Positions 1 to 64,000 are shown, numbered from the stretch's first letter. The stretch is 64,000 nucleotides of DNA from Patescibacteria group bacterium (GCA_022705905.1 JAKJDO010000004.1:374-64373); one strand, 5' to 3'. Program-made: numbers and translations. The notes: generated by a model not told the origin, from the letters alone.

Positions 1-921
1 GGCACAATTTTCTTTTTTGCCACCTTTACTCTTAATTCATTTTTAACCGCTCAGGGCAATACCGTAATATTTCGCAATTTATTAATTATTGGTTTTTTAC
101 TGAACATGATTTTAGATCCAGCTTTTATGTTCGGTTGGTGGGTGTTGCCGGAAATGGGTGTTGCCGGAGTAGCCTGGGCGACTGTTTTGATTCAATTTTT
201 GAGCGCTTTATTTTTAACCTATTACGTCGGACGCACCGGAATTTTTGCCCGTGAATGCTGGCATATGTTTAAACCGAATAAAGAGTGTTTTCTTCAGATT
301 GTTCGACAAGGTCTGCCGGGGAGTTTAAATATGATGATGACGGCTTTGGGGGTTTTTGTGATTACTTATTTTGTTACTCCTTTCGGTAAGGAAGCGGTAG
401 GAGCTTTTGGGATTGCCACGCGGATTGATCAAATAGCCATAATGCCGACTATTGGCTTAAACGTCGCTGTTTTAACTTTGGTCGGACAAAATAATGGCGC
501 TGGAAAATTAGATAGAGCTTTAGAAACAATCAAGGCATCTTTGCGTTATGGTTTGATCATCACATTTTTTAGCGGTTTATTGGTTTTTATTTTTGCTAAA
601 AAGTTAATGGCTATTTTTTCTAACGATACTAATGTTATAGATATGGGAATCACATATTTGCACATTTCTGTTTTTGTTTATTGGGCTTATGTAATTTTAT
701 TTATAATTGTGGCTTCGCTCCAAGGTTTTAAAAAGCCACAGTTTGCCGTTTGGATCGGTTTATACCGTCAAGTATTGGCTCCCTTAATTATTTTTACCGC
801 TTTTGTTAACTATCTAAACTTCGGCATAAACGGCATTTGGTGGGGGGTCCTATTAATAACTTGGTCAGCCGCATTTATCAGCTTAATTTATATTAAATTT
901 ACTATCCAAAAAAGGATGTGA
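1..921 (+). CDS. MATE-family efflux transporter, C-terminal portion (5' end lies upstream of the window)
   Basis: The frame of ORF 106..921 stays open back to nt 1 (GTIFFFATFTLNSF...). Polytopic all-helical membrane protein with a MATE-like helix pattern. Confidence 0.65.
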   Translation, partial: GTIFFFATFTLNSFLTAQGNTVIFRNLLIIGFLLNMILDPAFMFGWWVLPEMGVAGVAWATVLIQFLSALFLTYYVGRTGIFARECWHMFKPNKECFLQIVRQGLPGSLNMMMTALGVFVITYFVTPFGKEAVGAFGIATRIDQIAIMPTIGLNVAVLTLVGQNNGAGKLDRALETIKASLRYGLIITFFSGLLVFIFAKKLMAIFSNDTNVIDMGITYLHISVFVYWAYVILFIIVASLQGFKKPQFAVWIGLYRQVLAPLIIFTAFVNYLNFGINGIWWGVLLITWSAAFISLIYIKFTIQKRM

Positions 922-941
922 TTTAAAACAATCTTTAAAAA

Positions 942-950
942 TGTTATAAT
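942..950 (+). promoter_or_regulatory. Extended -10 promoter element TGTTATAAT
   Basis: TGnTATAAT match. The same ATGTTATAAT 10-mer recurs at 29671 and 50702 upstream of other transcription units. Confidence 0.4.
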
Positions 951-1062
951 ATTATAAATAATAAATTGATATATGTATAAGAAAAAGAGGGTAGCCAAGA
1001 AGAAGCATAATAAAAAACAGGGCAAAAAAATTGCTTCTTTGCGTTGGCGCTAAGATAATTTT

Positions 1063-2190
1063 ATGGAAAAAAAAGTTATTATTACATTATTGGGCGCGGT
1101 GGTTGTAATTTTAGCAGTTGTTGCCAGTTTTAGATTTTTTTACGGTGAAAACAAATGGGTTTGCGAAAACAACCAATGGGTAAAGCGCGGCAATCCCATT
1201 GCGGCTATGCCAAATGCCGGCTGCGGAGTTAGTTTAATCGGCGGGCAAAAAGACGAACACGGCTGTTTGACCGCCGCTGGTTTTAGTTGGTGTCCTTCTA
1301 CGCAAAGGTGCCAGAAAATGTGGGAAGAGTTTTGCGAGGAATATAAAGAACAATATCGCGGAACAAGCGCGTCTATAACTAATTTTGCTGAATGCGCGGC
1401 TGTCGGCAACCCGGTGAGAGAAAGTTATCCGCGCCAATGTTCAGTCAATGGCCAGATTTTTGTGGAAGAAATCGGTACTAATGCCGATATAAATTTAAAG
1501 ACACCATTGCTGAACGAAGTAATAACAAGTCCCTTGACTATTGCTGGCGAGGCAAAGGGCAGTTGGTTTTTTGAAGCCCAGTTTCCGATAAAATTGGAAG
1601 ACGAAGAGGGTAATGTTTTAGCGCAAACAATTGCTACCGCCCAAGCCGATTGGATGACTGAAAATATGGTGCCATTTGCAGCTAACTTAACTTTTAATCC
1701 AGTTGATAGAGAAAAAGGCTTTTTGATTTTAGAAAAAGATAATCCTTCCGGTTTGGCGGAAAATGCCGACAGTTTTAGAATCCCCGTATTATTTAAAGGT
1801 GAAAGCATAACGATTAAAGTGTTTTTTAACAATGATCGCCTAGATCCGGAAATTTCTTGCGATAAAGTTTTTTCGGTAGAAAGAACTATAACCAAAACGG
1901 ACGCTATTGGTCGAGCAGCTCTAGAACAGCTTTTAGCCGGACCAACCGAGGTTGAAGAAGTTAATGCTTATTCTACCGCTATTAACCCAGGAGTAAAAAT
2001 TAACAGCTTGCGAATTGATAACGGCACGGCTAAGGTTGATTTTAGTTCGGAGATAGAAAAAGGAGTCGGCGGCTCTTGCAAGGTTTCTGCTATCAGGGCG
2101 CAAATCTCGGAAACTTTGAAGCAATTCCCAACTGTAAAAGATGTGGTAATTTCTGTAGAAGGCCGGATTGACGATGTCCTACAGCCATAA
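1063..2190 (+). CDS. Membrane-anchored Gmad2 Ig-like / GerMN domain protein
   Basis: N-terminal TM segment. C-terminal GerMN-like block (GRAALEQLLAGPTE...INSLRIDNGTAKVDFSSEI...TLKQFPTVKDVVISVEG), preceded by a Gmad2-like beta domain. Confidence 0.65.
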   Translation: MEKKVIITLLGAVVVILAVVASFRFFYGENKWVCENNQWVKRGNPIAAMPNAGCGVSLIGGQKDEHGCLTAAGFSWCPSTQRCQKMWEEFCEEYKEQYRGTSASITNFAECAAVGNPVRESYPRQCSVNGQIFVEEIGTNADINLKTPLLNEVITSPLTIAGEAKGSWFFEAQFPIKLEDEEGNVLAQTIATAQADWMTENMVPFAANLTFNPVDREKGFLILEKDNPSGLAENADSFRIPVLFKGESITIKVFFNNDRLDPEISCDKVFSVERTITKTDAIGRAALEQLLAGPTEVEEVNAYSTAINPGVKINSLRIDNGTAKVDFSSEIEKGVGGSCKVSAIRAQISETLKQFPTVKDVVISVEGRIDDVLQP

Positions 2191-2236
2191 ATTCCCTTGC
2201 AACTTTTTTTAGAAAAATTTGCATAAAAAGCGCTCG

Positions 2237-2335
2237 CGGTGAAAAATTTCGGATCATTCGCCGTGAAAACTAGCAAAATCCCAAACTCCCCCGCCAAAGC
2301 GGGATCAGACAATGGAATTTTGCACGGTTTTCACG
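2237..2335. repeat. Intergenic repeat element with three CGTGAAAA copies and a central hairpin
   Basis: cggtgaaaa at 2237, ccgtgaaaa at 2261, and an inverted ttttcacg at 2328. Central hairpin CCCGCcaaaGCGGG at 2290-2303. Explains the spurious antisense ORF 1968..2312. Confidence 0.45.
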
Positions 2336-2373
2336 CCCATAATTTCTCCAAAATTTTTCAAGGCTCGCATTAA

Positions 2374-2850
2374 ATGTTTATGAAAAAATTTATCACGCTC
2401 TTTGTTTCTGTAGCCGTTTGCCAGTTAGCCGGTATCGTTGGTTCTTTGTTTACAGCACCGGCGATACCGACTTGGTACGCTGCCTTGAAGAAACCATCAT
2501 TTAATCCACCAAGCTGGTTATTCGGTCCTGTTTGGATAACTCTCTATACGATGATGGGCGTTTCTCTTTATTTAATCTGGCAAAAAAGGGGAGAAATAAA
2601 ATTGGCTTGGCCGGCGATTATTTTCTTTTTAATACATCTAGCTGTCAACGCTTCGTGGTCTATAATATTTTTTGGTCAAAAGAATATAATCGGCGCTTTG
2701 ATATTGATCGTTGCGCTTTGGTTTATGATTGTTGCTTCTATTTTTTTGTTTTATAAAATTAACAAGACAGCCGCTTACCTATTAGTTCCTTATTTGTTGT
2801 GGGTAAGCTTTGCTTCGATTTTAAATTATAGCCTTTGGCGTCTAAATTAA
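2374..2850 (+). CDS. tspO: TspO/MBR family tryptophan-rich sensory protein
   Basis: Five-TM 158-aa protein with TspO hallmarks (WYAALKKPSFNPPSWLFGPVWITLY..., Trp-rich). Confidence 0.85.
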   Translation: MFMKKFITLFVSVAVCQLAGIVGSLFTAPAIPTWYAALKKPSFNPPSWLFGPVWITLYTMMGVSLYLIWQKRGEIKLAWPAIIFFLIHLAVNASWSIIFFGQKNIIGALILIVALWFMIVASIFLFYKINKTAAYLLVPYLLWVSFASILNYSLWRLN

Positions 2851-2854
2851 AATT

Positions 2855-3901
2855 ATGGTTCAAAAAAAATATCGACAATCATTTTATTTAACCGCCCTTT
2901 TTTTACTGGTTTTGTTTCTTTTTTCAGGCTGCAATAGCCGTGAAGAGAAGTTTATTCCTGGCGATATAAAGGATGATTTTTGCGGAGCTTTTATTAATTT
3001 CCAATATTGTAAGTGCGCTTTTCATAATGAGTTTTGTGATGCAATTGGTCTAAAAAGATCGGAGGCTAAAAAGTATGTAGATGAACAATATAAAAAATGG
3101 GTAGAAAATGAAAGAGGAGAATTTGAAAAAAGTTGTTTTGATCAAGGCGGTTGGTTTGAAAGCAATAAATGCAAATATTGTGAGCAGGGTTATATTATGA
3201 AGGAGGGTAATTGCGAACAGCAGGAAGTTTCCGATGAAGAAGCGCAATCGGGAGAAGGAGCCGAGGCGTCAGTTTGCAAATATGACAGTGACTGCGCGCC
3301 TGTTTGCGAAGGCAGTGTTGCCTGGAAAAGGGGCTGTAATCCGCGAGAGAACGTTTGTGAAAAAACTTTTGAGACTGATTGCTCGGTTGATGTTGAAAAT
3401 TTTGGCGGCGTGAGTGTATCTAAAACTTGCGTCGACGGCCAGTGCGCCAGAGACGAGAGCGCTCTTGCTAATAAAAAAATAGATTTAGAGAATGAACAGA
3501 AAAAAATTTCCGATGAAGTCAAAGAAATAAACAAAGGGCGTGACGATATTCGCGACGCTATGATGGTAGCCAACAAAAACTGTATCAATGGAATTGCCGA
3601 TATGACCAACGTCGCCATTGTAGAATTTGCCACTCGGGTAGCTTCAATTATGGCCGGCGGCCTGCCGAAGATAGCTGACGTGTCTGTTGATTATGCCGGC
3701 GAGGCGTTAAATAGGCTTTATAATTATCAAAGCGGAGAACCGACAGAAAAAGACAAGAAGTTAAAGCCAGAAGAATATATAAAGTTAAATTGCGATCTAT
3801 ATAATTATTTTAAGAATGTTTTAGCCGCTAGCGATAAAGAACTGGATGACAGAATTAATTCGGCAAAGGCTATAGAAGAACAATTAAAGTTACTGCCTTA
3901 A
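2855..3901 (+). CDS. Cys-rich putative lipoprotein with C-terminal coiled coil, unknown function
   Basis: Signal peptide ending LFSGC (lipobox-like), many paired Cys, Lys/Glu-rich heptad region. No family recognised. Confidence 0.55.
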   Translation: MVQKKYRQSFYLTALFLLVLFLFSGCNSREEKFIPGDIKDDFCGAFINFQYCKCAFHNEFCDAIGLKRSEAKKYVDEQYKKWVENERGEFEKSCFDQGGWFESNKCKYCEQGYIMKEGNCEQQEVSDEEAQSGEGAEASVCKYDSDCAPVCEGSVAWKRGCNPRENVCEKTFETDCSVDVENFGGVSVSKTCVDGQCARDESALANKKIDLENEQKKISDEVKEINKGRDDIRDAMMVANKNCINGIADMTNVAIVEFATRVASIMAGGLPKIADVSVDYAGEALNRLYNYQSGEPTEKDKKLKPEEYIKLNCDLYNYFKNVLAASDKELDDRINSAKAIEEQLKLLP

Positions 3902-3924
3902 GTCGCATCAATTTATAAAACAAA

Positions 3925-3952
3925 AGAAGCCCCGTTTTGGGACTTCTTTTTT
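3925..3952 (+). terminator. Rho-independent terminator between convergent genes
   Basis: AGAAGCCCC-gtttt-GGGACTTCT hairpin followed by a T run. Confidence 0.7.
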
Positions 3953-3996
3953 CTTCGTCTATAGAAATATATTAAGCGAATAATATTTTCTTTTGA

Positions 3997-4170
3997 CTAA
4001 AAGCGCCTAGCAGGACGTCTGTCATTGCGCATTGCTCGATGGCAATCACGGCAATAAATCGGCCTGTCGCCATCTGGTTCAAAAGGTAATTCGGTGATAC
4101 TTGCACCGCATTTGGAGCAAGTCCATTCACCTTTTACCATTTGGCGTGGGCTAAAATCTTGGTTACCCAT
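3997..4170 (-). CDS. Small zinc-ribbon protein (CxxC-x17-CxxC), 57 aa, absent from the ORF track
   Basis: Hand translation gives MGNQDFSPRQMVKGEWTCSKCGASITELPFEPDGDRPIYCRDCHRAMRNDRRPARRF*. Intact ATG..TAG, length divisible by 3. Confidence 0.6.
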   Translation of the reverse strand: MGNQDFSPRQMVKGEWTCSKCGASITELPFEPDGDRPIYCRDCHRAMRNDRRPARRF

Positions 4171-4376
4171 TTTTTTGATTTTTGGCGTTTTATTTATCTA
4201 TTTTGTTTGGCGAACCGATTTTTAAAAGGCGCGCTAGTCAACAACGTTAAATAAAACGTTTTATGAATTATGAGCTAAGTATAGCATTTAATCTAAAATT
4301 AGTCAATATCTAGCACAAATTGATAATTTTTTGATAAAGGCGTAAGATAAGAATAGAAAAATAAGCTATAAAATTT

Positions 4377-4658
4377 ATGAAAAAAATAATTTTAACTCAA
4401 TTTTTTGTTTTATTGATCGGCACGGTTTTTGCTTGGTCAAATTTCACTCTAGAATTGTTCAATTGGCTGAACAATAAAGCTTGCACGACTGGGTGTTCTA
4501 TTTCTGGAGCTGGTAATGTCGCCAATCCATTTTTAACCCCCTGTTTTTACGGAGCTGTTTTTTTTGTCCTGGCTTTTGCGTTGAGTCTAGCGATGGTTTT
4601 AATAAATAAGACAAAAATAAAGGCAGAAGAAAAAAAAGTTGAGACAGATATTAAGTAG
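4377..4658 (+). CDS. Small two-TM membrane protein, unknown function
   Basis: 93-aa ORF with two hydrophobic segments and a Lys/Glu tail, followed directly by a terminator hairpin. Confidence 0.5.
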   Translation: MKKIILTQFFVLLIGTVFAWSNFTLELFNWLNNKACTTGCSISGAGNVANPFLTPCFYGAVFFVLAFALSLAMVLINKTKIKAEEKKVETDIK

Positions 4659-4671
4659 TTTTTTAAAAGAC

Positions 4672-4705
4672 AAAATAAAACATCCCGCGAGTACGGGATG
4701 TTTTG
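4672..4705 (+). terminator. Rho-independent terminator (bidirectional shape)
   Basis: CATCCCG-cgagta-CGGGATG hairpin flanked by an A run and a T run. Confidence 0.75.
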
Positions 4706-4742
4706 TATATCCAAAATTAAATAATGTTTTTTCTAGTTCCAG

Positions 4743-5134
4743 TAAAAAAGGTGATGGTTTTTAAAACCTTCACCTTTTGCGCTCTATAACTATGACGTGC
4801 TAGTTATCGTCAAATCCAGTCCATGATTGAAAATCGTTAAAATTTTAATCAGGATTTGCGTAACTAGGTCCGCCACACCTCCGGAAGTGCTAATCGAAGC
4901 ACTAGAATTATTAACAGCAGGCTAAGCGCCGATGAAATTGCTCTAATCATATATTTTTTGTTTATTTATGATTAGAAGGAAGGCAGCCTGGCCGACTACT
5001 CCAGTGCTTCGTCCCGATTTTTGGGACCCTTCCGCTGTCTGTTGGCGTTGGTCGTCAACAGGCCGAGGAAGGCATTTTTTTTAAGATCTTTTTTAGACCG
5101 CTTTTTAATTGTTTAGGAACTGTTTTGGGTAGCC
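4743..5134 (-). ncRNA. Structured transcript of unknown family (~390 nt); an alternative reading is the mRNA of a 28-codon hydrophobic sORF (4864..4950)
   Basis: Consensus promoter upstream and a hairpin plus U6 terminator at 4743-4776. GC-rich core with at least 5 local hairpins (CTGTTG/CAACAG, GTCCC/GGGAC, CTAATCATA/TATGATTAG, AGTGCT/AGCACT, AACTA/TAGTT). No ORF of 60 aa or more. Confidence 0.45.
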
Positions 5135-5138
5135 TTTT

Positions 5139-5167
5139 ATTATATATCATTTTTTAGATTTTGTCAA
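5139..5167 (-). promoter_or_regulatory. Consensus sigma70-type promoter TTGACA-17-TATAAT
   Basis: Minus strand reads TTGACAaaatctaaaaaatgataTATAAT. Points into the ORF-free structured region. Confidence 0.6.
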
Positions 5168-5357
5168 GTATTTGTACAGTTAACACCACAAAACGATGCT
5201 TGTTAAATGGATCTTTTCTCTGGCGTCATTTTTTTAATTTTTAAATAGCTTCTTTTCAAAATGCGGCTACGGGCTAATAAAAAATTTTACTATTTAGCAA
5301 AAATATAGTAAAATATAAATTGTTAAGCCTAGTATTAATTATTAGTCTTTATTTCTC

Positions 5358-6536
5358 ATGAGTTTTAAAAAAAGATTTTTTGTTATTAAATTATCCGATA
5401 AAATACTTTTGATTTTTTTTGTTTTTTCTACCGTCGCTTTATTTTTAGTAGCCACTATTTTGGGCGGTTCTTGGCAGCAGCTTTTTATTTTAATTACCAT
5501 AGTTTATGCCGCCACCTTTATTTTTACTTACGTGGTTAGCAGTAATTTTTCTAAGAGCTTAATTGACCTGGCCTTAAAAGTACAGGAAATGGGAGCGGGT
5601 AATTTATCAAAGAGATTGGTGACTAACAGGAAGGATGAGGTTGGGCAACTAATTAATTCCTTAAATGAACTAATGAGCAGGTTGCAAACGGGCGTGGCGG
5701 TTGATATTTCCAAACACCGGGAATTGTCTCGGGCTAAAACTGATTTCGTTTCTTTGGCCGCCCATCAGTTGCGCACGCCCCTGTCGATTGTTAAATGGTA
5801 TTCAGATTTTCTTTTGTCTGGGGATGCCGGTAAATTTAGCAAGGAGCAATTAAAGTATGTTGAAGAAATTTTTCGCAGCAACCAACGTTTAATTGATTTA
5901 GTTAATTCATTGCTTGATGCTTCCCGTATTGATCTTGGCACCTTTGTCATTGAACCAAAACCAACCGATGTTATTGAAAGAGCTGAAACCGCTTTATCAA
6001 AATTTTATCCCGAAATAGAAAGAAAAAAAATTAAGCTAGAAAAGCAGTATGACAAGTTTGATAAGCTTAATTTAGATCCTCGTTTGACACAAATCATTTT
6101 TGAAAATATAATTTCCAATGCGGTTGAATATACGCCAATCGGTGGCAAGATTAAATTTATTGTCAAAAAAACAGCAAAGGATGTTTTTATAAAGATATCT
6201 GATACGGGATTTGGCATTCCGCGCGAAGAACAGCCCAAGATATTTACCAAACTTTTTCGCGGCGACATAGCTAAAAAAATCCAAGAGGATGGTTCCGGGT
6301 TGGGGTTGTATGTTGTTAAGGCAATTGTTGAAAAATCTGGCGGCAGAATTTGGTTTGAATCGCCTAGTTTGGAGCTACTACTAGAAGAAAAACAGGACGC
6401 GGATAATTTGCCGTTAGACAAGAAAAACATGGGCACCACCTTTTTTATTACGATCCCTTTAAAGGGGATGATGCCGAAAGAGGGGACAAAAAAATTAGAA
6501 AATCTTAAAAATATTAAAAAATCTAAGCAAGCTTAA
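5358..6536 (+). CDS. Sensor histidine kinase (TM-HAMP-HisKA-HATPase_c)
   Basis: H-box LAAHQLRTPLS, N/G boxes (NAVEYTP, DTGFGIP, GSGLGL), N-terminal TM pair. Confidence 0.85.
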   Translation: MSFKKRFFVIKLSDKILLIFFVFSTVALFLVATILGGSWQQLFILITIVYAATFIFTYVVSSNFSKSLIDLALKVQEMGAGNLSKRLVTNRKDEVGQLINSLNELMSRLQTGVAVDISKHRELSRAKTDFVSLAAHQLRTPLSIVKWYSDFLLSGDAGKFSKEQLKYVEEIFRSNQRLIDLVNSLLDASRIDLGTFVIEPKPTDVIERAETALSKFYPEIERKKIKLEKQYDKFDKLNLDPRLTQIIFENIISNAVEYTPIGGKIKFIVKKTAKDVFIKISDTGFGIPREEQPKIFTKLFRGDIAKKIQEDGSGLGLYVVKAIVEKSGGRIWFESPSLELLLEEKQDADNLPLDKKNMGTTFFITIPLKGMMPKEGTKKLENLKNIKKSKQA

Positions 6537-6556
6537 GCTTGGTATTATTTAAATAT

Positions 6557-6949
6557 ATGAGTGAAAAAGCTAAAAAAATATTAATTGCCGAAGATGAGGA
6601 AGCAATGTTAGAAGCATTAGCCAGTAAGTTTGAAAAAAGAGGTTTTGCTGTAATTAGAGCTCATGACGGTGAGGAGGGGTATAGTTTGGCTATAAAAGAA
6701 AAGCCAGATTTATTGATTTTAGACATCTTAATGCCGAAAATGAATGGAATGGATTTGATGGAAAAAATTAGACAAGACGATCGTTGGGGCGCTGACGTGC
6801 CAATAGTTATGCTGACTAATATCAGCGATCCGGAGAATGTTTCGCGCGCAGCCATTTGCAAGGTCTATGATTTTTTAGTAAAAACCGATTGGCGCTTAGA
6901 TGATGTAGTGAAATTAGCCGAGGACAAATTAGCCTTCCCCGAAGCTTAA
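6557..6949 (+). CDS. Single-domain response regulator (receiver only)
   Basis: KILIAEDEE...LLILDILMPKMNGMD...PIVMLTN receiver motifs with no output domain. ATG at 6557 preferred over the TTG at 6539. Confidence 0.8.
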   Translation: MSEKAKKILIAEDEEAMLEALASKFEKRGFAVIRAHDGEEGYSLAIKEKPDLLILDILMPKMNGMDLMEKIRQDDRWGADVPIVMLTNISDPENVSRAAICKVYDFLVKTDWRLDDVVKLAEDKLAFPEA

Positions 6950-7118
6950 TTGATTTTTAATTTTTTAGAGCTAAAATATTAATTGAAGATAATTTTAAAT
7001 TTCTATTATGCTTGTTGATCCAGACAAAATGGGAACAACTTTTGTAAAGATATTCGCCTTAGAATTTTTTGCTATTGGCACGACCGGTTTTTTAATGTAC
7101 TATTTTTTTAAATAATTT

Positions 7119-7655
7119 ATGGAGGTGCAGAAGCTAATGGTGGGGCCTTTACGTACGAATTGCTATTTGGTTTTTTCCGGACAAGAAGCAATTGTCATTG
7201 ACCCAGGTGACGACGAAGAAATAATTTTAGCCGAGCTAGAGAAAAAGAAAGTAAAATTATCATACATCATCAACACTCATTATCATTTCGACCACACAAC
7301 TGCTAATGAAGATGTGCACCGGGCAACTGGCGCTAAAATTTTAATCCACGAAGGTGAAAAGGAATATGTCGATTTCCACGTTGATCGATGGCTGAGCGAT
7401 AATGATGAAATAGAATTTGGCAACGACAAACTTAAGGTTATTCATACCCCCGGCCATACCACTGGAGGCATTTGTTTATTAGGAGAAAATAATATTTTTA
7501 CTGGCGACACTTTGTTTAAGGGCGCTTATGGCCGCACCGATTTAGACGGTAGCTCGCCTGAAGCTATGCAGAAATCTTTAATCAGATTAAAAGAAATTAT
7601 AAAATCAGGTATGCACGTTTATCCGGGTCATGGGCATGATTATATTGCAGAATGA
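7119..7655 (+). CDS. MBL-fold metallo-hydrolase (glyoxalase II-like)
   Basis: THYHFDH metal motif plus downstream His/Asp ligands (HTPGHT, GDTLF). Start may be the ATG at 7137, which has GGAGGTG upstream. Confidence 0.8.
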   Translation: MEVQKLMVGPLRTNCYLVFSGQEAIVIDPGDDEEIILAELEKKKVKLSYIINTHYHFDHTTANEDVHRATGAKILIHEGEKEYVDFHVDRWLSDNDEIEFGNDKLKVIHTPGHTTGGICLLGENNIFTGDTLFKGAYGRTDLDGSSPEAMQKSLIRLKEIIKSGMHVYPGHGHDYIAE

Positions 7656-8419
7656 TTTTTGTGGATTTTAAAATATTTTTTTGCATTACCGCCCTGTTTA
7701 ATAATTTCTAAAAATCTACTTTTGCCAATACCGGAACTGCCAATAACGACGGCAGTTTTTTTGTCAGGCACATCTTTTAGCCGACGGTAAAATGGCAGGC
7801 GAGCAAATTTTTTGTTCAGTCTTTTTATTTTTTCTATTTCGTTTGCCAATAAAGTGGTTTTGCAATTGCCAAAGTTATCAATCCACCAAATTGTATTGGG
7901 CGCGTCGGCAATCTCTGATATTGAAAATTTTTCGGCCGGCATTTTTATTTTTTTAGCAAGCCAGAAAGCGACGCGAGGCAAAAAGTCAAAACTACGGAAT
8001 TGGGTAGCTAATATAGTATCAGCCTCATTTTTGCTAATCAGTCTTTTCTTTAAAGCTATGACTGCACATTTTTTGAGATCTAACACGTTAATATTTTTGG
8101 CAAGTTTTAATTTTTTTATTAGTGACAACGTTAAACCATCGATCGACGAGACAATTAAAATATTTTTAAATTTAAAATAGCCAAAGGGTGTGCCGTTGTG
8201 CCATTTTTTTGCCTCGCCGTGTCGGGGAGCGACATTGACTAAAATAACACCCTGAGCGTTACCGGCAGCATCTAAGACATCAATTAAATTACCAGCCGCT
8301 TCCAGATCGGAATTAACACCGATAAAATTGATCGGGCAATTGAACAAAGATGACAACCGAGTCAGTTGTCGGCCACGGGCATTGTGGTCCGCGCAATCGT
8401 TGATTACTGTGATAAACAT
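7640..8419 (-). CDS. Divergent SAM hydrolase/halogenase-like (DUF62) family protein
   Basis: Blocks resemble DUF62: VILVNVAPR, TQFRSFDFLPRVAFWLA, IWWIDNFGNCKTTL, AVVIGSSG...LEII. Start placed at M30 (8419), because the longer ORF runs through repeat hairpins. Confidence 0.5.
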   Translation of the reverse strand: MFITVINDCADHNARGRQLTRLSSLFNCPINFIGVNSDLEAAGNLIDVLDAAGNAQGVILVNVAPRHGEAKKWHNGTPFGYFKFKNILIVSSIDGLTLSLIKKLKLAKNINVLDLKKCAVIALKKRLISKNEADTILATQFRSFDFLPRVAFWLAKKIKMPAEKFSISEIADAPNTIWWIDNFGNCKTTLLANEIEKIKRLNKKFARLPFYRRLKDVPDKKTAVVIGSSGIGKSRFLEIIKQGGNAKKYFKIHKNHSAI

Positions 8420-8430
8420 ATTTTTTAGTT

Positions 8431-8516
8431 CCTCCCCTTTTTGAAAGGGGAGGACAGGAGGGGTTATTTTTTGACACAGAACCCACCCCAGCCCTCCCTT
8501 TCGCAAAGGGAGAGAG
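8431..8516. repeat. Pair of GGGAG/CTCCC hairpin repeats
   Basis: CCTCCCCTTTttgaAAGGGGAGG (8431-8453) and CTCCCTTTcgcAAAGGGAG (8494-8514). A related copy sits at 63595-63617. Confidence 0.6.
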
Positions 8517-8523
8517 TAAAAAC

Positions 8524-8554
8524 AAAAAGCCTTCCCATTCTGGGAAGGCTTTTT
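8524..8554. terminator. Bidirectional rho-independent terminator
   Basis: AGCCTTCCCAttcTGGGAAGGCT hairpin flanked by A5 and T5. Confidence 0.75.
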
Positions 8555-8671
8555 GTTGGTTTATTAGAAATTATTGTTAGATAAATTTAAAACCAGCCTT
8601 CCCGGGAAGCTTCATCATCATAGCCATCATTGTTAAGCTGGATTTTTGGAAATTAAAAACAAAAGACATAA

Positions 8672-8845
8672 TTATTTTGTCTTAGATAAAGTTTTAATGC
8701 ACTTAGTGCAAACTTTCATCTTTTTACCGTCAATTTTTTTAACCTGTAAATTGATGTATTGTCTTTGGATCGTTTTGATATTGGAATGGGAGCGGGAAAC
8801 GTCTTTCTGGGGACCGCGTCCGCAAATATCACATCTTCTTGCCAT
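8672..8845 (-). CDS. rpmB: 50S ribosomal protein L28 (57 aa, below the ORF-track cutoff)
   Basis: Hand translation gives MARRCDICGRGPQKDVSRSHSNIKTIQRQYINLQVKKIDGKKMKVCTKCIKTLSKTK*. L28 N-terminal signature with Cys pairs. Confidence 0.85.
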   Translation of the reverse strand: MARRCDICGRGPQKDVSRSHSNIKTIQRQYINLQVKKIDGKKMKVCTKCIKTLSKTK

Positions 8846-8956
8846 ATTATTTAAATAAAAAACTGCCTAATCGACAGAAATGGAAATTATTTATTAGCTG
8901 GAATTATATTAACACGCTTTTTGGAAAATAGCAAGTCCGTATTTAAATGTCTTGTT

Positions 8957-8992
8957 GACAAAAACATACGGTCAGCCTTACGACTGGCCGTA
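8957..8992 (-). terminator. Terminator closing the GC-rich receiver-like island
   Basis: Minus-strand TACGGCCAGTCgtaaGGCTGACCGTA hairpin followed by TGTTTTTGTC. Confidence 0.6.
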
Positions 8993-9027
8993 AATTACTA
9001 CATGAGTAATGGTTATTGCCGTTTGCC

Positions 9028-9396
9028 TCAGAAATGAGACAGCTCGAGAATCGCGCCGATGACGCTCGGCAGGTGGCTTTCGCCTAGGCATTGGTAGTTG
9101 CAGCCGGCCTGCACCAGCTCGTCAAGACGGCTGTGCCTTGCCACCGCAATGACAGGGATGGTCTGATTGACATCCCTGATTCGCCGTACTGTTTCTACGG
9201 CGCCGGGGTGGTCGCCGCACCCATCAATAACGATGATGGGGAAGCAATCGCTGGTCTTGGTAGCAGCGAGTTCGACTGCCGCTTTGACTGTTGTTTTGGA
9301 TACCGACAGATTACCGTCGGGCCAAACAACGCCCTGCTCGCAGATTGCACAGGTATCCGTCGTGCCGAGCACAAGAACTTTGATGCCCTTACTCAT
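9028..9396 (-). CDS. Orphan receiver-like (CheY/flavodoxin-fold-like) protein 1, degenerate
   Basis: SD AAGGAGGAG 6 nt upstream. Pattern IKVLVLG...PIIVIDGCGDHPGAVETVRRIR...IPVIAVARHSRLDELVQAGCNYQCLGE. Strongly GC-elevated. Confidence 0.5.
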   Translation of the reverse strand: MSKGIKVLVLGTTDTCAICEQGVVWPDGNLSVSKTTVKAAVELAATKTSDCFPIIVIDGCGDHPGAVETVRRIRDVNQTIPVIAVARHSRLDELVQAGCNYQCLGESHLPSVIGAILELSHF

Positions 9397-9452
9397 GTCC
9401 TACTCCTCCTTAGTTTTTTTTCCTAGCCAGTTAAGAACTAGAAAATTATATT

Positions 9453-9481
9453 AGTATATCAAAAATTGACAATAACGTCAA
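9453..9481 (-). promoter_or_regulatory. Promoter TTGACG-17-TATACT for receiver-like gene 1
   Basis: Minus strand reads TTGACGttattgtcaatttttgaTATACT, directly after the upstream terminator. Confidence 0.5.
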
Positions 9482-9487
9482 TAAGGC

Positions 9488-9528
9488 GAAAAATAGGAGG
9501 CCAGCTGATTATAAAAACTCAGCTGGCC
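9488..9528 (-). terminator. Terminator after receiver-like gene 2
   Basis: GGCCAGCTGA-10 nt-TCAGCTGGCC perfect hairpin followed by TCCTATTTTT on the minus strand. Confidence 0.75.
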
Positions 9529-9549
9529 GAAGTGATTGATCGTTGATTT

Positions 9550-9936
9550 TTAGGTTGGGGCCAGGATATTGCGGAAGAGGGTGCCGTCTTCGATTTTGCT
9601 TTTGATTACTTCATAGTCGTAACCGAGGACGCCAAGTTGTTGAAAAAGCTTATCGCGTTTTTCGATGGTGCCGCCGCCAGCGACAATGAGTCCCTGAAAA
9701 TTACGGGCCTCGAGATCATCCAAAATGGCTCGGTAGTCAAAACGCTGATCGCCCGGTGTTTGCTGGGTGTCAACATCCAGAATGATTACCGCAAACTCCC
9801 AGCAGTTAAGATAGTCAGAAGCCTGTTCATTGGAAAGAGCGGAAAAGATCAGCGCTCTTTTGAAAAGATCACCGCTCTTTATTCCAGAAGCAACGTTAAC
9901 TCGGTCGCAAACACACAGAATTTTTGGTCTCTTCAT
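9550..9936 (-). CDS. Orphan receiver-like protein 2, degenerate
   Basis: SD GGAGGAAG upstream. Pattern KILCVCD...FAVIILDVD...GLIVAGGG...GYDYEVIK. 18 nt downstream of gene 3, so probably co-transcribed. Confidence 0.45.
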   Translation of the reverse strand: MKRPKILCVCDRVNVASGIKSGDLFKRALIFSALSNEQASDYLNCWEFAVIILDVDTQQTPGDQRFDYRAILDDLEARNFQGLIVAGGGTIEKRDKLFQQLGVLGYDYEVIKSKIEDGTLFRNILAPT

Positions 9937-9954
9937 GAGCTATCTTCCTCCATG

Positions 9955-10318
9955 TCAGTTTTTTTCAGTAAAGATAATGATGACATCTGCCAGTTCGTCC
10001 CAGGGACAGGCGCAAGCGCAACAGTAGGCTTGTTCGTATTTAGCCCTGAGAGCTCGGTTGTCGGTGGCCGCAAGCAGGATCCTACCGCCATTACTTTTGG
10101 TAAGCTGCGCCCAATTATGCGTCTGAATGAGATTGTGCTTTTCGCAGGCGTCAACATCAAAAACCACCAAGCTGATGTCGGGAAAATTGGAAATGGTTTT
10201 TTTTTGCCCTTGCTTCATTGATGGTCCAAACGACTTCCACGCGGCCGGCTAAAGCAGTTTTTAGGTCAGCTACTCTCTGTCGGTCGTTACTGATAAAAAG
10301 TGCTCCCGGTATCCCCAT
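9955..10318 (-). pseudogene. Orphan receiver-like protein 3, interrupted by a 1-nt frameshift in an A9 tract
   Basis: ATG at 10318 (SD AAGGAGGAAgtt) opens a 53-codon frame, and ORF 9955..10218 continues in the +1 frame. The junction is the run 10197-10205. The span is 364 nt (3n+1). With A8 it would read one 120-aa protein. Confidence 0.6.
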
Positions 10319-10369
10319 AACTTCCTCCTTGTCATAATATACCCCAGTTTTTCAGCTGAGATTGTATAA

Positions 10370-10398
10370 AATGTAGCAAAAATTAAAATCAGTGTCAA
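10370..10398 (-). promoter_or_regulatory. Candidate promoter TTGACA-17-TACATT for receiver-like genes 3 and 2
   Basis: Minus strand reads TTGACActgattttaatttttgcTACATT, about 50 nt upstream of the 10318 start. Confidence 0.4.
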
Positions 10399-10467
10399 TT
10401 TAAAGAAATGATTTGCCATAAAGCTAATATGACTATATAATAAAAATTAACAATAATAATAAAATTT

Positions 10468-11085
10468 ATGGGTTTTGAATTGCAAATATTTCAAATAGTA
10501 GTGTTGGTTTTTTCAGCTATTATCCATGAGTATATGCATGGCTGGACAGCTAATCAAATGGGCGACAGCACCGCTAAAAATGCTGGTCGGCTGACTTTGA
10601 ATCCGATTCCTCATATTGACCCAATTGGCTCGGTATTGCTACCGTCTTTAATGATTTTGGGCAACGTCGGGTTTGTTTTTGGCTGGGCAAAGCCAGTGCC
10701 GTTTAATCCTTATAATTTGCGAGATCAAAAATGGGGATCGGCTAAAGTTGCGGCCGCTGGTCCGTTAAGCAATTTTATAGTCGCCCTATCCTTTGGTTTA
10801 ATCTTAAGATTCGCGCCGATTACTAATGATTTTTTTGCTTTAGCGCTAGGCATAATCGTTTATATCAATTTACTTTTGATGGTATTCAATTTGATACCAA
10901 TTCCGCCGCTTGATGGATCAAAAATTTTATTACCGCTCTTACCTTATCATTGGCAGGAAAAATTTTATAGGTTAGAACAGTATGGTTTTATAATTATTCT
11001 GGTTTTTGTTTATTTCGGTTTTAGTTTAATTTTGCCTATTATTGGCGGGCTTTTTAGCTTAATTACTGGTCAGCGTATTTTTTAA
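10468..11085 (+). CDS. Site-2 protease family (peptidase M50) membrane metalloprotease
   Basis: HEYMHG (HExxH) in TM1, multiple TMs, downstream LIPIPPLDG motif. Confidence 0.8.
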   Translation: MGFELQIFQIVVLVFSAIIHEYMHGWTANQMGDSTAKNAGRLTLNPIPHIDPIGSVLLPSLMILGNVGFVFGWAKPVPFNPYNLRDQKWGSAKVAAAGPLSNFIVALSFGLILRFAPITNDFFALALGIIVYINLLLMVFNLIPIPPLDGSKILLPLLPYHWQEKFYRLEQYGFIIILVFVYFGFSLILPIIGGLFSLITGQRIF

Positions 11086-11142
11086 TATCTTATTAATGGT
11101 TGGTGGTTAAATTAATAATAAAAAAGAAAAAGGAGGTTTGCC

Positions 11143-11484
11143 GTGAGCAAGAAAAAAAATTATTGGTTTATTGAGCCGTTGGATAGTCGTACTAACAAGA
11201 TTATCGTTGGGTATCTTGAACAGGTGGGATCTACCGACATGTTAGAAATTTATGTAAGAGATGAGATTGAGCCAATAAAGGCTTTTTATATCCAATATCA
11301 TCAGATAGTTTATCTGCGGGGCTGTATCGAGGACTATAATTTAAAGTTCCGTGTGATATTTAGCCATAATATGGACGGTCCTTTTTGGGTGTCAGATCTT
11401 TGGAAAATAAAAAAACCCAGGTTGGAAAAAAGAAAAGTGGAGGAGGGCTTGAAAAACATCAAGAAGAAAAAAGACAGCAAATAA
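11143..11484 (+). CDS. Hypothetical protein with Lys-rich tail
   Basis: GTG start preceded by AAGGAGG; 113 aa; followed by a terminator. No family recognised. Confidence 0.55.
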   Translation: MSKKKNYWFIEPLDSRTNKIIVGYLEQVGSTDMLEIYVRDEIEPIKAFYIQYHQIVYLRGCIEDYNLKFRVIFSHNMDGPFWVSDLWKIKKPRLEKRKVEEGLKNIKKKKDSK

Positions 11485-11501
11485 TAGAAACGGTATTACA
11501 A

Positions 11502-11534
11502 GGACGCTCTTTGTCACAGGGCGTCGCTTTTTTT
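11502..11534 (+). terminator. Rho-independent terminator
   Basis: GACGC...GCGTC hairpin followed by a T7 run. Confidence 0.6.
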
Positions 11535-11551
11535 AGATCGTTAGATAATAC

Positions 11552-11580
11552 TTGACTTATTTTAGATATTTTGATAAATT
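11552..11580 (+). promoter_or_regulatory. Candidate str-cluster promoter TTGACT-17-TAAATT
   Basis: Lies ~175 nt upstream of rpsL. The leader holds palindromes at 11596-11612 and 11703-11741. Confidence 0.4.
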
Positions 11581-11756
11581 AAAATAGCAAAAGAATAAAA
11601 ATGTATCCCGAATATTCGGGGTTATTTTATTAAAAAAATAAGGCGAATAAGAGCGATGAGTTGCTATTGTATAAAAATCGCTAATATTCGTTAATTTTTG
11701 TTTACCCCGCAATTTATATTCTAATTTCGTGAAATGCGGGACAAGTTCTAATAAAT

Positions 11757-12176
11757 ATGCCAACAATAAATCAACTAGTAAAAAAAGGAAGAAAAAGCGC
11801 TACTAGTAAAAGTAAAATGCCAGCGCTACAAACTACTTTAGACACTCTACATCGTAAAAGAACAGAGTTGCGTAGAGGTGCGCCTTTTAAAAGAGGAGTA
11901 TGCTTAAAGGTAACTACAACTACCCCTAAAAAACCTAACTCAGCTTTACGTAAAATTTGTCGTGTCCGCTTATCAAACGGTATGGAAGTAACTGCTTATA
12001 TTCCAGGTATTGGACACAATTTGCAAGAGCATTCAATCGTTATGCTAAAAGGTGGCAGGACTAAAGACCTGCCGGGTGTACGTTATAAAGTTGTACGCGG
12101 CGTTTATGATTCTCAAGGTGTACAAAATAGAAAACAATCACGCAGTTTATACGGCGCTAAACGAGCTAAAAAATAA
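11757..12176 (+). CDS. rpsL: 30S ribosomal protein S12
   Basis: [13 protein letters not shown]...[10 protein letters not shown]...[13 protein letters not shown] signature. Confidence 0.97.
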
Positions 12177-12190
12177 TTTAAACATTTTTC

Positions 12191-12273
12191 TGTCATACTG
12201 AGCTGCAGGCGAAGGATCACGTAGATTTATAGCTCGAGATTCTTCACTCCGCCTCGCTCCGTTCAGAATGACA
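12191..12273. repeat. Palindromic TGTCAT..CTGAG / CTCAG..ATGACA element (short form)
   Basis: Arms TGTCATACTGAGC and GTTCAGAATGACA, inner arms GAAGGATC / GAGATTCTTC. Sits between rpsL and rpsG. Confidence 0.7.
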
Positions 12274-12283
12274 ATAATATATT

Positions 12284-12751
12284 ATGAGAGGTAAACCAGC
12301 ACCAAAAAGAAAAATTGAAGGTGATGCAAAATACAGCGATGTTGATATCGCAAAATTTATTAATTATATAATGGAAAGAGGCAAAAAGGCTACTGCCCAA
12401 AAGGTAGTGTATGATGCTTTTGAAGTTATTAAAGATAAAACAAAACAAGACCCTCGACACGTTTTTAATAAAGCGCTAAAAAAAGTCTCCCCGCTTTTAG
12501 AAGTGCGCGGACGCAGAATCGGCGGCGCTAACTACCAAATCCCTTTTCAGGTTAGAGGCGAAAGACGTTTTAACTTAGGTTGCCGTTGGATTATTGAAGC
12601 CGCTCACGAACGAAAAGGTAAAAAAATGGCGGAAAAGTTAGCCGATGAAATTTTAGCAGCAGCGAATGGCGAGGGCGCGGCTATGAGAAAAAGAGAAACC
12701 ATGCACAAAATGGCTGAATCAAATAAGGCTTTTGCACACTTCGCGCGCTAG
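12284..12751 (+). CDS. rpsG: 30S ribosomal protein S7
   Basis: S7 blocks (KKATAQKVVYDAF, EVRGRRIGGANYQIPFQV, AHFAR terminus) in the conserved position after rpsL. Confidence 0.95.
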   Translation: MRGKPAPKRKIEGDAKYSDVDIAKFINYIMERGKKATAQKVVYDAFEVIKDKTKQDPRHVFNKALKKVSPLLEVRGRRIGGANYQIPFQVRGERRFNLGCRWIIEAAHERKGKKMAEKLADEILAAANGEGAAMRKRETMHKMAESNKAFAHFAR

Positions 12752-12817
12752 GTTACAGGTTGGATTTCTTGTGTTTTAGGTTTTGGGTTTTAAAGTATTT
12801 AAATTTATTGAACATTG

Positions 12818-13172
12818 AAATATTATCGGGGAAGAAAATAATATAAGGAGGTGGCAGTTATGATAATTTTAAGGAATGGGAGACAGGGGACAAACGTACA
12901 GAAGATTCGTTTGAGAGAGCAGTTGCGGATGAAGCGTATTAACCGCAGATACAACACACCGCTTCCGGCAATGCAGATCATGCTTTCGACACCGAAAAAG
13001 AAGATACAGAAATTCGGGTGGTCGGTCTTCATGCAGATGATCACCGTATTCCTTGCCCTTCTCTTTGGCCACAATCGGAAAGGGGCTGTTGCTTAGGAGA
13101 TTCTATGCTTGCACAACTACGATAAAGCGCGAGATTGTTTTTTGCGTCTCGCGTTCTTCCCCGATAATATTT
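12818..13172. repeat. 355-bp cassette bounded by a perfect 19-bp inverted repeat, inserted between rpsG and fusA
   Basis: AAATATTATCGGGGAAGAA at 12818-12836 is the exact reverse complement of 13154-13172. The interior is GC-elevated and carries one SD-led ORF. Confidence 0.7.
12860..13096 (+). CDS. Small basic tail-anchored protein (78 aa), orphan
   Basis: AAGGAGGTG SD 8 nt before the ATG. Arg/Lys-rich N-terminal half and C-terminal TM (WSVFMQMITVFLALLFG). Confidence 0.45.
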   Translation: MIILRNGRQGTNVQKIRLREQLRMKRINRRYNTPLPAMQIMLSTPKKKIQKFGWSVFMQMITVFLALLFGHNRKGAVA

Positions 13173-13180
13173 TACATCTT

Positions 13181-13298
13181 TGTCATCCCCGCGAAGGCGG
13201 GGATCCATGGTAAATTCGCTCAACTTTGGTAAAACCTAAGACGTATTTTAAAGGCCTGTCTTCTTTTTCTGGATCCCGGGTTGCGGCCTGGGATGACA
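13181..13298. repeat. Palindromic TGTCAT...ATGACA element (long form with CTTTGGTAAAA core)
   Basis: TGTCATCCCCGCGAAGGCGGGGATCCA ... TGGATCCCGGGTTGCGGCCTGGGATGACA. Shares the core CTTTGGTAAAA..TAAG with 57577-57716. Confidence 0.7.
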
Positions 13299-13308
13299 AT
13301 AAAAAAAT

Positions 13309-13572
13309 ATGAATCAAAAAGGGGCGGGATTATTAGGATTGTTGATTGTAGCGGCAATCGTTGGATTGCTGGCTTACGGCGGTTATTCTTTTTGGAATAA
13401 AGATAAAAAGACAGATATCAATAATTTGCAACAAGTTGAAGACAACATAAATGAAACCAGGCAGAATCCAGTTGAACTGCATAATATAAAAATGAAGGCA
13501 ACTGAAGAGATTAATAAGATTAATCAAACGATTAAAGAACAAGCAAGTTCAACTGATAATTATTTAGAATAA
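13309..13572 (+). CDS. Small membrane-anchored protein with degenerate pilin-like N-terminus
   Basis: MNQKGAGLLGLLIVAAIVGLLAYGG resembles a class III signal / pilin helix but lacks F+1 and E+5. Polar coiled C-terminus. Confidence 0.5.
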   Translation: MNQKGAGLLGLLIVAAIVGLLAYGGYSFWNKDKKTDINNLQQVEDNINETRQNPVELHNIKMKATEEINKINQTIKEQASSTDNYLE

Positions 13573-13608
13573 AATAAAATATAAATTTTCAATTTTTAAT
13601 TTTCAATT

Positions 13609-13628
13609 CCTGCCTGCCGGCAGGCAGG
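13609..13628. repeat. Perfect 20-nt palindrome CCTGCCTGCCGGCAGGCAGG within an AT-rich symmetric spacer
   Basis: Exact palindrome. A related CCTGCCTGCCGACAAGCAGGCG sits at 57589-57610. Flanked by AATTTTCAA / TTGAAAATT arms. Confidence 0.7.
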
Positions 13629-13720
13629 TTCAAACAATTTTTAATATATCAATTTTGAAAATTTAAAAATTATATAATTGTTTTAAAATTAAAAATTGGA
13701 AATTAGAAATTAATAAGTAT

Positions 13721-15805
13721 ATGGCACGAGATTTTTCATTAGAAAAAACAAGAAATATAGGCATTATGGCGCACATTGACGCTGGCAAAACTACTTTTAC
13801 CGAGCGTGTTTTATTTTACACTGGTAAGAAGCATAAAATCGGTGAGGTTCATGAAGGTGCTGCCGAAATGGACTGGATGGAGCAGGAAAAAGAAAGAGGT
13901 ATTACCATTACTTCTGCTGCTACTACCTGTTTTTGGAAAGACAATAAAATTAATATCATCGATACTCCAGGACACGTTGATTTCACCGTTGAAGTCGAAC
14001 GTTCTTTGCGCGTGCTTGATGGAGCAGTGGCAGTGTTTGATGGGCAAGCTGGCGTTGAACCGCAATCAGAAACTGTTTGGCGACAGGCAGACAAATACAA
14101 CGTGCCACGTTTATGTTTTGTAAATAAAATGGATAAAATGGGCGCAGATTTTTACATGAGCTTAAATTCCATTCGCACTCGTTTGAATAAAAAAGCCGTG
14201 GCGGTCCAGTTGCCGATTGGCGCTGAAGAAAATATACGCGGCGTTATTGATTTGTTAACTAGAAAAGCTTATGAATTCAAAGGCGATAACGGCGAACAAA
14301 TTAATGAAATAGAAATTCCTGCTGATTTAAAAGATAAAGTAGAGGAATTCAGAGGCGATTTAGTAGAGCGAGCAGTTGAATGTGACGATGCGGTGACTGA
14401 AAAATATTTAAATGGCGAGGAAATTAGTGTTGAAGAATTGAAAAAAGCGATTCGCAAAGGCACAATTACTAGTCAGCTATTTCCTGTTTTCTGCGGCACT
14501 GCTCTAAAAAATATTGGTGTGCAATTAGTTTTAGATGGCGTTATTGAATATTTGCCGTCACCGTTGGAATTACCGGCTTTAGAAGGGATGGATCCGGATG
14601 ATGAAAATAAAAAAATAGAAATAAAACCGCAGGACAGCGAACCATTTGTTGGTTTAGCTTTTAAAATTGCTACCGATCCTTTTGTCGGTAGATTATGCTT
14701 CGTTAGAGTCTATAGTGGTATTTTGCAGTCAGGCTCCTATATTTTAAATTCAACTTCTGGCGAGAAGGAGAGAGTTGGGCGTTTAGTCAGAATGCACGCC
14801 AATCATCGTGAAGAAATAAAAGAAGTGGGCGCCGGTGATATCGCCGCTATTGTTGGTCTAAAGAATACTATCACGGGTAATACTTTGTGCGATGAATCAA
14901 GACCAGTACGCCTAGAAACAATTCATTTCCCTGAGCCGGTCATTAAAATTGCTGTTGAACCAAAGACTAAAGCAGACCAAGAAAAGATGGGCGTTGCCTT
15001 GCAGAAACTAGCCGAAGAAGACCCGACTTTCCGCGTGGAAACCGACGAAGAATCCAACCAAACTTTAATTTCCGGAATGGGAGAGTTGCACTTAGATATC
15101 ATCGTTGACCGTATGAAAAGAGAGTTTAAGGTCGAAGCCAATATCGGCAAGCCGCAGGTGTCTTATAGAGAAACTATCAAAACCAACGCCGACGCTGAAG
15201 GTAAATATATCAAACAATCAGGTGGGCGCGGTCAATACGGACATTGTTGGATTAAAGTTGAACCAAAAGAGGCTGGTGCCGGTAATGAATTCGTTGACGA
15301 AATTAAAGGCGGTGTTATTCCCCGTGAATATATTCCGGCTATTGAAAAGGGCGTTAAGGAAGCTAATGAAAACGGTGTTTTGGCTGGCTACCCAATGGTT
15401 GATATTAAAGCCACTGTTTATGATGGTAGCTATCATGAAGTTGACTCTTCGGAAGCCGCCTTTAAGATGGCTGCCATTTTTGGTTATAAAGATGCTTGTC
15501 GTAAAGCCAACCCGATTTTGCTAGAGCCAATTATGAAGGTTGAAGTAACTACCCCAGAAGAATATATGGGCAATATCGTTGGTGACTTAAGCTCAAAAAG
15601 AGGTCAAATTGGCCAGATGTCAGAAAGAGTTAATATTAAAGTAATTGATGCTAAAGTGCCTTTGGCCGAGATGTTTGGTTATGCCACCTCTTTAAGATCT
15701 TTAAGTCAGGGTAGAGCCAACTATACTATGGAGTTCTTGGAATATGCCGAGGTTCCTAAAAATATTGCTGAAAATTTAATTGGGGAAAAGTCGGGGAAAA
15801 AGTAA
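13721..15805 (+). CDS. fusA: Elongation factor G
   Basis: [21 protein letters not shown] GTPase motifs. Full-length 694 aa. Confidence 0.97.
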
Positions 15806-15892
15806 GCCATAAAATAGCTATTTTTAGAGTAAAAGCTATTGACTGCGGTTAATTAATAATATAAAATAGTTTTATATAAATAAACTATAATT

Positions 15893-16420
15893 ATGCAGGA
15901 GCAATTGCAAAAAGCAATAAAATTAGCCAAAAAAACTGGAGATAGGTTAATCGTTTTTGATCCTAACAACGCTGATTTGGCCTATGTAGTTATGACACTG
16001 GAGGATTATGAAAGATTGATGGTAAAAAAGAGTGAAGTTAAGGGCTTGACAGAGGACGAATTGCTTGATAAAATAAATCGCGATATTGCTATATGGAAAA
16101 GCGAGCAAGATTTTAGTGATGAGATTGATACTGGATATGTAAAAACAGCCATCAAAGAGCAGTTTGCCAATATTATTGATAACAGAGGAAAAACGGTAAA
16201 CAAACCACAGGGAGGATACTTTAGTGGCGTGACTAATCTAGACCTAGATAAAGAGGCGCCTTTTTCAGTTATAGCAGATATAGCAGAAGAAAGAGTGAAT
16301 AATTTAAGACCAGAAGGCTCAAGGAATAAGTGGACAATTCCATCAAACCGTAAACGCAATGCCGAGGAAATCGTTGACGAAGACGAAAATACCCAATATT
16401 TAGAAGAAATTACATTTTAA
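15893..16420 (+). CDS. Acidic hypothetical protein inserted between fusA and tuf (weak Phd/YefM-like N-terminus)
   Basis: 175 aa. N-terminal GDRLIVFDPNNADLAYVVMTLEDYERLM resembles an antitoxin-type fold, but no partner toxin is adjacent. Confidence 0.5.
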   Translation: MQEQLQKAIKLAKKTGDRLIVFDPNNADLAYVVMTLEDYERLMVKKSEVKGLTEDELLDKINRDIAIWKSEQDFSDEIDTGYVKTAIKEQFANIIDNRGKTVNKPQGGYFSGVTNLDLDKEAPFSVIADIAEERVNNLRPEGSRNKWTIPSNRKRNAEEIVDEDENTQYLEEITF

Positions 16421-16511
16421 AAATTAAAAAGTTATAATAATTAAACTAAATTACTACGGCTGGTTCCTAAAAGGAGATAACCCGATTTAAGGGGCCGTAA
16501 AGTATAAAAAC

Positions 16512-17699
16512 ATGGCAGAAAAATTTGAACGCACAAAGCCGCATGTTAACGTAGGCACCATCGGTCACGTCGATCACGGTAAAACTACTTTAACTGCCGC
16601 GATTTTAAAAGTGTTAAATGCTAAAGGTTTTAAGGCATCTAACAAAAATGTTGATCAAATTGACGCAGCTCCTGAAGAAAAAGAGCGCGGTATTACTATT
16701 GCTACCGCTCACGTTGAATATGAATCAGAAAAAAGGCACTACGCGCACGTTGATTGTCCGGGTCATGCTGATTACGTAAAGAACATGATTACCGGCGCTG
16801 CGCAGATGGACGGTTCAATTTTGGTAGTAGCTGCTACTGACGGCCCGATGCCTCAAACCAGAGAGCATATTTTGTTAGCTCATCAGGTTGGCGTGCCTCA
16901 TATCGTTGTTTTCTTAAACAAATGTGATATGGTGGAAGATAAAGAATTGATCGATTTAGTTGAGGAAGAAATCAGAGATCTATTAAAGAAGTGGGAATAT
17001 GACGGCGATAATGCTAAAATTATTCGTGGTTCAGCTTTGAAGGCCTTAGAAAACCCAACCGGTGAGGATGCTCAGCCAATTTTAGATTTAATAACTGCCT
17101 TAGACGAAGCTATCCCGGAACCAGTTCGAGACACCGATCATCCCTTCTTAATGCCGGTAGAAGACGTCTTCTCAATTGAAGGTCGTGGCACCGTAGTTAC
17201 TGGCAGAATCGAAAGAGGCGTTATTAAGGTTAATGAAGAAGTTGAATTGATCGGCTTAAGAGATACTCAAAAGACAGTTGTGACTGGTATTGAAATGTTC
17301 AACAAGTCTTTAGACGAAGGCAGGGCTGGTGATAATGCCGGTTTACTGCTTCGCGGTATTAAGAAAGACGAAGTTGAAAGAGGCCAGGTTTTAGCCAAAC
17401 CAGGAACCGTGACTCCTCACACTGAATTCGAAAGTGAAGTTTACATTTTAAATAAAGAAGAGGGTGGCAGACACAAGCCTTTCTTTAAAGGTTATAAGCC
17501 ACAATTTTATATTCGCACTACTGATGTTACTGGTGAAGTTGAATTACCGGAAGGCACTGAAATGGTTATGCCTGGCGATACTGTTAGCTTAAAAGTAAAA
17601 TTAATTGCCCCTATCGCTTTGGAAGAAAAACAAAGATTCGCTATTCGCGAAGGCGGCAGAACGGTCGGCGCTGGTGTTATTACCAAGATCATAAAATAA
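16512..17699 (+). CDS. tuf: Elongation factor Tu
   Basis: [21 protein letters not shown] motifs; 395 aa. Confidence 0.98.
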
Positions 17700-17711
17700 A
17701 GTATGTATTTT

Positions 17712-17743
17712 GTCCCGCTCTTGTCTAAAAAGGGCGGGACTTT
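17712..17743 (+). terminator. Hairpin after tuf
   Basis: GTCCCGC...GCGGGAC stem followed by TTTAAT, a weak U tract. Confidence 0.45.
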
Positions 17744-17794
17744 AATGCTTATTTTAAGCAGTTAATTAAAAGTAAATTTTAATCAGTCAATTAA

Positions 17795-18196
17795 ATGAAA
17801 GCAGATAAATTGCACAAAGATGATTCTGCCAAATCCGCTCATAAAGCAGTAAAGGCGGTCAAGAAAGGCGAAAATCAGGAGAACGAAGAATTTAAGCAAA
17901 AGATTCGCATTAAGATCAAAGCGTTTGATCACAAGATTATTGACCAATCAACCAAGACAATCATTGAAACAGCTCAACGCAGTGGTTCGCAAGTATTTGG
18001 ACCTGTGCCGTTGCCGACGGAAATTAAGAAATATACAGTTAATCGCTCCACCTTTGTTCATAAAGGCGCTCGCGATCAATATGAGATGCGAATTCATAAG
18101 AGAATGATAGACATTGTCGACCCCTCCCAAAAAACGATTGAAGATTTGACTAATTTGAGCTTGCCGGCTGGAGTAGATGTAGAAATAAAGATGTAA
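17795..18196 (+). CDS. rpsJ: 30S ribosomal protein S10 with ~30-aa N-terminal extension
   Basis: Core [18 protein letters not shown]...[20 protein letters not shown], preceded by a Lys/Ala-rich extension. Confidence 0.93.
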
Positions 18197-18210
18197 TTTA
18201 CAATTAATAA

Positions 18211-18387
18211 ATATTCGTAAAAAGTTGCTTGGTTAATTTAGTAACTCCCTTGAGGGAAAGTGTTAAAAATAACTAGACAACTTACTAGTGAGGCTAAATT
18301 CAAAAACAACAACCGCAAAATTTTCTTAATAGAAATCACGGCTGGTTGTGTTTACGCAAAGACCAGTTTTTTCTTTTTTACGAATAT
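18211..18387. repeat. Inverted-repeat-bounded structured spacer between rpsJ and rplC
   Basis: ATATTCGTAAAAAG (18211-18224) pairs with CTTTTTTACGAATAT (18373-18387) with a 1-nt bulge. Inner hairpins such as TCCCTtgAGGGA. Confidence 0.55.
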
Positions 18388-18406
18388 AGAGTGAAGTTTT
18401 AAAATT

Positions 18407-19246
18407 ATGAAATTTATTATAGGTAAAAAATTAGGCATGACCCAAGTTTGGCAAGGCGACAAAGTTCTGGCAGTAACAAAAGTACAAGCCGGCCCCTGCT
18501 TTGTAGCCCAGGTAAAAGATGCGGCTCGAGACGGTTACGAAGCCGTGCAGATCGGCTATGGCGAAAAAAAAGCTAAAAAGACGGCTAAACCGCAAAAAGG
18601 ACATTTACAAGGCCTGAATAATTTTAGATATTTAAAAGAATTTAGAACCGTCGGCGCTGATTTAAAGCGTGGTGATAAAATTGATGTCAATACTTTTGCT
18701 GTTGGTGATATAGTAGACGTTGTCGGCACTTCTAAGGGCAAGGGTTTTCAAGGTGTTGTTAAACGGCATGGCTTTCATGGCCACCCTACCACTCATGGCA
18801 CTAAGGATGCTGTTCGTATGCCGGGTTCTATCGGTGCTACCGGACCAGCTCACGTTTTTAAAGGCACTCGCATGGGCGGTCATATGGGTGACGAGAGAGT
18901 GACGGTTAAAAATTTAGAAGTAGTTCAGGTTGATGCGGTCAATAATTTGTTGTTTATAAAAGGCGCAGTACCAGGAGCAGTAAATGGTTTATTATTGATT
19001 GCTGGGAATGGCGACTTAGTTATTGCCCAAGAAAAAAGCGAACCGGAAGTTACTGAAGAGAAAAATAAGGAAATCAACCTAGAAGAAAATATTGAAAAAG
19101 TTGTAATTGAAGCCGAAGAAAAAAGAGAATCCTCCGTCGCCTCTACTAGCGTTGAAAATATGGCAGACAAAAACACTACGGAAGACAAGGAAAAGATGCA
19201 GGCAGTTGAGGAGGAGAAGCCCAGGGATAAAGAAAAAAATAATTAA
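18407..19246 (+). CDS. rplC: 50S ribosomal protein L3 with ~70-aa Glu/Lys-rich C-terminal tail
   Basis: L3 core (KLGMTQVW...GKGFQGVVKRHGF...) followed by an acidic low-complexity tail. Confidence 0.95.
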   Translation: MKFIIGKKLGMTQVWQGDKVLAVTKVQAGPCFVAQVKDAARDGYEAVQIGYGEKKAKKTAKPQKGHLQGLNNFRYLKEFRTVGADLKRGDKIDVNTFAVGDIVDVVGTSKGKGFQGVVKRHGFHGHPTTHGTKDAVRMPGSIGATGPAHVFKGTRMGGHMGDERVTVKNLEVVQVDAVNNLLFIKGAVPGAVNGLLLIAGNGDLVIAQEKSEPEVTEEKNKEINLEENIEKVVIEAEEKRESSVASTSVENMADKNTTEDKEKMQAVEEEKPRDKEKNN

Positions 19247-19257
19247 AATTTTAAGAT

Positions 19258-19932
19258 ATGGGAATTAAGTTGAATGTATACAACCAAGCAGCATCAAAAG
19301 CAGGAACCGTAGAGTTATCTGAAAAAGTTTTTGGTTTGAAAGTAAACGAATCATTAGTTCATCAGGCAATGGTAACACAAATGGGTAACGAAAGACAGGT
19401 TTTGGCTCATACTAAAGATAGAAGCGAAGTCAGAGGCGGCGGCAGGAAACCATGGAGACAAAAAGGCACTGGCCGCGCTCGAGTTGGTTCTAGTCGATCA
19501 CCTTTATGGATTGGCGGCGGTGTTACTTTTGGTCCGACTAAAGACCGTAATTTTAAAAAGAAAATTAACCGTAAAATGAAGCAGCAAGCCATTTGCATGG
19601 TGTTGTCTGATAGAGTCAGTAATGATAGCTTGGTGATTTTAGACAAGCTTGATGTCAAAGAATATAAGACAAAAACTATTAATGAAATTTTTAAAAATAT
19701 TGAGAGCAAAGTTCTAAGTAAACAAAATGACAAAAAGGCCAAGCGCAGTATTTTAATAATAAATGATGACAAGGGTGAAGAATTTAAATATTCAGTGCGC
19801 AATTTAGCTGGTATCAAAAATATTAATTTGGAAAATATTAACATCATTGACTTGTTAAATCATCAAAATTTGATTGTTACAGAAAACGTGGTCAAGAAAT
19901 TAGAGGCGTTATATGGAGGCAAGACTAAATAA
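19258..19932 (+). CDS. rplD: 50S ribosomal protein L4
   Basis: RGGGRKPWRQKGTGRARVGS signature in the conserved position. Confidence 0.95.
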   Translation: MGIKLNVYNQAASKAGTVELSEKVFGLKVNESLVHQAMVTQMGNERQVLAHTKDRSEVRGGGRKPWRQKGTGRARVGSSRSPLWIGGGVTFGPTKDRNFKKKINRKMKQQAICMVLSDRVSNDSLVILDKLDVKEYKTKTINEIFKNIESKVLSKQNDKKAKRSILIINDDKGEEFKYSVRNLAGIKNINLENINIIDLLNHQNLIVTENVVKKLEALYGGKTK

Positions 19933-19938
19933 AAAACT

Positions 19939-20451
19939 ATGGGTTTATTCGATAAATTAAAAAAAGAAACCGCAGCTGCTAGTTCTAAAAACGCAGTAAA
20001 CCGGGAAAGCAAAAAAAGTTCTGTTAAGCAAGCTAAGACTAGTGTTGTAAAAAAGCAAGCAGACGGTTCTTCTGCCGAAACGGTCAGCATGAAAGATTTA
20101 TATGACGGCGTAGAGACGACTGCCGTTAAAACTGTGAGTGGCAAAGAGAAGCAGGAAAGAAAATTTGGCAATGCTTTCCGTGTTTTAGTGAAACCAGTCA
20201 TTACCGAAAAAGCGGCGCACTTAGGAAATAAAAATCAATATGTTTTTGCCGTAGCTTCTGGTTCTAATAAAATTGAAATAGCCAAGGCAATCAACGAAGT
20301 TTATGGCATCAAACCGATAGCTGTGAATATTGTCAAGATGCGCGGCAAAAAAGTCAGAAGCGGTCGTGTGCGCGGCATGAGAAAAGATTGGAAAAAAGCG
20401 GTCGTCACTTTACCAGCCGGCAAAACCATCAAGATTTACGAAGGAGTATAA
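19939..20451 (+). CDS. rplW: 50S ribosomal protein L23 with ~75-aa N-terminal extension
   Basis: L23 core starts near VLVKPVITEKA...; the preceding region is Lys/Ser/Ala-rich. Confidence 0.9.
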   Translation: MGLFDKLKKETAAASSKNAVNRESKKSSVKQAKTSVVKKQADGSSAETVSMKDLYDGVETTAVKTVSGKEKQERKFGNAFRVLVKPVITEKAAHLGNKNQYVFAVASGSNKIEIAKAINEVYGIKPIAVNIVKMRGKKVRSGRVRGMRKDWKKAVVTLPAGKTIKIYEGV

Positions 20452-20540
20452 CGGTTTTAGATTTGCGCTTTAAGATTCATTACCTTTAAAATTATTTGTC
20501 TTTAATCCGAAATTATAAATTTAAAACTATAAATTAATAT

Positions 20541-21386
20541 ATGGGAGTTAAAAAAGTAAAACCGATTACACCGGGTTTGCGTCAAGCCAGTTTTGATGAT
20601 TTTTTAGATATTACAAAAAACAAACCAGAAAAAAATTTGGTTGTTATTAAAAAAAGAACCGGCGGCAGAAACAGCCAGGGTAAAATTACCGTTAGACATA
20701 GAGGTGGCGGTGCCAAAAGATACGTTCGTTTAGTTGATTTTAATCGAGATAAATTTGACATTCCAGCTAAGGTAGCCGCGATTGAGTACGATCCTAATCG
20801 TGGAGCTCGTATTGCTTTGTTAGTTTATGCTGATGGCGAGAAGCGTTATATCGTCGCTCCGATTGGTTTAAAAATCGGCGAGATAATTTTAAGCTCGCGA
20901 AAACAAATTGAAATTAAACGCGGCAACTCTATGCCAATTCAATATATTCCAGCTGGTATTGAAGTTTATAACGTTGAATTAGATCCGGGCAAAGGCGGCA
21001 GGATAGCCAGAGGAGCCGGCAACGCCGTCTATGTCATGGGCGTTGAAGGCAAGTTTGCCCAGGTAAAGATGCCATCAGGCGAAATTAGATTAGTAAAAAA
21101 AGAATGTTTGTGCACTGTTGGCCAAGCTAGCAATCCAGATAAACGTTTAATAAAATTAGGTAACGCCGGTCGCACTAGATATTTAGGTTTTCGTCCGACT
21201 GTCCGTGGCACAGCCATGAATCCAGTTGATCATCCTCATGGTGGTGGTGAAGGCAATCAGCCAATCGGTTTAAAACATCCTAAAACTCCTTGGGGCAAAC
21301 CAGCCTTGGGCGTCAAGACCAGAAATGCCGATAAACCTTCCAGCCGATTAATAATTCAGAGGCGAAAAAACAAAAACAGAAAATAA
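20541..21386 (+). CDS. rplB: 50S ribosomal protein L2
   Basis: GRNSQGKITVRHRGGG...MNPVDHPHGGGEG signature. Confidence 0.97.
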   Translation: MGVKKVKPITPGLRQASFDDFLDITKNKPEKNLVVIKKRTGGRNSQGKITVRHRGGGAKRYVRLVDFNRDKFDIPAKVAAIEYDPNRGARIALLVYADGEKRYIVAPIGLKIGEIILSSRKQIEIKRGNSMPIQYIPAGIEVYNVELDPGKGGRIARGAGNAVYVMGVEGKFAQVKMPSGEIRLVKKECLCTVGQASNPDKRLIKLGNAGRTRYLGFRPTVRGTAMNPVDHPHGGGEGNQPIGLKHPKTPWGKPALGVKTRNADKPSSRLIIQRRKNKNRK

Positions 21387-21408
21387 ATTATTAGATAGTT
21401 GAAATATT

Positions 21409-21702
21409 ATGTCAAGAAGTTTAAAAAAAGGACCATACATTAACGAAAGATTGCTCAAAAAAATTATGAGCTTAAAACCAAGCGATAAAACCAACATAAA
21501 AACTTGGGATCGTTCTTGCACAATAACTCCGGAAATGGTAGGCTTTACTATCGGCGTTCACAATGGCAAGCAACATGTGCCCGTCTATATTGTCGAAAAT
21601 ATGGTAGGTCATAAGCTAGGTGAGTTTGCTCCAACCAGAAAATTTATCAGCCATGGTGGCAGAGCGGCCAAGGAGCAGGCCAAAGTGGCTAAAAAAGTGT
21701 AA
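21409..21702 (+). CDS. rpsS: 30S ribosomal protein S19
   Basis: [11 protein letters not shown]...[13 protein letters not shown]...[11 protein letters not shown]. Confidence 0.96.
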
Positions 21703-21741
21703 TTAAATCAAATTTGTCAGATATAAAATAAATAGTTTTAT

Positions 21742-22323
21742 ATGGAAGTTAAAGCAAAAGCAAAACATATCAGAATATCACCGCGCAAAGTACGTTTGGT
21801 AGCTAGCTTGATTCGTGGCATGGAAGTTGTTAGGGCTTCGGATCAATTAAAATTTATCAATAAACAAGCCGCTGCTCCGATTGCTAAACTATTGAATTCA
21901 GTGGTCGCTAACGCCACCAATAATTTTGAACTAGAAAAAAGTAATTTGTATATTAAAGAAATTAGAGTTGACGAAGGTGCGACTTTAAAGCGCTGGATGC
22001 CGAAGGCTCGTGGCCGCGCCACGCCTATCAGAAAAAGAACCAGTCACATCTCCGTTGTATTAGACGAATTGGTGGCCAGCGGTAAAGTTAAAGCCAAGAA
22101 GCAAAAACTAGAAGCACCCATTAAATTGGACAGTAAGCTCAAAGAAGATGAAGGCGTTAAAATAAAGGAAGAAAAGGGAAAAACTTTAACTAATGAAGAA
22201 AAGGAAGAAAAGGGAAAAACAATTCACGATCCTAGAATGGAAGGGAAAAGTCACCATGCTAAAATAGAAGGCAAAAGTAGCGCCGGTATTGTTAGAAAAA
22301 TGTTCCAGAGAAAATCGGGATAG
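21742..22323 (+). CDS. rplV: 50S ribosomal protein L22 with ~80-aa Lys/Glu-rich C-terminal tail
   Basis: L22 core (RISPRKVRLVASLIRG...RWMPKARGRATPIRKRTSHI). The tail contains a perfect 20-nt direct repeat at 22165-22184 and 22201-22220. Confidence 0.93.
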   Translation: MEVKAKAKHIRISPRKVRLVASLIRGMEVVRASDQLKFINKQAAAPIAKLLNSVVANATNNFELEKSNLYIKEIRVDEGATLKRWMPKARGRATPIRKRTSHISVVLDELVASGKVKAKKQKLEAPIKLDSKLKEDEGVKIKEEKGKTLTNEEKEEKGKTIHDPRMEGKSHHAKIEGKSSAGIVRKMFQRKSG

Positions 22324-22460
22324 ATGGTAGGTTCTAGGTATTAGTTTTTAGATTTTAGAAAGAGATCAAAAATTAAAACCTGATAACCTTTTATTATAGT
22401 AATGTAGGCAGTAAATAAATTAAGATAATAAAATAAACAAAATAGAATTAAGCAATTGAC

Positions 22461-23144
22461 ATGGGAAAGAAGATAAATCCAAAAATATTCCGCATAACCA
22501 CAACCAAGAATTGGCCTTCAAAATGGTTCGCTCTTGGCAAGGATTATTATAAAAATGCCGAACAAGATGTTAAGGTCAGAAAATTTTTATTACGCGAATT
22601 ACGTGAAGCTGGTGTTGATCGAATAGAAATTGAACGTGGTGCCGACAAAATTAATGTTAGCATCCACACCGCTAAGCCGGGTATTATTATCGGTAGAGGC
22701 GGCGCTGGCGCCGAAGAGTTGAAGAAAAAAATTCATAGTAAATTTTTAAAGAATTATAAATCAGGCGCTATTAGTTTAAATATTTTTGAAGTTGATCGTC
22801 CAAGCCTGAGCGCTCAAATTATTGTTCAAGCAATGATTTTAGATTTGGAAAAAAGAATGCCTTTTCGCCGTGTAATGAAGCAGGCGATAAATCGCGTAGA
22901 AAGAGCAGGCGCCTTAGGCGTTAAAGTGATTGTTAGCGGTCGTTTAAATGGAGCTGAAATTGCTCGCGAAGAAATGTTGAGCTCAGGCAAAGTTCCATTG
23001 CAGACTCTGCGGGCCGACATTGATTATGCCCGCGGTTTCGCTCGCACCACTTACGGCACTATTGGCGTTAAGGTTTGGATTTATCGTGGTGAAAAATTCT
23101 CCAAGGGAGAAGAAAAAAGAGGAGAAATTTTAGGTAAAAAATAA
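22461..23144 (+). CDS. rpsC: 30S ribosomal protein S3
   Basis: MGKKINPKIFR...KH domain...GRLNGAEIAR signature. Confidence 0.96.
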   Translation: MGKKINPKIFRITTTKNWPSKWFALGKDYYKNAEQDVKVRKFLLRELREAGVDRIEIERGADKINVSIHTAKPGIIIGRGGAGAEELKKKIHSKFLKNYKSGAISLNIFEVDRPSLSAQIIVQAMILDLEKRMPFRRVMKQAINRVERAGALGVKVIVSGRLNGAEIAREEMLSSGKVPLQTLRADIDYARGFARTTYGTIGVKVWIYRGEKFSKGEEKRGEILGKK

Positions 23145-23172
23145 AATTATAAAAATAATAGAAAATTGAGAT

Positions 23173-23589
23173 ATGTTAATGCCAAAAAAAACCAAACACC
23201 GAAAATCACATAAGGGCCGACGTGGCGGCAAGGCTAGTCGCATGGTTAAGCTTGGTTTCGGCAACTTTGGTTTAAAGAGCGTGGAAGCGCGCTGGGTAAC
23301 TTCAAGACAGATTGAAGCCGCTAGACGCGTTATGACTAGGTATATAAAGCGTGGCGGTAAAGTTTGGATTAGAATTTTTCCAGACAAGCCGGTAACGCAA
23401 AAGGGCGGCGAGATTCCTATGGGCAAAGGCAAGGGCGCAGTTGATCACTACGTCGCTGTAGTTAAGCCGGGCATGATTTTGTTTGAAATGGATGGCGTTA
23501 GCGAAATTGTAGCTAAAGAAGCCATGATATTGGCTTCTCATAAGTTGCCGGTTAAATGTAAATTTGTTAGCAAGATAAGCAATGATTAA
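23173..23589 (+). CDS. rplP: 50S ribosomal protein L16
   Basis: [16 protein letters not shown]...[29 protein letters not shown]. Confidence 0.96.
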
Positions 23590-23603
23590 TAGCATAAAAT
23601 AAT

Positions 23604-23837
23604 ATGGATTTTAAAGAGATAAAAAAGAAAAGTCAGACAGAACTGCACAAAATGTTAGCCGAGTCTCGGGATAAATTAAGAGAGTTGAAATTTAAAGACG
23701 CTAATAAACAGTTGAAAGATGTGCGCTCTATTCGTAAATTAAGAGCGATAATTGCTCAAACCTTGACTGTTATAAATCAACAACGGAGTGAAGGTAGCAA
23801 AAAAAACAACGACAACAGCCAAGCTGTTAATAAATAA
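23604..23837 (+). CDS. rpmC: 50S ribosomal protein L29
   Basis: ELHKMLAESRDKLRELKFK pattern; position between rplP and rpsQ. Confidence 0.88.
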   Translation: MDFKEIKKKSQTELHKMLAESRDKLRELKFKDANKQLKDVRSIRKLRAIIAQTLTVINQQRSEGSKKNNDNSQAVNK

Positions 23838-23849
23838 AAATTTTGTAAT

Positions 23850-24113
23850 ATGTCAGAAAAAAAAGAAAAAGCTAAAGGTCTGATGCGCCGAAAGTTGGAT
23901 GGCATTGTAGTCAGCAACAAGATGACAAAGACAATTGTTGTCAGAGTTGACAGTGTGTCAGTACATCCCAAGTATAAAAAAAGATACACAGTCAGTAAAA
24001 AATACAAAGTTCATGATGAAAAAGGTCAGTTTCAGGAAGGTGATAAAGTTAGTTTTGTTGAATGCCGGCCGATATCAAAAGATAAACGTTGGCGAGTAAT
24101 TTATAGTAAATAA
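23850..24113 (+). CDS. rpsQ: 30S ribosomal protein S17
   Basis: [16 protein letters not shown]...HPKYKKR...KYKVHDE...RPISKDKRW. Confidence 0.95.
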
Positions 24114-24212
24114 GATTTTTGAGAGCTTTGGGACGTTGAGGATTTTTAAGGCAAGATGATTAAACATTCCTAAAAATCCCGAATATCGTAAAAATCATAA
24201 AGATCACATAGT

Positions 24213-24584
24213 ATGATACAAGTATTGTCAAAAATAAAAGTAGCTGATAATTCAGGCGCCAAGGTTGTGCAATGTATTAGAGTTTTGGGCGGTTATAAGA
24301 AGAGATACGCTCGTATTGGCGATATAGTTACGGCTTCAGTTAAAGAAGCTATCCCGCATACAGCCATTAAAAAAGGCGACGTTGTTTTTGCCGTGATTGT
24401 GCGCACTAAAAAAGAAATCAGAAGAAAAGACGGCACTTATGTTCGCTTTGATGATAATGCTTGTGTTGTCTTAGATAAAGAAAAAAAAGAACCACGTGGT
24501 ACTCGTATTTTTGGGCCAGTGGCTCGTGAAATCAGACAGGCTGGTTTTGTAAAAATTACCTCTCTGGCTCCTGAAGTTTTGTAA
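24213..24584 (+). CDS. rplN: 50S ribosomal protein L14
   Basis: [17 protein letters not shown]...[11 protein letters not shown]...GPVAREI. Confidence 0.97.
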
Positions 24585-24597
24585 AATAAACGATTAT

Positions 24598-24936
24598 ATG
24601 AAAATAAAGAAAAATGATAAAGTTTCAATCATCGCCGGTAAGGACAGGGGCAAGACTGGAAAAGTATTGCAAATTTTTACTAATCGCAATCGTGCCAGTG
24701 TTGAAGGCTTGAATTTGCTAATTAAGCATATGCGTCCGAGACGTCAGGGAGAAAAAGGACAGCGCATTGAATTCCCGGCTCCGATTGATATGTCGAATTT
24801 GGCATTAGTTTGTCCACATTGCGGACGCGCTACTCGCGTTGGCTATAAATACACCACCATTGAAGGGAGCGATAAAAAAGAAAAACAGAAAAAAAAGAAT
24901 CGTGTCTGTCAAAAATGCAAAGAATTGATTGACTAG
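24598..24936 (+). CDS. rplX: 50S ribosomal protein L24 (with CxxC...CxxC zinc-ribbon-like C-terminus)
   Basis: [23 protein letters not shown] motif, with CPHCG...CQKC in the C-terminal part. Confidence 0.93.
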
Positions 24937-24963
24937 CAGATTTTATTTTTGAACAATTAAAAT

Positions 24964-25503
24964 ATGAAGTTACAAGAAAAATATAAAAAAGAAATAGGCC
25001 CAAAATTGAAAGAAAAATTCGGTTATAAGAATATTATGGCTACGCCCAAATTAGATAAAATTGTGGTTAATGTTGGTTTCGGTCGGCACGTCAAAGAAAA
25101 GGCGCACATTGATAGTGTGATTGCTGGGTTGACCCGTATTACCGGGCAAAAGCCAATCCAAACTAAGGCTAAAAAAGCTATTTCCGCTTTTAAGATTAAA
25201 GACGGTATGATTATTGGCGCCTGTGTAACTTTGCGCGGCGCCAGAATGTATGATTTTGTAAACAAACTAATTAACGTTACTTTTCCGCGCGTTCGCGATT
25301 TTCGTGGTATTTCTGATAAAGGAGTTGATCGTAAAGGCAATTTGACCATTGGTTTTCGTGAGCACTTGCCTTTTCCGGAAATTAAAGCTGACGAGGTTGA
25401 GAATATTTTTGGCTTAGAAATTTGTTTAGCCACTACCGCCAAAACCAGAGAAGAAGGCTTAGAGTTTTTTAGATTATTAGGCATACCATTTAAAACTAAC
25501 TAG
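24964..25503 (+). CDS. rplE: 50S ribosomal protein L5
   Basis: PKLDKIVVNVGFG...AISAFKIKDGMIIGACVTLRG...RGNLTIGFREH. Confidence 0.96.
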   Translation: MKLQEKYKKEIGPKLKEKFGYKNIMATPKLDKIVVNVGFGRHVKEKAHIDSVIAGLTRITGQKPIQTKAKKAISAFKIKDGMIIGACVTLRGARMYDFVNKLINVTFPRVRDFRGISDKGVDRKGNLTIGFREHLPFPEIKADEVENIFGLEICLATTAKTREEGLEFFRLLGIPFKTN

Positions 25504-25513
25504 ATATTTCTAT

Positions 25514-25699
25514 ATGGCAAGAACAGCATTAATTGTAAAATCAAAAAGAACACCAAAGTTTCCGACAAGAAAAATACGTCGTTGCTGGCGTTGTGGACGA
25601 AACCACGGGTATATGCGCGACTTCAATCTTTGTCGTATTTGCTTTCGTGAATTGGCTGAGAATGGCGACTTGCCAGGCATAACCAGATCTAGCTGGTAA
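25514..25699 (+). CDS. rpsN: 30S ribosomal protein S14, zinc-binding type Z (61 aa)
   Basis: RCWRCGRNHGYMRDFNLCRICFRE two Cys pairs; short form; spc position. Confidence 0.95.
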   Translation: MARTALIVKSKRTPKFPTRKIRRCWRCGRNHGYMRDFNLCRICFRELAENGDLPGITRSSW

Positions 25700-25745
25700 A
25701 GTGCAAACTTAAATTTTAATCATATAAAATATTAAATAGATAACT

Positions 25746-26159
25746 ATGACAGATCCTATTGCAGACATGCTTACAAGAATAAGAAATGCTTCAGCTGTTA
25801 AAAAGTATGAGGTGGTTTTGCCGATGAGTAAAATGAAATATGAAATAGCCCAAATTTTAAAAAATGAAAACTGGGTTAACGATGTCTCGGTTATTGATGC
25901 AAGCAGCGGCAAGAATAAAGCGGCTAAATTTAATCAATTGAAAATAATTTTGAAATATAAAAAGAGCGGACGTCCGGCCATTGCTAATATCAAGCGCATT
26001 AGCAAGCCTGGTTTACGTATTTATGTCGGCAAAGACGAGTTACCGACAGTTTTAAATAATTTAGGAATAGCAATTATTTCCACCTCCAAGGGATTGATGA
26101 CCAACAAGGAAGCAAAGCAGTCTGGTTTGGGAGGAGAGGTAATTTGCGAAATATACTAA
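25746..26159 (+). CDS. rpsH: 30S ribosomal protein S8
   Basis: MTDPIADMLTRIRNA... signature; C-terminal GGEVICEIY. Confidence 0.96.
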   Translation: MTDPIADMLTRIRNASAVKKYEVVLPMSKMKYEIAQILKNENWVNDVSVIDASSGKNKAAKFNQLKIILKYKKSGRPAIANIKRISKPGLRIYVGKDELPTVLNNLGIAIISTSKGLMTNKEAKQSGLGGEVICEIY

Positions 26160-26160
26160 A

Positions 26161-26700
26161 ATGTCACGTTTAGGAAAATTACCAATTAAATTAGCTGATG
26201 GCATGGAGGCAAAAATTGCCGATGGTTTTATTATTATTAAAAACGCCAAAGGAGAATTAAAACAGCGATTACATCCCTCGGTTAAGATTGATATTAAAGA
26301 GGGAAGTGTAAAAGTTAATGTTAATAATCCAGAAGACAAAAAAGAAAAAGCTCTTTGGGGTTTGTATTTTAGCTTGATTAGGAACATGGTCCAAGGTTTG
26401 GCCGAAGGCTTTACCAAAAAGTTAGAAGTTATTGGCGTTGGCTATAGGGTTGGTTTGTCAGGGAAAAAAATAACTTTGAATGTTGGTTATTCACATCCGG
26501 TAATTTTTGACATACCGTCCGGCGTTGAAGCTCAAGTAGAAGCTAATGTCATAACTTTGACCAGCGCTGATAAACAATTAGTCGGTGAGACAGCCGCTTT
26601 AATTAGAAAAATTAGAAAACCAGAACCATACAAAGGTAAGGGCATAAAATATTCAGACGAAATTATCAGAAGAAAAGAGGGTAAGGCGGCCGCTAAGTAA
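26161..26700 (+). CDS. rplF: 50S ribosomal protein L6
   Basis: MSRLGKLPIKL...GVGYRV...PEPYKGKGIKY. Confidence 0.96.
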   Translation: MSRLGKLPIKLADGMEAKIADGFIIIKNAKGELKQRLHPSVKIDIKEGSVKVNVNNPEDKKEKALWGLYFSLIRNMVQGLAEGFTKKLEVIGVGYRVGLSGKKITLNVGYSHPVIFDIPSGVEAQVEANVITLTSADKQLVGETAALIRKIRKPEPYKGKGIKYSDEIIRRKEGKAAAK

Positions 26701-26757
26701 AATAAGGAAAAAAATAAAAAGAATTTTATAAAATAATACAAGATAAAAAATTTAGAT

Positions 26758-27135
26758 ATGAACAAAGAGAAAAGTAAATTGCAAAAAAGAACAAGACGAC
26801 AACTAAAAATTAGAGCGAAAATTTCAGGCACAGCCAAATGTCCACGTTTAAGCGTGTTCAAATCTAATACCGGAATGTATTTGCAATTAATAGATGATAC
26901 TATCGGCAAAACTTTAGTTAGCGCACATAGTCGCGAAGTGAAACTCGGCAAAAATAGCAATAAGGAAAATATGGGCAGAAAAGTATCTATTGGCTTTGAG
27001 TTGGGAAAAATAATAGCTGAAAGAGCTAAAAATAAGAAGATAGCTAAAATCGTTTTTGATCGCGGCGGGCATCGTTATCATGGTCGGGTTAAATCAGCTG
27101 CTGACGGCGCGCGAGCAGGCGGTTTAGAATTTTAA
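26758..27135 (+). CDS. rplR: 50S ribosomal protein L18
   Basis: RRQLKIRAKISGTAKCPRLSVFKSN...FDRGGHRYHGRVKSAADGARAGGLEF. Confidence 0.95.
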   Translation: MNKEKSKLQKRTRRQLKIRAKISGTAKCPRLSVFKSNTGMYLQLIDDTIGKTLVSAHSREVKLGKNSNKENMGRKVSIGFELGKIIAERAKNKKIAKIVFDRGGHRYHGRVKSAADGARAGGLEF

Positions 27136-27158
27136 ATATATAAAATATTAATATAAAT

Positions 27159-27827
27159 ATGACAGAAAAAAAGGAAAAGCAAGACAATTTAAAGACAGAA
27201 ACGGCTGTTGGCAACCAACCAGCAGTTGGCAACGAATTAACAGATAATTTAGCGTCTAGTAAATCAGTTTATTCAGAAAAGAAAAAAATAGAAAGAACTA
27301 AGAAAAGAATAGTCGGCAGAAGCGAAGTAAAAGACGAATATGAACAGAAAATTATTGATATAGCCAGAGTTACTCGTGTTATGGCTGGCGGTAAAAGAAT
27401 GCGCTTCCGGGCTTGTGTGGCCGTGGGCAACAAAAGCGGCAAGGTTGGAGTTGGAATTGCTAAGGGCGCTGATGTTACTTTAGCAGTGACCAAGGCAGTT
27501 AATGATGCTAAGAAAAAAATTGTTGATGTGTCAATTATTAACACCACCATTCCTCACGAAGTATATAACAAAACTGGAGCAGCTAAGGTTTTATTAAAAC
27601 CAGCCCGAAAGGGAAACGGCGTTATCGCTGGCGGAGCCGTCCGTATGGTTTTGGAATTAGCCGGCATCCAAAATATTACCAGCAAGAATTTGGGCACCAA
27701 TAATAAAGTCAATATAGCTAAATGCACAGTCGAGGCTTTACGCAGTTTGAAAAAAATTGAAAAGAATAAAAAGAATAATAATGACGCAAAGAACGAAGAA
27801 GTAAAAACAGAAAACTATAAAAAATAA
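27159..27827 (+). CDS. rpsE: 30S ribosomal protein S5 with N- and C-terminal extensions
   Basis: Core IIDIARVTRVMAGGKRMRFRACVAVGN...GAGVIAGGAVR, flanked by ~55-aa N-terminal and ~30-aa Lys/Asn-rich C-terminal regions. Confidence 0.94.
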   Translation: MTEKKEKQDNLKTETAVGNQPAVGNELTDNLASSKSVYSEKKKIERTKKRIVGRSEVKDEYEQKIIDIARVTRVMAGGKRMRFRACVAVGNKSGKVGVGIAKGADVTLAVTKAVNDAKKKIVDVSIINTTIPHEVYNKTGAAKVLLKPARKGNGVIAGGAVRMVLELAGIQNITSKNLGTNNKVNIAKCTVEALRSLKKIEKNKKNNNDAKNEEVKTENYKK

Positions 27828-27852
27828 ACAACAGTTAAATCGATAAAAATAT

Positions 27853-28296
27853 ATGGTCCTGAGAGCGCATCAATTAAAACCAGCCAATGGCGCGGTTAAA
27901 AAGAAAAAAAGAGTGGGCAGAGGTAATTCTTCTGGTCATGGTACTTATAGTACCCGTGGTTTGAAGGGACAAAAATCTCGTTCGGGCGTAAGCGGCCTAA
28001 AAAGATTAGGTATGCGCCAAGTGCTATTACGTACGCCCAAGCAAAGGGGCTTTAAATCAGCTTATATTAAAAGTCAGATAGTTAACTTGTCTTTACTTAA
28101 TGGATACTTTAAAGATAATGATAGCATTACTCCCGAAACTTTGTTATCTAAAAAGTTAGTTAAGACTACTAAGAATAACATAAAAATTTTAGCCGACGGA
28201 CAGCTTAAACTTAAAAATTTACGTTTTAAAGGCGTAAAATTCAGCGCTAGCGCTTGGGATAAAATAAAAGACAGCGGAGCAGTTTTAGAAAAATAA
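27853..28296 (+). CDS. rplO: 50S ribosomal protein L15
   Basis: KKKKRVGRGNSSGHGTYSTRGLKGQKSRSG signature. Follows rpsE directly, with no rpmD between them. Confidence 0.95.
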   Translation: MVLRAHQLKPANGAVKKKKRVGRGNSSGHGTYSTRGLKGQKSRSGVSGLKRLGMRQVLLRTPKQRGFKSAYIKSQIVNLSLLNGYFKDNDSITPETLLSKKLVKTTKNNIKILADGQLKLKNLRFKGVKFSASAWDKIKDSGAVLEK

Positions 28297-28330
28297 TTTT
28301 TTATAATTGGTAGTCTAATATTTATAAAAT

Positions 28331-29602
28331 ATGATGGGGAAAATTATCCAAATTTGGAAAGCCAGAGACTTAAGGAATAAGATTCTTTTTGTCTTGAGCA
28401 TGCTAGTTATTTTCCGTTTTGCTGCGCACATTCCCGTTCCCGGTGTTAACGCCGAAGCTTTAAAAGAGCTATTTGCATCTAATCAAGTATTAGGATTACT
28501 TAATATATTTTCCGGCGGCAGTATGGAAAATTTTTCGATTGTCATGATGGGTGTCGGACCATATATTACCGCTTCTATTATTTTTCAACTTTTGGCCATG
28601 ATCGTCCCCAAGCTAGAGGAGATGCAGAAAGAAGAGCAAGGCAGGCAGAAGATAAATATGTGGACTCGCTGGCTAACAGTGCCGTTGGGGGCATTGCAAG
28701 CATTCGGCATGATTACTTTGTTAAAAAGATCTTCGGCTGGAATTGTTAGCGATGATACTTTGTTCAATCTAGTATGCATGATTATAACCATAACCGCTGG
28801 TACTATTTTTTTGATGTGGATCGGCGAACTTATTACAGAAAAGAAAGTCGGCAATGGTATATCTTTAATAATTTTTGCCGGCATCGTAGCCAGTTTGCCC
28901 CAGTCAATTTATGAAGTTTTGATTTCCTACGATCCTTCCAAATTATTTATGATAATCGGTTTTTTGATAATCGCCGTTATTACAGTTATAGGTGTAGTAA
29001 TAATAACCGAAGCACAACGAAATATTCCGGTACAATACGCTAAACAAATAAGAGGCAATCGTATGTTTGGCGGCACCAGCACGCACTTGCCTTTACGCGT
29101 AAATATGGCAGGTGTTATCCCGATTATTTTTGCCATCTCCGTTATTTTATTTCCTTCAATGATCGCTCAATTTTTTATCCATGCTCGCACAGCCTTTATA
29201 GCTAACGCGGCCGAATGGACAATTGAAGTTTTCAACAACCAATTAGTTTACGGTATTTTTTATTTTTTGCTGGTTTTTGCTTTTACTTATTTTTATACCG
29301 AAGTTATTTTTCATCCCAACCAAATCGCTGAAAATCTGCAAAAACAAGGCGGCTTTATTCCGGGCATTAGACCGGGTCGGCATACTAGCGAATATTTAGC
29401 CAACACCACACATAAAATTATATTAGTCGGCGCTTTATTTCTAGGTATAATCGCAATTTTACCTTTAATTTTACGTTATTTCACCGGCATTCAGTCTTTA
29501 GCCATTGGCGGCACCAGCTTGTTAATCGTTGTGTCGGTTGTAATTGAAACTATGAAACAAATTGAAGCGCAGTTGACCATGAGAGAATATGAAGGCATGT
29601 AG
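28331..29602 (+). CDS. secY: Preprotein translocase subunit SecY
   Basis: 10-TM protein; GVGPYITASIIFQLL, GISLIIFAGI, IPGIRPG motifs. Confidence 0.96.
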   Translation: MMGKIIQIWKARDLRNKILFVLSMLVIFRFAAHIPVPGVNAEALKELFASNQVLGLLNIFSGGSMENFSIVMMGVGPYITASIIFQLLAMIVPKLEEMQKEEQGRQKINMWTRWLTVPLGALQAFGMITLLKRSSAGIVSDDTLFNLVCMIITITAGTIFLMWIGELITEKKVGNGISLIIFAGIVASLPQSIYEVLISYDPSKLFMIIGFLIIAVITVIGVVIITEAQRNIPVQYAKQIRGNRMFGGTSTHLPLRVNMAGVIPIIFAISVILFPSMIAQFFIHARTAFIANAAEWTIEVFNNQLVYGIFYFLLVFAFTYFYTEVIFHPNQIAENLQKQGGFIPGIRPGRHTSEYLANTTHKIILVGALFLGIIAILPLILRYFTGIQSLAIGGTSLLIVVSVVIETMKQIEAQLTMREYEGM

Positions 29603-29626
29603 TAAAAAAATTTTTATACAGAAAAT

Positions 29627-29653
29627 AAAAAACCGGTTTAAAACCGGTTTTTT
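29627..29653 (+). terminator. Terminator after secY
   Basis: AAACCGG...CCGGTTT palindromic hairpin followed by a T run. Confidence 0.6.
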
Positions 29654-29671
29654 GGTTTTTGGTTTTAATTA

Positions 29672-29680
29672 TGTTATAAT
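29672..29680 (+). promoter_or_regulatory. Extended -10 element TGTTATAAT upstream of the ABC transporter genes
   Basis: Same ATGTTATAAT as at 941 and 50702; lies 57 nt before the ATG at 29737. Confidence 0.4.
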
Positions 29681-29736
29681 AAGTAAGGATTACTTAAAAT
29701 ATCAACAGCTATTTTTGTTGATTTTTTAGCTATTTT

Positions 29737-31527
29737 ATGGAGTCGATTATTAGAACTAAAAATTTAAATTTTGTTTATAATAAAGGCAAGGACAACGAGT
29801 TTCATGCTCTGGTTAATATTAATATGGAAATATACCCAGAAGAGTTTATTATGTTTTTTGGTCCTTCTGGTTGCGGTAAGTCAACCTTGCTTAACGTTGT
29901 AGCTGGCCTAGAAACGCCTGACGAAGGTAGTGAGGTAACGGTTTTAGGAAGAGATATGATGAAATTAACCAGCAAACAATTTGCCGAATATCACCGCAAT
30001 GATTTAGGTATGGTATTTCAGGCCTATAATTTAATTACTAGTTTATCGGTTTTGGACAACGTGGCTTTACCACAGATGTTTTTAAACGTGGGCAAGCGAA
30101 GAAGAGAAAAATGGGCCATGCAGCTATTAGAGCGGTTTGGCATTGATAAACAGTCAAAAAAAATTCCGACCGAGCTGTCTGGCGGTCAACAGCAGCGTAT
30201 CGGCATAGCTAGGGCTATTGTCAATAATCCTAAAATAGTTTTAGCTGATGAGCCGGTCGGTAACCTTGATTCAGTGTCAGCTAAAAATGTATTAGAAATA
30301 TTAGGTCAGCTGAATGAGATTGAAAAAAAGACTATTATAATGGTTACGCATAATCCGGAAAATTTAGTTTATGCTGACCGTATCTTTTATTTGAAGGACG
30401 GAACTATTATCCGTGAAGTGGTTAATAAAGATAAACATAAAGAGATAATGAAGCAGGAACAGAAAACGGCTGCCGCTGAAATTACCGATTTAATGCGCGC
30501 TTATCACGGTTTGACTCCGGAGCAAATCAATATTCTTATCATGCCCTATAAATCCAGAATTTTTGCCCATCATTTTATTACCTCGCGCAGTATGGAGGAG
30601 ACCAAGGTTTTTGAAGATATTATTCAACGCCGCTTAATGGGAACTGCCTCCGGTCAAGAAATGTTTGAAACATTACATCGTCCGTCTGTCGATGGCGGCG
30701 TTGGTTTTAATATTCATACAGCTGAAAAAATAATGGCTAGAATAAACAGGGCTTTGGAGATGTCTTATTTTGTTTACCAGACTCATCATCAAAAAAAGAA
30801 TGTTGACGGCAGCCATGAAAAAGTTACCGACGATGAAAAGGTTGAAAAGCTCACTACCTATTTGCTGCACACCTGTTATGATGAGCATGCTAAGAATTTA
30901 AAGCCGGAGCAAATAGTTCGTTTGAAAAAGGCTGTTAAAGATAGGATAACAAATGCTATACAGAAAAATGGTTTTTATACAGCTCTTGACCAGCCATTTA
31001 AAGAAGAGGGGGTTGGCTTAAATAGTGTCACAGCTAAAGACGTTACCGAAGAAATAGAGCTGATTTTGATTTTGGGTTTCGGTATCGTTAAAATAAATCC
31101 ACAAGATATCGAGGGACTTGATAGCGAAGACGATGATCAGGTGAAGCAAGCGGGAGATAAGACCGCTGACAAAGAGAATGCTCTAAATAGTTTGCAAGCA
31201 GACAGTAATATTGATCAAACAGAGAAGAAAGACGGTGAAGTAAAAGAGGGCATCATTTTAACAGTTGATAATTATCAGAGCGGTAATACAAAACATAACT
31301 TTTTGGACGGGATGAAAGAAGGGGGAGATAAGGGCAAAAAAGACACCATACAAGAAGAAAATAAAAATATAGTTGATGAGCAAGTAATTGACTCTAAAAA
31401 TGATAAGACCGAAGTAATCTTTGAGGAAGACACTTCTTTGCAGGATGCGATTATTGCGGCCCAAGAAAGAGAAAAACAACTAAAAGAAGCCGACAAAACG
31501 AATAAGGATAATAATCAATATTTTTAA
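29737..31527 (+). CDS. ABC transporter ATP-binding protein (MacB/LolD/FtsE-like) with ~370-aa C-terminal extension of unknown function
   Basis: Walker A GPSGCGKST, signature LSGGQQQR, Walker B VLADEP within the first ~225 aa. The remainder is helical then acidic and low-complexity. Confidence 0.85.
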   Translation: MESIIRTKNLNFVYNKGKDNEFHALVNINMEIYPEEFIMFFGPSGCGKSTLLNVVAGLETPDEGSEVTVLGRDMMKLTSKQFAEYHRNDLGMVFQAYNLITSLSVLDNVALPQMFLNVGKRRREKWAMQLLERFGIDKQSKKIPTELSGGQQQRIGIARAIVNNPKIVLADEPVGNLDSVSAKNVLEILGQLNEIEKKTIIMVTHNPENLVYADRIFYLKDGTIIREVVNKDKHKEIMKQEQKTAAAEITDLMRAYHGLTPEQINILIMPYKSRIFAHHFITSRSMEETKVFEDIIQRRLMGTASGQEMFETLHRPSVDGGVGFNIHTAEKIMARINRALEMSYFVYQTHHQKKNVDGSHEKVTDDEKVEKLTTYLLHTCYDEHAKNLKPEQIVRLKKAVKDRITNAIQKNGFYTALDQPFKEEGVGLNSVTAKDVTEEIELILILGFGIVKINPQDIEGLDSEDDDQVKQAGDKTADKENALNSLQADSNIDQTEKKDGEVKEGIILTVDNYQSGNTKHNFLDGMKEGGDKGKKDTIQEENKNIVDEQVIDSKNDKTEVIFEEDTSLQDAIIAAQEREKQLKEADKTNKDNNQYF

Positions 31528-31537
31528 ATAATTTTTT

Positions 31538-32737
31538 ATGTTAGTTACTGACATTTTCCGTTTAGCGACCAGAATGTTTCGCACCAACACATCTCGTACT
31601 CTGCTTACAATTTTAGGCATCAGCGTCGGTATTGGCGCTATTTTATTTTTACTTTCACTCGGTTATGGCTTGCAAAATTTGATTTTAAATCAGATTACTA
31701 CTTCTGACGCCCTATTGAGTTTAGATGTTACCGCCGGAGAAATTGAAAACTTAAAATTAAACGATGATTCTTTAAAGCAAATTAAAGAAACAATCGGCGT
31801 CGAAAAGGTTAGCCAGCTTATTTCCGCGCAAGGCCAAATGAAAGTTGGCGATATTTCAACCGAGCTGTTGGTGAATTTTGCCAATCAGGATTTTTTTAAA
31901 TTGGATGGCACGACTATTAAAAAAGGTGATTTTTATACCGACGAAGAAGGCGATAATAGTAAAATCATTATCTCTTCTTCGGCTTTGCAACTTTTTAATT
32001 TAAGTGAAGAAGATGCTTTTGAGAAAACAATTAAGTTTACTATATTAGTTCCGATTTTAGAAAATAGCAATGAAACCAAATCAGTCGAGCTTGACAATGA
32101 ATTTAAAATTGTTGGCATTATTCAAGAAGAAGGTTCTAACTACGCCTATATGCCGTTGTCTTGGGGCAATCAGCTAGGCATTAAAGATTATAATAAAATT
32201 AAAGTTAAAGTCAGATCGGAGGGCGACTTAACTATTGCTCGTAGCGCTATAATGGAAAAGGGTTATTCGGTCAGCGCTTTATCTGATATCATTGAGCAAG
32301 CCAAGCAGGTATTTAATATAGTTCAGATAGTTTTAGCTTCTTTTGGAGTTGTCGCCCTAATCGTCAGCGCCATTGGCATGTTTAACACTATGACTATTGC
32401 CCTTTTGGAAAGAACGCAGGAAATCGGTATTATGAAAGCTTTAGGGGCAACCAGCGGCGATGTTTGGCAGATGTTTCTAGCAGAAGCAGTAATTATCGGT
32501 TTTTTAGGCGGCTTGGGCGGTATTATTATCGGTTGGGCAGGCGGACAAGGATTTAATTATGGCATCAATTTGCTCGCCGGCGCTTTTGGCGGTGATAAAA
32601 TCGATATTTTTTATACGCCGTTTTGGTTTGTAACTTTAATTATTAGTTTTTCTACTATCGTTGGTTTGCTTACCGGTTTTTATCCAGCACGGCGAGCTGC
32701 TAAGATCAGTCCGTTAGTGGCGTTGAGATATAAATAA
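31538..32737 (+). CDS. ABC transporter permease, FtsX/MacB family
   Basis: N-terminal TM, ~230-aa extracytoplasmic domain, then 3 C-terminal TMs with the FtsX-type motif (IGIMKALGAT...). Confidence 0.85.
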   Translation: MLVTDIFRLATRMFRTNTSRTLLTILGISVGIGAILFLLSLGYGLQNLILNQITTSDALLSLDVTAGEIENLKLNDDSLKQIKETIGVEKVSQLISAQGQMKVGDISTELLVNFANQDFFKLDGTTIKKGDFYTDEEGDNSKIIISSSALQLFNLSEEDAFEKTIKFTILVPILENSNETKSVELDNEFKIVGIIQEEGSNYAYMPLSWGNQLGIKDYNKIKVKVRSEGDLTIARSAIMEKGYSVSALSDIIEQAKQVFNIVQIVLASFGVVALIVSAIGMFNTMTIALLERTQEIGIMKALGATSGDVWQMFLAEAVIIGFLGGLGGIIIGWAGGQGFNYGINLLAGAFGGDKIDIFYTPFWFVTLIISFSTIVGLLTGFYPARRAAKISPLVALRYK

Positions 32738-32791
32738 TGTAAAGTTGAAAAATCAAAATGAGTAATAAAAATATAAATTAATTTTTAAATT

Positions 32792-33073
32792 ATGAAATTG
32801 AATTATAGAGCATATTCGGAAGGATTGAAAAAAATATCAGGAGAAGAAATGAAAAAAAAGGTTGGCGTTGTAAGAATGAAAGATGCTTCTGGTAAATTTG
32901 AAAGATTAGAAGGAGCGGCTTTAAGATATAAAGTGGTCGACTTGGTTAGGGGAGGAAAATCTAGAATGCAAATAGTCGAGGAGCTAAAAAAAAGCGGAGT
33001 TAATATGGATCAGTTTGAAAAAAGAAATAAAATTATGGCCCTAATTGACTCTCTATATAGCAAGGAAAAATAA
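32792..33073 (+). CDS. Small basic hypothetical protein (paralogous to the N-terminal region of the next gene)
   Basis: 93 aa. Shares LKKIS...V(R/K)MK..GK...K(V/I)..L...G...L.K pattern with 33140..34138. Confidence 0.55.
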   Translation: MKLNYRAYSEGLKKISGEEMKKKVGVVRMKDASGKFERLEGAALRYKVVDLVRGGKSRMQIVEELKKSGVNMDQFEKRNKIMALIDSLYSKEK

Positions 33074-33139
33074 TAAATGATTTTCTATTTTACATTGTCA
33101 TTTTGCATTTTGATTTTTTAATTTTAAATTTTAGATATA

Positions 33140-34138
33140 ATGTCTCTTTTATTTCCATCTCCAAGTAGTAATTCTAAACCGTCGCTCTCTAAGAATTTCA
33201 AAGTTAGCAGTCAAACACAGCTAAAGAAAATTAGCCAAACTTATTGGCGCAACCAATTGCCAAAAAAGGGTATAAAAATGAAAGGCGAGGACGGAAAATT
33301 GTCTTACTTTAAACACCCAGCAGTACAGGCAAAGATTTTTCAGTTGTTAAAGAAAAGAGGCCATGTTACCGAAACAACTTTGGGGGAAGACTTGATGAAA
33401 GAGAGGGTAAAATCTCTTGATCGTGCTAAAGTAATCAATGCTTTGCGCGGTAAATTTGCTAAAAAGGAGGACGGCGCTTTAACTTCTGAGGAAATTTTAG
33501 CTAACGTTAAACGATCGCGGGCAGTTAGCCGTTTAATGAGCACTAAAGGGATGTCAAAAGCCCAGGAGATTGCCAGGGGCAGGCACACAGAGAACATAAA
33601 AGAAAAATTTAAAGAAGAAACCTACGCTCGTTTGAATGTTCATGGTGAGAGCCATGCTGTTAGCGCTCTTGGCGGTCAGATGGTTAACCCTGACGATGCG
33701 CGTTATAAGGAACAGCAAGGCGGGAATAATGGGCCTGCGACTAGCGCTGTTAACCGCGGTCCAATTAAATCTGTCACTGTTGGCAGTAAAGATATATCGA
33801 GTGGCAAGGAGAAAGAATCGTCTCTGGCCCCCGGACTTGGTTTGAAAAAAACAGAGAAAAATAAGGGAGGAGCTGATCCTAATAATCAAAAAAAAGAAAG
33901 TGGAGTTTTTGGCAACATTGTTTCTTTGGCCGAAAAAAAGAATAGAATTTTAGGAGAGGAAAACGTCCAGCCAAATGATGACGAGGTTTTAAGACCCCAT
34001 ATTTTAGGCAGAGGACCAGTTTTTGATTCAGAATGGCAGGGCGGTGTTGTTCTCAGAAAAGGTAGAAAAACAATGCATTTTCCTGAGGATAAAAAAGACA
34101 ATAGCGAGGAAGATTTTCAATATAAAAAAGCTGCATAA
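33140..34138 (+). CDS. Basic hypothetical protein, 332 aa
   Basis: Long ORF immediately upstream of adk; Lys-rich; no recognised domain. Confidence 0.6.
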   Translation: MSLLFPSPSSNSKPSLSKNFKVSSQTQLKKISQTYWRNQLPKKGIKMKGEDGKLSYFKHPAVQAKIFQLLKKRGHVTETTLGEDLMKERVKSLDRAKVINALRGKFAKKEDGALTSEEILANVKRSRAVSRLMSTKGMSKAQEIARGRHTENIKEKFKEETYARLNVHGESHAVSALGGQMVNPDDARYKEQQGGNNGPATSAVNRGPIKSVTVGSKDISSGKEKESSLAPGLGLKKTEKNKGGADPNNQKKESGVFGNIVSLAEKKNRILGEENVQPNDDEVLRPHILGRGPVFDSEWQGGVVLRKGRKTMHFPEDKKDNSEEDFQYKKAA

Positions 34139-34146
34139 TTAAAAAA

Positions 34147-34809
34147 ATGAAAAAAACTATTATATTATTTTTTGGACCGCCCGGTTCGGGCAAGGGAACG
34201 CAAAGTGATGCGCTTGGGCAGAAACTGAATCTGCCCGTTATTTCTCCAGGCGAATTATTACGCCACGAAGAAGAAAAAAGAACAAAATTAGGCTTGTTGG
34301 TGTCAAAAAATTTGGCTAACGGCAAGTTGGTTTCCGACAGTATTATTGACAAGATTCTTAGCGCTAGATTAGTACGACCAGATGCTAGGCGCGGTTTTAT
34401 TCTTGACGGTTATCCTCGCAACAAGTCTCAGTTGGAATGGTTAAAGAAAAAAATAAAAAGAATCTCAAAAATTGAAGATAAAATAATAGCTATTCATATT
34501 AATGTTAGCGACAGAGAAGTTAAGTCACGTATCGGCGGTCGTCGCGTTTGCGATTGTGGCGCCGCTTATCACCTAAAACATAATCCGCCAATTCACATTG
34601 GTCTTTGTGATTTGTGCGGTAAAAAATTAAAACAAAGAGAAGATGACAAGCCGAAGATTGTTAAAGAGAGACTGTCTCATTTTCGTAAATCAATTAAATC
34701 AATTGTTGGTTATTTTAAGAAAAATTATACATTCATTAATGTGGACGGTGAACAAAGTATAAAAGCTATTGAATTAGAAATTACTAAAAAAATAAATGAA
34801 TTGAAATGA
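34147..34809 (+). CDS. adk: Adenylate kinase (zinc-lid type)
   Basis: GPPGSGKGTQ P-loop; lid CDCG...CDLCG. Confidence 0.95.
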   Translation: MKKTIILFFGPPGSGKGTQSDALGQKLNLPVISPGELLRHEEEKRTKLGLLVSKNLANGKLVSDSIIDKILSARLVRPDARRGFILDGYPRNKSQLEWLKKKIKRISKIEDKIIAIHINVSDREVKSRIGGRRVCDCGAAYHLKHNPPIHIGLCDLCGKKLKQREDDKPKIVKERLSHFRKSIKSIVGYFKKNYTFINVDGEQSIKAIELEITKKINELK

Positions 34810-35634
34810 ATGATTAGAATAAAAACAGAGGCAGAAATAAATATTTTAAGGCAGGGAGGCAAAATTTTAGCCGGAGTTCTTAATGAAGTGGCTAAAGTTG
34901 TTAAGCCTGGAGTAACGACAGCTGACCTAGAAAACTTAGCTTTAAAGCTTATCAGCGAGGCTGGAGGCCGTCCAGCTTTTAAGGGTTTAAAAATGTATAA
35001 TCGTAAACATTTCCCTACCGCCCTATGCACTTCTATTAATGACGAAATAGTTCATGCTCCGGCTTTGCCGGCGCGCGAATTTAAAGCAGGCGACATTGTC
35101 GGCATTGATATCGGCATGGAGTATCCCCTAAATAGCAAAAAAAGTAAAGACGTTTATAATCGATTCTCAAAAAAAGGCGGCTATTATACCGATATGGCTA
35201 TTACGGTGCCAGTCGGCGCTATAAATAAAGACATAAAGAAGCTAGTAGATGTAACAAGGCAGTCTTTATATGAGGGAATAAAAGAAGCAAAGGCTGGAGT
35301 TCGTTTAAATAATATTGGACGCGCTATACAAAAATATGTCGAGAGTCAAGGTTTTTCAGTAGTACGGGAGCTGGTCGGGCATGGCGTCGGACATGAGATT
35401 CATGAAGATCCTCAGGTTTTAAATTATGCCATGAAAAACAGCAGAGAAGATAATATTGAATTAAAGCCAGGAATGGTTTTGGCAATCGAGCCGATGGTTA
35501 ATCTTGGTAAATGGCATGCTCGCGAAGCACCTGATGGTTTTACCATCGTTACCCATGACGGCAGTTTAAGCGCTCATTTTGAGCATACAGTCGCCATTAC
35601 GAATGATGGTCCAGTAGTACTTACAGCATTGTAA
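34810..35634 (+). CDS. map: Methionine aminopeptidase type I
   Basis: HGVGHEIHEDP, AIEPM metal-ligand blocks. The ATG abuts the adk TGA. Confidence 0.95.
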   Translation: MIRIKTEAEINILRQGGKILAGVLNEVAKVVKPGVTTADLENLALKLISEAGGRPAFKGLKMYNRKHFPTALCTSINDEIVHAPALPAREFKAGDIVGIDIGMEYPLNSKKSKDVYNRFSKKGGYYTDMAITVPVGAINKDIKKLVDVTRQSLYEGIKEAKAGVRLNNIGRAIQKYVESQGFSVVRELVGHGVGHEIHEDPQVLNYAMKNSREDNIELKPGMVLAIEPMVNLGKWHAREAPDGFTIVTHDGSLSAHFEHTVAITNDGPVVLTAL

Positions 35635-35765
35635 TAAACTAAGATTGCGTATGGGCGCGAACTTCATGTTTTCCAAATTTACTAATTTTCAATTTTTAAA
35701 AAATTTTTGGATAACGAAACTTTAAGCCAAATTATTTTGAAAATTAGAAAAATTTTTATTAATTT

Positions 35766-36155
35766 ATGTCTGACAAAATAGTAAAATATCTTGGAATTGA
35801 TTGGGGCGAAAAAAGGATAGGGCTTTCTTTGGGGGATAGTGAAAATAAAATCGCTATACCATTTAAGGTTGTTATTGAAATTGATGAAATATTATCAGCA
35901 GTAAAAGAAGAAGACATTGATGAAATAATTATTGGCGAGCCATTGGCAATGAACGGTGACTTGACAAATAAAGATAAATATTTATTTTTTTTAGAAGAGT
36001 TAAGAGCTGAAGTTGATTTGCCCGTTAAAGCATTTGATGAAAGATTGTCCAGTAAGGCAGCTGACGCTTTGTCGGGAGATAAAAAAACCAAAGCGTCGCG
36101 TGATGCAGTGGCGGCCATGTTAATACTTCAAAGTTTTTTTGATAGAAATCTTTAA
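35766..36155 (+). CDS. ruvX: Holliday junction resolvase-like YqgF/RuvX
   Basis: YLGIDWGEKRIGLSLGD N-terminal motif; 129 aa. Confidence 0.85.
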   Translation: MSDKIVKYLGIDWGEKRIGLSLGDSENKIAIPFKVVIEIDEILSAVKEEDIDEIIIGEPLAMNGDLTNKDKYLFFLEELRAEVDLPVKAFDERLSSKAADALSGDKKTKASRDAVAAMLILQSFFDRNL

Positions 36156-36157
36156 TT

Positions 36158-36868
36158 ATGGAAGAAACTTTTTATACCGGGGCGATAATTTTAAAGCGTT
36201 CGCCCTGGCGAGAAAACGACAGTAAGGTGATTGTTTATAGTTTGGAAAAAGGTAAATTAGAATTAGTAGCACGTGGTACAAAAAAGATTTTATCAAAATT
36301 AGCCAGTCATCTTGAACCAATAACTTTATCAGATCTGATGGTAATAAAAGGACGGCAAGTGAATTATGTCGGTACGGCTATAAGCGAAGAAAGTTTTCAA
36401 TCGATCAAAGGTAGTCTAGAAAAAATATTTTTAGTCGGTGAGACCATAAATTTGTTTAACTCTTTAGTAAAAGAGCAGGAACCGGATCCGCAACTTTTTT
36501 ACCTGTTGCGGGATTTTTTATTTTTAGTAAATGACAACGAAGAAGCGGAGTTGTTTGATGTTGCTTTTAAAATTAAACTAATTGAGATTTTGGGATACTC
36601 TCCTAATTTTAATAGCTGTATTATCTGCGGACAGAATAATGCTAAGCAAAGTTTTATTTTTGATTTTGTTAAAGGCGGAATAGTGTGCGAACAGTGCAAG
36701 GCGCATATTAGTAAAAATATTCAAACTTTAAATCTTGCTTTAGTCGATAATTACAAAAAAATTTCCAGCTTAGAGATAAAAAATATTGCCAGTCCACATT
36801 TACCAGAAACAGACAGAGAAAAGTTGAAAAAGTTTTTAAGTAATTATATTTTGGCTAATATTAAATAA
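36158..36868 (+). CDS. recO: DNA repair protein RecO
   Basis: OB-fold N-terminus (AIILKRSPWRENDSKVIVYSLEKGKLELVARG) and Cys4 zinc motif (CIICG...CEQCK). Confidence 0.85.
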   Translation: MEETFYTGAIILKRSPWRENDSKVIVYSLEKGKLELVARGTKKILSKLASHLEPITLSDLMVIKGRQVNYVGTAISEESFQSIKGSLEKIFLVGETINLFNSLVKEQEPDPQLFYLLRDFLFLVNDNEEAELFDVAFKIKLIEILGYSPNFNSCIICGQNNAKQSFIFDFVKGGIVCEQCKAHISKNIQTLNLALVDNYKKISSLEIKNIASPHLPETDREKLKKFLSNYILANIK

Positions 36869-36871
36869 TAA

Positions 36872-36900
36872 TTGACTTTTAATTAGAAATGGATTAAGAT
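36872..36900 (+). promoter_or_regulatory. Candidate promoter TTGACT-17-TAAGAT for the 914-aa gene
   Basis: Spacing is exactly 17 nt; ~90 nt upstream of the SD-led ATG at 36992. Confidence 0.45.
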
Positions 36901-36991
36901 AAAATGAATAAAAAAGGTGGGAAAACAACTTAGAATGTTTTTTGATCTTTGACACCAAAAAAACAATCCCTTTGATGAGGAGGAGATAGAA

Positions 36992-39736
36992 ATGACAATA
37001 CTTGATAGGTATGACTTTAATATAGGACTAATAATAAGCGGCTTGGTTTGTTCGTGCTGTGCCAAGAGAGATAAAGATCGCAGTTCGTCAATGGAAAAAA
37101 TGATTGAGATCATTTTCCCGAGAATCATTCGATCAGGCGGCGTTGAAATAGCCAGGGGAGATCTGCGCGTATCTACTAGTGATCTTCGCCACTCTAACTG
37201 TATTTTTTTTGAGGACTGCTGTTATTTTGCAGCCGAGGAAGTCCACACAGACGTTTTTATATGCCTTGGTTGTCCTTTTCAGAGAATAAAAGTAGTCGAT
37301 AAGGACGTCGACAAGGCGAGAAGGCTATATTGGAATAGAAGGGCGGATCGTAGCATGAAGGCGTTTACTTCCGAGGTAATGCAGATAATCGAAAACGGCA
37401 AAATAATTAGCGTGGATCAAAAAGATTCTCGCATCAAGACCATTAGAGAGTGCATCAAAGTCAATCTAGAGAAGTTTTTGATCGCAGACGGCGACCTGAG
37501 AAAAATTGAAGGTTCTGGATTAATAATTGATATGGTTCGCGCCAAGAATCAAAAAGGGGAAAAAGCAGCAATCTTCAGAATTCAAAACAAGAGGTTGCTG
37601 TCTATTCCTATCGACGATGGTACAAGCACAGATGCTCAAGAACGAGATACGAGCATCTTGGCAACTGCCATCAGATCAATCCTGAGAACTAAGCAGGAAG
37701 ATTGTTGCTCCAGTAAAAAAAGCGAAAGATTTGCTTTTGTCTTGGGAGGATTACTTATCCCCGGACTAGAGACCCCTCAAGACATCGCCGGGAAAGTGTG
37801 CGCCGATTTAATGAGTCTGTGCCCTGATTTAGACATTGACATTTTGAGCGATAAAGAACTAGCGGAAGAGCTGGTACGAAGAGAACAAGCTCAATCCGAC
37901 ATAGTCATTGACGAAGCTAGTGAAGATGGAGATGAAGCAGAGCCAGAAACAGCGCCAGAAACAGATGAACAAATTGTATCCCAAGATCAAGGACGCGATC
38001 TACCGCCAAAACAGGATGAATGCCCCCGAGAGCTTCCTTCTCCAAAGTTAGATGAAGTCGTTCAAGAGATCATACAACCAGGAGATGAAAAAGCATCCTC
38101 GTTTGTTATCCCGTCAAGATTCAAGATCGTTCCTATTGAAGATGAAAGTTTGCTTACTGACGCCTGGATTTCTTCAAAGGCTAAGTATGACGACCTTTCC
38201 TTGGCGTCCGGCAACAAGAGAAGTAACTTTGTTATATTCATTGGAAACAGCAATGATGACATTGAGTTGTCTCTCACAGAGAGGCATATGGATTGCCTGG
38301 CTACAGAATTCTCGTGGCTTACCGGAGTCGAGCTACGAGTTGACATTGTAGTAGACAATGTTTTTGGCGAAAGAGAAATGTGGAAGATCTATAGAAACGT
38401 AACCTTAGAACAGCTCTCCAAAATCATGGCCGACTCTTATCAGAAGACCGAACGGCAGGTGTCGTGGTGCTCTTTGCATCCAAAGACGAAGAAGTCGAAA
38501 GTGGCAAAGGAGCGGAGGAGTCGAAAGAAGTCTACTCCAACTTTTTCGCCTGCAGATCCAGCCATTTGGGAGAAGCTCGATTCTACTATCAGCTATTTCA
38601 TCCAAAGATTTTCAGGAAAGAAGAAAGGCCGGCAAGACTTTGTTCTCATCATCAACGGTGCCAGGTACGACCTTCAAAGCATTGATCGGCGGACAGCCAG
38701 ATGTATTGACATGGCAAGCCAAGAGATTCTGGGAGAAAAAATTCAGCTGCTTAGTGTCAACCATAACGGCAAGCTAGTACCTATCGCAACCAAGGAAGGC
38801 GGCATAGTCGGCCGTGAAGTCAACTGCTACCTGTATCCAAAAACGAAGAAGCCAAAAGCAGTAAAGGAGCCAGTCAGCAGAAAAAGGTCTGTCCCTACTT
38901 TCTTATCTGCAGATCCAGCTATCCAGGAAAGGCTTAACCCTGTTATCAACTATTTTACTCGGAGATTTTCTGGAAAAGAGAAAAACAAGCAGGATTTCAC
39001 TCTCGTCATCAACGGTACCGGGTATGAACTTCAGAATGTCGATATGCGAACAGCTAGATGTATTAAGATGGCCGTTGAGTTAAAGCTAGAATCTGACGTT
39101 AGGCTGTTTAGCATCAATAAAATCGGCAAACTGGCGGCGATTAAAGTTAGCGGTTATAGCGTCCGGCGTGAAGTAGAGAAATACTTGCATCCGGAGGAGA
39201 AGAAACTGAAGATCGTGAAGGGGCGAGTAGACAGAAAAAAGTTCGTTTCAACCTTTTTGCCCGCAGACCCCACTGTTCAGGAGCAGCTCAGTCCCATCAT
39301 CTTTTACTTCACCCAGAATACCTTTGGTAAAGAAAGCGGTAAACGTGACTTTGTCCTTGTCATCAACTGCGCCAGGTATGATCTGAAGGACACCAACAGA
39401 AAAGTAGCCAGATGCATTAAGTTAGCCGTCGAGGCAAAACTAGCAACTGACATCAAGTTGTTTAGTGTCAATAAGACAAGCAAACTAGTGTCGATCGAAG
39501 CTAAGGGCAACGGTGTCCAACGGGAGGTGGAGCGCTACCTGCATCCGAAGCCGAGGAAGTCGAAGGAAAAAAAACAAGGTCGACTTAAGACCGAGTTTAT
39601 CATTGTTTCTGGAGGGGTCAGGTCAAGCTATTTCAGTTTGAGTGAAATGACCAAGGTGCTGCGCGCAGTATGCAAGGCGAGGGAAATCAGCCAGGTCATA
39701 GTGGCTATTAAACCTATGGCAAAACCTGTAATTTGA
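36992..39736 (+). CDS. Large orphan protein (914 aa) built from tandem ~118-aa modules, unknown function
   Basis: SD GAGGAGGAG. Three full in-frame repeats at 38477-38833, 38834-39187 and 39188-39541, plus degenerate copies on both sides. GC-elevated. No recognised domain. Confidence 0.8.
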   Translation: MTILDRYDFNIGLIISGLVCSCCAKRDKDRSSSMEKMIEIIFPRIIRSGGVEIARGDLRVSTSDLRHSNCIFFEDCCYFAAEEVHTDVFICLGCPFQRIKVVDKDVDKARRLYWNRRADRSMKAFTSEVMQIIENGKIISVDQKDSRIKTIRECIKVNLEKFLIADGDLRKIEGSGLIIDMVRAKNQKGEKAAIFRIQNKRLLSIPIDDGTSTDAQERDTSILATAIRSILRTKQEDCCSSKKSERFAFVLGGLLIPGLETPQDIAGKVCADLMSLCPDLDIDILSDKELAEELVRREQAQSDIVIDEASEDGDEAEPETAPETDEQIVSQDQGRDLPPKQDECPRELPSPKLDEVVQEIIQPGDEKASSFVIPSRFKIVPIEDESLLTDAWISSKAKYDDLSLASGNKRSNFVIFIGNSNDDIELSLTERHMDCLATEFSWLTGVELRVDIVVDNVFGEREMWKIYRNVTLEQLSKIMADSYQKTERQVSWCSLHPKTKKSKVAKERRSRKKSTPTFSPADPAIWEKLDSTISYFIQRFSGKKKGRQDFVLIINGARYDLQSIDRRTARCIDMASQEILGEKIQLLSVNHNGKLVPIATKEGGIVGREVNCYLYPKTKKPKAVKEPVSRKRSVPTFLSADPAIQERLNPVINYFTRRFSGKEKNKQDFTLVINGTGYELQNVDMRTARCIKMAVELKLESDVRLFSINKIGKLAAIKVSGYSVRREVEKYLHPEEKKLKIVKGRVDRKKFVSTFLPADPTVQEQLSPIIFYFTQNTFGKESGKRDFVLVINCARYDLKDTNRKVARCIKLAVEAKLATDIKLFSVNKTSKLVSIEAKGNGVQREVERYLHPKPRKSKEKKQGRLKTEFIIVSGGVRSSYFSLSEMTKVLRAVCKAREISQVIVAIKPMAKPVI

Positions 39737-39759
39737 ATAAAATTGTTATAAGTTGCATT

Positions 39760-39790
39760 GAGACGGACAATATTTGCCCGTCTTTTTTTA
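39760..39790 (+). terminator. Rho-independent terminator of the 914-aa gene
   Basis: AGACGG...CCGTCT hairpin followed by T7. Confidence 0.7.
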
Positions 39791-40046
39791 TTGACTGAAT
39801 ATTTATTTTGTATTATTATTAAAAATAACAGCCAACAAAGCCGTTTGATCTCAGTAGACACTGAGAGAGGCACAGGAAGAAATCTCTAATATTAGGGAAA
39901 TTAGAACCTGTCGGGTTAGCCCGTTACAGCTTTTTAAAAGAAGAGTCTCGTTCTAACGGGGAACAAGGGTGGCACCGCGGATGTATAACAACGTTCGTCC
40001 CTATGCATTACTATATTTAGTAGTGTTTAGAGATGAACGTTTTTTA
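39791..40046 (+). promoter_or_regulatory. T-box leader (promoter TTGACT-17-TATTAT, Stem I elements, F-box, T-box sequence, terminator) controlling aspS-asnS
   Basis: AGTA and GAGAGA boxes at 39853-39868, CCGTTA F-box near 39921, T-box AACAAGGGTGGCACCGCG at 39962-39979, and a 14-bp terminator stem plus T6 at 39990-40046. Confidence 0.8.
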
Positions 40047-40063
40047 TTATTTAATCTAAAAAT

Positions 40064-41413
40064 ATGTATTTAACTTCTTTTGAAGCAACAAGCCAAATTG
40101 GCAAAGAAATAACTCTAAAAGGATGGGTTAACGCACGACGTGATATGGGTAAGGTTGTCTTTTTTGATTTGCGTGATCGAGCTGGTATCATCCAAGTTGT
40201 GGGCGTACCTTCAGAGTTGGATGAAGGTTCGCAAGTTAACATGAAAGAAGCTCGACCGGAATGGGTTTTAGAAATTAAAGGAGTTGTGCAAGAGCGCGGT
40301 GCTAAACAAAGAAATCCCAACATGCCAACAGGTGATATTGAAGTATTGGCAAAAGAGATTAAAGTTCTAGCTAAAGCCGAACCGTTGCCATTAGATTTAG
40401 AAGATGAAAAAATGGGGCTCGATGTTTATCTTGATCATTTACCAATTACTTTACGTACCGCTAAAGCCCGGGCTTTATTTAAGACACAGGCGGAAATTGC
40501 TGAGGCCTTCCGTGCTTTTATGCGCTCCAAAGGTTTTACAGAAATTCAGGCACCAAAAATTGTCGGCGAATCAACCGAAGGCGGTGCTAATGTTTTTACG
40601 ATTGATTATTTTGGCACCAAAGCTTTTTTAGGTCAGAGTCCACAGTTTTACAAACAAATTATGGTTGGAGTTTTTGAGCGTGTTTTTTCTGTCGGCAATG
40701 TTTATCGTGCCGAAGAACATTCAACCAGCCGTCATATCAATGAATATACCAGTCTGGATATGGAAATGGGTATGATTAGAAACCATACGGATATTATGGA
40801 AATAGAAACAGAATTATTAAAATATATTGTCGAGCATTTAAAGAAGACTGTGCCTGACGAATTAAAAGTTTTAAATTTTGTCGAGCCATTGCTTCCAGAA
40901 AAAATTCCGGCTCTGAAACTTAGAGAGGTTCAAGAAATCATTAAAAAAGAAACTGGCGCTGATCACACCAATGAGCCAGATTTAGAACCAAGCGAAGAGC
41001 GTTGGATTTGCGAATATGTAAAAGAGAAATTCGATTCCGATTTTATTTTCGTAACCCATTATCCGACTTCAAAAAGACCAATGTATACTTATCCAGACGA
41101 AACCGATCCAGAATTTACTAAAAGTTTTGACTTATTATTCCGCGGCATTGAAATTACAACTGGCGGCCAACGTATTAATGATTACGAACAGTTAGTCGGC
41201 AATATTAAAAAGTGGGGAATGAATCCGGACGATTTTAAGTTCTATCTAGAAGCATTTAAATATGGTATGCCGCCAGAAGGAGGGCTGGGTATGGGCCTAG
41301 AAAGATTGACTGCCAAACTATTTAATATAGACAATGTTAAAGAGGCAACACTTTTCCCGCGCGACTTAAATCGTATTGATTTACAAATTTCCTTGCCTGA
41401 CGATAAAAAATAA
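40064..41413 (+). CDS. aspS: Aspartate--tRNA ligase, short (archaeal/eukaryal-like, no GAD insertion) form
   Basis: OB-fold N-terminus ([24 protein letters not shown]), class II motifs ([21 protein letters not shown]); 449 aa. Confidence 0.9.
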
Positions 41414-41417
41414 TAAT

Positions 41418-42809
41418 ATGAAAAAAATAACAGTAAAACAAATCTTTAAAGAAAAAGAAAAATATATCGATCAAGAAGTTGTTATTAATGGTTGGGTGCG
41501 GACATTGCGCTCATCCAAGAATTTTGGTTTTATAGAACTGAACGACGGTACATTTTTCAAAAGCATACAGGTTGTCTTTGCAGATAAACTAAAGAACTTT
41601 GATGATATAGCTAAAACAACTATCGGTTCGTCTTTAGTAGTTGAAGGTAAACTCATAAAATCTCCGGCTGAGGGTCAAGAATTTGAAATTCAAGCTAGTA
41701 AAATTGAAGTGGTTGGTTTAGCTGATGCAGATTATCCCTTGCAAAAGAAAAAACATTCTTTTGAATTTTTGCGTACCATTGCTCATTTACGCAGTCGTAG
41801 TAATACTTTTTCTGCTGTCTTTCGCGTGTCGTCGAAATTAGAATATGCTATCCACAAGTTTTTTCAGGAGCGTGACTTTGTCTACATCCATTCACCGATT
41901 ATAACAGCCAGCGATTGTGAAGGTGCTGGTGAGATGTTTCAGATTACGACTTTAGATCTAAATAAATTACCCAAAAATGATAAAGGCGAAGTAGATTTAA
42001 AAGAAGATTTTTTCGGTAAACGAGCTGGTCTAACAGTTAGCGGTCAATTAAATGCAGAGACGATGGCTATGGCTTTTCAAAAAGTTTATACATTTGGGCC
42101 GACTTTCCGCGCTGAAAATTCAAATACCACCAGGCATGTGGCTGAATTTTGGATGTTGGAGCCAGAAATGGCTTTTGCCGATTTGGAAGATGATATGCAT
42201 CTGGCCGAAGAAATGATAAAATATTTAGTAGATTATATCCTGACCGAATGTCCGGAAGAGATGGAGTTTTTTAATAAATTTATCGAGCCGACATTATTGG
42301 AGCGTTTACATAATTTGCGCACAGCTGAATTTAAAAAGATGACTTACACTGAAGCGATTAATATTTTAGAAAAAGCTGATGTAAAATTTGAAGTGCCGGT
42401 TAAGTGGGGAATTGATTTACAGACTGAACACGAACGTTATTTGACTGATAAAGTAGTGAAAGGACCGGTGTTTGTGACGGATTATCCAAAAGAATTTAAA
42501 GCTTTTTATATGCGCCTGAACGATGACAAAAAAACAGTAGCTGCAGTTGATTTACTTGTCCCGGGCGTTGGTGAAATTATTGGTGGTAGTCAAAGAGAAG
42601 AAAGACTAGATGTTCTAAAAGCTAGAATGAAGGAATGCGGAATTAAAGAGGAGGATTTAGAGTGGTATTTAGACACACGTCGTTTTGGTGGAGCGCCACA
42701 CGCTGGTTTCGGTCTCGGTTTTGAACGAGCATTAATGTATTTAACCGGTATGGCGAATATCCGCGACGTTATTCCTTTTCCGCGGACACCGAAGAATGTT
42801 GATTTCTAA
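41418..42809 (+). CDS. asnS: Asparagine--tRNA ligase
   Basis: [52 protein letters not shown] motifs. ATG at 41418 preferred over the overlapping 41376 start. Confidence 0.9.
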
Positions 42810-42860
42810 CTTGTTTTTAAGGAAATTAAGATAAAATTAATTAATAATTAAATAAAAAAT

Positions 42861-43799
42861 ATGGAAAAAAATAGTTCGGCAAAGTTTTCGTTTTACTACC
42901 TATTGTCGTTGGTGGCATTGCTGTTTACCTCAATTTCTGTCGGCATTGTCATTTTTCAAACGATCAATAAATACGTCACTGATGTACTAAATCAATACAG
43001 CGGCACTTTTTCTCAAGACGCTTTAAAGTTCGCGATCTCGGCTTTAATTATTGCTGCCCCAATCTTTTTCGTTACTACTCGATTAATTTATAAAAGTTTA
43101 GTTAACGGCAACCTAGACAAAGATTCAGCTGTACGTCGCTGGCTAACCTATTTTGTTTTACTAGTGTCAGCCGTAGTAATGATTGTTTGGTTGATTACTA
43201 CTATTAATAGTTACCTGAACGGAGAATTAACCCTTAAAGCTATTTTAAAAACTATTACTGTTCTCGCTATTGCTGCTAGTATTTTTAGTTATTATTTGTA
43301 TGATATAAAAAGAGAGGTTGTGACAGACAAAAAAGATAAGATTGTGTTATCTTATTTCTATGCTACTTTAGTCGTCGTGATTGGCGTCTTTATTTGGTCT
43401 CTGTTTATTGTTGAATCGCCAACTGCCACGAGAAATAGGATAATGGATAATAATGTTCTCAATAATTTTGACACCATCAACAATGCCATAAATGATTATT
43501 ATTATAAATATAAAAAATTACCCGACGATTTAGAAATGTTAAAAGATACTCAGGCATATTTGACCAATAGCAACCTCCAAGATCCGGCAACAAAAGTTCG
43601 ATTTGATTATAAAATAAAGAGTGGTAATGAATACGAGCTTTGCGCGACTTTTAAAGCTTCAAATAAAAATCAGACAGATATGTCTTATGTTTATTTGAAA
43701 GACCGTTGGCCGCATGACGCCGGTTATCAATGTTTAAGCCAGAAAGTTACAGATATAAAAGGTGCAGTGGAAAATAAAGCAGTTAACCCTATTCAATAA
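42861..43799 (+). CDS. Multi-TM membrane protein with pseudopilin-like C-terminal globule (DUF5671-like)
   Basis: 5-6 TMs followed by ...INDYYYKYKKLPDDL...YELCATF..., typical of CPR membrane ORFans. Confidence 0.5.
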   Translation: MEKNSSAKFSFYYLLSLVALLFTSISVGIVIFQTINKYVTDVLNQYSGTFSQDALKFAISALIIAAPIFFVTTRLIYKSLVNGNLDKDSAVRRWLTYFVLLVSAVVMIVWLITTINSYLNGELTLKAILKTITVLAIAASIFSYYLYDIKREVVTDKKDKIVLSYFYATLVVVIGVFIWSLFIVESPTATRNRIMDNNVLNNFDTINNAINDYYYKYKKLPDDLEMLKDTQAYLTNSNLQDPATKVRFDYKIKSGNEYELCATFKASNKNQTDMSYVYLKDRWPHDAGYQCLSQKVTDIKGAVENKAVNPIQ

Positions 43800-43933
43800 A
43801 AATAGATTCTTGACTAAAGTTAGCATTAAGTGTTAAGCTAGTTTTTATAGTTTTTGCTCTTTGTTTTTTTAGTGGGTAATAACGGCCATCTTTATTTGGC
43901 CGAAAATATTATAGCAGAAGGAGGGTTCACGGA

Positions 43934-44272
43934 ATGGCGGACGGTTTGTCATTGGCTGGAGCGGGGAGGAATGTTCTCAAAGGACGGTATCCTAATGATG
44001 TACAGCGGGGGATAATAGCTAAGCTTGTAAGCGCATGTCCCGACATTAAGTGTCCGGGGACTGTTCCGTTTGATAGCTTGTTGGCCATTAAGGCCCTGGA
44101 TAGACTGCGCGATGGTCAGAGGAGAAACGTGCTGATCTCTGAATTGCGCGATCTGGTTTCAAAAGGCAAGGCCAGACAGAAAGGTGCTGCAGTCGGACTG
44201 ACGACAGTTGAAGCAGCAGCGCTTTTCAAGACGTCTCTGGGGTCTACCAGCGGCAATGGCGGCGGTCAGTAA
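43934..44272 (+). CDS. GC-rich orphan protein, 112 aa
   Basis: SD GAAGGAGGG 8 nt upstream and its own terminator. Gly/Ala/Arg-rich. No family recognised. Confidence 0.55.
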   Translation: MADGLSLAGAGRNVLKGRYPNDVQRGIIAKLVSACPDIKCPGTVPFDSLLAIKALDRLRDGQRRNVLISELRDLVSKGKARQKGAAVGLTTVEAAALFKTSLGSTSGNGGGQ

Positions 44273-44318
44273 AACGCTGCATCGGACAAGACGAATCTTG
44301 ACTCTAAGTAGACACAAT

Positions 44319-44345
44319 GCCGGTTCAGAGAAGAACCGGCTTTTA
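44319..44345 (+). terminator. Rho-independent terminator of the 112-aa orphan
   Basis: GCCGGTTCagagaaGAACCGGC followed by TTTT. Confidence 0.8.
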
Positions 44346-44425
44346 ATTTTGCGTATAAGTTTAAATTAAGTTATAATATGTGTATAATAATAACAATAAT
44401 TATTTAATTTTTAACAATAAAATTT

Positions 44426-44995
44426 ATGGCTAAAAAGACAAAATTACCGCCAAAATTAGTTAAATATTTAGAGGAAGCAGGGATTAAGCATGAAATACTA
44501 GAGCATAGAACTGTTTATACGGCGCTTGATGTGGCTGCTACTATGAGGCGCAAGCTAAACGAGATTGCTAAGTCGCTTTTAGTAAAAGCTGACCAGGATT
44601 ATTATTTAGTGCTTCTGCCCGCCGATCATAATTTAGATTTTGAAAAATTAAAGAAGACTATCGGCAAAGCGCGTGGCAAAAAAGTGAAGGCTTTAAAAAT
44701 TCCTGGAGAAAAAATTGTAGAAAATGCTTTGAAGGCAAAAGTATTAGCTATTACTGCTTTTGGCAAATTGCACAAGTTGGCAGTAGTAATGGAAAGGAAA
44801 ATGGAGAAGGGCAAGAAAGCGATTTTTTCTGCTGGTAGCGCTAATCATTCGATTGAAATGGCAGTCAAAGATTTCATAAGGTTAGAAACCCCGATTTTAG
44901 GTAGCTTCGGTGTCAAAAGAAAAATAATAAAATCTAGTAAAAATAATATGGCCAAGAAGAAAGCCAAAAAAGCCAAAAAAGGTTGCAAAAAATAA
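44426..44995 (+). CDS. YbaK/EbsC/ProX-type aminoacyl-tRNA deacylase domain protein with Lys-rich tail
   Basis: YbaK-like core (HEILEHRTVYTALDVA...KSLLVK...) plus a C-terminal KKKAKKAKKG tail. Confidence 0.65.
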   Translation: MAKKTKLPPKLVKYLEEAGIKHEILEHRTVYTALDVAATMRRKLNEIAKSLLVKADQDYYLVLLPADHNLDFEKLKKTIGKARGKKVKALKIPGEKIVENALKAKVLAITAFGKLHKLAVVMERKMEKGKKAIFSAGSANHSIEMAVKDFIRLETPILGSFGVKRKIIKSSKNNMAKKKAKKAKKGCKK

Positions 44996-44998
44996 ACT

Positions 44999-45736
44999 AT
45001 GCTTAATTTTAAGCTGGAAAAGTTCGAAGGACCTTTGAGCTTACTTTTAAAATTGATTGAAAAAGAGGAGCTGGATATCACCCAAATTAGTTTGGCAAAA
45101 ATTGCCGATCAATATATTGATTATATCCGCACCTCACCCAATATTACGCCGGACAACATGGCTGATTTTTTATTAGTGGCTTCACGACTATTGCTGATTA
45201 AATCACGCGCTTTATTACCATATTTATATCCGGAAGAAGAAAAGGAGATCGAGGAACTAGAGGAACAGTTGCGTATGTATAAAGAATATGTAGAGGCCAT
45301 GAAAAAAATAAACGTGATGATCGGCAAAAAGAAATTTATGTTTGCGCGCGAGTTTAACCGCAAAGTGATCTTGGCTGAAGCTAATTTATTTTCACCGCCA
45401 AAAAATATAAAAGCCGAAGATTTAGCAATGATATTTGTTGATTTATTGACGCGCTTGCAACCGCCAGAAAAATTGGAGGAAGGAACGATTGACGATTTAA
45501 TAAAAATTGAAGATAAAATTTTATCTATCCAGAGAATGCTGGCCGACCGCATAATGTTAAGCTTTAATCAAATATTAGTTGAAGCTAAATCTAAGACTGA
45601 AATTATTGTCAGTTTTTTGGCGATGCTAGAATTAATGCGGCAAAAGGAAGTAAATTTGGTCCAGGAAGAATTATTTAGTGAGATTTTAATTAGTAAATAC
45701 GAAGAGACTTTGCGCGACGAAGGTGCAAATGTTTAG
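44999..45736 (+). CDS. scpA: Segregation and condensation protein A
   Basis: FEGPLSLLLKLIEKEELDITQISLAKIADQY N-terminal signature. Confidence 0.88.
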   Translation: MLNFKLEKFEGPLSLLLKLIEKEELDITQISLAKIADQYIDYIRTSPNITPDNMADFLLVASRLLLIKSRALLPYLYPEEEKEIEELEEQLRMYKEYVEAMKKINVMIGKKKFMFAREFNRKVILAEANLFSPPKNIKAEDLAMIFVDLLTRLQPPEKLEEGTIDDLIKIEDKILSIQRMLADRIMLSFNQILVEAKSKTEIIVSFLAMLELMRQKEVNLVQEELFSEILISKYEETLRDEGANV

Positions 45737-45765
45737 TTTTAAATTATAAATCAAAATTATTCAAT

Positions 45766-46362
45766 ATGTCGATCAAAGATAAAATAGAATCGTTGTTATT
45801 TATCGCCGCCAAACCAATGTCAATCAAGCAGTTAGCCGACTTAATTAATCAACCGGAAAGCGAGATAAAAAAGGCGGGTGACGAGCTAGAAGAAGAATAT
45901 AAAAGTAATAAACGAGGAGTTCAAATAATAAAAAATGGCAGTAAATACCAGATGGTTAGCTCGCCAGATAACGCTAGGCTTGTTCAAGAATTTATAAAAG
46001 ACGAAACTACCGGCGAGCTATCTCGACCCAGTTTAGAAACATTAACGATCATTGCTTATCGCGGTCCGATTACTAAAAGCGATCTAGACCATATTCGCGG
46101 TGTCAACTGTTCTTTGATTCTGCGCAATTTATTGATCCGCGGTTTGATTGAAGCTAAGTCTGATAAAAAGGGGGAAACTTATTATAACGTGACCTTTGAT
46201 TTTATTCGCTTTTTAGGAATCAACGATATTAACGAGTTGCCGGATTATGAAAAATTGAATAACGTTGAATCGATTAGCATAGCGCTGTCATCTGGGAACG
46301 AAATCGAAAAAAACAAGAGAAATTTATTTGGCGACGCAATAGATGGCGAAGGCAATAATTAA
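45766..46362 (+). CDS. scpB: Segregation and condensation protein B
   Basis: IESLLFIAAKPMSIKQLA...LSRPSLETLTIIAYRGPITKSDLDHIRGV winged-helix pair. Confidence 0.88.
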   Translation: MSIKDKIESLLFIAAKPMSIKQLADLINQPESEIKKAGDELEEEYKSNKRGVQIIKNGSKYQMVSSPDNARLVQEFIKDETTGELSRPSLETLTIIAYRGPITKSDLDHIRGVNCSLILRNLLIRGLIEAKSDKKGETYYNVTFDFIRFLGINDINELPDYEKLNNVESISIALSSGNEIEKNKRNLFGDAIDGEGNN

Positions 46363-46367
46363 TTATA

Positions 46368-47375
46368 ATGATAATGAAATCTTCTATTTTAACCATTTTT
46401 ATAATTTTAACTGTTGCAATTGCTTTTTGCTCCCTTTTTATTTTTACGTCCGGAGAAAATAACAACTCGGCGGTTTTAGCGAGCAATGGCAACGGGGTGG
46501 TTTTAGGAATTGCTGATAATAACATTACGGTTTCAGCTGGCTCAAGCTTCAATTATATCGGCAGTCTCCCGCAAAACAGCGACAAAAAAAACGTCCCTCC
46601 CCAATTAAAAGACGGCTCCTTTCCGCCTGATTTGAGTAATTTGACTTATTTGGTGATGGATAAAGCTAGTGGAGCAATACTTTTGCAAAATAATGAAAAT
46701 AAAAAAACAGCCATAGCTAGCATTACAAAGTTAATTACTGCCTTGGTTTTTTTAGAACAGAATTTAGACTGGGAAGCTTCTTATAAAATAAAAAGCGGCG
46801 ATATCGTCGGCGGCGGTAAAAGTAATATTGCGCCGGGCGATGAAATAAAATTGAAAGATTTATTTTTTTTAAGCTTGGTTGGTTCAGATAATTCTGCCGC
46901 TGTTGCTTTGGCGCGAGCTACCGGTTTAAGCGATGAACAATTCGTGGAAAAATTAAATAGTAGGGCAAAAAATTTGGGCTTGTCTAATACTAATTTTTCT
47001 GACCCGACCGGCTTAAGCGATTCCAACACTTCTACGGCTTTTGATGTGGCTAAATTATCTCAAGTGGCTTTGGACAGAAAAGAAGTGCGTGAAGCAACTT
47101 TGACTAAAAATTATTATTTAATAACGACTGCTGGAATAAAAAAGAGCGTTCGTAATACTGACATTTTGTTAGATATTTTTCCGCAAAATGGCATAAAAAT
47201 TGTCGGTGGTAAAACGGGCTACACCACTAACGCTGGTTATTGCTTCGTCGGACAGTTTACGGACGGCAACGGACATGAAATTGTTTCGGTAGTTTTGGGT
47301 GAATCAGATATTAAAGCTCGTTTTGAAACAACAAAATTTTTAGTCCACTGGACTTATGATAATTTTGTGTGGTAA
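46368..47375 (+). CDS. D-alanyl-D-alanine carboxypeptidase (peptidase S11)
   Basis: SxxK (SITK), SDN and KTGYT motifs; N-terminal TM/signal. Confidence 0.85.
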   Translation: MIMKSSILTIFIILTVAIAFCSLFIFTSGENNNSAVLASNGNGVVLGIADNNITVSAGSSFNYIGSLPQNSDKKNVPPQLKDGSFPPDLSNLTYLVMDKASGAILLQNNENKKTAIASITKLITALVFLEQNLDWEASYKIKSGDIVGGGKSNIAPGDEIKLKDLFFLSLVGSDNSAAVALARATGLSDEQFVEKLNSRAKNLGLSNTNFSDPTGLSDSNTSTAFDVAKLSQVALDRKEVREATLTKNYYLITTAGIKKSVRNTDILLDIFPQNGIKIVGGKTGYTTNAGYCFVGQFTDGNGHEIVSVVLGESDIKARFETTKFLVHWTYDNFVW

Positions 47376-47418
47376 AATATTGTTGGCTAACATAAAATAA
47401 AAATTTAATTTTAAAAAT

Positions 47419-48195
47419 GTGAAAAACGGAAAAGAAAAGGTAATATTAGCTAATTGGAAAATGCGCCTTAACTTAAAAGAGACACAAGAACTAGCGCAAG
47501 AAATGGTTAAAAAATTCAAAGATTTTAATGGTGGTACCGTCGGTCTCTGTCCTAATTTTATTTCATTGCCTAGCGTTAAGAAAATTTTAGATGGTAGCCA
47601 GATCAAACTAGGAGCCCAAGATGTTTTTTGGGAGGAGGTGGGCGCTTATACTGGAGAAATTTCCGCCAAAATTTTGTCCGAGGTTGGTTGCGATTACGTT
47701 TTAATCGGCCATTCTGAAAGGCGCGAGTTGTTAATGGAAAATTACGAGATGATTCATAAAAAGTTGAAGGTAGTTTTAAGCTCAACGAAGTTAACGCCGG
47801 TTGTTTGCATCGGTGAAAATTGGGATGAACGAAAAACCGATCGCCGCAATTTTGTTTTATACGAACAAATGCACCAAGCCTTGAGTGGCATTGACTTAAA
47901 AGAGAGCAGAGATATTATTATCGCTTATGAACCGATTTGGGCAATTGGTTCGGGAACAGCCATTGAGCCTGAGGAAGCGCAATATGCGCATAAGATTATC
48001 AAAATGACCTTGAGCGATATGTTTGGTGAAAAAACAGTAGAAAGGAATTTTAAAATTATTTATGGTGGCAGTGTTAATAAAGACAATGCAAAAGATTTCG
48101 TTGGATTAGAAAATCTAGATGGCTTGTTGGTCGGTGGAGCTAGTTTAAAAGCAGACGAATTTTATGCAGTAGCTAAAACGATTACTAACTTTTAG
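47419..48195 (+). CDS. tpiA: Triosephosphate isomerase
   Basis: ANWKM, GHSERR, YEPIWAIGSG motifs; GTG start. Confidence 0.92.
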   Translation: MKNGKEKVILANWKMRLNLKETQELAQEMVKKFKDFNGGTVGLCPNFISLPSVKKILDGSQIKLGAQDVFWEEVGAYTGEISAKILSEVGCDYVLIGHSERRELLMENYEMIHKKLKVVLSSTKLTPVVCIGENWDERKTDRRNFVLYEQMHQALSGIDLKESRDIIIAYEPIWAIGSGTAIEPEEAQYAHKIIKMTLSDMFGEKTVERNFKIIYGGSVNKDNAKDFVGLENLDGLLVGGASLKADEFYAVAKTITNF

Positions 48196-48203
48196 TTTTT
48201 ACT

Positions 48204-49079
48204 ATGTTGGCTCACATTAAAGACATTGCTAAAGAAGCAGGGAAAGGCGGCTACGCTGTTGGCGCTTTTAACGTCCATAATTTAGAAACAGTTTTAGGCG
48301 TAGCGCACGCCGCTTTAAAAGCTAAATCGCCAGCAATTATTCAGGTGTCTGAAGGCGCCATAAAGTATATGGGCCTGAAGCCGGTGACGCATATTGTTTC
48401 CACTGTCGCAAAAAACGTAGCTGCGTCAGTGCCGATTGCCCTACATCTAGATCACGGAAAAACTTTTGATTCTGTTTTTGAATGTATTAGTGCCGGCTTT
48501 ACGTCCGTTCATATTGACGCCTCTCATTTGCCGTTGGATGAAAATATTAAATTAACGCAGCAAGTCGTTGAATTAGCGCGTTCAAAAAATGTTTGGGTGC
48601 AAGGTGAGGTTGGCGCTATGGTTGGCGGACACGGCGAGGTCGGCAAAAAAAAGATCGAAATACCGAAAGCTAAGCTAGTCGAAGTTGTCAATTTTGCCAA
48701 ACAGACAAAGGTTGATGCTATTGCCGCCGCTATCGGCACCGCTCATGGCGTTTTTGCTAATGAAGATATTGACCTAGAGCTTCTTTATGAAATAAAAAAA
48801 GCTCTTAAAATTCCTTTTGTTTTGCACGGTGGTTCGGGGATTCCTGATGTTAAAATAAAAAAAGCCATCAAGCAGGGCGTTAATATTATCAATATTGGTA
48901 CTGACATAAAGGTTGCCTTTTCGCATACTTTAATAAATACTTGCATAAAAAATAAAAAAGAAACGGATCCTCGCATTTTATTGACGCCCAGTATTCAGGC
49001 GGTAGAAGAAGTTGTAATTAAAAAAATGGAATTATTCGGTAGCGCTGGGCAGGTCGATCTCAAAGACATAAAGACTTAA
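48204..49079 (+). CDS. fba: Class II fructose-bisphosphate aldolase
   Basis: HLDHG, GTAHG, LHGGSG metal/substrate motifs. Confidence 0.9.
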   Translation: MLAHIKDIAKEAGKGGYAVGAFNVHNLETVLGVAHAALKAKSPAIIQVSEGAIKYMGLKPVTHIVSTVAKNVAASVPIALHLDHGKTFDSVFECISAGFTSVHIDASHLPLDENIKLTQQVVELARSKNVWVQGEVGAMVGGHGEVGKKKIEIPKAKLVEVVNFAKQTKVDAIAAAIGTAHGVFANEDIDLELLYEIKKALKIPFVLHGGSGIPDVKIKKAIKQGVNIINIGTDIKVAFSHTLINTCIKNKKETDPRILLTPSIQAVEEVVIKKMELFGSAGQVDLKDIKT

Positions 49080-49098
49080 TTTATTATTTTTTTTAAAA

Positions 49099-49929
49099 GT
49101 GATGTTTAATATCATTCCTCTAATTTTAATTATTATCAGTTTAATTTTGATTATTAATATTGTGGTAAAGAAATTTTCAGCTTTAGCTAGTCTTGACGTT
49201 GCCAGCATTCCAGCGGAAAAAGAAGCCGTCTTCAAAGAAAGGATTATGGGCAATAGATTGAAGAGAGAATTTTTTAAATATTATTCTAAGTTGTTAAAAT
49301 TTTTACGTCCGTTTTTTTCGACTATCGGCAGATTGCTAAAAACTCTTTACGGAAAATTGATTGATTTTAAAGAAAACTACAATCGAGAAAGTAGCTTGGT
49401 GCTAAACACAGAAGATCATATCAGTAAGCTTTTAGCAGAGGCTGAGGATTTAGTTAAAAAAGATGAATACGACGAAGCGGAAAAAAGATATATTGAAATC
49501 ATAAGCTTAGACAGTAAAAATCTTAAAGCTTTTCGTTCCTTAGGACGATTGTATGCTGAAGAGAAGAAATATCAGGAAGCGGAACAAACGTTGATGCACG
49601 TTCTAAGATTGATTGACAAGGAAGTTAATCAATCTGGTGGTGAGGTCTCAGACAGTGATAGGGAAGAAATTAACTCACAGCTGGCAGAAACCCACTTTGA
49701 TTTAGTTGAGGTGAATAAGGGTAAAAATAATCTTAGTGAAGCGATCAGCTGTATTAACGAGGCTTTGGCAATTATACCCAATAACCCACGTTATCTTGAC
49801 ACAAAACTCGAAATCAGTATAATGAATAAAGACAAAAGTTCAGCGCTAGAAGCTTATGATAAGATGGCAGAGGTCAATCCAGACAATCAAAAATTGGGCG
49901 AATTTAAGAAAAAAATAGAAGAACTATAA
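49099..49929 (+). CDS. Membrane-anchored TPR-repeat protein
   Basis: N-terminal TM followed by TPR-like helices (YDEAEKRYIEIISLD...GRLYAEEKKYQEAEQ). Confidence 0.65.
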   Translation: MMFNIIPLILIIISLILIINIVVKKFSALASLDVASIPAEKEAVFKERIMGNRLKREFFKYYSKLLKFLRPFFSTIGRLLKTLYGKLIDFKENYNRESSLVLNTEDHISKLLAEAEDLVKKDEYDEAEKRYIEIISLDSKNLKAFRSLGRLYAEEKKYQEAEQTLMHVLRLIDKEVNQSGGEVSDSDREEINSQLAETHFDLVEVNKGKNNLSEAISCINEALAIIPNNPRYLDTKLEISIMNKDKSSALEAYDKMAEVNPDNQKLGEFKKKIEEL

Positions 49930-49936
49930 TCTCCGG

Positions 49937-50000
49937 CACATAGCACGTAACACATAACAAAATTTGTTGTTCAGAATTGTTGTGTGTTGCGTGTTATGTG
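49937..50000. repeat. Imperfect 24-bp inverted repeat of the AACACATAACA family (terminator-like)
   Basis: CACATAGCACGTAACACATAACAA ... TTGTTGTGTGTTGCGTGTTATGTG, 21/24 complementary. Family copies at 56436-56450 and 61600-61665. Confidence 0.6.
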
Positions 50001-50012
50001 TTTTATAAAAAT

Positions 50013-50085
50013 GCCGTTGTAGCTCAGCTGGTAGAGCACTTCCATGGTAAGGAAGTGGTCCGCGGTTCAAGCCCGCGCAACGGCT
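50013..50085 (+). tRNA. tRNA-Thr (anticodon GGU)
   Basis: Cloverleaf folded by hand: acceptor GCCGTTG/CAACGGC, anticodon stem CTTCC/GGAAG with loop ATGGTAA, T arm CGCGG-TTCAAGC-CCGCG. Confidence 0.9.
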
Positions 50086-50131
50086 CAGTGATAACAGTTA
50101 ATTAGTAACATTTAACAATTAACGATTGTGA

Positions 50132-50488
50132 ATGGAAACGTTTCGTTTTTTAAAATTTAAAGTTTATCAAGACGCTAAAAGTTATTTTAAGTTAATACTA
50201 ATTATTTCTGAAAGAATCAATAGCTATTCTTTCAAAGATCAAATCAGAAGAGCTGTTTTATCAATTGTTCTAAATATCGCTGAAGGCTCAGCGAAAAAAT
50301 CTGATGCTGAATTTGCTAGATTTTTAGAAATATCTTTGGGTTCAATAAACGAAGTAGTCGCTTGTTTAGATATAATGAAGGAATTAAATAAGATAAATAA
50401 AAAAGAATATGAAGACTTGCTTAATAGTTCAGAAGAATTAGCAAAGCAATTAGGTGGTTTTATAAAAAAGTTAAGAAATAAAAGCTAA
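50132..50488 (+). CDS. Four-helix-bundle protein (23S rRNA intervening-sequence protein family)
   Basis: FKVYQDAKSYF...IRRAVLSIVLNIAEGSAKKSDAEFARFLEISLGS...E signature of the family. Confidence 0.8.
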   Translation: METFRFLKFKVYQDAKSYFKLILIISERINSYSFKDQIRRAVLSIVLNIAEGSAKKSDAEFARFLEISLGSINEVVACLDIMKELNKINKKEYEDLLNSSEELAKQLGGFIKKLRNKS

Positions 50489-50521
50489 AAGTTTATTGTT
50501 AATAGTTAAGTGTTAATATAT

Positions 50522-50604
50522 GGGTCGGTACCAAAGCGGTCAACTGGGGCAGACTGTAAATCTGCTGGCTTACGCCTTCGAAGGTTCGATCCCTTCCCGG
50601 CCCA
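50522..50604 (+). tRNA. tRNA-Tyr (anticodon GUA), long variable arm
   Basis: Acceptor GGGTCGG/CCGGCCC, anticodon stem GCAGA/TCTGC with loop CTGTAAA, T arm GAAGG-TTCGATC-CCTTC. Terminator hairpin follows at 50616-50640. Confidence 0.9.
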
Positions 50605-50702
50605 CTAAAAAATTTAAGGCTAAATTTAGCCTTATTTTTTTATTTTTGTCAATGTAATTTTCTCTGCATAAATATTTTCATTTTAGAATATTATAAAAAA
50701 TA

Positions 50703-50711
50703 TGTTATAAT
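50703..50711 (+). promoter_or_regulatory. Extended -10 element TGTTATAAT upstream of the P-type ATPase
   Basis: Third copy of ATGTTATAAT; 64 nt before the ATG at 50775. Confidence 0.4.
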
Positions 50712-50774
50712 ATTATAGTAAAAGAAAAATTGACAATCTCACAAGGGTTGCCATTTTAATAATTTTTAACTTGA

Positions 50775-53411
50775 ATGAAATATACAGGATTAACCAAAAA
50801 ACAAGCGAAAGAATTGCTTGATAGCTATGGATATAATGAATTAAAGGAGTCGGGGAAAAAAACTGTTTTTAATATACTGTGGCGTCAAATACAAAGCAAT
50901 TTTATAGTCTACCTACTGTTAGCGGCTATGATCATATCATTTATTGTTGGCAAAGATATTACCGCCTATACGATTTTAGCAGTTATAACCATTGTTATTT
51001 TTTCCGGTTTTTTCCAGGAATATAAAGCAGAGGAGGCGGTTGAAAATTTAAAAAAAATGGTAATGCCGGTATCACTGGTTATTAGAGAGGGCAGGGAGCT
51101 AGAAATAGAAACAAAAGAAATCGTGCCTGGAGACATAGTTGTTTTACGAACCGGCGAAAAGATTCCAGCTGATTGCGTTATTTTGGAATGCAGAGAACTG
51201 GAAGTTAATGAATCGGTGCTGACCGGAGAATCAAAGGAAGTCGCTAAGATCGCCGCTGTCAATTCCGAAAATTACGATGACTCAAATTCTTTGTTTGCCG
51301 GTTCTTTTATTGTGAACGGTAAAGGGATCGCTAAAGTCGTTCATACGGGCATGAACACCCGTTTTGGCAAAATTGCCGGCCTGATTTCTTCTACAGACAA
51401 GGAGTTGCCTTTGCAAAAAAAGGTTAACCGCATCGCTAAGTTCATGGCTTTAGTCGGCGTGATTATGGCTTCGGCTACCGGCTTAACAATGTTATTTAGC
51501 CAAGAGATAACTCCCGAATTGTTAGTAGAGGTTTTAATATTAACAATAGCTATATCAGTTTCCGCTTTTCCTGAGGGCTTTCCCGTTGTATTGATAACCA
51601 CTTTATCGGTAGGCGCTTTTAAAATGGCGAAAAAGAACGCTATAGTGAACAGAATGTCAATTATTGAGACGTTGGGGGAGACAACAGTTATATGTTCAGA
51701 CAAAACAGGCACTATTACAAAAGGAGAAATGACTGTAAAAAAAATATATGCAGCTGGAAAAAGATACGAATTATCAGGCGTGGGTTATGACGAAAAAGGC
51801 GACTTCCACGTTAAGGGCAAAAAAATTGAAGCTAAATCCGAAGACGTTTTAAGTCTACTATTGAAGGTCGCAGTATTATGCAACGATGCTGTTATTATGC
51901 GGGCTGATGATGGCCTAGGGTATACAGCCAGCGGATCTCCGACAGAAGCCGCTTTATTAGTAATGGCGGCTAAAGGTGGATTTTTTAGGGAAGATTTTTT
52001 CGGAGAAAGACAGGAGGAAATAACTTTTAACTCCGAAAGAAAAATGATGTCAGTATTATTTGCCGGCGACAACGAAACGCTAGTTTGCGCCAAAGGCGCT
52101 CCCGAGACTATTATTAAAAAGTGCAGAAGCGTGCAAAAAGGTGTTGGTGTTAGGCAGTTGAGCACCAAAGATCGATTAACTATTTTAGCCGAGCATAGAA
52201 AGATGACAGAAGAGGCCTGCCGCACGATTGCCTTTGCTTATCGAAAAGCAGAGAACTCCGATAAAAAAAGTTTAGATGAGGAATTGGTGTTTTTAGGCTT
52301 AGCGGCTATGGAAGATCCGCCTCGAGAAGAGGTTGCCGAATCGTTGCGTATTTGCGAGAACGCAGGCATAACAGTCAAGATGATTACCGGAGACAATAAA
52401 GAAACAGCCATGTCTATAGCCGGGCAGATAGGTCTTGACAAGGGTCGGGTAGTAGAAGGGGAAGAGCTGGATGAATTGACTGACGATGAGCTAACAGCGA
52501 TTGTGGGCGAAATCAGTATTTTTGCCCGCGTTCGGCCAGTTCATAAAATTAGAATAGTAAAGGCTCTTAAAGAAAGAGGCGAGATCGTGACTATGACTGG
52601 CGACGGAGTCAATGATTCCCCTGCCCTTAAAGAAGCCCATATAGGGGTGGCTATGGGTAGAACTGGCACGGATGTTTCTCGCAGTGTGGCTGACTTGATT
52701 CTTAAAGATGATAATTTTGCCACTATCGTAGCGGCTATTCGTGAAGGACGCGCTATTTTTAATAATATACGGAAATTTACCTCCTACCAGCTTTCTTGCA
52801 ATTACGCTGAATTATTTATTTTATTTATTGGAGCTCTGCTATATCCTTATTTCGGCTGGCCGGTACCCATACTTTTAGCTCTGCATATACTTTTTATGAA
52901 TTTAATAACGGATAATTTGCCGGCAATTACCCTGGGATTTAATAATTCATCTCAGGATATTATGGAAGAAAAACCTAGGCGAAACGCTAAAATATTAGTA
53001 AAGAGCACAGTTATTCCGCTTATTATTTCCGGTATTATTATGGCTGCGTTTTCGCTGGTTGCTTTTTGGGTGTCATATAATATCATGGGCATGACAGTGA
53101 GCGAATCAAGAACGATAACTTTAGTGATTTTAATACTTTTGGAAATTGCCGGCGCTTTTAGTTTCCGTAGCTTCCGCAAGCCGGTTTTCGGTCGGTCACT
53201 GCTAGTTAATAAATATTTAGTTTATGCTTCAGGCGCTTCTCTGCTCGCTACTTTAGTCATAGTTTACTCTCCTTTGAATAAAATTTTTGAAACATCCCCA
53301 CTATTGATTGGCGAATGGCTGGCCGCTTTAGCCGTAGCCTTAGCTGCTGTATTGATAATGGATTTATTAAAAACGATAAATAATAAGAAAAAATATTTAG
53401 TTTTTGATTAA
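50775..53411 (+). CDS. P-type cation-transporting ATPase (P2, Ca2+-ATPase-like)
   Basis: DKTGTIT phosphorylation site, TGES, MITGDNKETA, MTGDGVNDSPALK, 10 TMs. Confidence 0.9.
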   Translation: MKYTGLTKKQAKELLDSYGYNELKESGKKTVFNILWRQIQSNFIVYLLLAAMIISFIVGKDITAYTILAVITIVIFSGFFQEYKAEEAVENLKKMVMPVSLVIREGRELEIETKEIVPGDIVVLRTGEKIPADCVILECRELEVNESVLTGESKEVAKIAAVNSENYDDSNSLFAGSFIVNGKGIAKVVHTGMNTRFGKIAGLISSTDKELPLQKKVNRIAKFMALVGVIMASATGLTMLFSQEITPELLVEVLILTIAISVSAFPEGFPVVLITTLSVGAFKMAKKNAIVNRMSIIETLGETTVICSDKTGTITKGEMTVKKIYAAGKRYELSGVGYDEKGDFHVKGKKIEAKSEDVLSLLLKVAVLCNDAVIMRADDGLGYTASGSPTEAALLVMAAKGGFFREDFFGERQEEITFNSERKMMSVLFAGDNETLVCAKGAPETIIKKCRSVQKGVGVRQLSTKDRLTILAEHRKMTEEACRTIAFAYRKAENSDKKSLDEELVFLGLAAMEDPPREEVAESLRICENAGITVKMITGDNKETAMSIAGQIGLDKGRVVEGEELDELTDDELTAIVGEISIFARVRPVHKIRIVKALKERGEIVTMTGDGVNDSPALKEAHIGVAMGRTGTDVSRSVADLILKDDNFATIVAAIREGRAIFNNIRKFTSYQLSCNYAELFILFIGALLYPYFGWPVPILLALHILFMNLITDNLPAITLGFNNSSQDIMEEKPRRNAKILVKSTVIPLIISGIIMAAFSLVAFWVSYNIMGMTVSESRTITLVILILLEIAGAFSFRSFRKPVFGRSLLVNKYLVYASGASLLATLVIVYSPLNKIFETSPLLIGEWLAALAVALAAVLIMDLLKTINNKKKYLVFD

Positions 53412-53545
53412 TCAATTGGATGTTCGGGGCCAGTAGCTTTTTTTATTTTTTAAAATTTTTATTAAGAAAATAGGATTTTGCCAGTCGCCATAGCTGCGGT
53501 GATTTGTTATTAATATTATTCTAATTTTTTTGTAATAAAATTAAT

Positions 53546-54106
53546 ATGAATAAAAAAATAGTCGTATTGTTAGTTTTGGTTGCGATAATAATTTTTTTTA
53601 GCGTTTTGGTTTTTCAAACCAGCATATTAAAGACAAAAAAAATTGGGTTGAAATTTAATTTGCCCAGAATTATGCAGCTACAAAGTGAAGCCTTCGGCAA
53701 CAACCAAAAAATACCTGACAAGTATACTTGTAATGGCGCCAACGTTAATCCGCCTTTGCTGATTTTTGACGCTCCGCAGGGAGCCAAGACATTAGCCCTG
53801 GTAGTTGATGATCCCGACTCTTTACCTAGTAATTGGTCTCATTGGTTAGTTTGGAATATAGATCCGACTACTAAATCAATCATTGAAGACTCAGTGCCCC
53901 TTGGCGCAACTGAGGGCATGACTGACTTCGGCCGGGCAGGCTATGGCGGACCCTGCCCACCCAGCGGCACCCATCGTTATTTTTTTAAACTTTATGCTTT
54001 AGACAATATTTTAAATTTATCATCCGACGCTGATAAGAAGGATTTAGAAACCGCAATAGACGGCCATATCTTAGACCAAGCAATTTTAATTGGCTTGTAT
54101 AGATAA
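53546..54106 (+). CDS. YbhB/YbcL family PEBP (Raf kinase inhibitor-like) protein
   Basis: DDPD...HWLVWNI...GYGGPCPPSGTHRYFFKLYALD signature; N-terminal TM. Confidence 0.85.
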   Translation: MNKKIVVLLVLVAIIIFFSVLVFQTSILKTKKIGLKFNLPRIMQLQSEAFGNNQKIPDKYTCNGANVNPPLLIFDAPQGAKTLALVVDDPDSLPSNWSHWLVWNIDPTTKSIIEDSVPLGATEGMTDFGRAGYGGPCPPSGTHRYFFKLYALDNILNLSSDADKKDLETAIDGHILDQAILIGLYR

Positions 54107-54110
54107 AGAT

Positions 54111-54575
54111 ATGCTTGATGTCACAATTTTAGCCGTAGGAAAAATTAAGGAAAAATATTTTGCCGAAGCAATCAGTGAATACGCCAAAAGATTAAAACCT
54201 TACGCGAGTTTGAAATTCGTCGAGCTCGGCTCAATCGCTTTTAAGGAGTTTAGTCGGGAAAAAGCCAAAAACGATGAAGGTAAAAAAATAACAAGCTATT
54301 TAGATAGAAATGGCGATAAATACGCCATTATTCTAGACGAGCGCGGGATTAACTTTTCTTCTCAAAAATTCTCTAAATATTTACAGGAGTTAAACAAGCC
54401 GATCGTGTTTGTTGTTGGCGGCGCTGTAGGATTGTCAAAAGAGGTGCTGGAGCGGGCTGATTATATAATGACGTTGTCATCTTTTACTTTGCCGCATGAG
54501 TTAGCTAGATTGGTTTTAGTCGAGCAAATATACAGGGCGGTAGCTATTGCCAGTAACAAGACTTATCATTATTGA
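54111..54575 (+). CDS. rlmH: 23S rRNA (pseudouridine1915-N3)-methyltransferase RlmH
   Basis: SPOUT family pattern (ILAVGKIKEKYF...FVVGGAVGLS...LSSFTLPHELAR). ATG at 54111 preferred. Confidence 0.85.
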   Translation: MLDVTILAVGKIKEKYFAEAISEYAKRLKPYASLKFVELGSIAFKEFSREKAKNDEGKKITSYLDRNGDKYAIILDERGINFSSQKFSKYLQELNKPIVFVVGGAVGLSKEVLERADYIMTLSSFTLPHELARLVLVEQIYRAVAIASNKTYHY

Positions 54576-54589
54576 TTCAATTTTTTTTC

Positions 54590-54619
54590 AAAAAAGCCCC
54601 GAAATTCAGGGCTTTTTTA
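54590..54619. terminator. Bidirectional terminator shared by convergent rlmH and the SIMPL gene
   Basis: GCCCCGAAattTTCAGGGC-type hairpin flanked by A6 and T6. Confidence 0.75.
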
Positions 54620-54634
54620 TCTTCTGATGACTTT

Positions 54635-55408
54635 TTATTTTATCTTATAATTGACGTTTACTTCGACAACAAGCTCTCTGGAGCCGGTTGGTATTGAGGG
54701 CTCAGTCATAGCTCCGCCGCCGCCCATTCCGCCTTTGCCGTAGTATTGATCTATCGTGCTCTCTGGATAGATATAATTTTCCCACCAGCCGACAATCTTA
54801 CCCAATTTTACACCCAAGGCATTGCCGATGTTTTTAGCTTTTGTCCTAGCGTCTAATATAGCCTTTATCCTGGCTTCCTGTTTTAAGTCATTTAAATTTG
54901 AAGCCTCGAAAGACACCCCATTAATTTTATTGGTTCCGGCTTTACCGGCCGCCGCAATTATTTCCGCCACCTTGTTGGCATTTTTGTTGATTTCGTTAAT
55001 TTTAACGCTAATGCTTTGGTTGGCGTTATAGCCGTTTATTTTTGAAATTCCGTCAACAATATCGTATTGCGGATTCAGAGTGTAATTTTGAGTTTGGATA
55101 TTTTCTTTGGGTATGCCTGATTTTTCTATAGCCGCGATAACCTGTTTCATCTTTTCGTTTAATTGGTTTAAAGCGTCTTCCGGTTTAGCTACTTTACTAA
55201 TTTCCACTTCCAGATTGACGCGGGCGACGTCTGGATCGTATGCGATCCTGCCTTGTCCGGCCACGCTGATTTGCCATTGAGGTTCATTGACTAAACGTTC
55301 TCGCAAAATCGAGACGATAATAATTGATCCTAAAACTAAGATAGCAATCAAGGCTATAATAATTTTAGGACTGCGCCAGGTAGCGCAACTTGAATTATTT
55401 TGGTCCAT
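54635..55408 (-). CDS. SIMPL (DUF541) domain protein, membrane-anchored
   Basis: N-terminal TM, then a SIMPL-like pattern (ISVAGQGRIAYDPDVARVNLEV..., NGYNANQSISVKI...). Confidence 0.6.
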   Translation of the reverse strand: MDQNNSSCATWRSPKIIIALIAILVLGSIIIVSILRERLVNEPQWQISVAGQGRIAYDPDVARVNLEVEISKVAKPEDALNQLNEKMKQVIAAIEKSGIPKENIQTQNYTLNPQYDIVDGISKINGYNANQSISVKINEINKNANKVAEIIAAAGKAGTNKINGVSFEASNLNDLKQEARIKAILDARTKAKNIGNALGVKLGKIVGWWENYIYPESTIDQYYGKGGMGGGGAMTEPSIPTGSRELVVEVNVNYKIK

Positions 55409-55536
55409 AAATTTAATTAAAGTTTATATAAAATATTTTACTAAAAACAAATTAGAATATTATTAATTATATTTATTATATTACAATTTGACCAGCTTGT
55501 AAAAAGACTATACTATATAATTGCTAATATTTTTTT

Positions 55537-56397
55537 ATGCCTGAGTTACCAGAAGTCGAAACAATCAAAAACGATTTAAAGAGCAATGTTATTCGCAAAA
55601 AGATAGTGAGCGTAGACTTAGGGAAGCCAAGAATTGTTAAAAACAGAGGCAGTGAATTTAAAAAGCAATTGGTTGGTAATGAATTTATAGATATCAGCCG
55701 AATCGGTAAATTGTTAATAATATCTTTAAAAAGGGGTGGTTTATTGTTGTTAGTTCATCTAAAAATGACTGGTCAGCTAATTTATTGCCATCAGGGTAAA
55801 TATGTCGCTGGCGGCCACAGCCTGCCCAAGCTAGGCAGCTCTTTGCCCAATAAATATTCCCATGTTATTTTTAAATTTACCGATAATTCAAAATTGTTTT
55901 TTAATGACCTACGGCAATTCGGTTACCTCCAATTAATTAAACGGGGAGATTTAAAAAAGGTAACAAACAATTACGGCATAGAACCTTTACAGTTTAATTT
56001 TAAGCCAGAGAGGCTGGCTGAGATTTTTAAAAAAAGAACGGCACCGGTGAAATCCTTACTTTTAAATCAGAAATTAATCGCCGGGATAGGCAATATTTAC
56101 GCCGATGAAGTTTTGTTTGCCGCTGGGGTTCTTCCGGATAGGCAGGCTAAGAGCCTGAGCAATAAGGAGGTAAAAAAAATTTTTGTTGCTAGCCAAAAAA
56201 TTATTGCTCTAGCGATTAAACATCGCGGCACGACCTTTAACGATTATGTTGATGCCGATGGTAATGTTGGCAGCTTTGTTAAATTTTTAAAAGTTTATGG
56301 CCGCCAAGGAAAGACATGTTTTCGTTGTGGCGCAACGGTTAAAAAAACAAAAGTCGCTGGTCGGGGTACACATTTTTGTCCCGAATGTCAAAAGTAA
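55537..56397 (+). CDS. mutM: Formamidopyrimidine-DNA glycosylase
   Basis: MPELPEVETI N-terminus, H2TH region, C-terminal zinc finger CFRCG...CPECQ. Confidence 0.92.
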   Translation: MPELPEVETIKNDLKSNVIRKKIVSVDLGKPRIVKNRGSEFKKQLVGNEFIDISRIGKLLIISLKRGGLLLLVHLKMTGQLIYCHQGKYVAGGHSLPKLGSSLPNKYSHVIFKFTDNSKLFFNDLRQFGYLQLIKRGDLKKVTNNYGIEPLQFNFKPERLAEIFKKRTAPVKSLLLNQKLIAGIGNIYADEVLFAAGVLPDRQAKSLSNKEVKKIFVASQKIIALAIKHRGTTFNDYVDADGNVGSFVKFLKVYGRQGKTCFRCGATVKKTKVAGRGTHFCPECQK

Positions 56398-56474
56398 TTA
56401 ATGATTTTTTAATTTATTTTTTATATAATAGAATTACATAACACATAACAATCCCCACAAGGGAATAAAAAATT

Positions 56475-57059
56475 ATGAAAGAAACTATCAAGAATTTAAC
56501 CAAGGCTTTTATTGGCGAGTCGCAAGCCAGAAATCGTTACACCTATTATGCTAAAATCGCCCAAAAAGAAGGCTATGAACAAATCGGCGCTATTTTTTTA
56601 ATGACCGCCGAGCAAGAAAAGACTCATGCCAAAAGATTATTTGAGCACATTGCTGAAATAAAAAAACAAAGTGGCGAGGATTTAAACGAGATTGTTGTTG
56701 AAGTAGCTGCGCCCACTACCTACGGAACAACGATCGAAAATTTAAAAGCTGCTATCGCGGGCGAAAATCATGAATATACTCAAATGTATCCAGAGTTTGC
56801 CGATCAAGCTGAAGCTGACGGTTTTTCAGAAATCGCTATTAGACTTAGAGCGATAGCTAAAGCCGAAGAACATCATGAAGAAAGGTATAAAAAATTGTTA
56901 GAGCAATTAGAAAAGGGGACAATTTTTAATAAAGACAAAGAAGTTTGGTGGGTTTGCCGGGAATGCGGTTATGTCCATTTTGGTGTTAATCCGCCTGAGA
57001 AGTGTCCGTCTTGCGATCATCCCACTGCATTTTATGAAGTGAAGTGCGAGGAATATTAA
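56475..57059 (+). CDS. rbr: Rubrerythrin
   Basis: Ferritin-like ExxH pairs plus C-terminal rubredoxin CRECG...CPSC. Confidence 0.9.
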
Positions 57060-57064
57060 CTCTA

Positions 57065-57142
57065 TGTCATGCCGAGCTCTTAAGTGAAGCATCTTGAGCA
57101 AGTTGCGAGATCCTTCGGCTTTTAGCCTCAGGATGACTGACA
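57065..57142. repeat. Palindromic TGTCAT..GAG / CTCAGGATGAC..ACA element (short form)
   Basis: TGTCATGCCGAGC ... CCTCAGGATGACTGACA between rbr and the desulfoferrodoxin gene. Confidence 0.65.
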
Positions 57143-57149
57143 TAATTAT

Positions 57150-57554
57150 ATGATCGAAGTTAAACAAATTTATAAATGCCAGATTTGCGGCAATATCGTT
57201 GAGGTAGTTCACATCGGCGCTGGCGAATTAGTCTGTTGCGGCCAACCAATGACTTTACAAAAAGCCAATACTGTTGATGTGGCTCAAGAAAAATCCGTCG
57301 ACGCTAAAGCTATGGCGGACAAGCATGTGCCGGTTATCGAAAAAACCGATGATGGCTATAAGGTAAAAATTGGTTCCATCCCGCATCCGATGGAAGAGAG
57401 TCATTACATTGAATGGATTGAGTTAATTGTTGACGGTAAATCATGTCGCCATTTTTTAAAGCCAGGTGAAGCTCCGGAAGCCAAATTTTGCATCAAGGCA
57501 GGCGAGGTGAGCGCCAGAGAATACTGTAATTTGCATGGTTTGTGGCAGACATAA
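57150..57554 (+). CDS. dfx: Desulfoferrodoxin (superoxide reductase)
   Basis: N-terminal desulforedoxin CQICG...CCG and a neelaredoxin domain ([21 protein letters not shown]). Confidence 0.88.
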
Positions 57555-57576
57555 AACCTAACCCCACCTTCATTTT

Positions 57577-57716
57577 TGTCATTATCGCCTGCCTGCCGAC
57601 AAGCAGGCGAAGGCGTGGATTCAGAATTAAACCGCGTATCTTTGGTAAAAATTAAGAAGGTATATTATTAGCTGGATATTTTTTTAGATCTCGGGTCGTG
57701 GTTCGGGATGATTGTC
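57577..57716. repeat. Palindromic TGTCAT...ATGA..TGTCA element (long form)
   Basis: Carries CCTGCCTGCCGACAAGCAGGCG and the CTTTGGTAAAA..TAAG core shared with 13181-13298. Confidence 0.65.
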
Positions 57717-57717
57717 A

Positions 57718-57746
57718 TTGACTTTTTTTTAGATTTGTATTATATT
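57718..57746 (+). promoter_or_regulatory. Candidate rpmG promoter TTGACT-17-TATATT
   Basis: Exact 17-nt spacing, ~60 nt upstream of rpmG. A small CAGAC/GTCTG hairpin lies in the leader at 57776-57791. Confidence 0.45.
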
Positions 57747-57807
57747 AATTAAGTAATAATTAGTAAAACAAAAAGCAGACATTTTAGTCTGTTTTCTATT
57801 ATTTTTT

Positions 57808-57963
57808 ATGTCGCAGGACAACATGATAAAAATGGAGTGTACGGAATGTAAAAGAGTAAATTATTTCTCTAAGAAAAATAAGAAGACTCTAAAGAATAGA
57901 CTGGAAATGAAAAAATATTGCCGCCATTGCAAAAAGCATACTCCTCACAAAGAGACTAAATAA
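57808..57963 (+). CDS. rpmG: 50S ribosomal protein L33 (51 aa, below the ORF-track cutoff)
   Basis: Hand translation gives [52 protein letters not shown]33 CxxC..CxxC form. Confidence 0.88.
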
Positions 57964-57973
57964 TATTTAGTCT

Positions 57974-58372
57974 ATGTTTAAATATTTTAAATTCAGCGTA
58001 GTTTTGTTAATGGGCGCGTTTTTGCTCTCAGGTTGCTCCATGTCTGAAAAATTACGGTGGCTCGACGATCAAGCCGGCAGACTGTTTGACGACGCCCAGT
58101 CTGGCGAGCAAAAAATTTTTATTGCCACTAGCAGTCAAGAATGGATTGATTTAGTTAAAAATAAAGCTGTCAGCTTGACCATTGACCAAAAAGATTATAT
58201 AGATAAATTTTTAGCTGAAAATAATCTTAATCGTTTCGGCGATGCTACTAGCACAGTTTATGCCAGCGGCACGCCTTTGTTTGATAAAGTAACAGGAGAG
58301 AGCGTTGACAGATTTGAGTATATTTTAAAAAATCATCCGGAAATTTTAGAAAAAATAAAAAATGGTTTTTAA
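57974..58372 (+). CDS. Putative lipoprotein, unknown function
   Basis: Signal peptide with lipobox LLSGC; 132 aa. Confidence 0.6.
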   Translation: MFKYFKFSVVLLMGAFLLSGCSMSEKLRWLDDQAGRLFDDAQSGEQKIFIATSSQEWIDLVKNKAVSLTIDQKDYIDKFLAENNLNRFGDATSTVYASGTPLFDKVTGESVDRFEYILKNHPEILEKIKNGF

Positions 58373-58413
58373 ATTGGTTCTGCCTATAAGGCCCTATTTA
58401 AAAGACTAAAATT

Positions 58414-58486
58414 GGGAGCTTAGTTAAATGGTATAACATCGGTCTCCAAAACCGAGGTCGTGGGTTCGATTCCTACAGCTCCTGCA
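58414..58486 (+). tRNA. tRNA-Trp (anticodon CCA)
   Basis: Acceptor GGGAGCT/AGCTCCT (G1-U72), anticodon stem TCGGT/ACCGA with loop CTCCAAA, T arm GTGGG-TTCGATT-CCTAC. Confidence 0.88.
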
Positions 58487-58491
58487 AAATA

Positions 58492-58557
58492 ACGGCGTGG
58501 TTTCACCCGCCAGCCAAGTATAGCGATGCAGGTGGTAATTCCTACCACCCGCGCGGA
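58492..58557 (+). other. GC-rich structured element of unknown identity between tRNA-Trp and a terminator
   Basis: Hairpins GGCG(T)GG-tttca-CCCGCC and GGTGGTA-attcc-TACCACC. Much more GC-rich than its surroundings, with no ORF. Confidence 0.35.
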
Positions 58558-58560
58558 TTG

Positions 58561-58589
58561 AATCACAGCTAAAGTTAGCTGTGATTTTT
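58561..58589 (+). terminator. Rho-independent terminator
   Basis: AATCACAGCTAaagtTAGCTGTGATT followed by TTTT. Confidence 0.8.
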
Positions 58590-58681
58590 AGTGAAGAGGG
58601 TCAAAAGTTCGAATTTATGCGATAAATTTGCTATAATAGACTTATAGGTGTTTATTTAATATTTAATAATAAATAAAATGT

Positions 58682-58885
58682 ATGAACTTATTTAAATCTT
58701 ACATTTATAACTGGTGGCAGATGGCCATATTAAAGACAGCATTAATAGCGGCTGGCGTAGCCATAGGATCATATTGGCATGAATTTTTCCGGCCTTATTT
58801 GATGGGGGTAATAATTATCTGGCTGGTCGCTGCAGCTTATTCTTTGTATATATCTTTTAAAAGGCAAGAGATCCCTAAGAGCTAA
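58682..58885 (+). CDS. Small two-TM membrane protein
   Basis: 67 aa with two hydrophobic helices. TGCTATAAT extended -10 at 58629-58637. Confidence 0.5.
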   Translation: MNLFKSYIYNWWQMAILKTALIAAGVAIGSYWHEFFRPYLMGVIIIWLVAAAYSLYISFKRQEIPKS

Positions 58886-58936
58886 ATATTAAACCCTATA
58901 ACAGAAATTTTACTCAACTAATTAATAAATATAAAT

Positions 58937-59755
58937 ATGGAAAAAATATTTGACCCTGAAAAAACAGAGATTTTTAAAAAAGCAAAAAGAAATTTTTCTT
59001 TTTTAACAATCGTAATAATATTGATATCATTTTTTTTCGGTGCCGTCGGCACTATTGGCGCTGGTGAAAGAGGAATTTTATTACAGTTTGGCGCGGTAAA
59101 AGAAAAAGTTTTTGATGAAGGCCTATATTTTAAAATTCCGGTCGTTCAGCAGGTAGTAAAAATGGATGTAAAAATACAAAAGGATGAGGTGCCGGCTAGC
59201 GCTTCGTCTAAGGATTTGCAGATTGTTACCTCTAAAATTGCCATTAATTATCATTTAGCGCCTGAAAAAGTTAACAATATATGGCAGGAGGTAGGTAGGG
59301 AATACAATTCCCGCATTATTGCCCCATCTATCCAGGAGGCGGTCAAATCAGTCACGGCCAGATTTACAGCCGAGGAACTGATTATCAAGAGAGAAGATGT
59401 AAAGGATCAAATAAAGAGCAACCTGGCCGAAAGACTGATAAAAAATAATATTATTGTTGATGAAATAAATATTACTTCTTTTGACTTTTCAGATGCATTT
59501 AATCAGGCGATTGAGGCGAAAGTGACGGCTGAACAGTTGAAATTAAAAGCCGTTAGAGATTTGGAAAGAATAAAGATTGAAGCTGAACAAAAAGTAGTCG
59601 AGGCAGAAGGCAAGGCTAAAGCTATTAGAACTGAAGCCCAAGCCTTAACTTCCAATCCTCAAGTAGTTGAATTGCGCTGGATTGAGAAATGGGACGGGAA
59701 AGTACCGACATATTGGGGTTCAGCTAGCCCATTTATCGGTTTAAATAATAAATAA
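58937..59755 (+). CDS. SPFH/Band 7 (prohibitin-like) protein
   Basis: N-terminal TM, SPFH core (GERGILLQFGAV...), C-terminal Ala/Glu coiled coil. Confidence 0.82.
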   Translation: MEKIFDPEKTEIFKKAKRNFSFLTIVIILISFFFGAVGTIGAGERGILLQFGAVKEKVFDEGLYFKIPVVQQVVKMDVKIQKDEVPASASSKDLQIVTSKIAINYHLAPEKVNNIWQEVGREYNSRIIAPSIQEAVKSVTARFTAEELIIKREDVKDQIKSNLAERLIKNNIIVDEINITSFDFSDAFNQAIEAKVTAEQLKLKAVRDLERIKIEAEQKVVEAEGKAKAIRTEAQALTSNPQVVELRWIEKWDGKVPTYWGSASPFIGLNNK

Positions 59756-59771
59756 AAAATTTTTCCAGTAA

Positions 59772-59832
59772 ATCGGTCTCTAATTCCACTCTTCGTGAAG
59801 AGCATGGGGCGCTACCCACAACTCCTGCAAAA
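59772..59832 (+). other. Degenerate copy of the 3' two-thirds of tRNA-Trp
   Basis: ATCGGTCTC (anticodon-stem start) and ACAaCTCCTGCAAAA (acceptor 3' end plus trailer) match tRNA-Trp 58437-58445 and 58475-58490. The middle has diverged. Confidence 0.5.
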
Positions 59833-59867
59833 AACGTTCTGCCTACAATTGACAGAACGTTTTTTTC
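59829..59867. terminator. Bidirectional terminator
   Basis: AACGTTCTG-11 nt-CAGAACGTT hairpin flanked by A6 and T7. Confidence 0.75.
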
Positions 59868-59884
59868 GGATGAGCTTTTGTTAT

Positions 59885-60136
59885 TCATGATTTGCCATTC
59901 GCTTGGCTGGCGATTTTTTTTATTTCGTCAAAACCTTCTCTTAATGTATGAAGATTTTCTCCTATATAGCAGAATATGGAATTTAAGCGTTCAAGCGGGT
60001 CAAACGTTGTTTCGCGGATGCGATCAATTTCTGCCTGTAAAACCGCTAGTTCCGGATGCTCTGCAATAAGATTTTGTATTTCTGCCTTTAACCTCTCTAT
60101 TTCGGGACTCTCTTCGGTTATTGTTTTGATAGCCAT
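59885..60136 (-). CDS. GC-shifted orphan helical/coiled-coil protein, 83 aa
   Basis: SD AAGGAGG 7 nt upstream; heptad-like PEIERLKAEIQNLIAEHPELAVLQAEIDRIRE. No family recognised. Confidence 0.55.
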   Translation of the reverse strand: MAIKTITEESPEIERLKAEIQNLIAEHPELAVLQAEIDRIRETTFDPLERLNSIFCYIGENLHTLREGFDEIKKIASQANGKS

Positions 60137-60300
60137 GGATCATGCCTCCTTGTTTTTTTATTATATTTTCACAATACTTTTAAAATGTCAATGTTAAACA
60201 TGCGATATTTTAAAGAATTTTTAATTTTTTTAATTTATTGTAAATATTGGAAGCTTTATGATAAGATAAAATAATAGTAATAAATAAAAAAGTAAAAATT

Positions 60301-60624
60301 ATGACAAAACATTTTACTGATGAAAACTTCGCCAAGGAGGTTGTAGAAGTTTCTAAGACCAAGCCAGTGCTAGTTGATTTTTTTGCCGAATGGTGCGGGC
60401 CATGCAAATTACAAGGATCGATTATTGATCAGCTGGCTGATGAGATGGGGGAGGCGGCAGCTATTGGCAAAATGAATGTTGAAGAATCGTCTAAAACAGC
60501 CGAGGAGTATGGGGTTATGACCATTCCCACCTTAATCGTTTTTAAAGACGGAAAATCAGTCGCTAATTTTACCGGTCTGCAAAACAAAGATAGTTTGATG
60601 ACTCAAATAAAAAAATACCTATAA
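60301..60624 (+). CDS. trxA: Thioredoxin
   Basis: WCGPC active site; 107 aa. Confidence 0.93.
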   Translation: MTKHFTDENFAKEVVEVSKTKPVLVDFFAEWCGPCKLQGSIIDQLADEMGEAAAIGKMNVEESSKTAEEYGVMTIPTLIVFKDGKSVANFTGLQNKDSLMTQIKKYL

Positions 60625-60719
60625 TTTATTGGTGTTTTTTTATACTTTGCTGTATAATATACATAGTTTATTCACAAATTAACGCAAATTAATAAATAAT
60701 TATTAAGCAGTAAAAATTT

Positions 60720-61004
60720 ATGGCAAAAATGACCAAGTCCCAATTGCTAACCGTTTTGTCTGAAGCCCAGGGCTTAAGCAAAAAACAAGTTGTTGGCTTA
60801 TTGGATGGTTTAGCTTCTTTGGCTTATAAAGAAGTAAAAAAGGGTGGAGAATTCGTTTTGCCCGGCTTTGGTAAGCTGGTAAAAGTAAATAGAAAGGCCA
60901 GGATGGGCAGAAATCCCGCTACTGGTGCTCAAATCAAGATCCCGGCAAAAGTTGTGGTTAAATTTCGCCTAGCAAAAGCTGTAAAAGACGCAGTACTAAA
61001 ATAG
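60720..61004 (+). CDS. hup: HU family DNA-binding protein
   Basis: MTKSQLL...GFGKL...RMGRNPATGAQIKIPAK arm motif. Confidence 0.92.
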   Translation: MAKMTKSQLLTVLSEAQGLSKKQVVGLLDGLASLAYKEVKKGGEFVLPGFGKLVKVNRKARMGRNPATGAQIKIPAKVVVKFRLAKAVKDAVLK

Positions 61005-61016
61005 TAGAATATTTTA

Positions 61017-61054
61017 ATAAAACACCGTCCTGATCATTCGGGACGGTGTTTTAT
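61017..61054 (+). terminator. Rho-independent terminator after hup
   Basis: AACACCGTCC-10 nt-GGACGGTGTT followed by TTATTGTTT. Confidence 0.75.
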
Positions 61055-61084
61055 TGTTTATTTAAAGAAATTTTTTTGAAAGAT

Positions 61085-61366
61085 TTATTCTTTCCATTTA
61101 TCTATGTATTGACCGATACCGTGTTGATTTAATTTATTTTTTAATTTAGTTTTTTCAAGCAAAAAGTGGATAACTGATGAAAAATCTATTAGATAACGGT
61201 TTTTAACGATTTTATAGCGTAAAATACCCCCCTGGATAGCTCGGCGAATAGTTTTAGTTTTTACACCGCCAAATTTAGCAGCTTCAGAAACAGACAGCCA
61301 AATAGGATTGGTTATGTTCGAGGTTGTTAAGAAAAGATTGTTTTTATCTTTTTTTTGCTCTGTCAT
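61085..61366 (-). CDS. Helix-turn-helix DNA-binding protein (excisionase/MerR-like HTH)
   Basis: WLSVSEAAKFGGVKTKTIRRAIQGGILRYKIVKNRYLI matches the excisionase-type HTH pattern. Confidence 0.7.
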   Translation of the reverse strand: MTEQKKDKNNLFLTTSNITNPIWLSVSEAAKFGGVKTKTIRRAIQGGILRYKIVKNRYLIDFSSVIHFLLEKTKLKNKLNQHGIGQYIDKWKE

Positions 61367-61374
61367 CGTATTTT

Positions 61375-61395
61375 TAGTCTAATATTTTTTAGACT
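61375..61395. promoter_or_regulatory. Palindromic operator-like site 1 (AGTCTAA-N6-TTAGACT)
   Basis: Perfect 7-bp arms starting 10 nt upstream of the HTH gene start codon. Confidence 0.5.
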
Positions 61396-61437
61396 TAAAT
61401 TACAATTTATTTTATATTAGAGAAAATTGCTTATTAT

Positions 61438-61457
61438 AGTCTAATTTAATGTAGACT
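61438..61457. promoter_or_regulatory. Palindromic operator-like site 2 (AGTCTA-N8-TAGACT)
   Basis: 6-bp arms with the same half-site as site 1. Confidence 0.45.
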
Positions 61458-61521
61458 TTAATGCTATATTATTAGAATAAATTAATGTTTTAGCTCGGCA
61501 ATGAATAACAAAAAATATTTT

Positions 61522-61540
61522 AGTCTATCTTATTATAGAC
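61522..61540. promoter_or_regulatory. Palindromic operator-like site 3 (AGTCTA-N8-TAGAC)
   Basis: 5-6-bp arms with the same half-site. Confidence 0.4.
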
Positions 61541-61887
61541 AAAAGATTATAATGTTTATATATTTTTTCACATTTATAAAAAAAAATCAAGAGCATTATC
61601 ACGCAACACAAAACACATAACAAATAACATTTTTTACATTATTTTTTTTATGTGTTTTTGCACCCTATGTTAAGTTGTATTATTTGCTTTTTTTGAGTAA
61701 TTATGATATTCTCGGTATTAACGGCTTAGAGAAAAAGACGCAAATAAAATTATTCGTTTTCCCAATATTTTAGCTAAAATTAATCAATTTTCTTCTACAA
61801 TGAATTAATATAAAGAGATCGGGCAAAAATAGGTTTAATCCTGTGTTTTTTTGTTCTCTTTTTAGTTTATTTTTAGCGACAAAAAAG

Positions 61888-61913
61888 TGTAACATTTTGC
61901 CATTTTAAACGTA
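61888..61913 (+). promoter_or_regulatory. ECF-type promoter TGTAAC-N16-CGTA directly upstream of the ECF sigma gene
   Basis: TGTAACattttgccattttaaaCGTA. The -10 ends 7 nt before the ATG at 61921, which implies a leaderless or near-leaderless mRNA. Confidence 0.55.
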
Positions 61914-61920
61914 TAATTAA

Positions 61921-62493
61921 ATGAAGATAAGTGCATTTAGCGATAAAATTTTATATTTACGCCTGCAAGACAAGGACAAAGAAGCTTTTATTAAGGCTTA
62001 TGATTTGTATTTAGACAGCATTTATCGCTTCATTTTCTTCAAAGTAGGCAACAGGGAAGAGGCCGAAGACTTAACTTCATCGGTGTTTTTAAAAGCCTGG
62101 GATTATATCCAAACTAATAAAATAAAAGAATTTAAGACTTTAAAATCGCTTTTATATAAAATAGCTAGAAACGCAGTCATTGATCACTACCGCAAGCAAA
62201 GTAAAAGGCAGGAAATCAGCCTGGACCAAGTCGAAGAAGCGGTTGATATAATTGATGAAAAATTTGATTTGATCGGCGAGCTAGAATTAGCTGCCGAGTG
62301 GCGTGAGCTAGAAAAAAAGCTGTGTGAATTAAAAGACGAATATCGGGAAATAATTTTACTTAAATATGTTGACGAGCTGTCAATTGCCGAGATAGCTAAA
62401 GTTCTTAACAAAAGCCAGGGCAATGTCAGAGTTTTGATTTTTCGGGCCGTCAGCGCTTTAAAAAAAATCGCGGAAGTCGAAGAAAAAAAATGA
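61921..62493 (+). CDS. ECF-type RNA polymerase sigma-70 family factor
   Basis: Region 2 (IYRFIFFKVGNREEAEDLTSSVFLKAW) and region 4 HTH (LSIAEIAKVLNKSQGNVRVLIFRA). Confidence 0.88.
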   Translation: MKISAFSDKILYLRLQDKDKEAFIKAYDLYLDSIYRFIFFKVGNREEAEDLTSSVFLKAWDYIQTNKIKEFKTLKSLLYKIARNAVIDHYRKQSKRQEISLDQVEEAVDIIDEKFDLIGELELAAEWRELEKKLCELKDEYREIILLKYVDELSIAEIAKVLNKSQGNVRVLIFRAVSALKKIAEVEEKK

Positions 62494-63404
62494 AGGAGCA
62501 AAACATAATAAAACAATTAAATAGCTTAAAGGAAATTAAAGCCGATGCCGGTTGGAAAGCCAGAAATCGGGAGATTTTGATTAATCAAATCGGCGGCTAT
62601 AAAATAGAGGTTGAAGCTTCTAAGAATGATTGGATTTTTTATTTTAAGTTGCCAGCAATGATGGCCAGAGAGATCTCTCAGCCGACTTTGGTGGCTTTTT
62701 TGATATTTATTTTTTTGGCTGGCGGTACTGTAGCTAGCGTTCGCGTAGCCGAGAATACGAAGCCGGGAGATTCTTTGTATGTTGCTAAAATCGCCAGCGA
62801 GAAGGCGCAATTCGCTTTTACTTTTGATCAAAAAGAAAAAGCTAAGCTAGGAATTGTTTTTGCCAATAACCGAGTTAAGGAAATCGGCCAGGTTCTAGCC
62901 GAACCCAACGGCAGTCAAAATGGTAGTCAAAATGAAAGGGTGGGCGTTCTATTGAATGATTTAAAACAGCAAATTAGCGACGTAAAAACAAGAATAGCTA
63001 AAATTAACCCCGACAAAGCGGTGGTAACAGAAAAAGAAAAAATGGAAGATGGCAGCGAGATTTTTAGCGCCGCTTTTGATAAAGAAAGCCAGGGGGTGCA
63101 AATTAGTCCTAGCGGCGCAACCGATAATTCAGTTGCACCTGTTAGCGTGGCGACAAAAACAGAAAGCAGGATTTCCACATCCACTGAAACTCCGGCTACT
63201 GTTTCAACAACTACAGACGGCAACCTCCAAGCCAAAAATATCAGCAACACCGCCACTATTTTAAAAGAAGCTGAGCAATTATTAAAAGAAGAAAAGTATG
63301 TTGATACTTTAATAAAATTGAACGAAGCGGATAAGGCAGTGTCGCAAGTTGATCAGGGAGAAGTGAAGGGAGCGAGCGAAGTAGCAACTTCAACAACCAA
63401 ATAA
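62490..63404 (+). CDS. Putative anti-sigma / DUF5667-like single-pass membrane protein
   Basis: 4-nt overlap (ATGA) with the sigma gene, one TM (PTLVAFLIFIFLAGGTVA), extracytoplasmic low-complexity C-terminus. Confidence 0.5.
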   Translation: MKEQNIIKQLNSLKEIKADAGWKARNREILINQIGGYKIEVEASKNDWIFYFKLPAMMAREISQPTLVAFLIFIFLAGGTVASVRVAENTKPGDSLYVAKIASEKAQFAFTFDQKEKAKLGIVFANNRVKEIGQVLAEPNGSQNGSQNERVGVLLNDLKQQISDVKTRIAKINPDKAVVTEKEKMEDGSEIFSAAFDKESQGVQISPSGATDNSVAPVSVATKTESRISTSTETPATVSTTTDGNLQAKNISNTATILKEAEQLLKEEKYVDTLIKLNEADKAVSQVDQGEVKGASEVATSTTK

Positions 63405-63422
63405 AGATTAAATAAAACACAT

Positions 63423-63515
63423 TGTCATCCTGAGTCCGCTGGGCGAAGAATCTCGTATCTGATACGTTTTTCCCCAGGATTCTTCGCTGCCTGAAGACAG
63501 GCGCTCAGAATGACA
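63423..63515. repeat. Palindromic TGTCATCCTGAG...CTCAGAATGACA element (short form)
   Basis: Outer arms TGTCATCCTGAG / CTCAGAATGACA; inner arms GCGAAGAATC / GGATTCTTCGC. Confidence 0.75.
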
Positions 63516-63539
63516 AATAAAAAATAGTGCGTGTTTATT

Positions 63540-64000
63540 AACTCACGTCTACGACGCGTGTTAGCAAATCCGCATTAAATCCGACCTCACCCAACCCTCT
63601 CCTTCGTAAGGAGAGGGGAGAAGACGGGTTTAAACGGATGAACAAAACGACTAAAGGTCGGCCGTGCAAACGGGTTTTGTTCCTAAAAATTAAAAATAAA
63701 GAAGCTTTTTAAACAATAATTGCTAGGTCGTGCCCCGCCGAGGCGGGGTTCTAAAAAGAAATAAATCAGCAAAGCTTTTTCCCCGCACCTTTGTTAATCA
63801 ACAAGGTACGGGAGGCGAAATTCCCCCCATGGATTTCCCCTTTAACCTTTTATCACGAGATCCCGGCTCGGAGGCCGGGATGACAAAGATAATTAATAAA
63901 GGTGCGGGGAGTAGCGGGATTCCGGCTGATTTGTTTTTTTCCGCTTATAGCGGGATAAACAAGCAAATGTTTAAAAGGCTCGAAAGGATCATAAATTATT
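63540..64000. repeat. Repeat-dense non-coding tract (nested hairpin elements of several families)
   Basis: CCCTCTCCTTcgtAAGGAGAGGG at 63595. GAACAAAAC...GTTTTGTTC near 63640-63685. CCCCGCACCTTT...AAAGGTGCGGGG near 63783-63912 enclosing ATCCCGGCtcggagGCCGGGATGACA. No ORF of 60 aa or more. Confidence 0.6.

Follow-up and report, generated by a model that had tools for sequence, protein, structure and literature searches.

What lies between secY and adk in this Patescibacteria group bacterium, and what does it do? Four genes occupy the interval, the first of which encodes an ABC ATPase that runs on far beyond its cassette and the second a permease. The window is the whole stretch of DNA that was analysed, 64 kb (64,000 nucleotides) in length. 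The features discussed below are as follows, all on the + strand.

28331..29602, +, secY (Pfam SecY, E=1.6e-105), last gene of the spc-type ribosomal protein cluster and upstream boundary of the locus
29626..29654, +, terminator-like hairpin of 13 pairs, AAAAAACCGGTTT/AAACCGGTTTTTT, then a T-rich run
29672..29680, +, predicted extended -10 promoter element TGTTATAAT, read from the sequence
29701..29727, +, small AT-rich hairpin with T-run in the 5' leader of the ATPase gene (sequence and RNAfold)
29737..31527, +, ATPase gene, 596 aa
29737..30411, +, MacB/LolD-type ABC nucleotide-binding domain (NBD), ATPase residues 1-225 (Pfam ABC_tran, E=1.3e-32)
30469..31092, +, C-terminal domain (CTD), residues 245-452, 208 aa, all-helical, undescribed in the libraries searched
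30604..30783, +, CTD repeat unit 1, residues 290-349, containing GGVGFNIHTAEKI (hhalign, half 1 against half 2)
30916..31095, +, CTD repeat unit 2, residues 394-453, containing EGVGLNSVTAKDV (hhalign, half 1 against half 2)
31093..31527, +, acidic low-complexity tail, residues 453-596, 144 aa (pI 4.3, net -18)
31435..31485, +, short conserved tail motif SLQDAIIAAQEREKQLK, residues 567-583, recurring among homologues
31538..32737, +, MacB-type permease gene, 399 aa (Pfam MacB_PCD, E=1e-22, residues 21-238; FtsX, E=1e-21, residues 268-392)
32792..33073, +, ORF3, 93 aa
33140..34138, +, ORF4, 332 aa
34147..34809, +, adk (Pfam ADK, E=2e-35)
34810..35634, +, map (Pfam Peptidase_M24), directly abutting adk

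Gene order and transcription signals

The four ORFs were found on the + strand between secY and adk exactly where the original prediction had placed them. Upstream, L15, S5 and L18 are the 5' neighbours of secY. The hairpin and T-run behind secY resemble an intrinsic terminator and are predicted to end the secY transcript. That a terminator and then a promoter follow secY had been proposed for this genome, and the pair is kept in relatives: in all of the 17 related loci with a short secY-to-ABC spacer, a hairpin with a T-run precedes TG(T/G)TATAAT, which places the pair beyond chance. The element TGTTATAAT is missing from the promoter scan list because it has no -35 match. Hairpins in the leader of the ATPase gene are present in relatives too, with no conservation of sequence, and an Rfam search of this leader gave no match. 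The permease start lies 10 nt past the ATPase stop codon and ORF4 ends 8 nt before adk. Judged solely by gene spacing, one transcript probably carries the four genes together with adk and map.

In related loci the order is L15-secY-(0-9 kb variable)-ABC-permease-(0.6-3.5 kb variable)-[adk]-map-ruvX-recO. Among 35 such loci, secY lies upstream of the ABC-permease pair in 29 and map downstream in 20, and the permease gene follows the ATPase gene in every related locus having downstream sequence. Throughout the Falkowbacteria/Parcubacteria clade, the pair thus has a fixed, syntenic place in the secY...map region. The original term "inserted" implies a peculiarity of this one genome and is misleading. 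As a linked set of four, the genes fared unevenly: the first two are invariant and are not scattered among relatives, but genes like ORF3 and ORF4 accompany them in some relatives only.

The last two genes, ORF3 and ORF4, code for basic proteins of no known function, as first described: both have a pI of 9.9, with net charges of +10 and +23, respectively, and neither has a TM segment or a match in Pfam, NCBIfam or PADLOC. They are soluble and fast-evolving, and similar genes recur only loosely 3' of the permease. ORF3 has 22 homologues, every one a hypothetical protein, and belongs to a small family restricted to Patescibacteria, members of which lie shortly 3' of the permease in L003, L009 (two copies), L017, L029 and other loci. 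Its AF2 model has a pLDDT of 79 and no Foldseek match. Only eight homologues of ORF4 were found; one is an Adk fusion, and some have a receiver (REC) domain at the C-terminus. The N-terminal ~85 aa of ORF4 are similar to ORF3 (BLASTP E=0.017; hhalign probability 56%, E=1e-4), so the two proteins probably have one module in common.

An ATPase with an undescribed C-terminal domain

The ATPase had been read as MacB/FtsE-like with a cassette ending near residue 225, and the NCBIfam LolD model indeed spans residues 4-224. Walker A (GPSGCGKST), the Q-loop, the signature (LSGGQQQR), Walker B (IVLADEP) and the H-switch (THN) are all intact, and by these motifs the NBD is catalytically intact. It is of the MacB/LolD/MJ0796 subtype. 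The DarD, LolD, MacB, DevA and FtsE models of NCBIfam score 176-199 bits on it, each under its cut-off, and the nearest solved chains are 5xu1_A of S. pneumoniae (E=1e-53) and then MacB 5lil (E=2e-50).

The ~370-aa region behind the cassette had been taken for one extra domain. It is composed instead of a strictly conserved 208-aa CTD and a tail of variable length. The two similar helical units noticed in it are a true internal duplication with a unit of ~60 aa (hhalign of residues 245-350 against 351-456, probability 98.4%, E=7e-15, 60 columns). In the AF2 model (pLDDT 82, core above 90), the CTD forms two tandem four-helix units with a beta-hairpin between them, each unit with an 'LD.P...GG.G(F/L)...TA' loop. 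This G-rich loop at a helix N-terminus, in duplicate, is the top-conserved feature family-wide and the duplicated motif is retained even in the most distant members. A 217-aa CTD block is free of indels across 116 homologues, and in the homologue alignment the CTD is constrained as strongly as the catalytic domain. Its charge is near neutral (pI 6.6, net -2).

Domain searches and structure prediction found no known accessory domain here. The last 371 aa of the ATPase have no match in Pfam or NCBIfam, even as sub-fragments at E<=10. Against the PDB, the CTD has no match by sequence and profile (best profile hit E=0.033) or by Foldseek (best E=0.84, TM<=0.22), and Foldseek against BFVD gave none either (best E=0.44); the absence of a known fold thus refers to solved (PDB) and viral-predicted (BFVD) folds. 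By Pfam, NCBIfam, PDB and Foldseek (PDB, BFVD), the CTD is an undescribed domain. A duplicated helical CTD and an acidic tail are also not among the features described in a MacB-family review. When 1.84 billion clusters were searched with the CTD profile, 262 representative clusters matched, of which 152 reached E<=1e-10. The CTD is C-terminal to an ABC NBD in every case, and the members with available organism names are Patescibacteria or WWE3.

The acidic tail, also anticipated in the original prediction, is presumably disordered, with a pLDDT of <50 where it was modelled. In homologues it is 7-178 aa long (median 98). A motif of the SLQDAIIAAQEREKQLK type lies near the C-terminus of many homologues, the tails being otherwise unalignable, and is a candidate for a tethered interaction peptide. 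No covariation of tail motif type with downstream gene family was demonstrated.

The permease has the four TM segments and the FtsX/MacB character first assigned to it. By hydropathy the segments lie at residues ~19-46, 256-291, 311-336 and 357-383: TM1 is followed by an extracytoplasmic domain of ~210 aa (MacB_PCD) and then by TM2-TM4 (FtsX domain). MacB 5lil matches over the full length (E=1e-26). Over the TM part, no solved permease homologue scores better than B. subtilis YtrF (9o9x), which matches in TM2-TM4 only (E=3e-28).

Related pairs away from secY

We examined eight contexts with no secY in the flank, one of which (L004) belongs to the clade. In L004, L036, L037, L039, L040 and L042 giant fn3/Pur_ac_phosph_N proteins adjoin the CTD-ABC pair; they are at least 780 aa and some exceed 3000 aa. 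In L004 the giants are encoded upstream, and some giant fn3-repeat genes are merely 1-5 nt from a distant CTD-ABC pair. Four giants have a common C-terminal module, ...LTPxKKxSxxxLIxxxxE(E/D)(T/A)F(S/G)(W/F)L. The other two contexts, L038 and L041, are type IV pilus operons with the order PilB-REC-ABC(CTD)-permease-PilC. This association with surface proteins and pili comes mainly from distant members, whose CTDs are only ~23-35% identical, with L004 as the sole exception within the clade. At the window's own locus no giant surface protein or pilus gene lies within 64 kb.

Proposed function and known relatives

On this analysis we lean towards the view that the locus encodes a Patescibacteria-specific variant of the type VII ABC systems (the MacB/LolCDE/FtsEX class) that heads its own operon. 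It would be a mechanotransducer of the cell envelope in which the CTD has a regulatory or docking role on the cytoplasmic side. The operon would begin at the terminator/extended -10 junction past secY and would most likely continue through ORF3 and ORF4 into adk-map.

An ordinary detoxification pump of the MacB/YknYZ/BceAB type, which clears the membrane or its outer leaflet of antimicrobial peptides, toxins or hydrophobic compounds and in which the CTD is a lineage-specific decoration, is in our judgement unlikely. Among the MacB relatives characterised in monoderm bacteria, pumps of this kind are the commonest (PMC5985334). The proteins most similar to the pair in NCBIfam and the PDB are the darobactin exporter DarD, MacB, S. 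pneumoniae Spr0694/0695, BceA and bacteriocin exporters. The likeness to MacB (E. coli, A. actinomycetemcomitans) and Spr0694-0695 extends to the NBD subtype, the 4-TM permease, the MacB_PCD between TM1 and TM2 and the C-terminal FtsX domain. However, all scores are far under the equivalog cut-offs (for MacB, 193 and 105 bits against 966), and the NBD and permease, which MacB combines, are separate polypeptides here. The NBD also bears the 208-aa duplicated helical CTD and acidic tail that the MacB-family review leaves undescribed, and a CTD constrained as strongly as the catalytic domain is not what a decoration would suggest. Neither an adaptor (MacA/YknX) nor a two-component sensor or immunity gene belongs to the operon, and there is no TolC; the lack of a MacA-type adaptor and TolC is in keeping with the inferred monoderm envelope. 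Pumps for resistance are as a rule accessory and mobile, whereas this pair is fixed clade-wide in a housekeeping operon, the secY...adk-map setting being a further difference from MacB. The genes associated with distant members encode surface proteins and pilus components rather than resistance functions.

We give less credence still to the idea that the pair is the clade's equivalent of FtsEX or YtrEF, a mechanotransducer for division or the cell wall that activates an extracellular peptidoglycan hydrolase and is linked to cytoplasmic division proteins by the CTD and tail. FtsE contacts FtsA or FtsZ, which would be the model for such a link, and divisome tethers resemble a folded domain with a disordered linker and a terminal peptide. 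FtsEX, too, is a type VII system; it is embedded in the core physiology of the cell, and its ATPase exchanges signals with partners in the cytoplasm. The position in a housekeeping, constitutive operon suits a role in cell division or envelope maintenance equally well. The FtsE model scores 176 bits, but its cut-off is 265, and FtsX reaches 37-40 bits against 225-255. Moreover, the extracytoplasmic domain is of the MacB_PCD and not the FtsX type, and the operon has no hydrolase or EnvC/PcsB-like coiled-coil partner. Canonical ftsE and ftsX have been reported in other Patescibacteria (PMC13059738), which also speaks against this reading. YtrEF of B. subtilis (9o9x; ytrGABCDEF operon) is similar in that ATPase and permease are split, YtrE is an NBD homologue (E=4e-43) and YtrF is the nearest solved permease TM domain. 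Its host is monoderm, the operon affects wall thickness and the phenotype is envelope-related rather than efflux (PMC8060467). The YtrE chain in 9o9x, however, has 251 residues and is therefore too short for a 208-aa CTD and a tail; the match to YtrF is confined to the TM part, and the operon partners and regulation (YtrA) differ.

It is improbable that the CTD binds nucleic acids or nucleotides through its two Gly-rich 'GGVG...TA' loops, in an HhH-like or P-loop-like manner, and couples the transporter to DNA uptake or a second messenger. The conservation of the duplicated loop is what would be expected of such a binder. In many bacteria DNA is taken up by means of type IV pili, and the members in type IV pilus operons lie beside an MshEN-domain PilB and a receiver protein. 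The CTD, however, matches no HhH or other Pfam family even at E<=10 and no DNA-binding fold significantly in Foldseek (PDB, BFVD), and it is not basic. Its inter-helix loop of ~11 residues (model residues 90-100) is longer than the canonical HhH hairpin, and the conserved Ala lies two residues further from G.G than in what we take to be the HhH consensus.

That foreign or mobile DNA was recently inserted between secY and adk, or that the ORF is an artefact of annotation (for example, read-through or fusion), is hardly credible and effectively refuted by synteny, the pair holding its position in many species: although the secY-to-ABC spacer is an insertion hotspot in relatives (AAA ATPase, RT-like, patatin/TetR and PBP/HAMP genes), GC content and skew show no break between the four-gene stretch and its flanks, the locus is not bounded by a repeat, integrase or tRNA, and full-length ATPase homologues (450-640 aa) are abundant and align end to end, start codon included.

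For the mechanotransducer that we favour, LolCDE offers a comparison. It too has a split NBD and permease, and it extracts membrane-anchored proteins at the outer face of the membrane, an activity of the type proposed here. The present locus differs in having a single permease gene and no LolA or LolB, and LolD has no CTD; the LolD model scores 196 bits (cut-off 308) and LolC/E 71 bits (cut-off 362). To our knowledge, an outer membrane is not expected in Patescibacteria.

In MalK/TOBE, MetN/NIL and OpuAA/CBS, an NBD is followed by a C-terminal cytoplasmic domain, and the CTD could likewise dimerise beneath the NBDs and gate the ATPase. Those proteins are importer ATPases whose beta-rich or CBS folds are detectable by Pfam, whereas the CTD is all-helical, duplicated, without a Pfam match and carried on a type VII NBD. 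Under the NBDs it may serve as a regulatory or docking platform, like the C-terminal domains of MalK and MetN in logic and not in fold. The acidic tail and its terminal peptide may tether a cytoplasmic partner, for which the very basic ORF3 and ORF4 would be the obvious candidates; the charge of the tail (-18) is complementary to those of ORF3 (+10) and ORF4 (+23).

The mechanism of the MacB family is mechanotransmission (PMC5985334, PMC12646458). In the variant proposed here, as in type VII systems that have been characterised, ATP-driven closure of the NBD dimer would be relayed via the long TM1 and TM2 helices to the extracytoplasmic domain, which would not pump a solute through the membrane but perform mechanical work on a target at its outer face. 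The likeliest clients would be membrane-anchored or surface proteins, because distant CTD-ABC members adjoin fn3 giants or sit between pilB and pilC.

The secY-adk junction of the window

The window is a run of housekeeping and translation genes on the + strand. Four ORFs had been predicted to lie between secY and adk, and they are present there: an ABC ATPase gene, a permease gene and two further genes, ORF3 and ORF4. The GC content and GC skew of the 29-35 kb region are the same as those of its flanks.

Features of the secY-adk-map region
28331-29602, + strand: secY, preceded by the L18, S5 and L15 genes
29626-29654, + strand: 13-bp hairpin with a T-run, in the secY-to-ATPase spacer
29672-29680, + strand: extended -10 element TGTTATAAT, in the secY-to-ATPase spacer
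29737-31527, + strand: ATPase, 596 aa
31538-32737, + strand: permease, 399 aa, after a gap of 10 nt from the ATPase
32792-33073, + strand: ORF3, 93 aa
33140-34138, + strand: ORF4, 332 aa
34147-34809, + strand: adk, 8 nt after ORF4 and directly abutting map
34810-35634, + strand: map, with ruvX and recO next

The terminator and promoter that the original prediction placed after secY correspond to the hairpin with its T-run and the extended -10 element. Their order is kept in the relatives: a hairpin with a T-run and then TG(T/G)TATAAT were found in all 17 of the 17 loci having a short secY-to-ATPase spacer, and for this reason the ATPase gene is predicted to head a separate transcription unit throughout the clade. 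In this genome adk and map probably depend on the ATPase-headed unit, judging from the gene spacing only, since ORF4 and adk are 8 nt apart and adk abuts map. An Rfam search of the whole window found three tRNAs only; no riboswitch or leader element was detected 5' of the ATPase gene. A recognisable Shine-Dalgarno sequence is absent upstream of the starts at 29737, 31538, 32792, 33140 and 34147, where the leaders are A/T-rich.

Several other features were seen elsewhere in the window.

Other features of the window
9028-9936, - strand: two ORFs, 122 and 128 aa long, in the kilobase where the GC content of the window peaks (0.48)
36992-39736, + strand: ORF of 914 aa just 3' of recO
40064-41413 and 41376-42809, + strand: tandem class II aminoacyl-tRNA synthetase paralogues
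61001-62000: kilobase of very low GC (0.257)

The two minus-strand ORFs lie amid a + strand region and look receiver-domain-like by eye; this segment may be a foreign island. The 914-aa ORF has a GC content of 0.43-0.45 against about 0.36 in the flanks and no match in Pfam or PADLOC. At the protein level, about 3.5 repeats of about 118 aa, each opening with YLHP(K/E).KK, occur in its C-terminal half; they are undetectable as DNA tandem repeats. The synthetase paralogues, whose ORFs as listed overlap by 38 nt, have an OB anticodon-binding domain and tRNA-synt_2 and are of the Asp/Asn/Lys type. From about 59756 to 61920, ORFs of at least 120 aa are absent.

A type VII ABC pair with an additional cytoplasmic domain

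Residues 1-225 of the ATPase are a complete MacB/LolD-type nucleotide-binding domain (NBD), in accordance with the prediction of a MacB/FtsE-like cassette ending near residue 225. The Walker A (GPSGCGKST), Q-loop, signature (LSGGQQQR), Walker B (IVLADEP) and H-switch (THN) motifs are intact in the translation, and the ATPase matches Pfam ABC_tran with E=1.3e-32. The NCBIfam models DarD, LolD, MacB, DevA and FtsE gave 176-199 bits with the ATPase, each well under its equivalog cut-off. The closest solved chain to the NBD is Spr0694 of S. pneumoniae (5xu1_A, E=1e-53), and further close chains are those of MacB, MJ0796, BceA, YtrE and LolD. The permease was likewise as predicted, a four-TM FtsX/MacB protein with a large external domain: Pfam places MacB_PCD at 21-238 and FtsX at 268-392, hydropathy indicates TM segments at 19-46, 256-291, 311-336 and 357-383, and the large extracytoplasmic domain sits between TM1 and TM2, with an FtsX-type TM bundle at the C-terminus. 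It aligned to MacB structures over its full length (E=1e-26), and TM2-TM4 aligned to B. subtilis YtrF (9o9x) with E=3e-28. On account of the NBD subtype, the MacB_PCD and FtsX domains, the four TM segments and the matches to MacB and YtrF structures, the ATPase and permease are a split type VII ABC system and fit the structural definition of this class.

Type VII ABC systems, including MacB, LolCDE, FtsEX, BceAB and YbbAP, do mechanical work in the envelope. By analogy, the pair at this locus would work like a mechanotransducer of the MacB/LolCDE/YtrEF type, in which ATP-driven closure of the NBDs would be transmitted to the extracytoplasmic domain, and this domain would perform work on the outer side of the membrane, with no substrate passing across it. 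We infer this mechanotransmission from membership in the type VII class (PMC5985334, PMC12646458).

The pair can alternatively be read as a detoxification pump. MacAB-TolC itself was rejected because there is neither a fusion nor an adaptor: the two genes are unfused, the NCBIfam MacB model gave 193 bits with the ATPase and 105 bits with the permease against a cut-off of 966, and a MacA/HlyD-type adaptor gene is absent, the sole other genes of the unit being ORF3 and ORF4, whose products have no TM segment and no Pfam or NCBIfam match. Another reading is a wall regulator like FtsEX or YtrEF, to the latter of which the match with YtrF relates. FtsEX and also LolCDE were rejected since their models stayed below the cut-offs and since the extracytoplasmic domain, which matches MacB_PCD, belongs to the MacB type. 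The scores were 176.5 against 264.85 bits for FtsE, 37-40 against 225-255 bits for the FtsX models, 195.9 against 307.75 bits for LolD and 70.6 against 362.45 bits for LolCE, and there is one permease gene at the window locus. PADLOC defence models detected nothing beyond generic ABC and LolE similarity, and no paralogous copies of the ABC or permease genes were found within the 64-kb window. Among the related loci, L005 (9868-12500) has a second ABC gene (441 aa, 36% identical) directly after the first pair, as do L020, L022 and L028. This second paralogue shows a weak match to the C-terminal domain described below (23-30%) and has a paired MacB-type permease that is 40% identical.

Beyond the NBD, the ATPase had been predicted to carry an extra domain of about 370 aa with two similar helical units. 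The two units are real and the region is undescribed; the extension is, however, a C-terminal domain (CTD, residues 245-452, 208 aa) plus a variable tail (residues 453-596) and not one domain. A search with residues 226-596 gave 163 proteins, nearly all of them ABC ATPases of 450-640 aa, from metagenome bins of Falkowbacteria, Parcubacteria or Patescibacteria. Column conservation divides the 371-residue extension into a conserved block at about 240-456, which is as conserved as the catalytic domain and has no indels among 116 homologues, and an unalignable remainder. The tail is acidic, as foreseen, and its length in the homologues varies from 7 to 178 aa with a median of 98; in many of them it terminates in a short motif, which in the ATPase of the window is SLQDAIIAAQEREKQLK at residues 567-583. 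In the AlphaFold2 model of the CTD, built with an 83-sequence alignment (pLDDT 82, core above 90), the domain is predicted to be all-helical, with two four-helix units and a beta-hairpin between them, and in each modelled unit a loop rich in Gly (GGVGF or EGVGL) runs into a long helix. Profile-profile comparison of one half with the other shows an internal duplication (probability 98.4%, E=7e-15) whose unit spans about 60 residues, and the duplicated 'LD.P...GG.GL...TA' signature is retained even in the most distant family members.

In agreement with the original prediction, domain searches and structure prediction found no known accessory domain for the C-terminal region in Pfam, NCBIfam, PDB or BFVD. 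Pfam and NCBIfam searches with the whole ATPase left residues 226-596 without a match, as did Pfam searches at E<=10 with the halves, the repeat units and the tail. PDB phmmer and PDB profile searches with the CTD and tail gave nothing significant; a hit to the archaeal TyrRS N-terminus (33 residues, E=0.03) was taken for a chance match. Foldseek searches of the CTD model against PDB and BFVD had best E-values of 0.4-0.8 with TM<=0.26, and the two-repeat folds of TFIIB, Brf and cyclin, which head both lists, were rejected at TM of about 0.2. The appendage has no counterpart in TOBE, NIL, CBS and similar accessory domains of ABC ATPases.

The GGVG...TA loops raise the alternative that the CTD binds nucleic acids or nucleotides. 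The helix-hairpin-helix (HhH) consensus h-x-x-h-x-G-h-G-x-x-x-A comprises two helices and a short hairpin. An HhH reading of the loops was rejected: Pfam HHH gave no match at E<=10, the modelled loop of about 11 residues is too long, the spacing from G-x-G to Ala exceeds the consensus by two residues, and the charge of the CTD is near neutral. A P-loop reading was rejected on profile, loop length and spacing.

When a CTD-only profile, A2, was run with HMMER over 1.84 billion representative proteins, 262 clusters were found at E<=1e-3 and 152 at E<=1e-10. The CTD stands after the ABC domain in every match having at least 200 residues upstream, and in ten architecturally unusual members Pfam detected ABC_tran, so that these consist of ABC_tran plus the CTD only. 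The named family members all come from candidate division WWE3 or Patescibacteria. When 185,579 species genomes were searched in a pattern-limited scan, 30 loci emerged, labelled Falkowbacteria, Parcubacteria or Patescibacteria except for two 'bacterium' and four 'uncultured Gammaproteobacteria' bins, the latter four having the same gene order as the other loci. Because the public annotation of these proteins is just 'ABC transporter ATP-binding protein', the CTD is invisible to annotation-based surveys. Literature searches on MacB, FtsX, type IV pili or giant proteins in Patescibacteria or CPR turned up no account of the domain or of its linkage to secY. We regard the pair as a lineage-specific family of type VII ABC systems that is set apart by a new cytoplasmic domain.

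Gene order in relatives and the accessory genes

The gene order drawn from 35 loci is L15-secY-(0-9 kb variable)-ABC(CTD)-permease-(0.6-3.5 kb variable)-[adk]-map-ruvX-recO. The secY gene lies upstream of the pair in 29 of them (three of the other six have too little flank), map lies downstream in 20 of 35, and adk stands between the permease and map in 8 of 35 only. Wherever the sequence of a related locus continues beyond the ATPase, the permease comes next, and the same holds in the distant family members. The original prediction described the four genes as inserted between secY and adk, and a local insertion did not hold: as judged by the shared gene order, the clade has had the pair fixed at this junction since its ancestor. 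A mobile insertion at the junction is effectively excluded by the synteny across relatives. Co-occurrence of the four genes stood for the first two, which are invariant; since genes like ORF3 and ORF4 recur only in some relatives, comparison of the loci indicates that the four are not a conserved quartet. In many relatives the slot downstream of the permease is occupied by a gene of the Na/Ca-exchanger family. The secY-to-ATPase spacer, which measures 2-9 kb in L001, L005, L007, L020, L021, L028 and L029, is a hotspot for insertions in these relatives, and the long spacers hold unrelated genes for an AAA ATPase, an RT-like ORF, patatin with TetR, and PBP_like_2 with a HAMP protein.

By their conserved homologues, ORF3 and ORF4 are real genes of small families (22 and 8 homologues, respectively, all annotated as hypothetical). 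As had been noted from the sequence, their products are basic proteins without known function; they are soluble and very basic and match nothing in Pfam or NCBIfam. ORF3 probably corresponds to a module of about 85 aa at the N-terminus of ORF4, although the similarity between them is no more than suggestive (BLASTP E=0.017; hhalign probability 56%, E=1e-4). ORF3-like genes stand right after the permease in L003, L009 (twice), L017, L029 and others. A bias-corrected HMM of the ORF4 family recovered, among the positional analogues in relatives, L017 only (E=4e-11), and a larger single-linkage BLAST cluster of ORF4-like genes was therefore set aside as unreliable evidence of homology. Foldseek of the AF2 model of ORF3 (pLDDT 79) against PDB gave no structural match. 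Some ORF4 orthologues bear a C-terminal receiver domain. Two close homologues of ORF4 are P0125 (567 aa) and P0124 (470 aa); one of them forms an in-frame fusion with adenylate kinase, and the other has a C-terminal receiver (Response_reg) domain, which the ORF4 of the window does not have.

Surface proteins, pili and the possible role of the pair

Eight contexts had no secY in the available flank, seven from distant family members and one from a clade member (L004). In this small sample, giant proteins with fn3/Pur_ac_phosph_N repeats, and Kelch in some, adjoin the pair in six loci and range from 780 aa to more than 3000 aa; they are encoded upstream of the pair in L004, L036, L037, L039 and L040 and downstream in L042. 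The other two (L038 and L041), which are probably from related organisms, are type IV pilus operons with the order PilB-receiver-ABC(CTD)-permease-PilC, and in L038, the longer contig, prepilin-like genes, PilM and PilN come after PilC.

Giant-protein genes and pilus operons beside distant CTD-containing ATPase genes
L036 868-6999, L037 to 6996, L039 1765-7995 and L040 to 6979: giants of 2000 to more than 3000 aa, immediately upstream of the ATPase gene
L038 5795-18601 and L041 5790-14005: pilus operons with the receiver, CTD-containing ATPase and MacB-type permease genes between pilB and pilC

The gap between the giant gene and the start of the ATPase is 1-5 nt in L036, L037 and L039. The giants of L036, L037, L039 and L040 share the C-terminal module ...LTPxKKxSxxxLIxxxxE(E/D)(T/A)F(S/G)(W/F)L. 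The 64-kb window contains no giant, no such C-terminal module and no pilus gene. In both pilus operons the ATPase is extended at its N-terminus by a repetitive, Lys-rich stretch, which is about 250 aa long in the 697-aa protein of L041 and about 440 aa long in the 866-aa protein of L038. Large surface proteins of Patescibacteria with adhesion domains, discussed in PMC13059738, are thought to mediate host contact.

Because of the family-wide association with giants and pili, seen mostly in distant members, membrane-anchored or surface proteins would be the likeliest clients of the pair. The strong constraint on the CTD suggests that its role is structural; it could, for example, form a dimer under the NBDs that serves as a platform for regulation or docking. 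The acidic tail and the peptide at its end resemble a tether that would hold a partner, and candidates for this partner would be the basic products of ORF3 and ORF4 or proteins with a receiver domain. A further proposal, which we offer as doubtful, is that the CTD-containing ATPase and the permease make up a machine, specific to Patescibacteria, for the deployment, release or actuation of surface appendages, namely type IV pili and the giants, the latter through the E(E/D)(T/A)F(S/G)(W/F)L module at their C-terminus. The CTD and tail would then take regulatory input from receiver-domain or basic partners, and the copy in the window would be a constitutive version in the secY-adk-map operon.

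To our knowledge, the cytoplasmic control of type VII ABC systems is poorly understood. The duplicated CTD, constrained like the catalytic core, together with the tethered peptide would be a natural handle on the cytoplasmic control of mechanotransmission. Host attachment via pili and giant surface proteins is central to the lifestyle of Patescibacteria, and we know of no machinery that handles giant surface proteins in an inferred-monoderm cell with a minimal genome. A clade-wide module beside secY, with relatives near giants and pili, is a concrete, testable candidate for surface-protein handling. If the tentative appendage machine is true, it would be a route of envelope biogenesis not recognised before in these ultrasmall episymbiotic bacteria.
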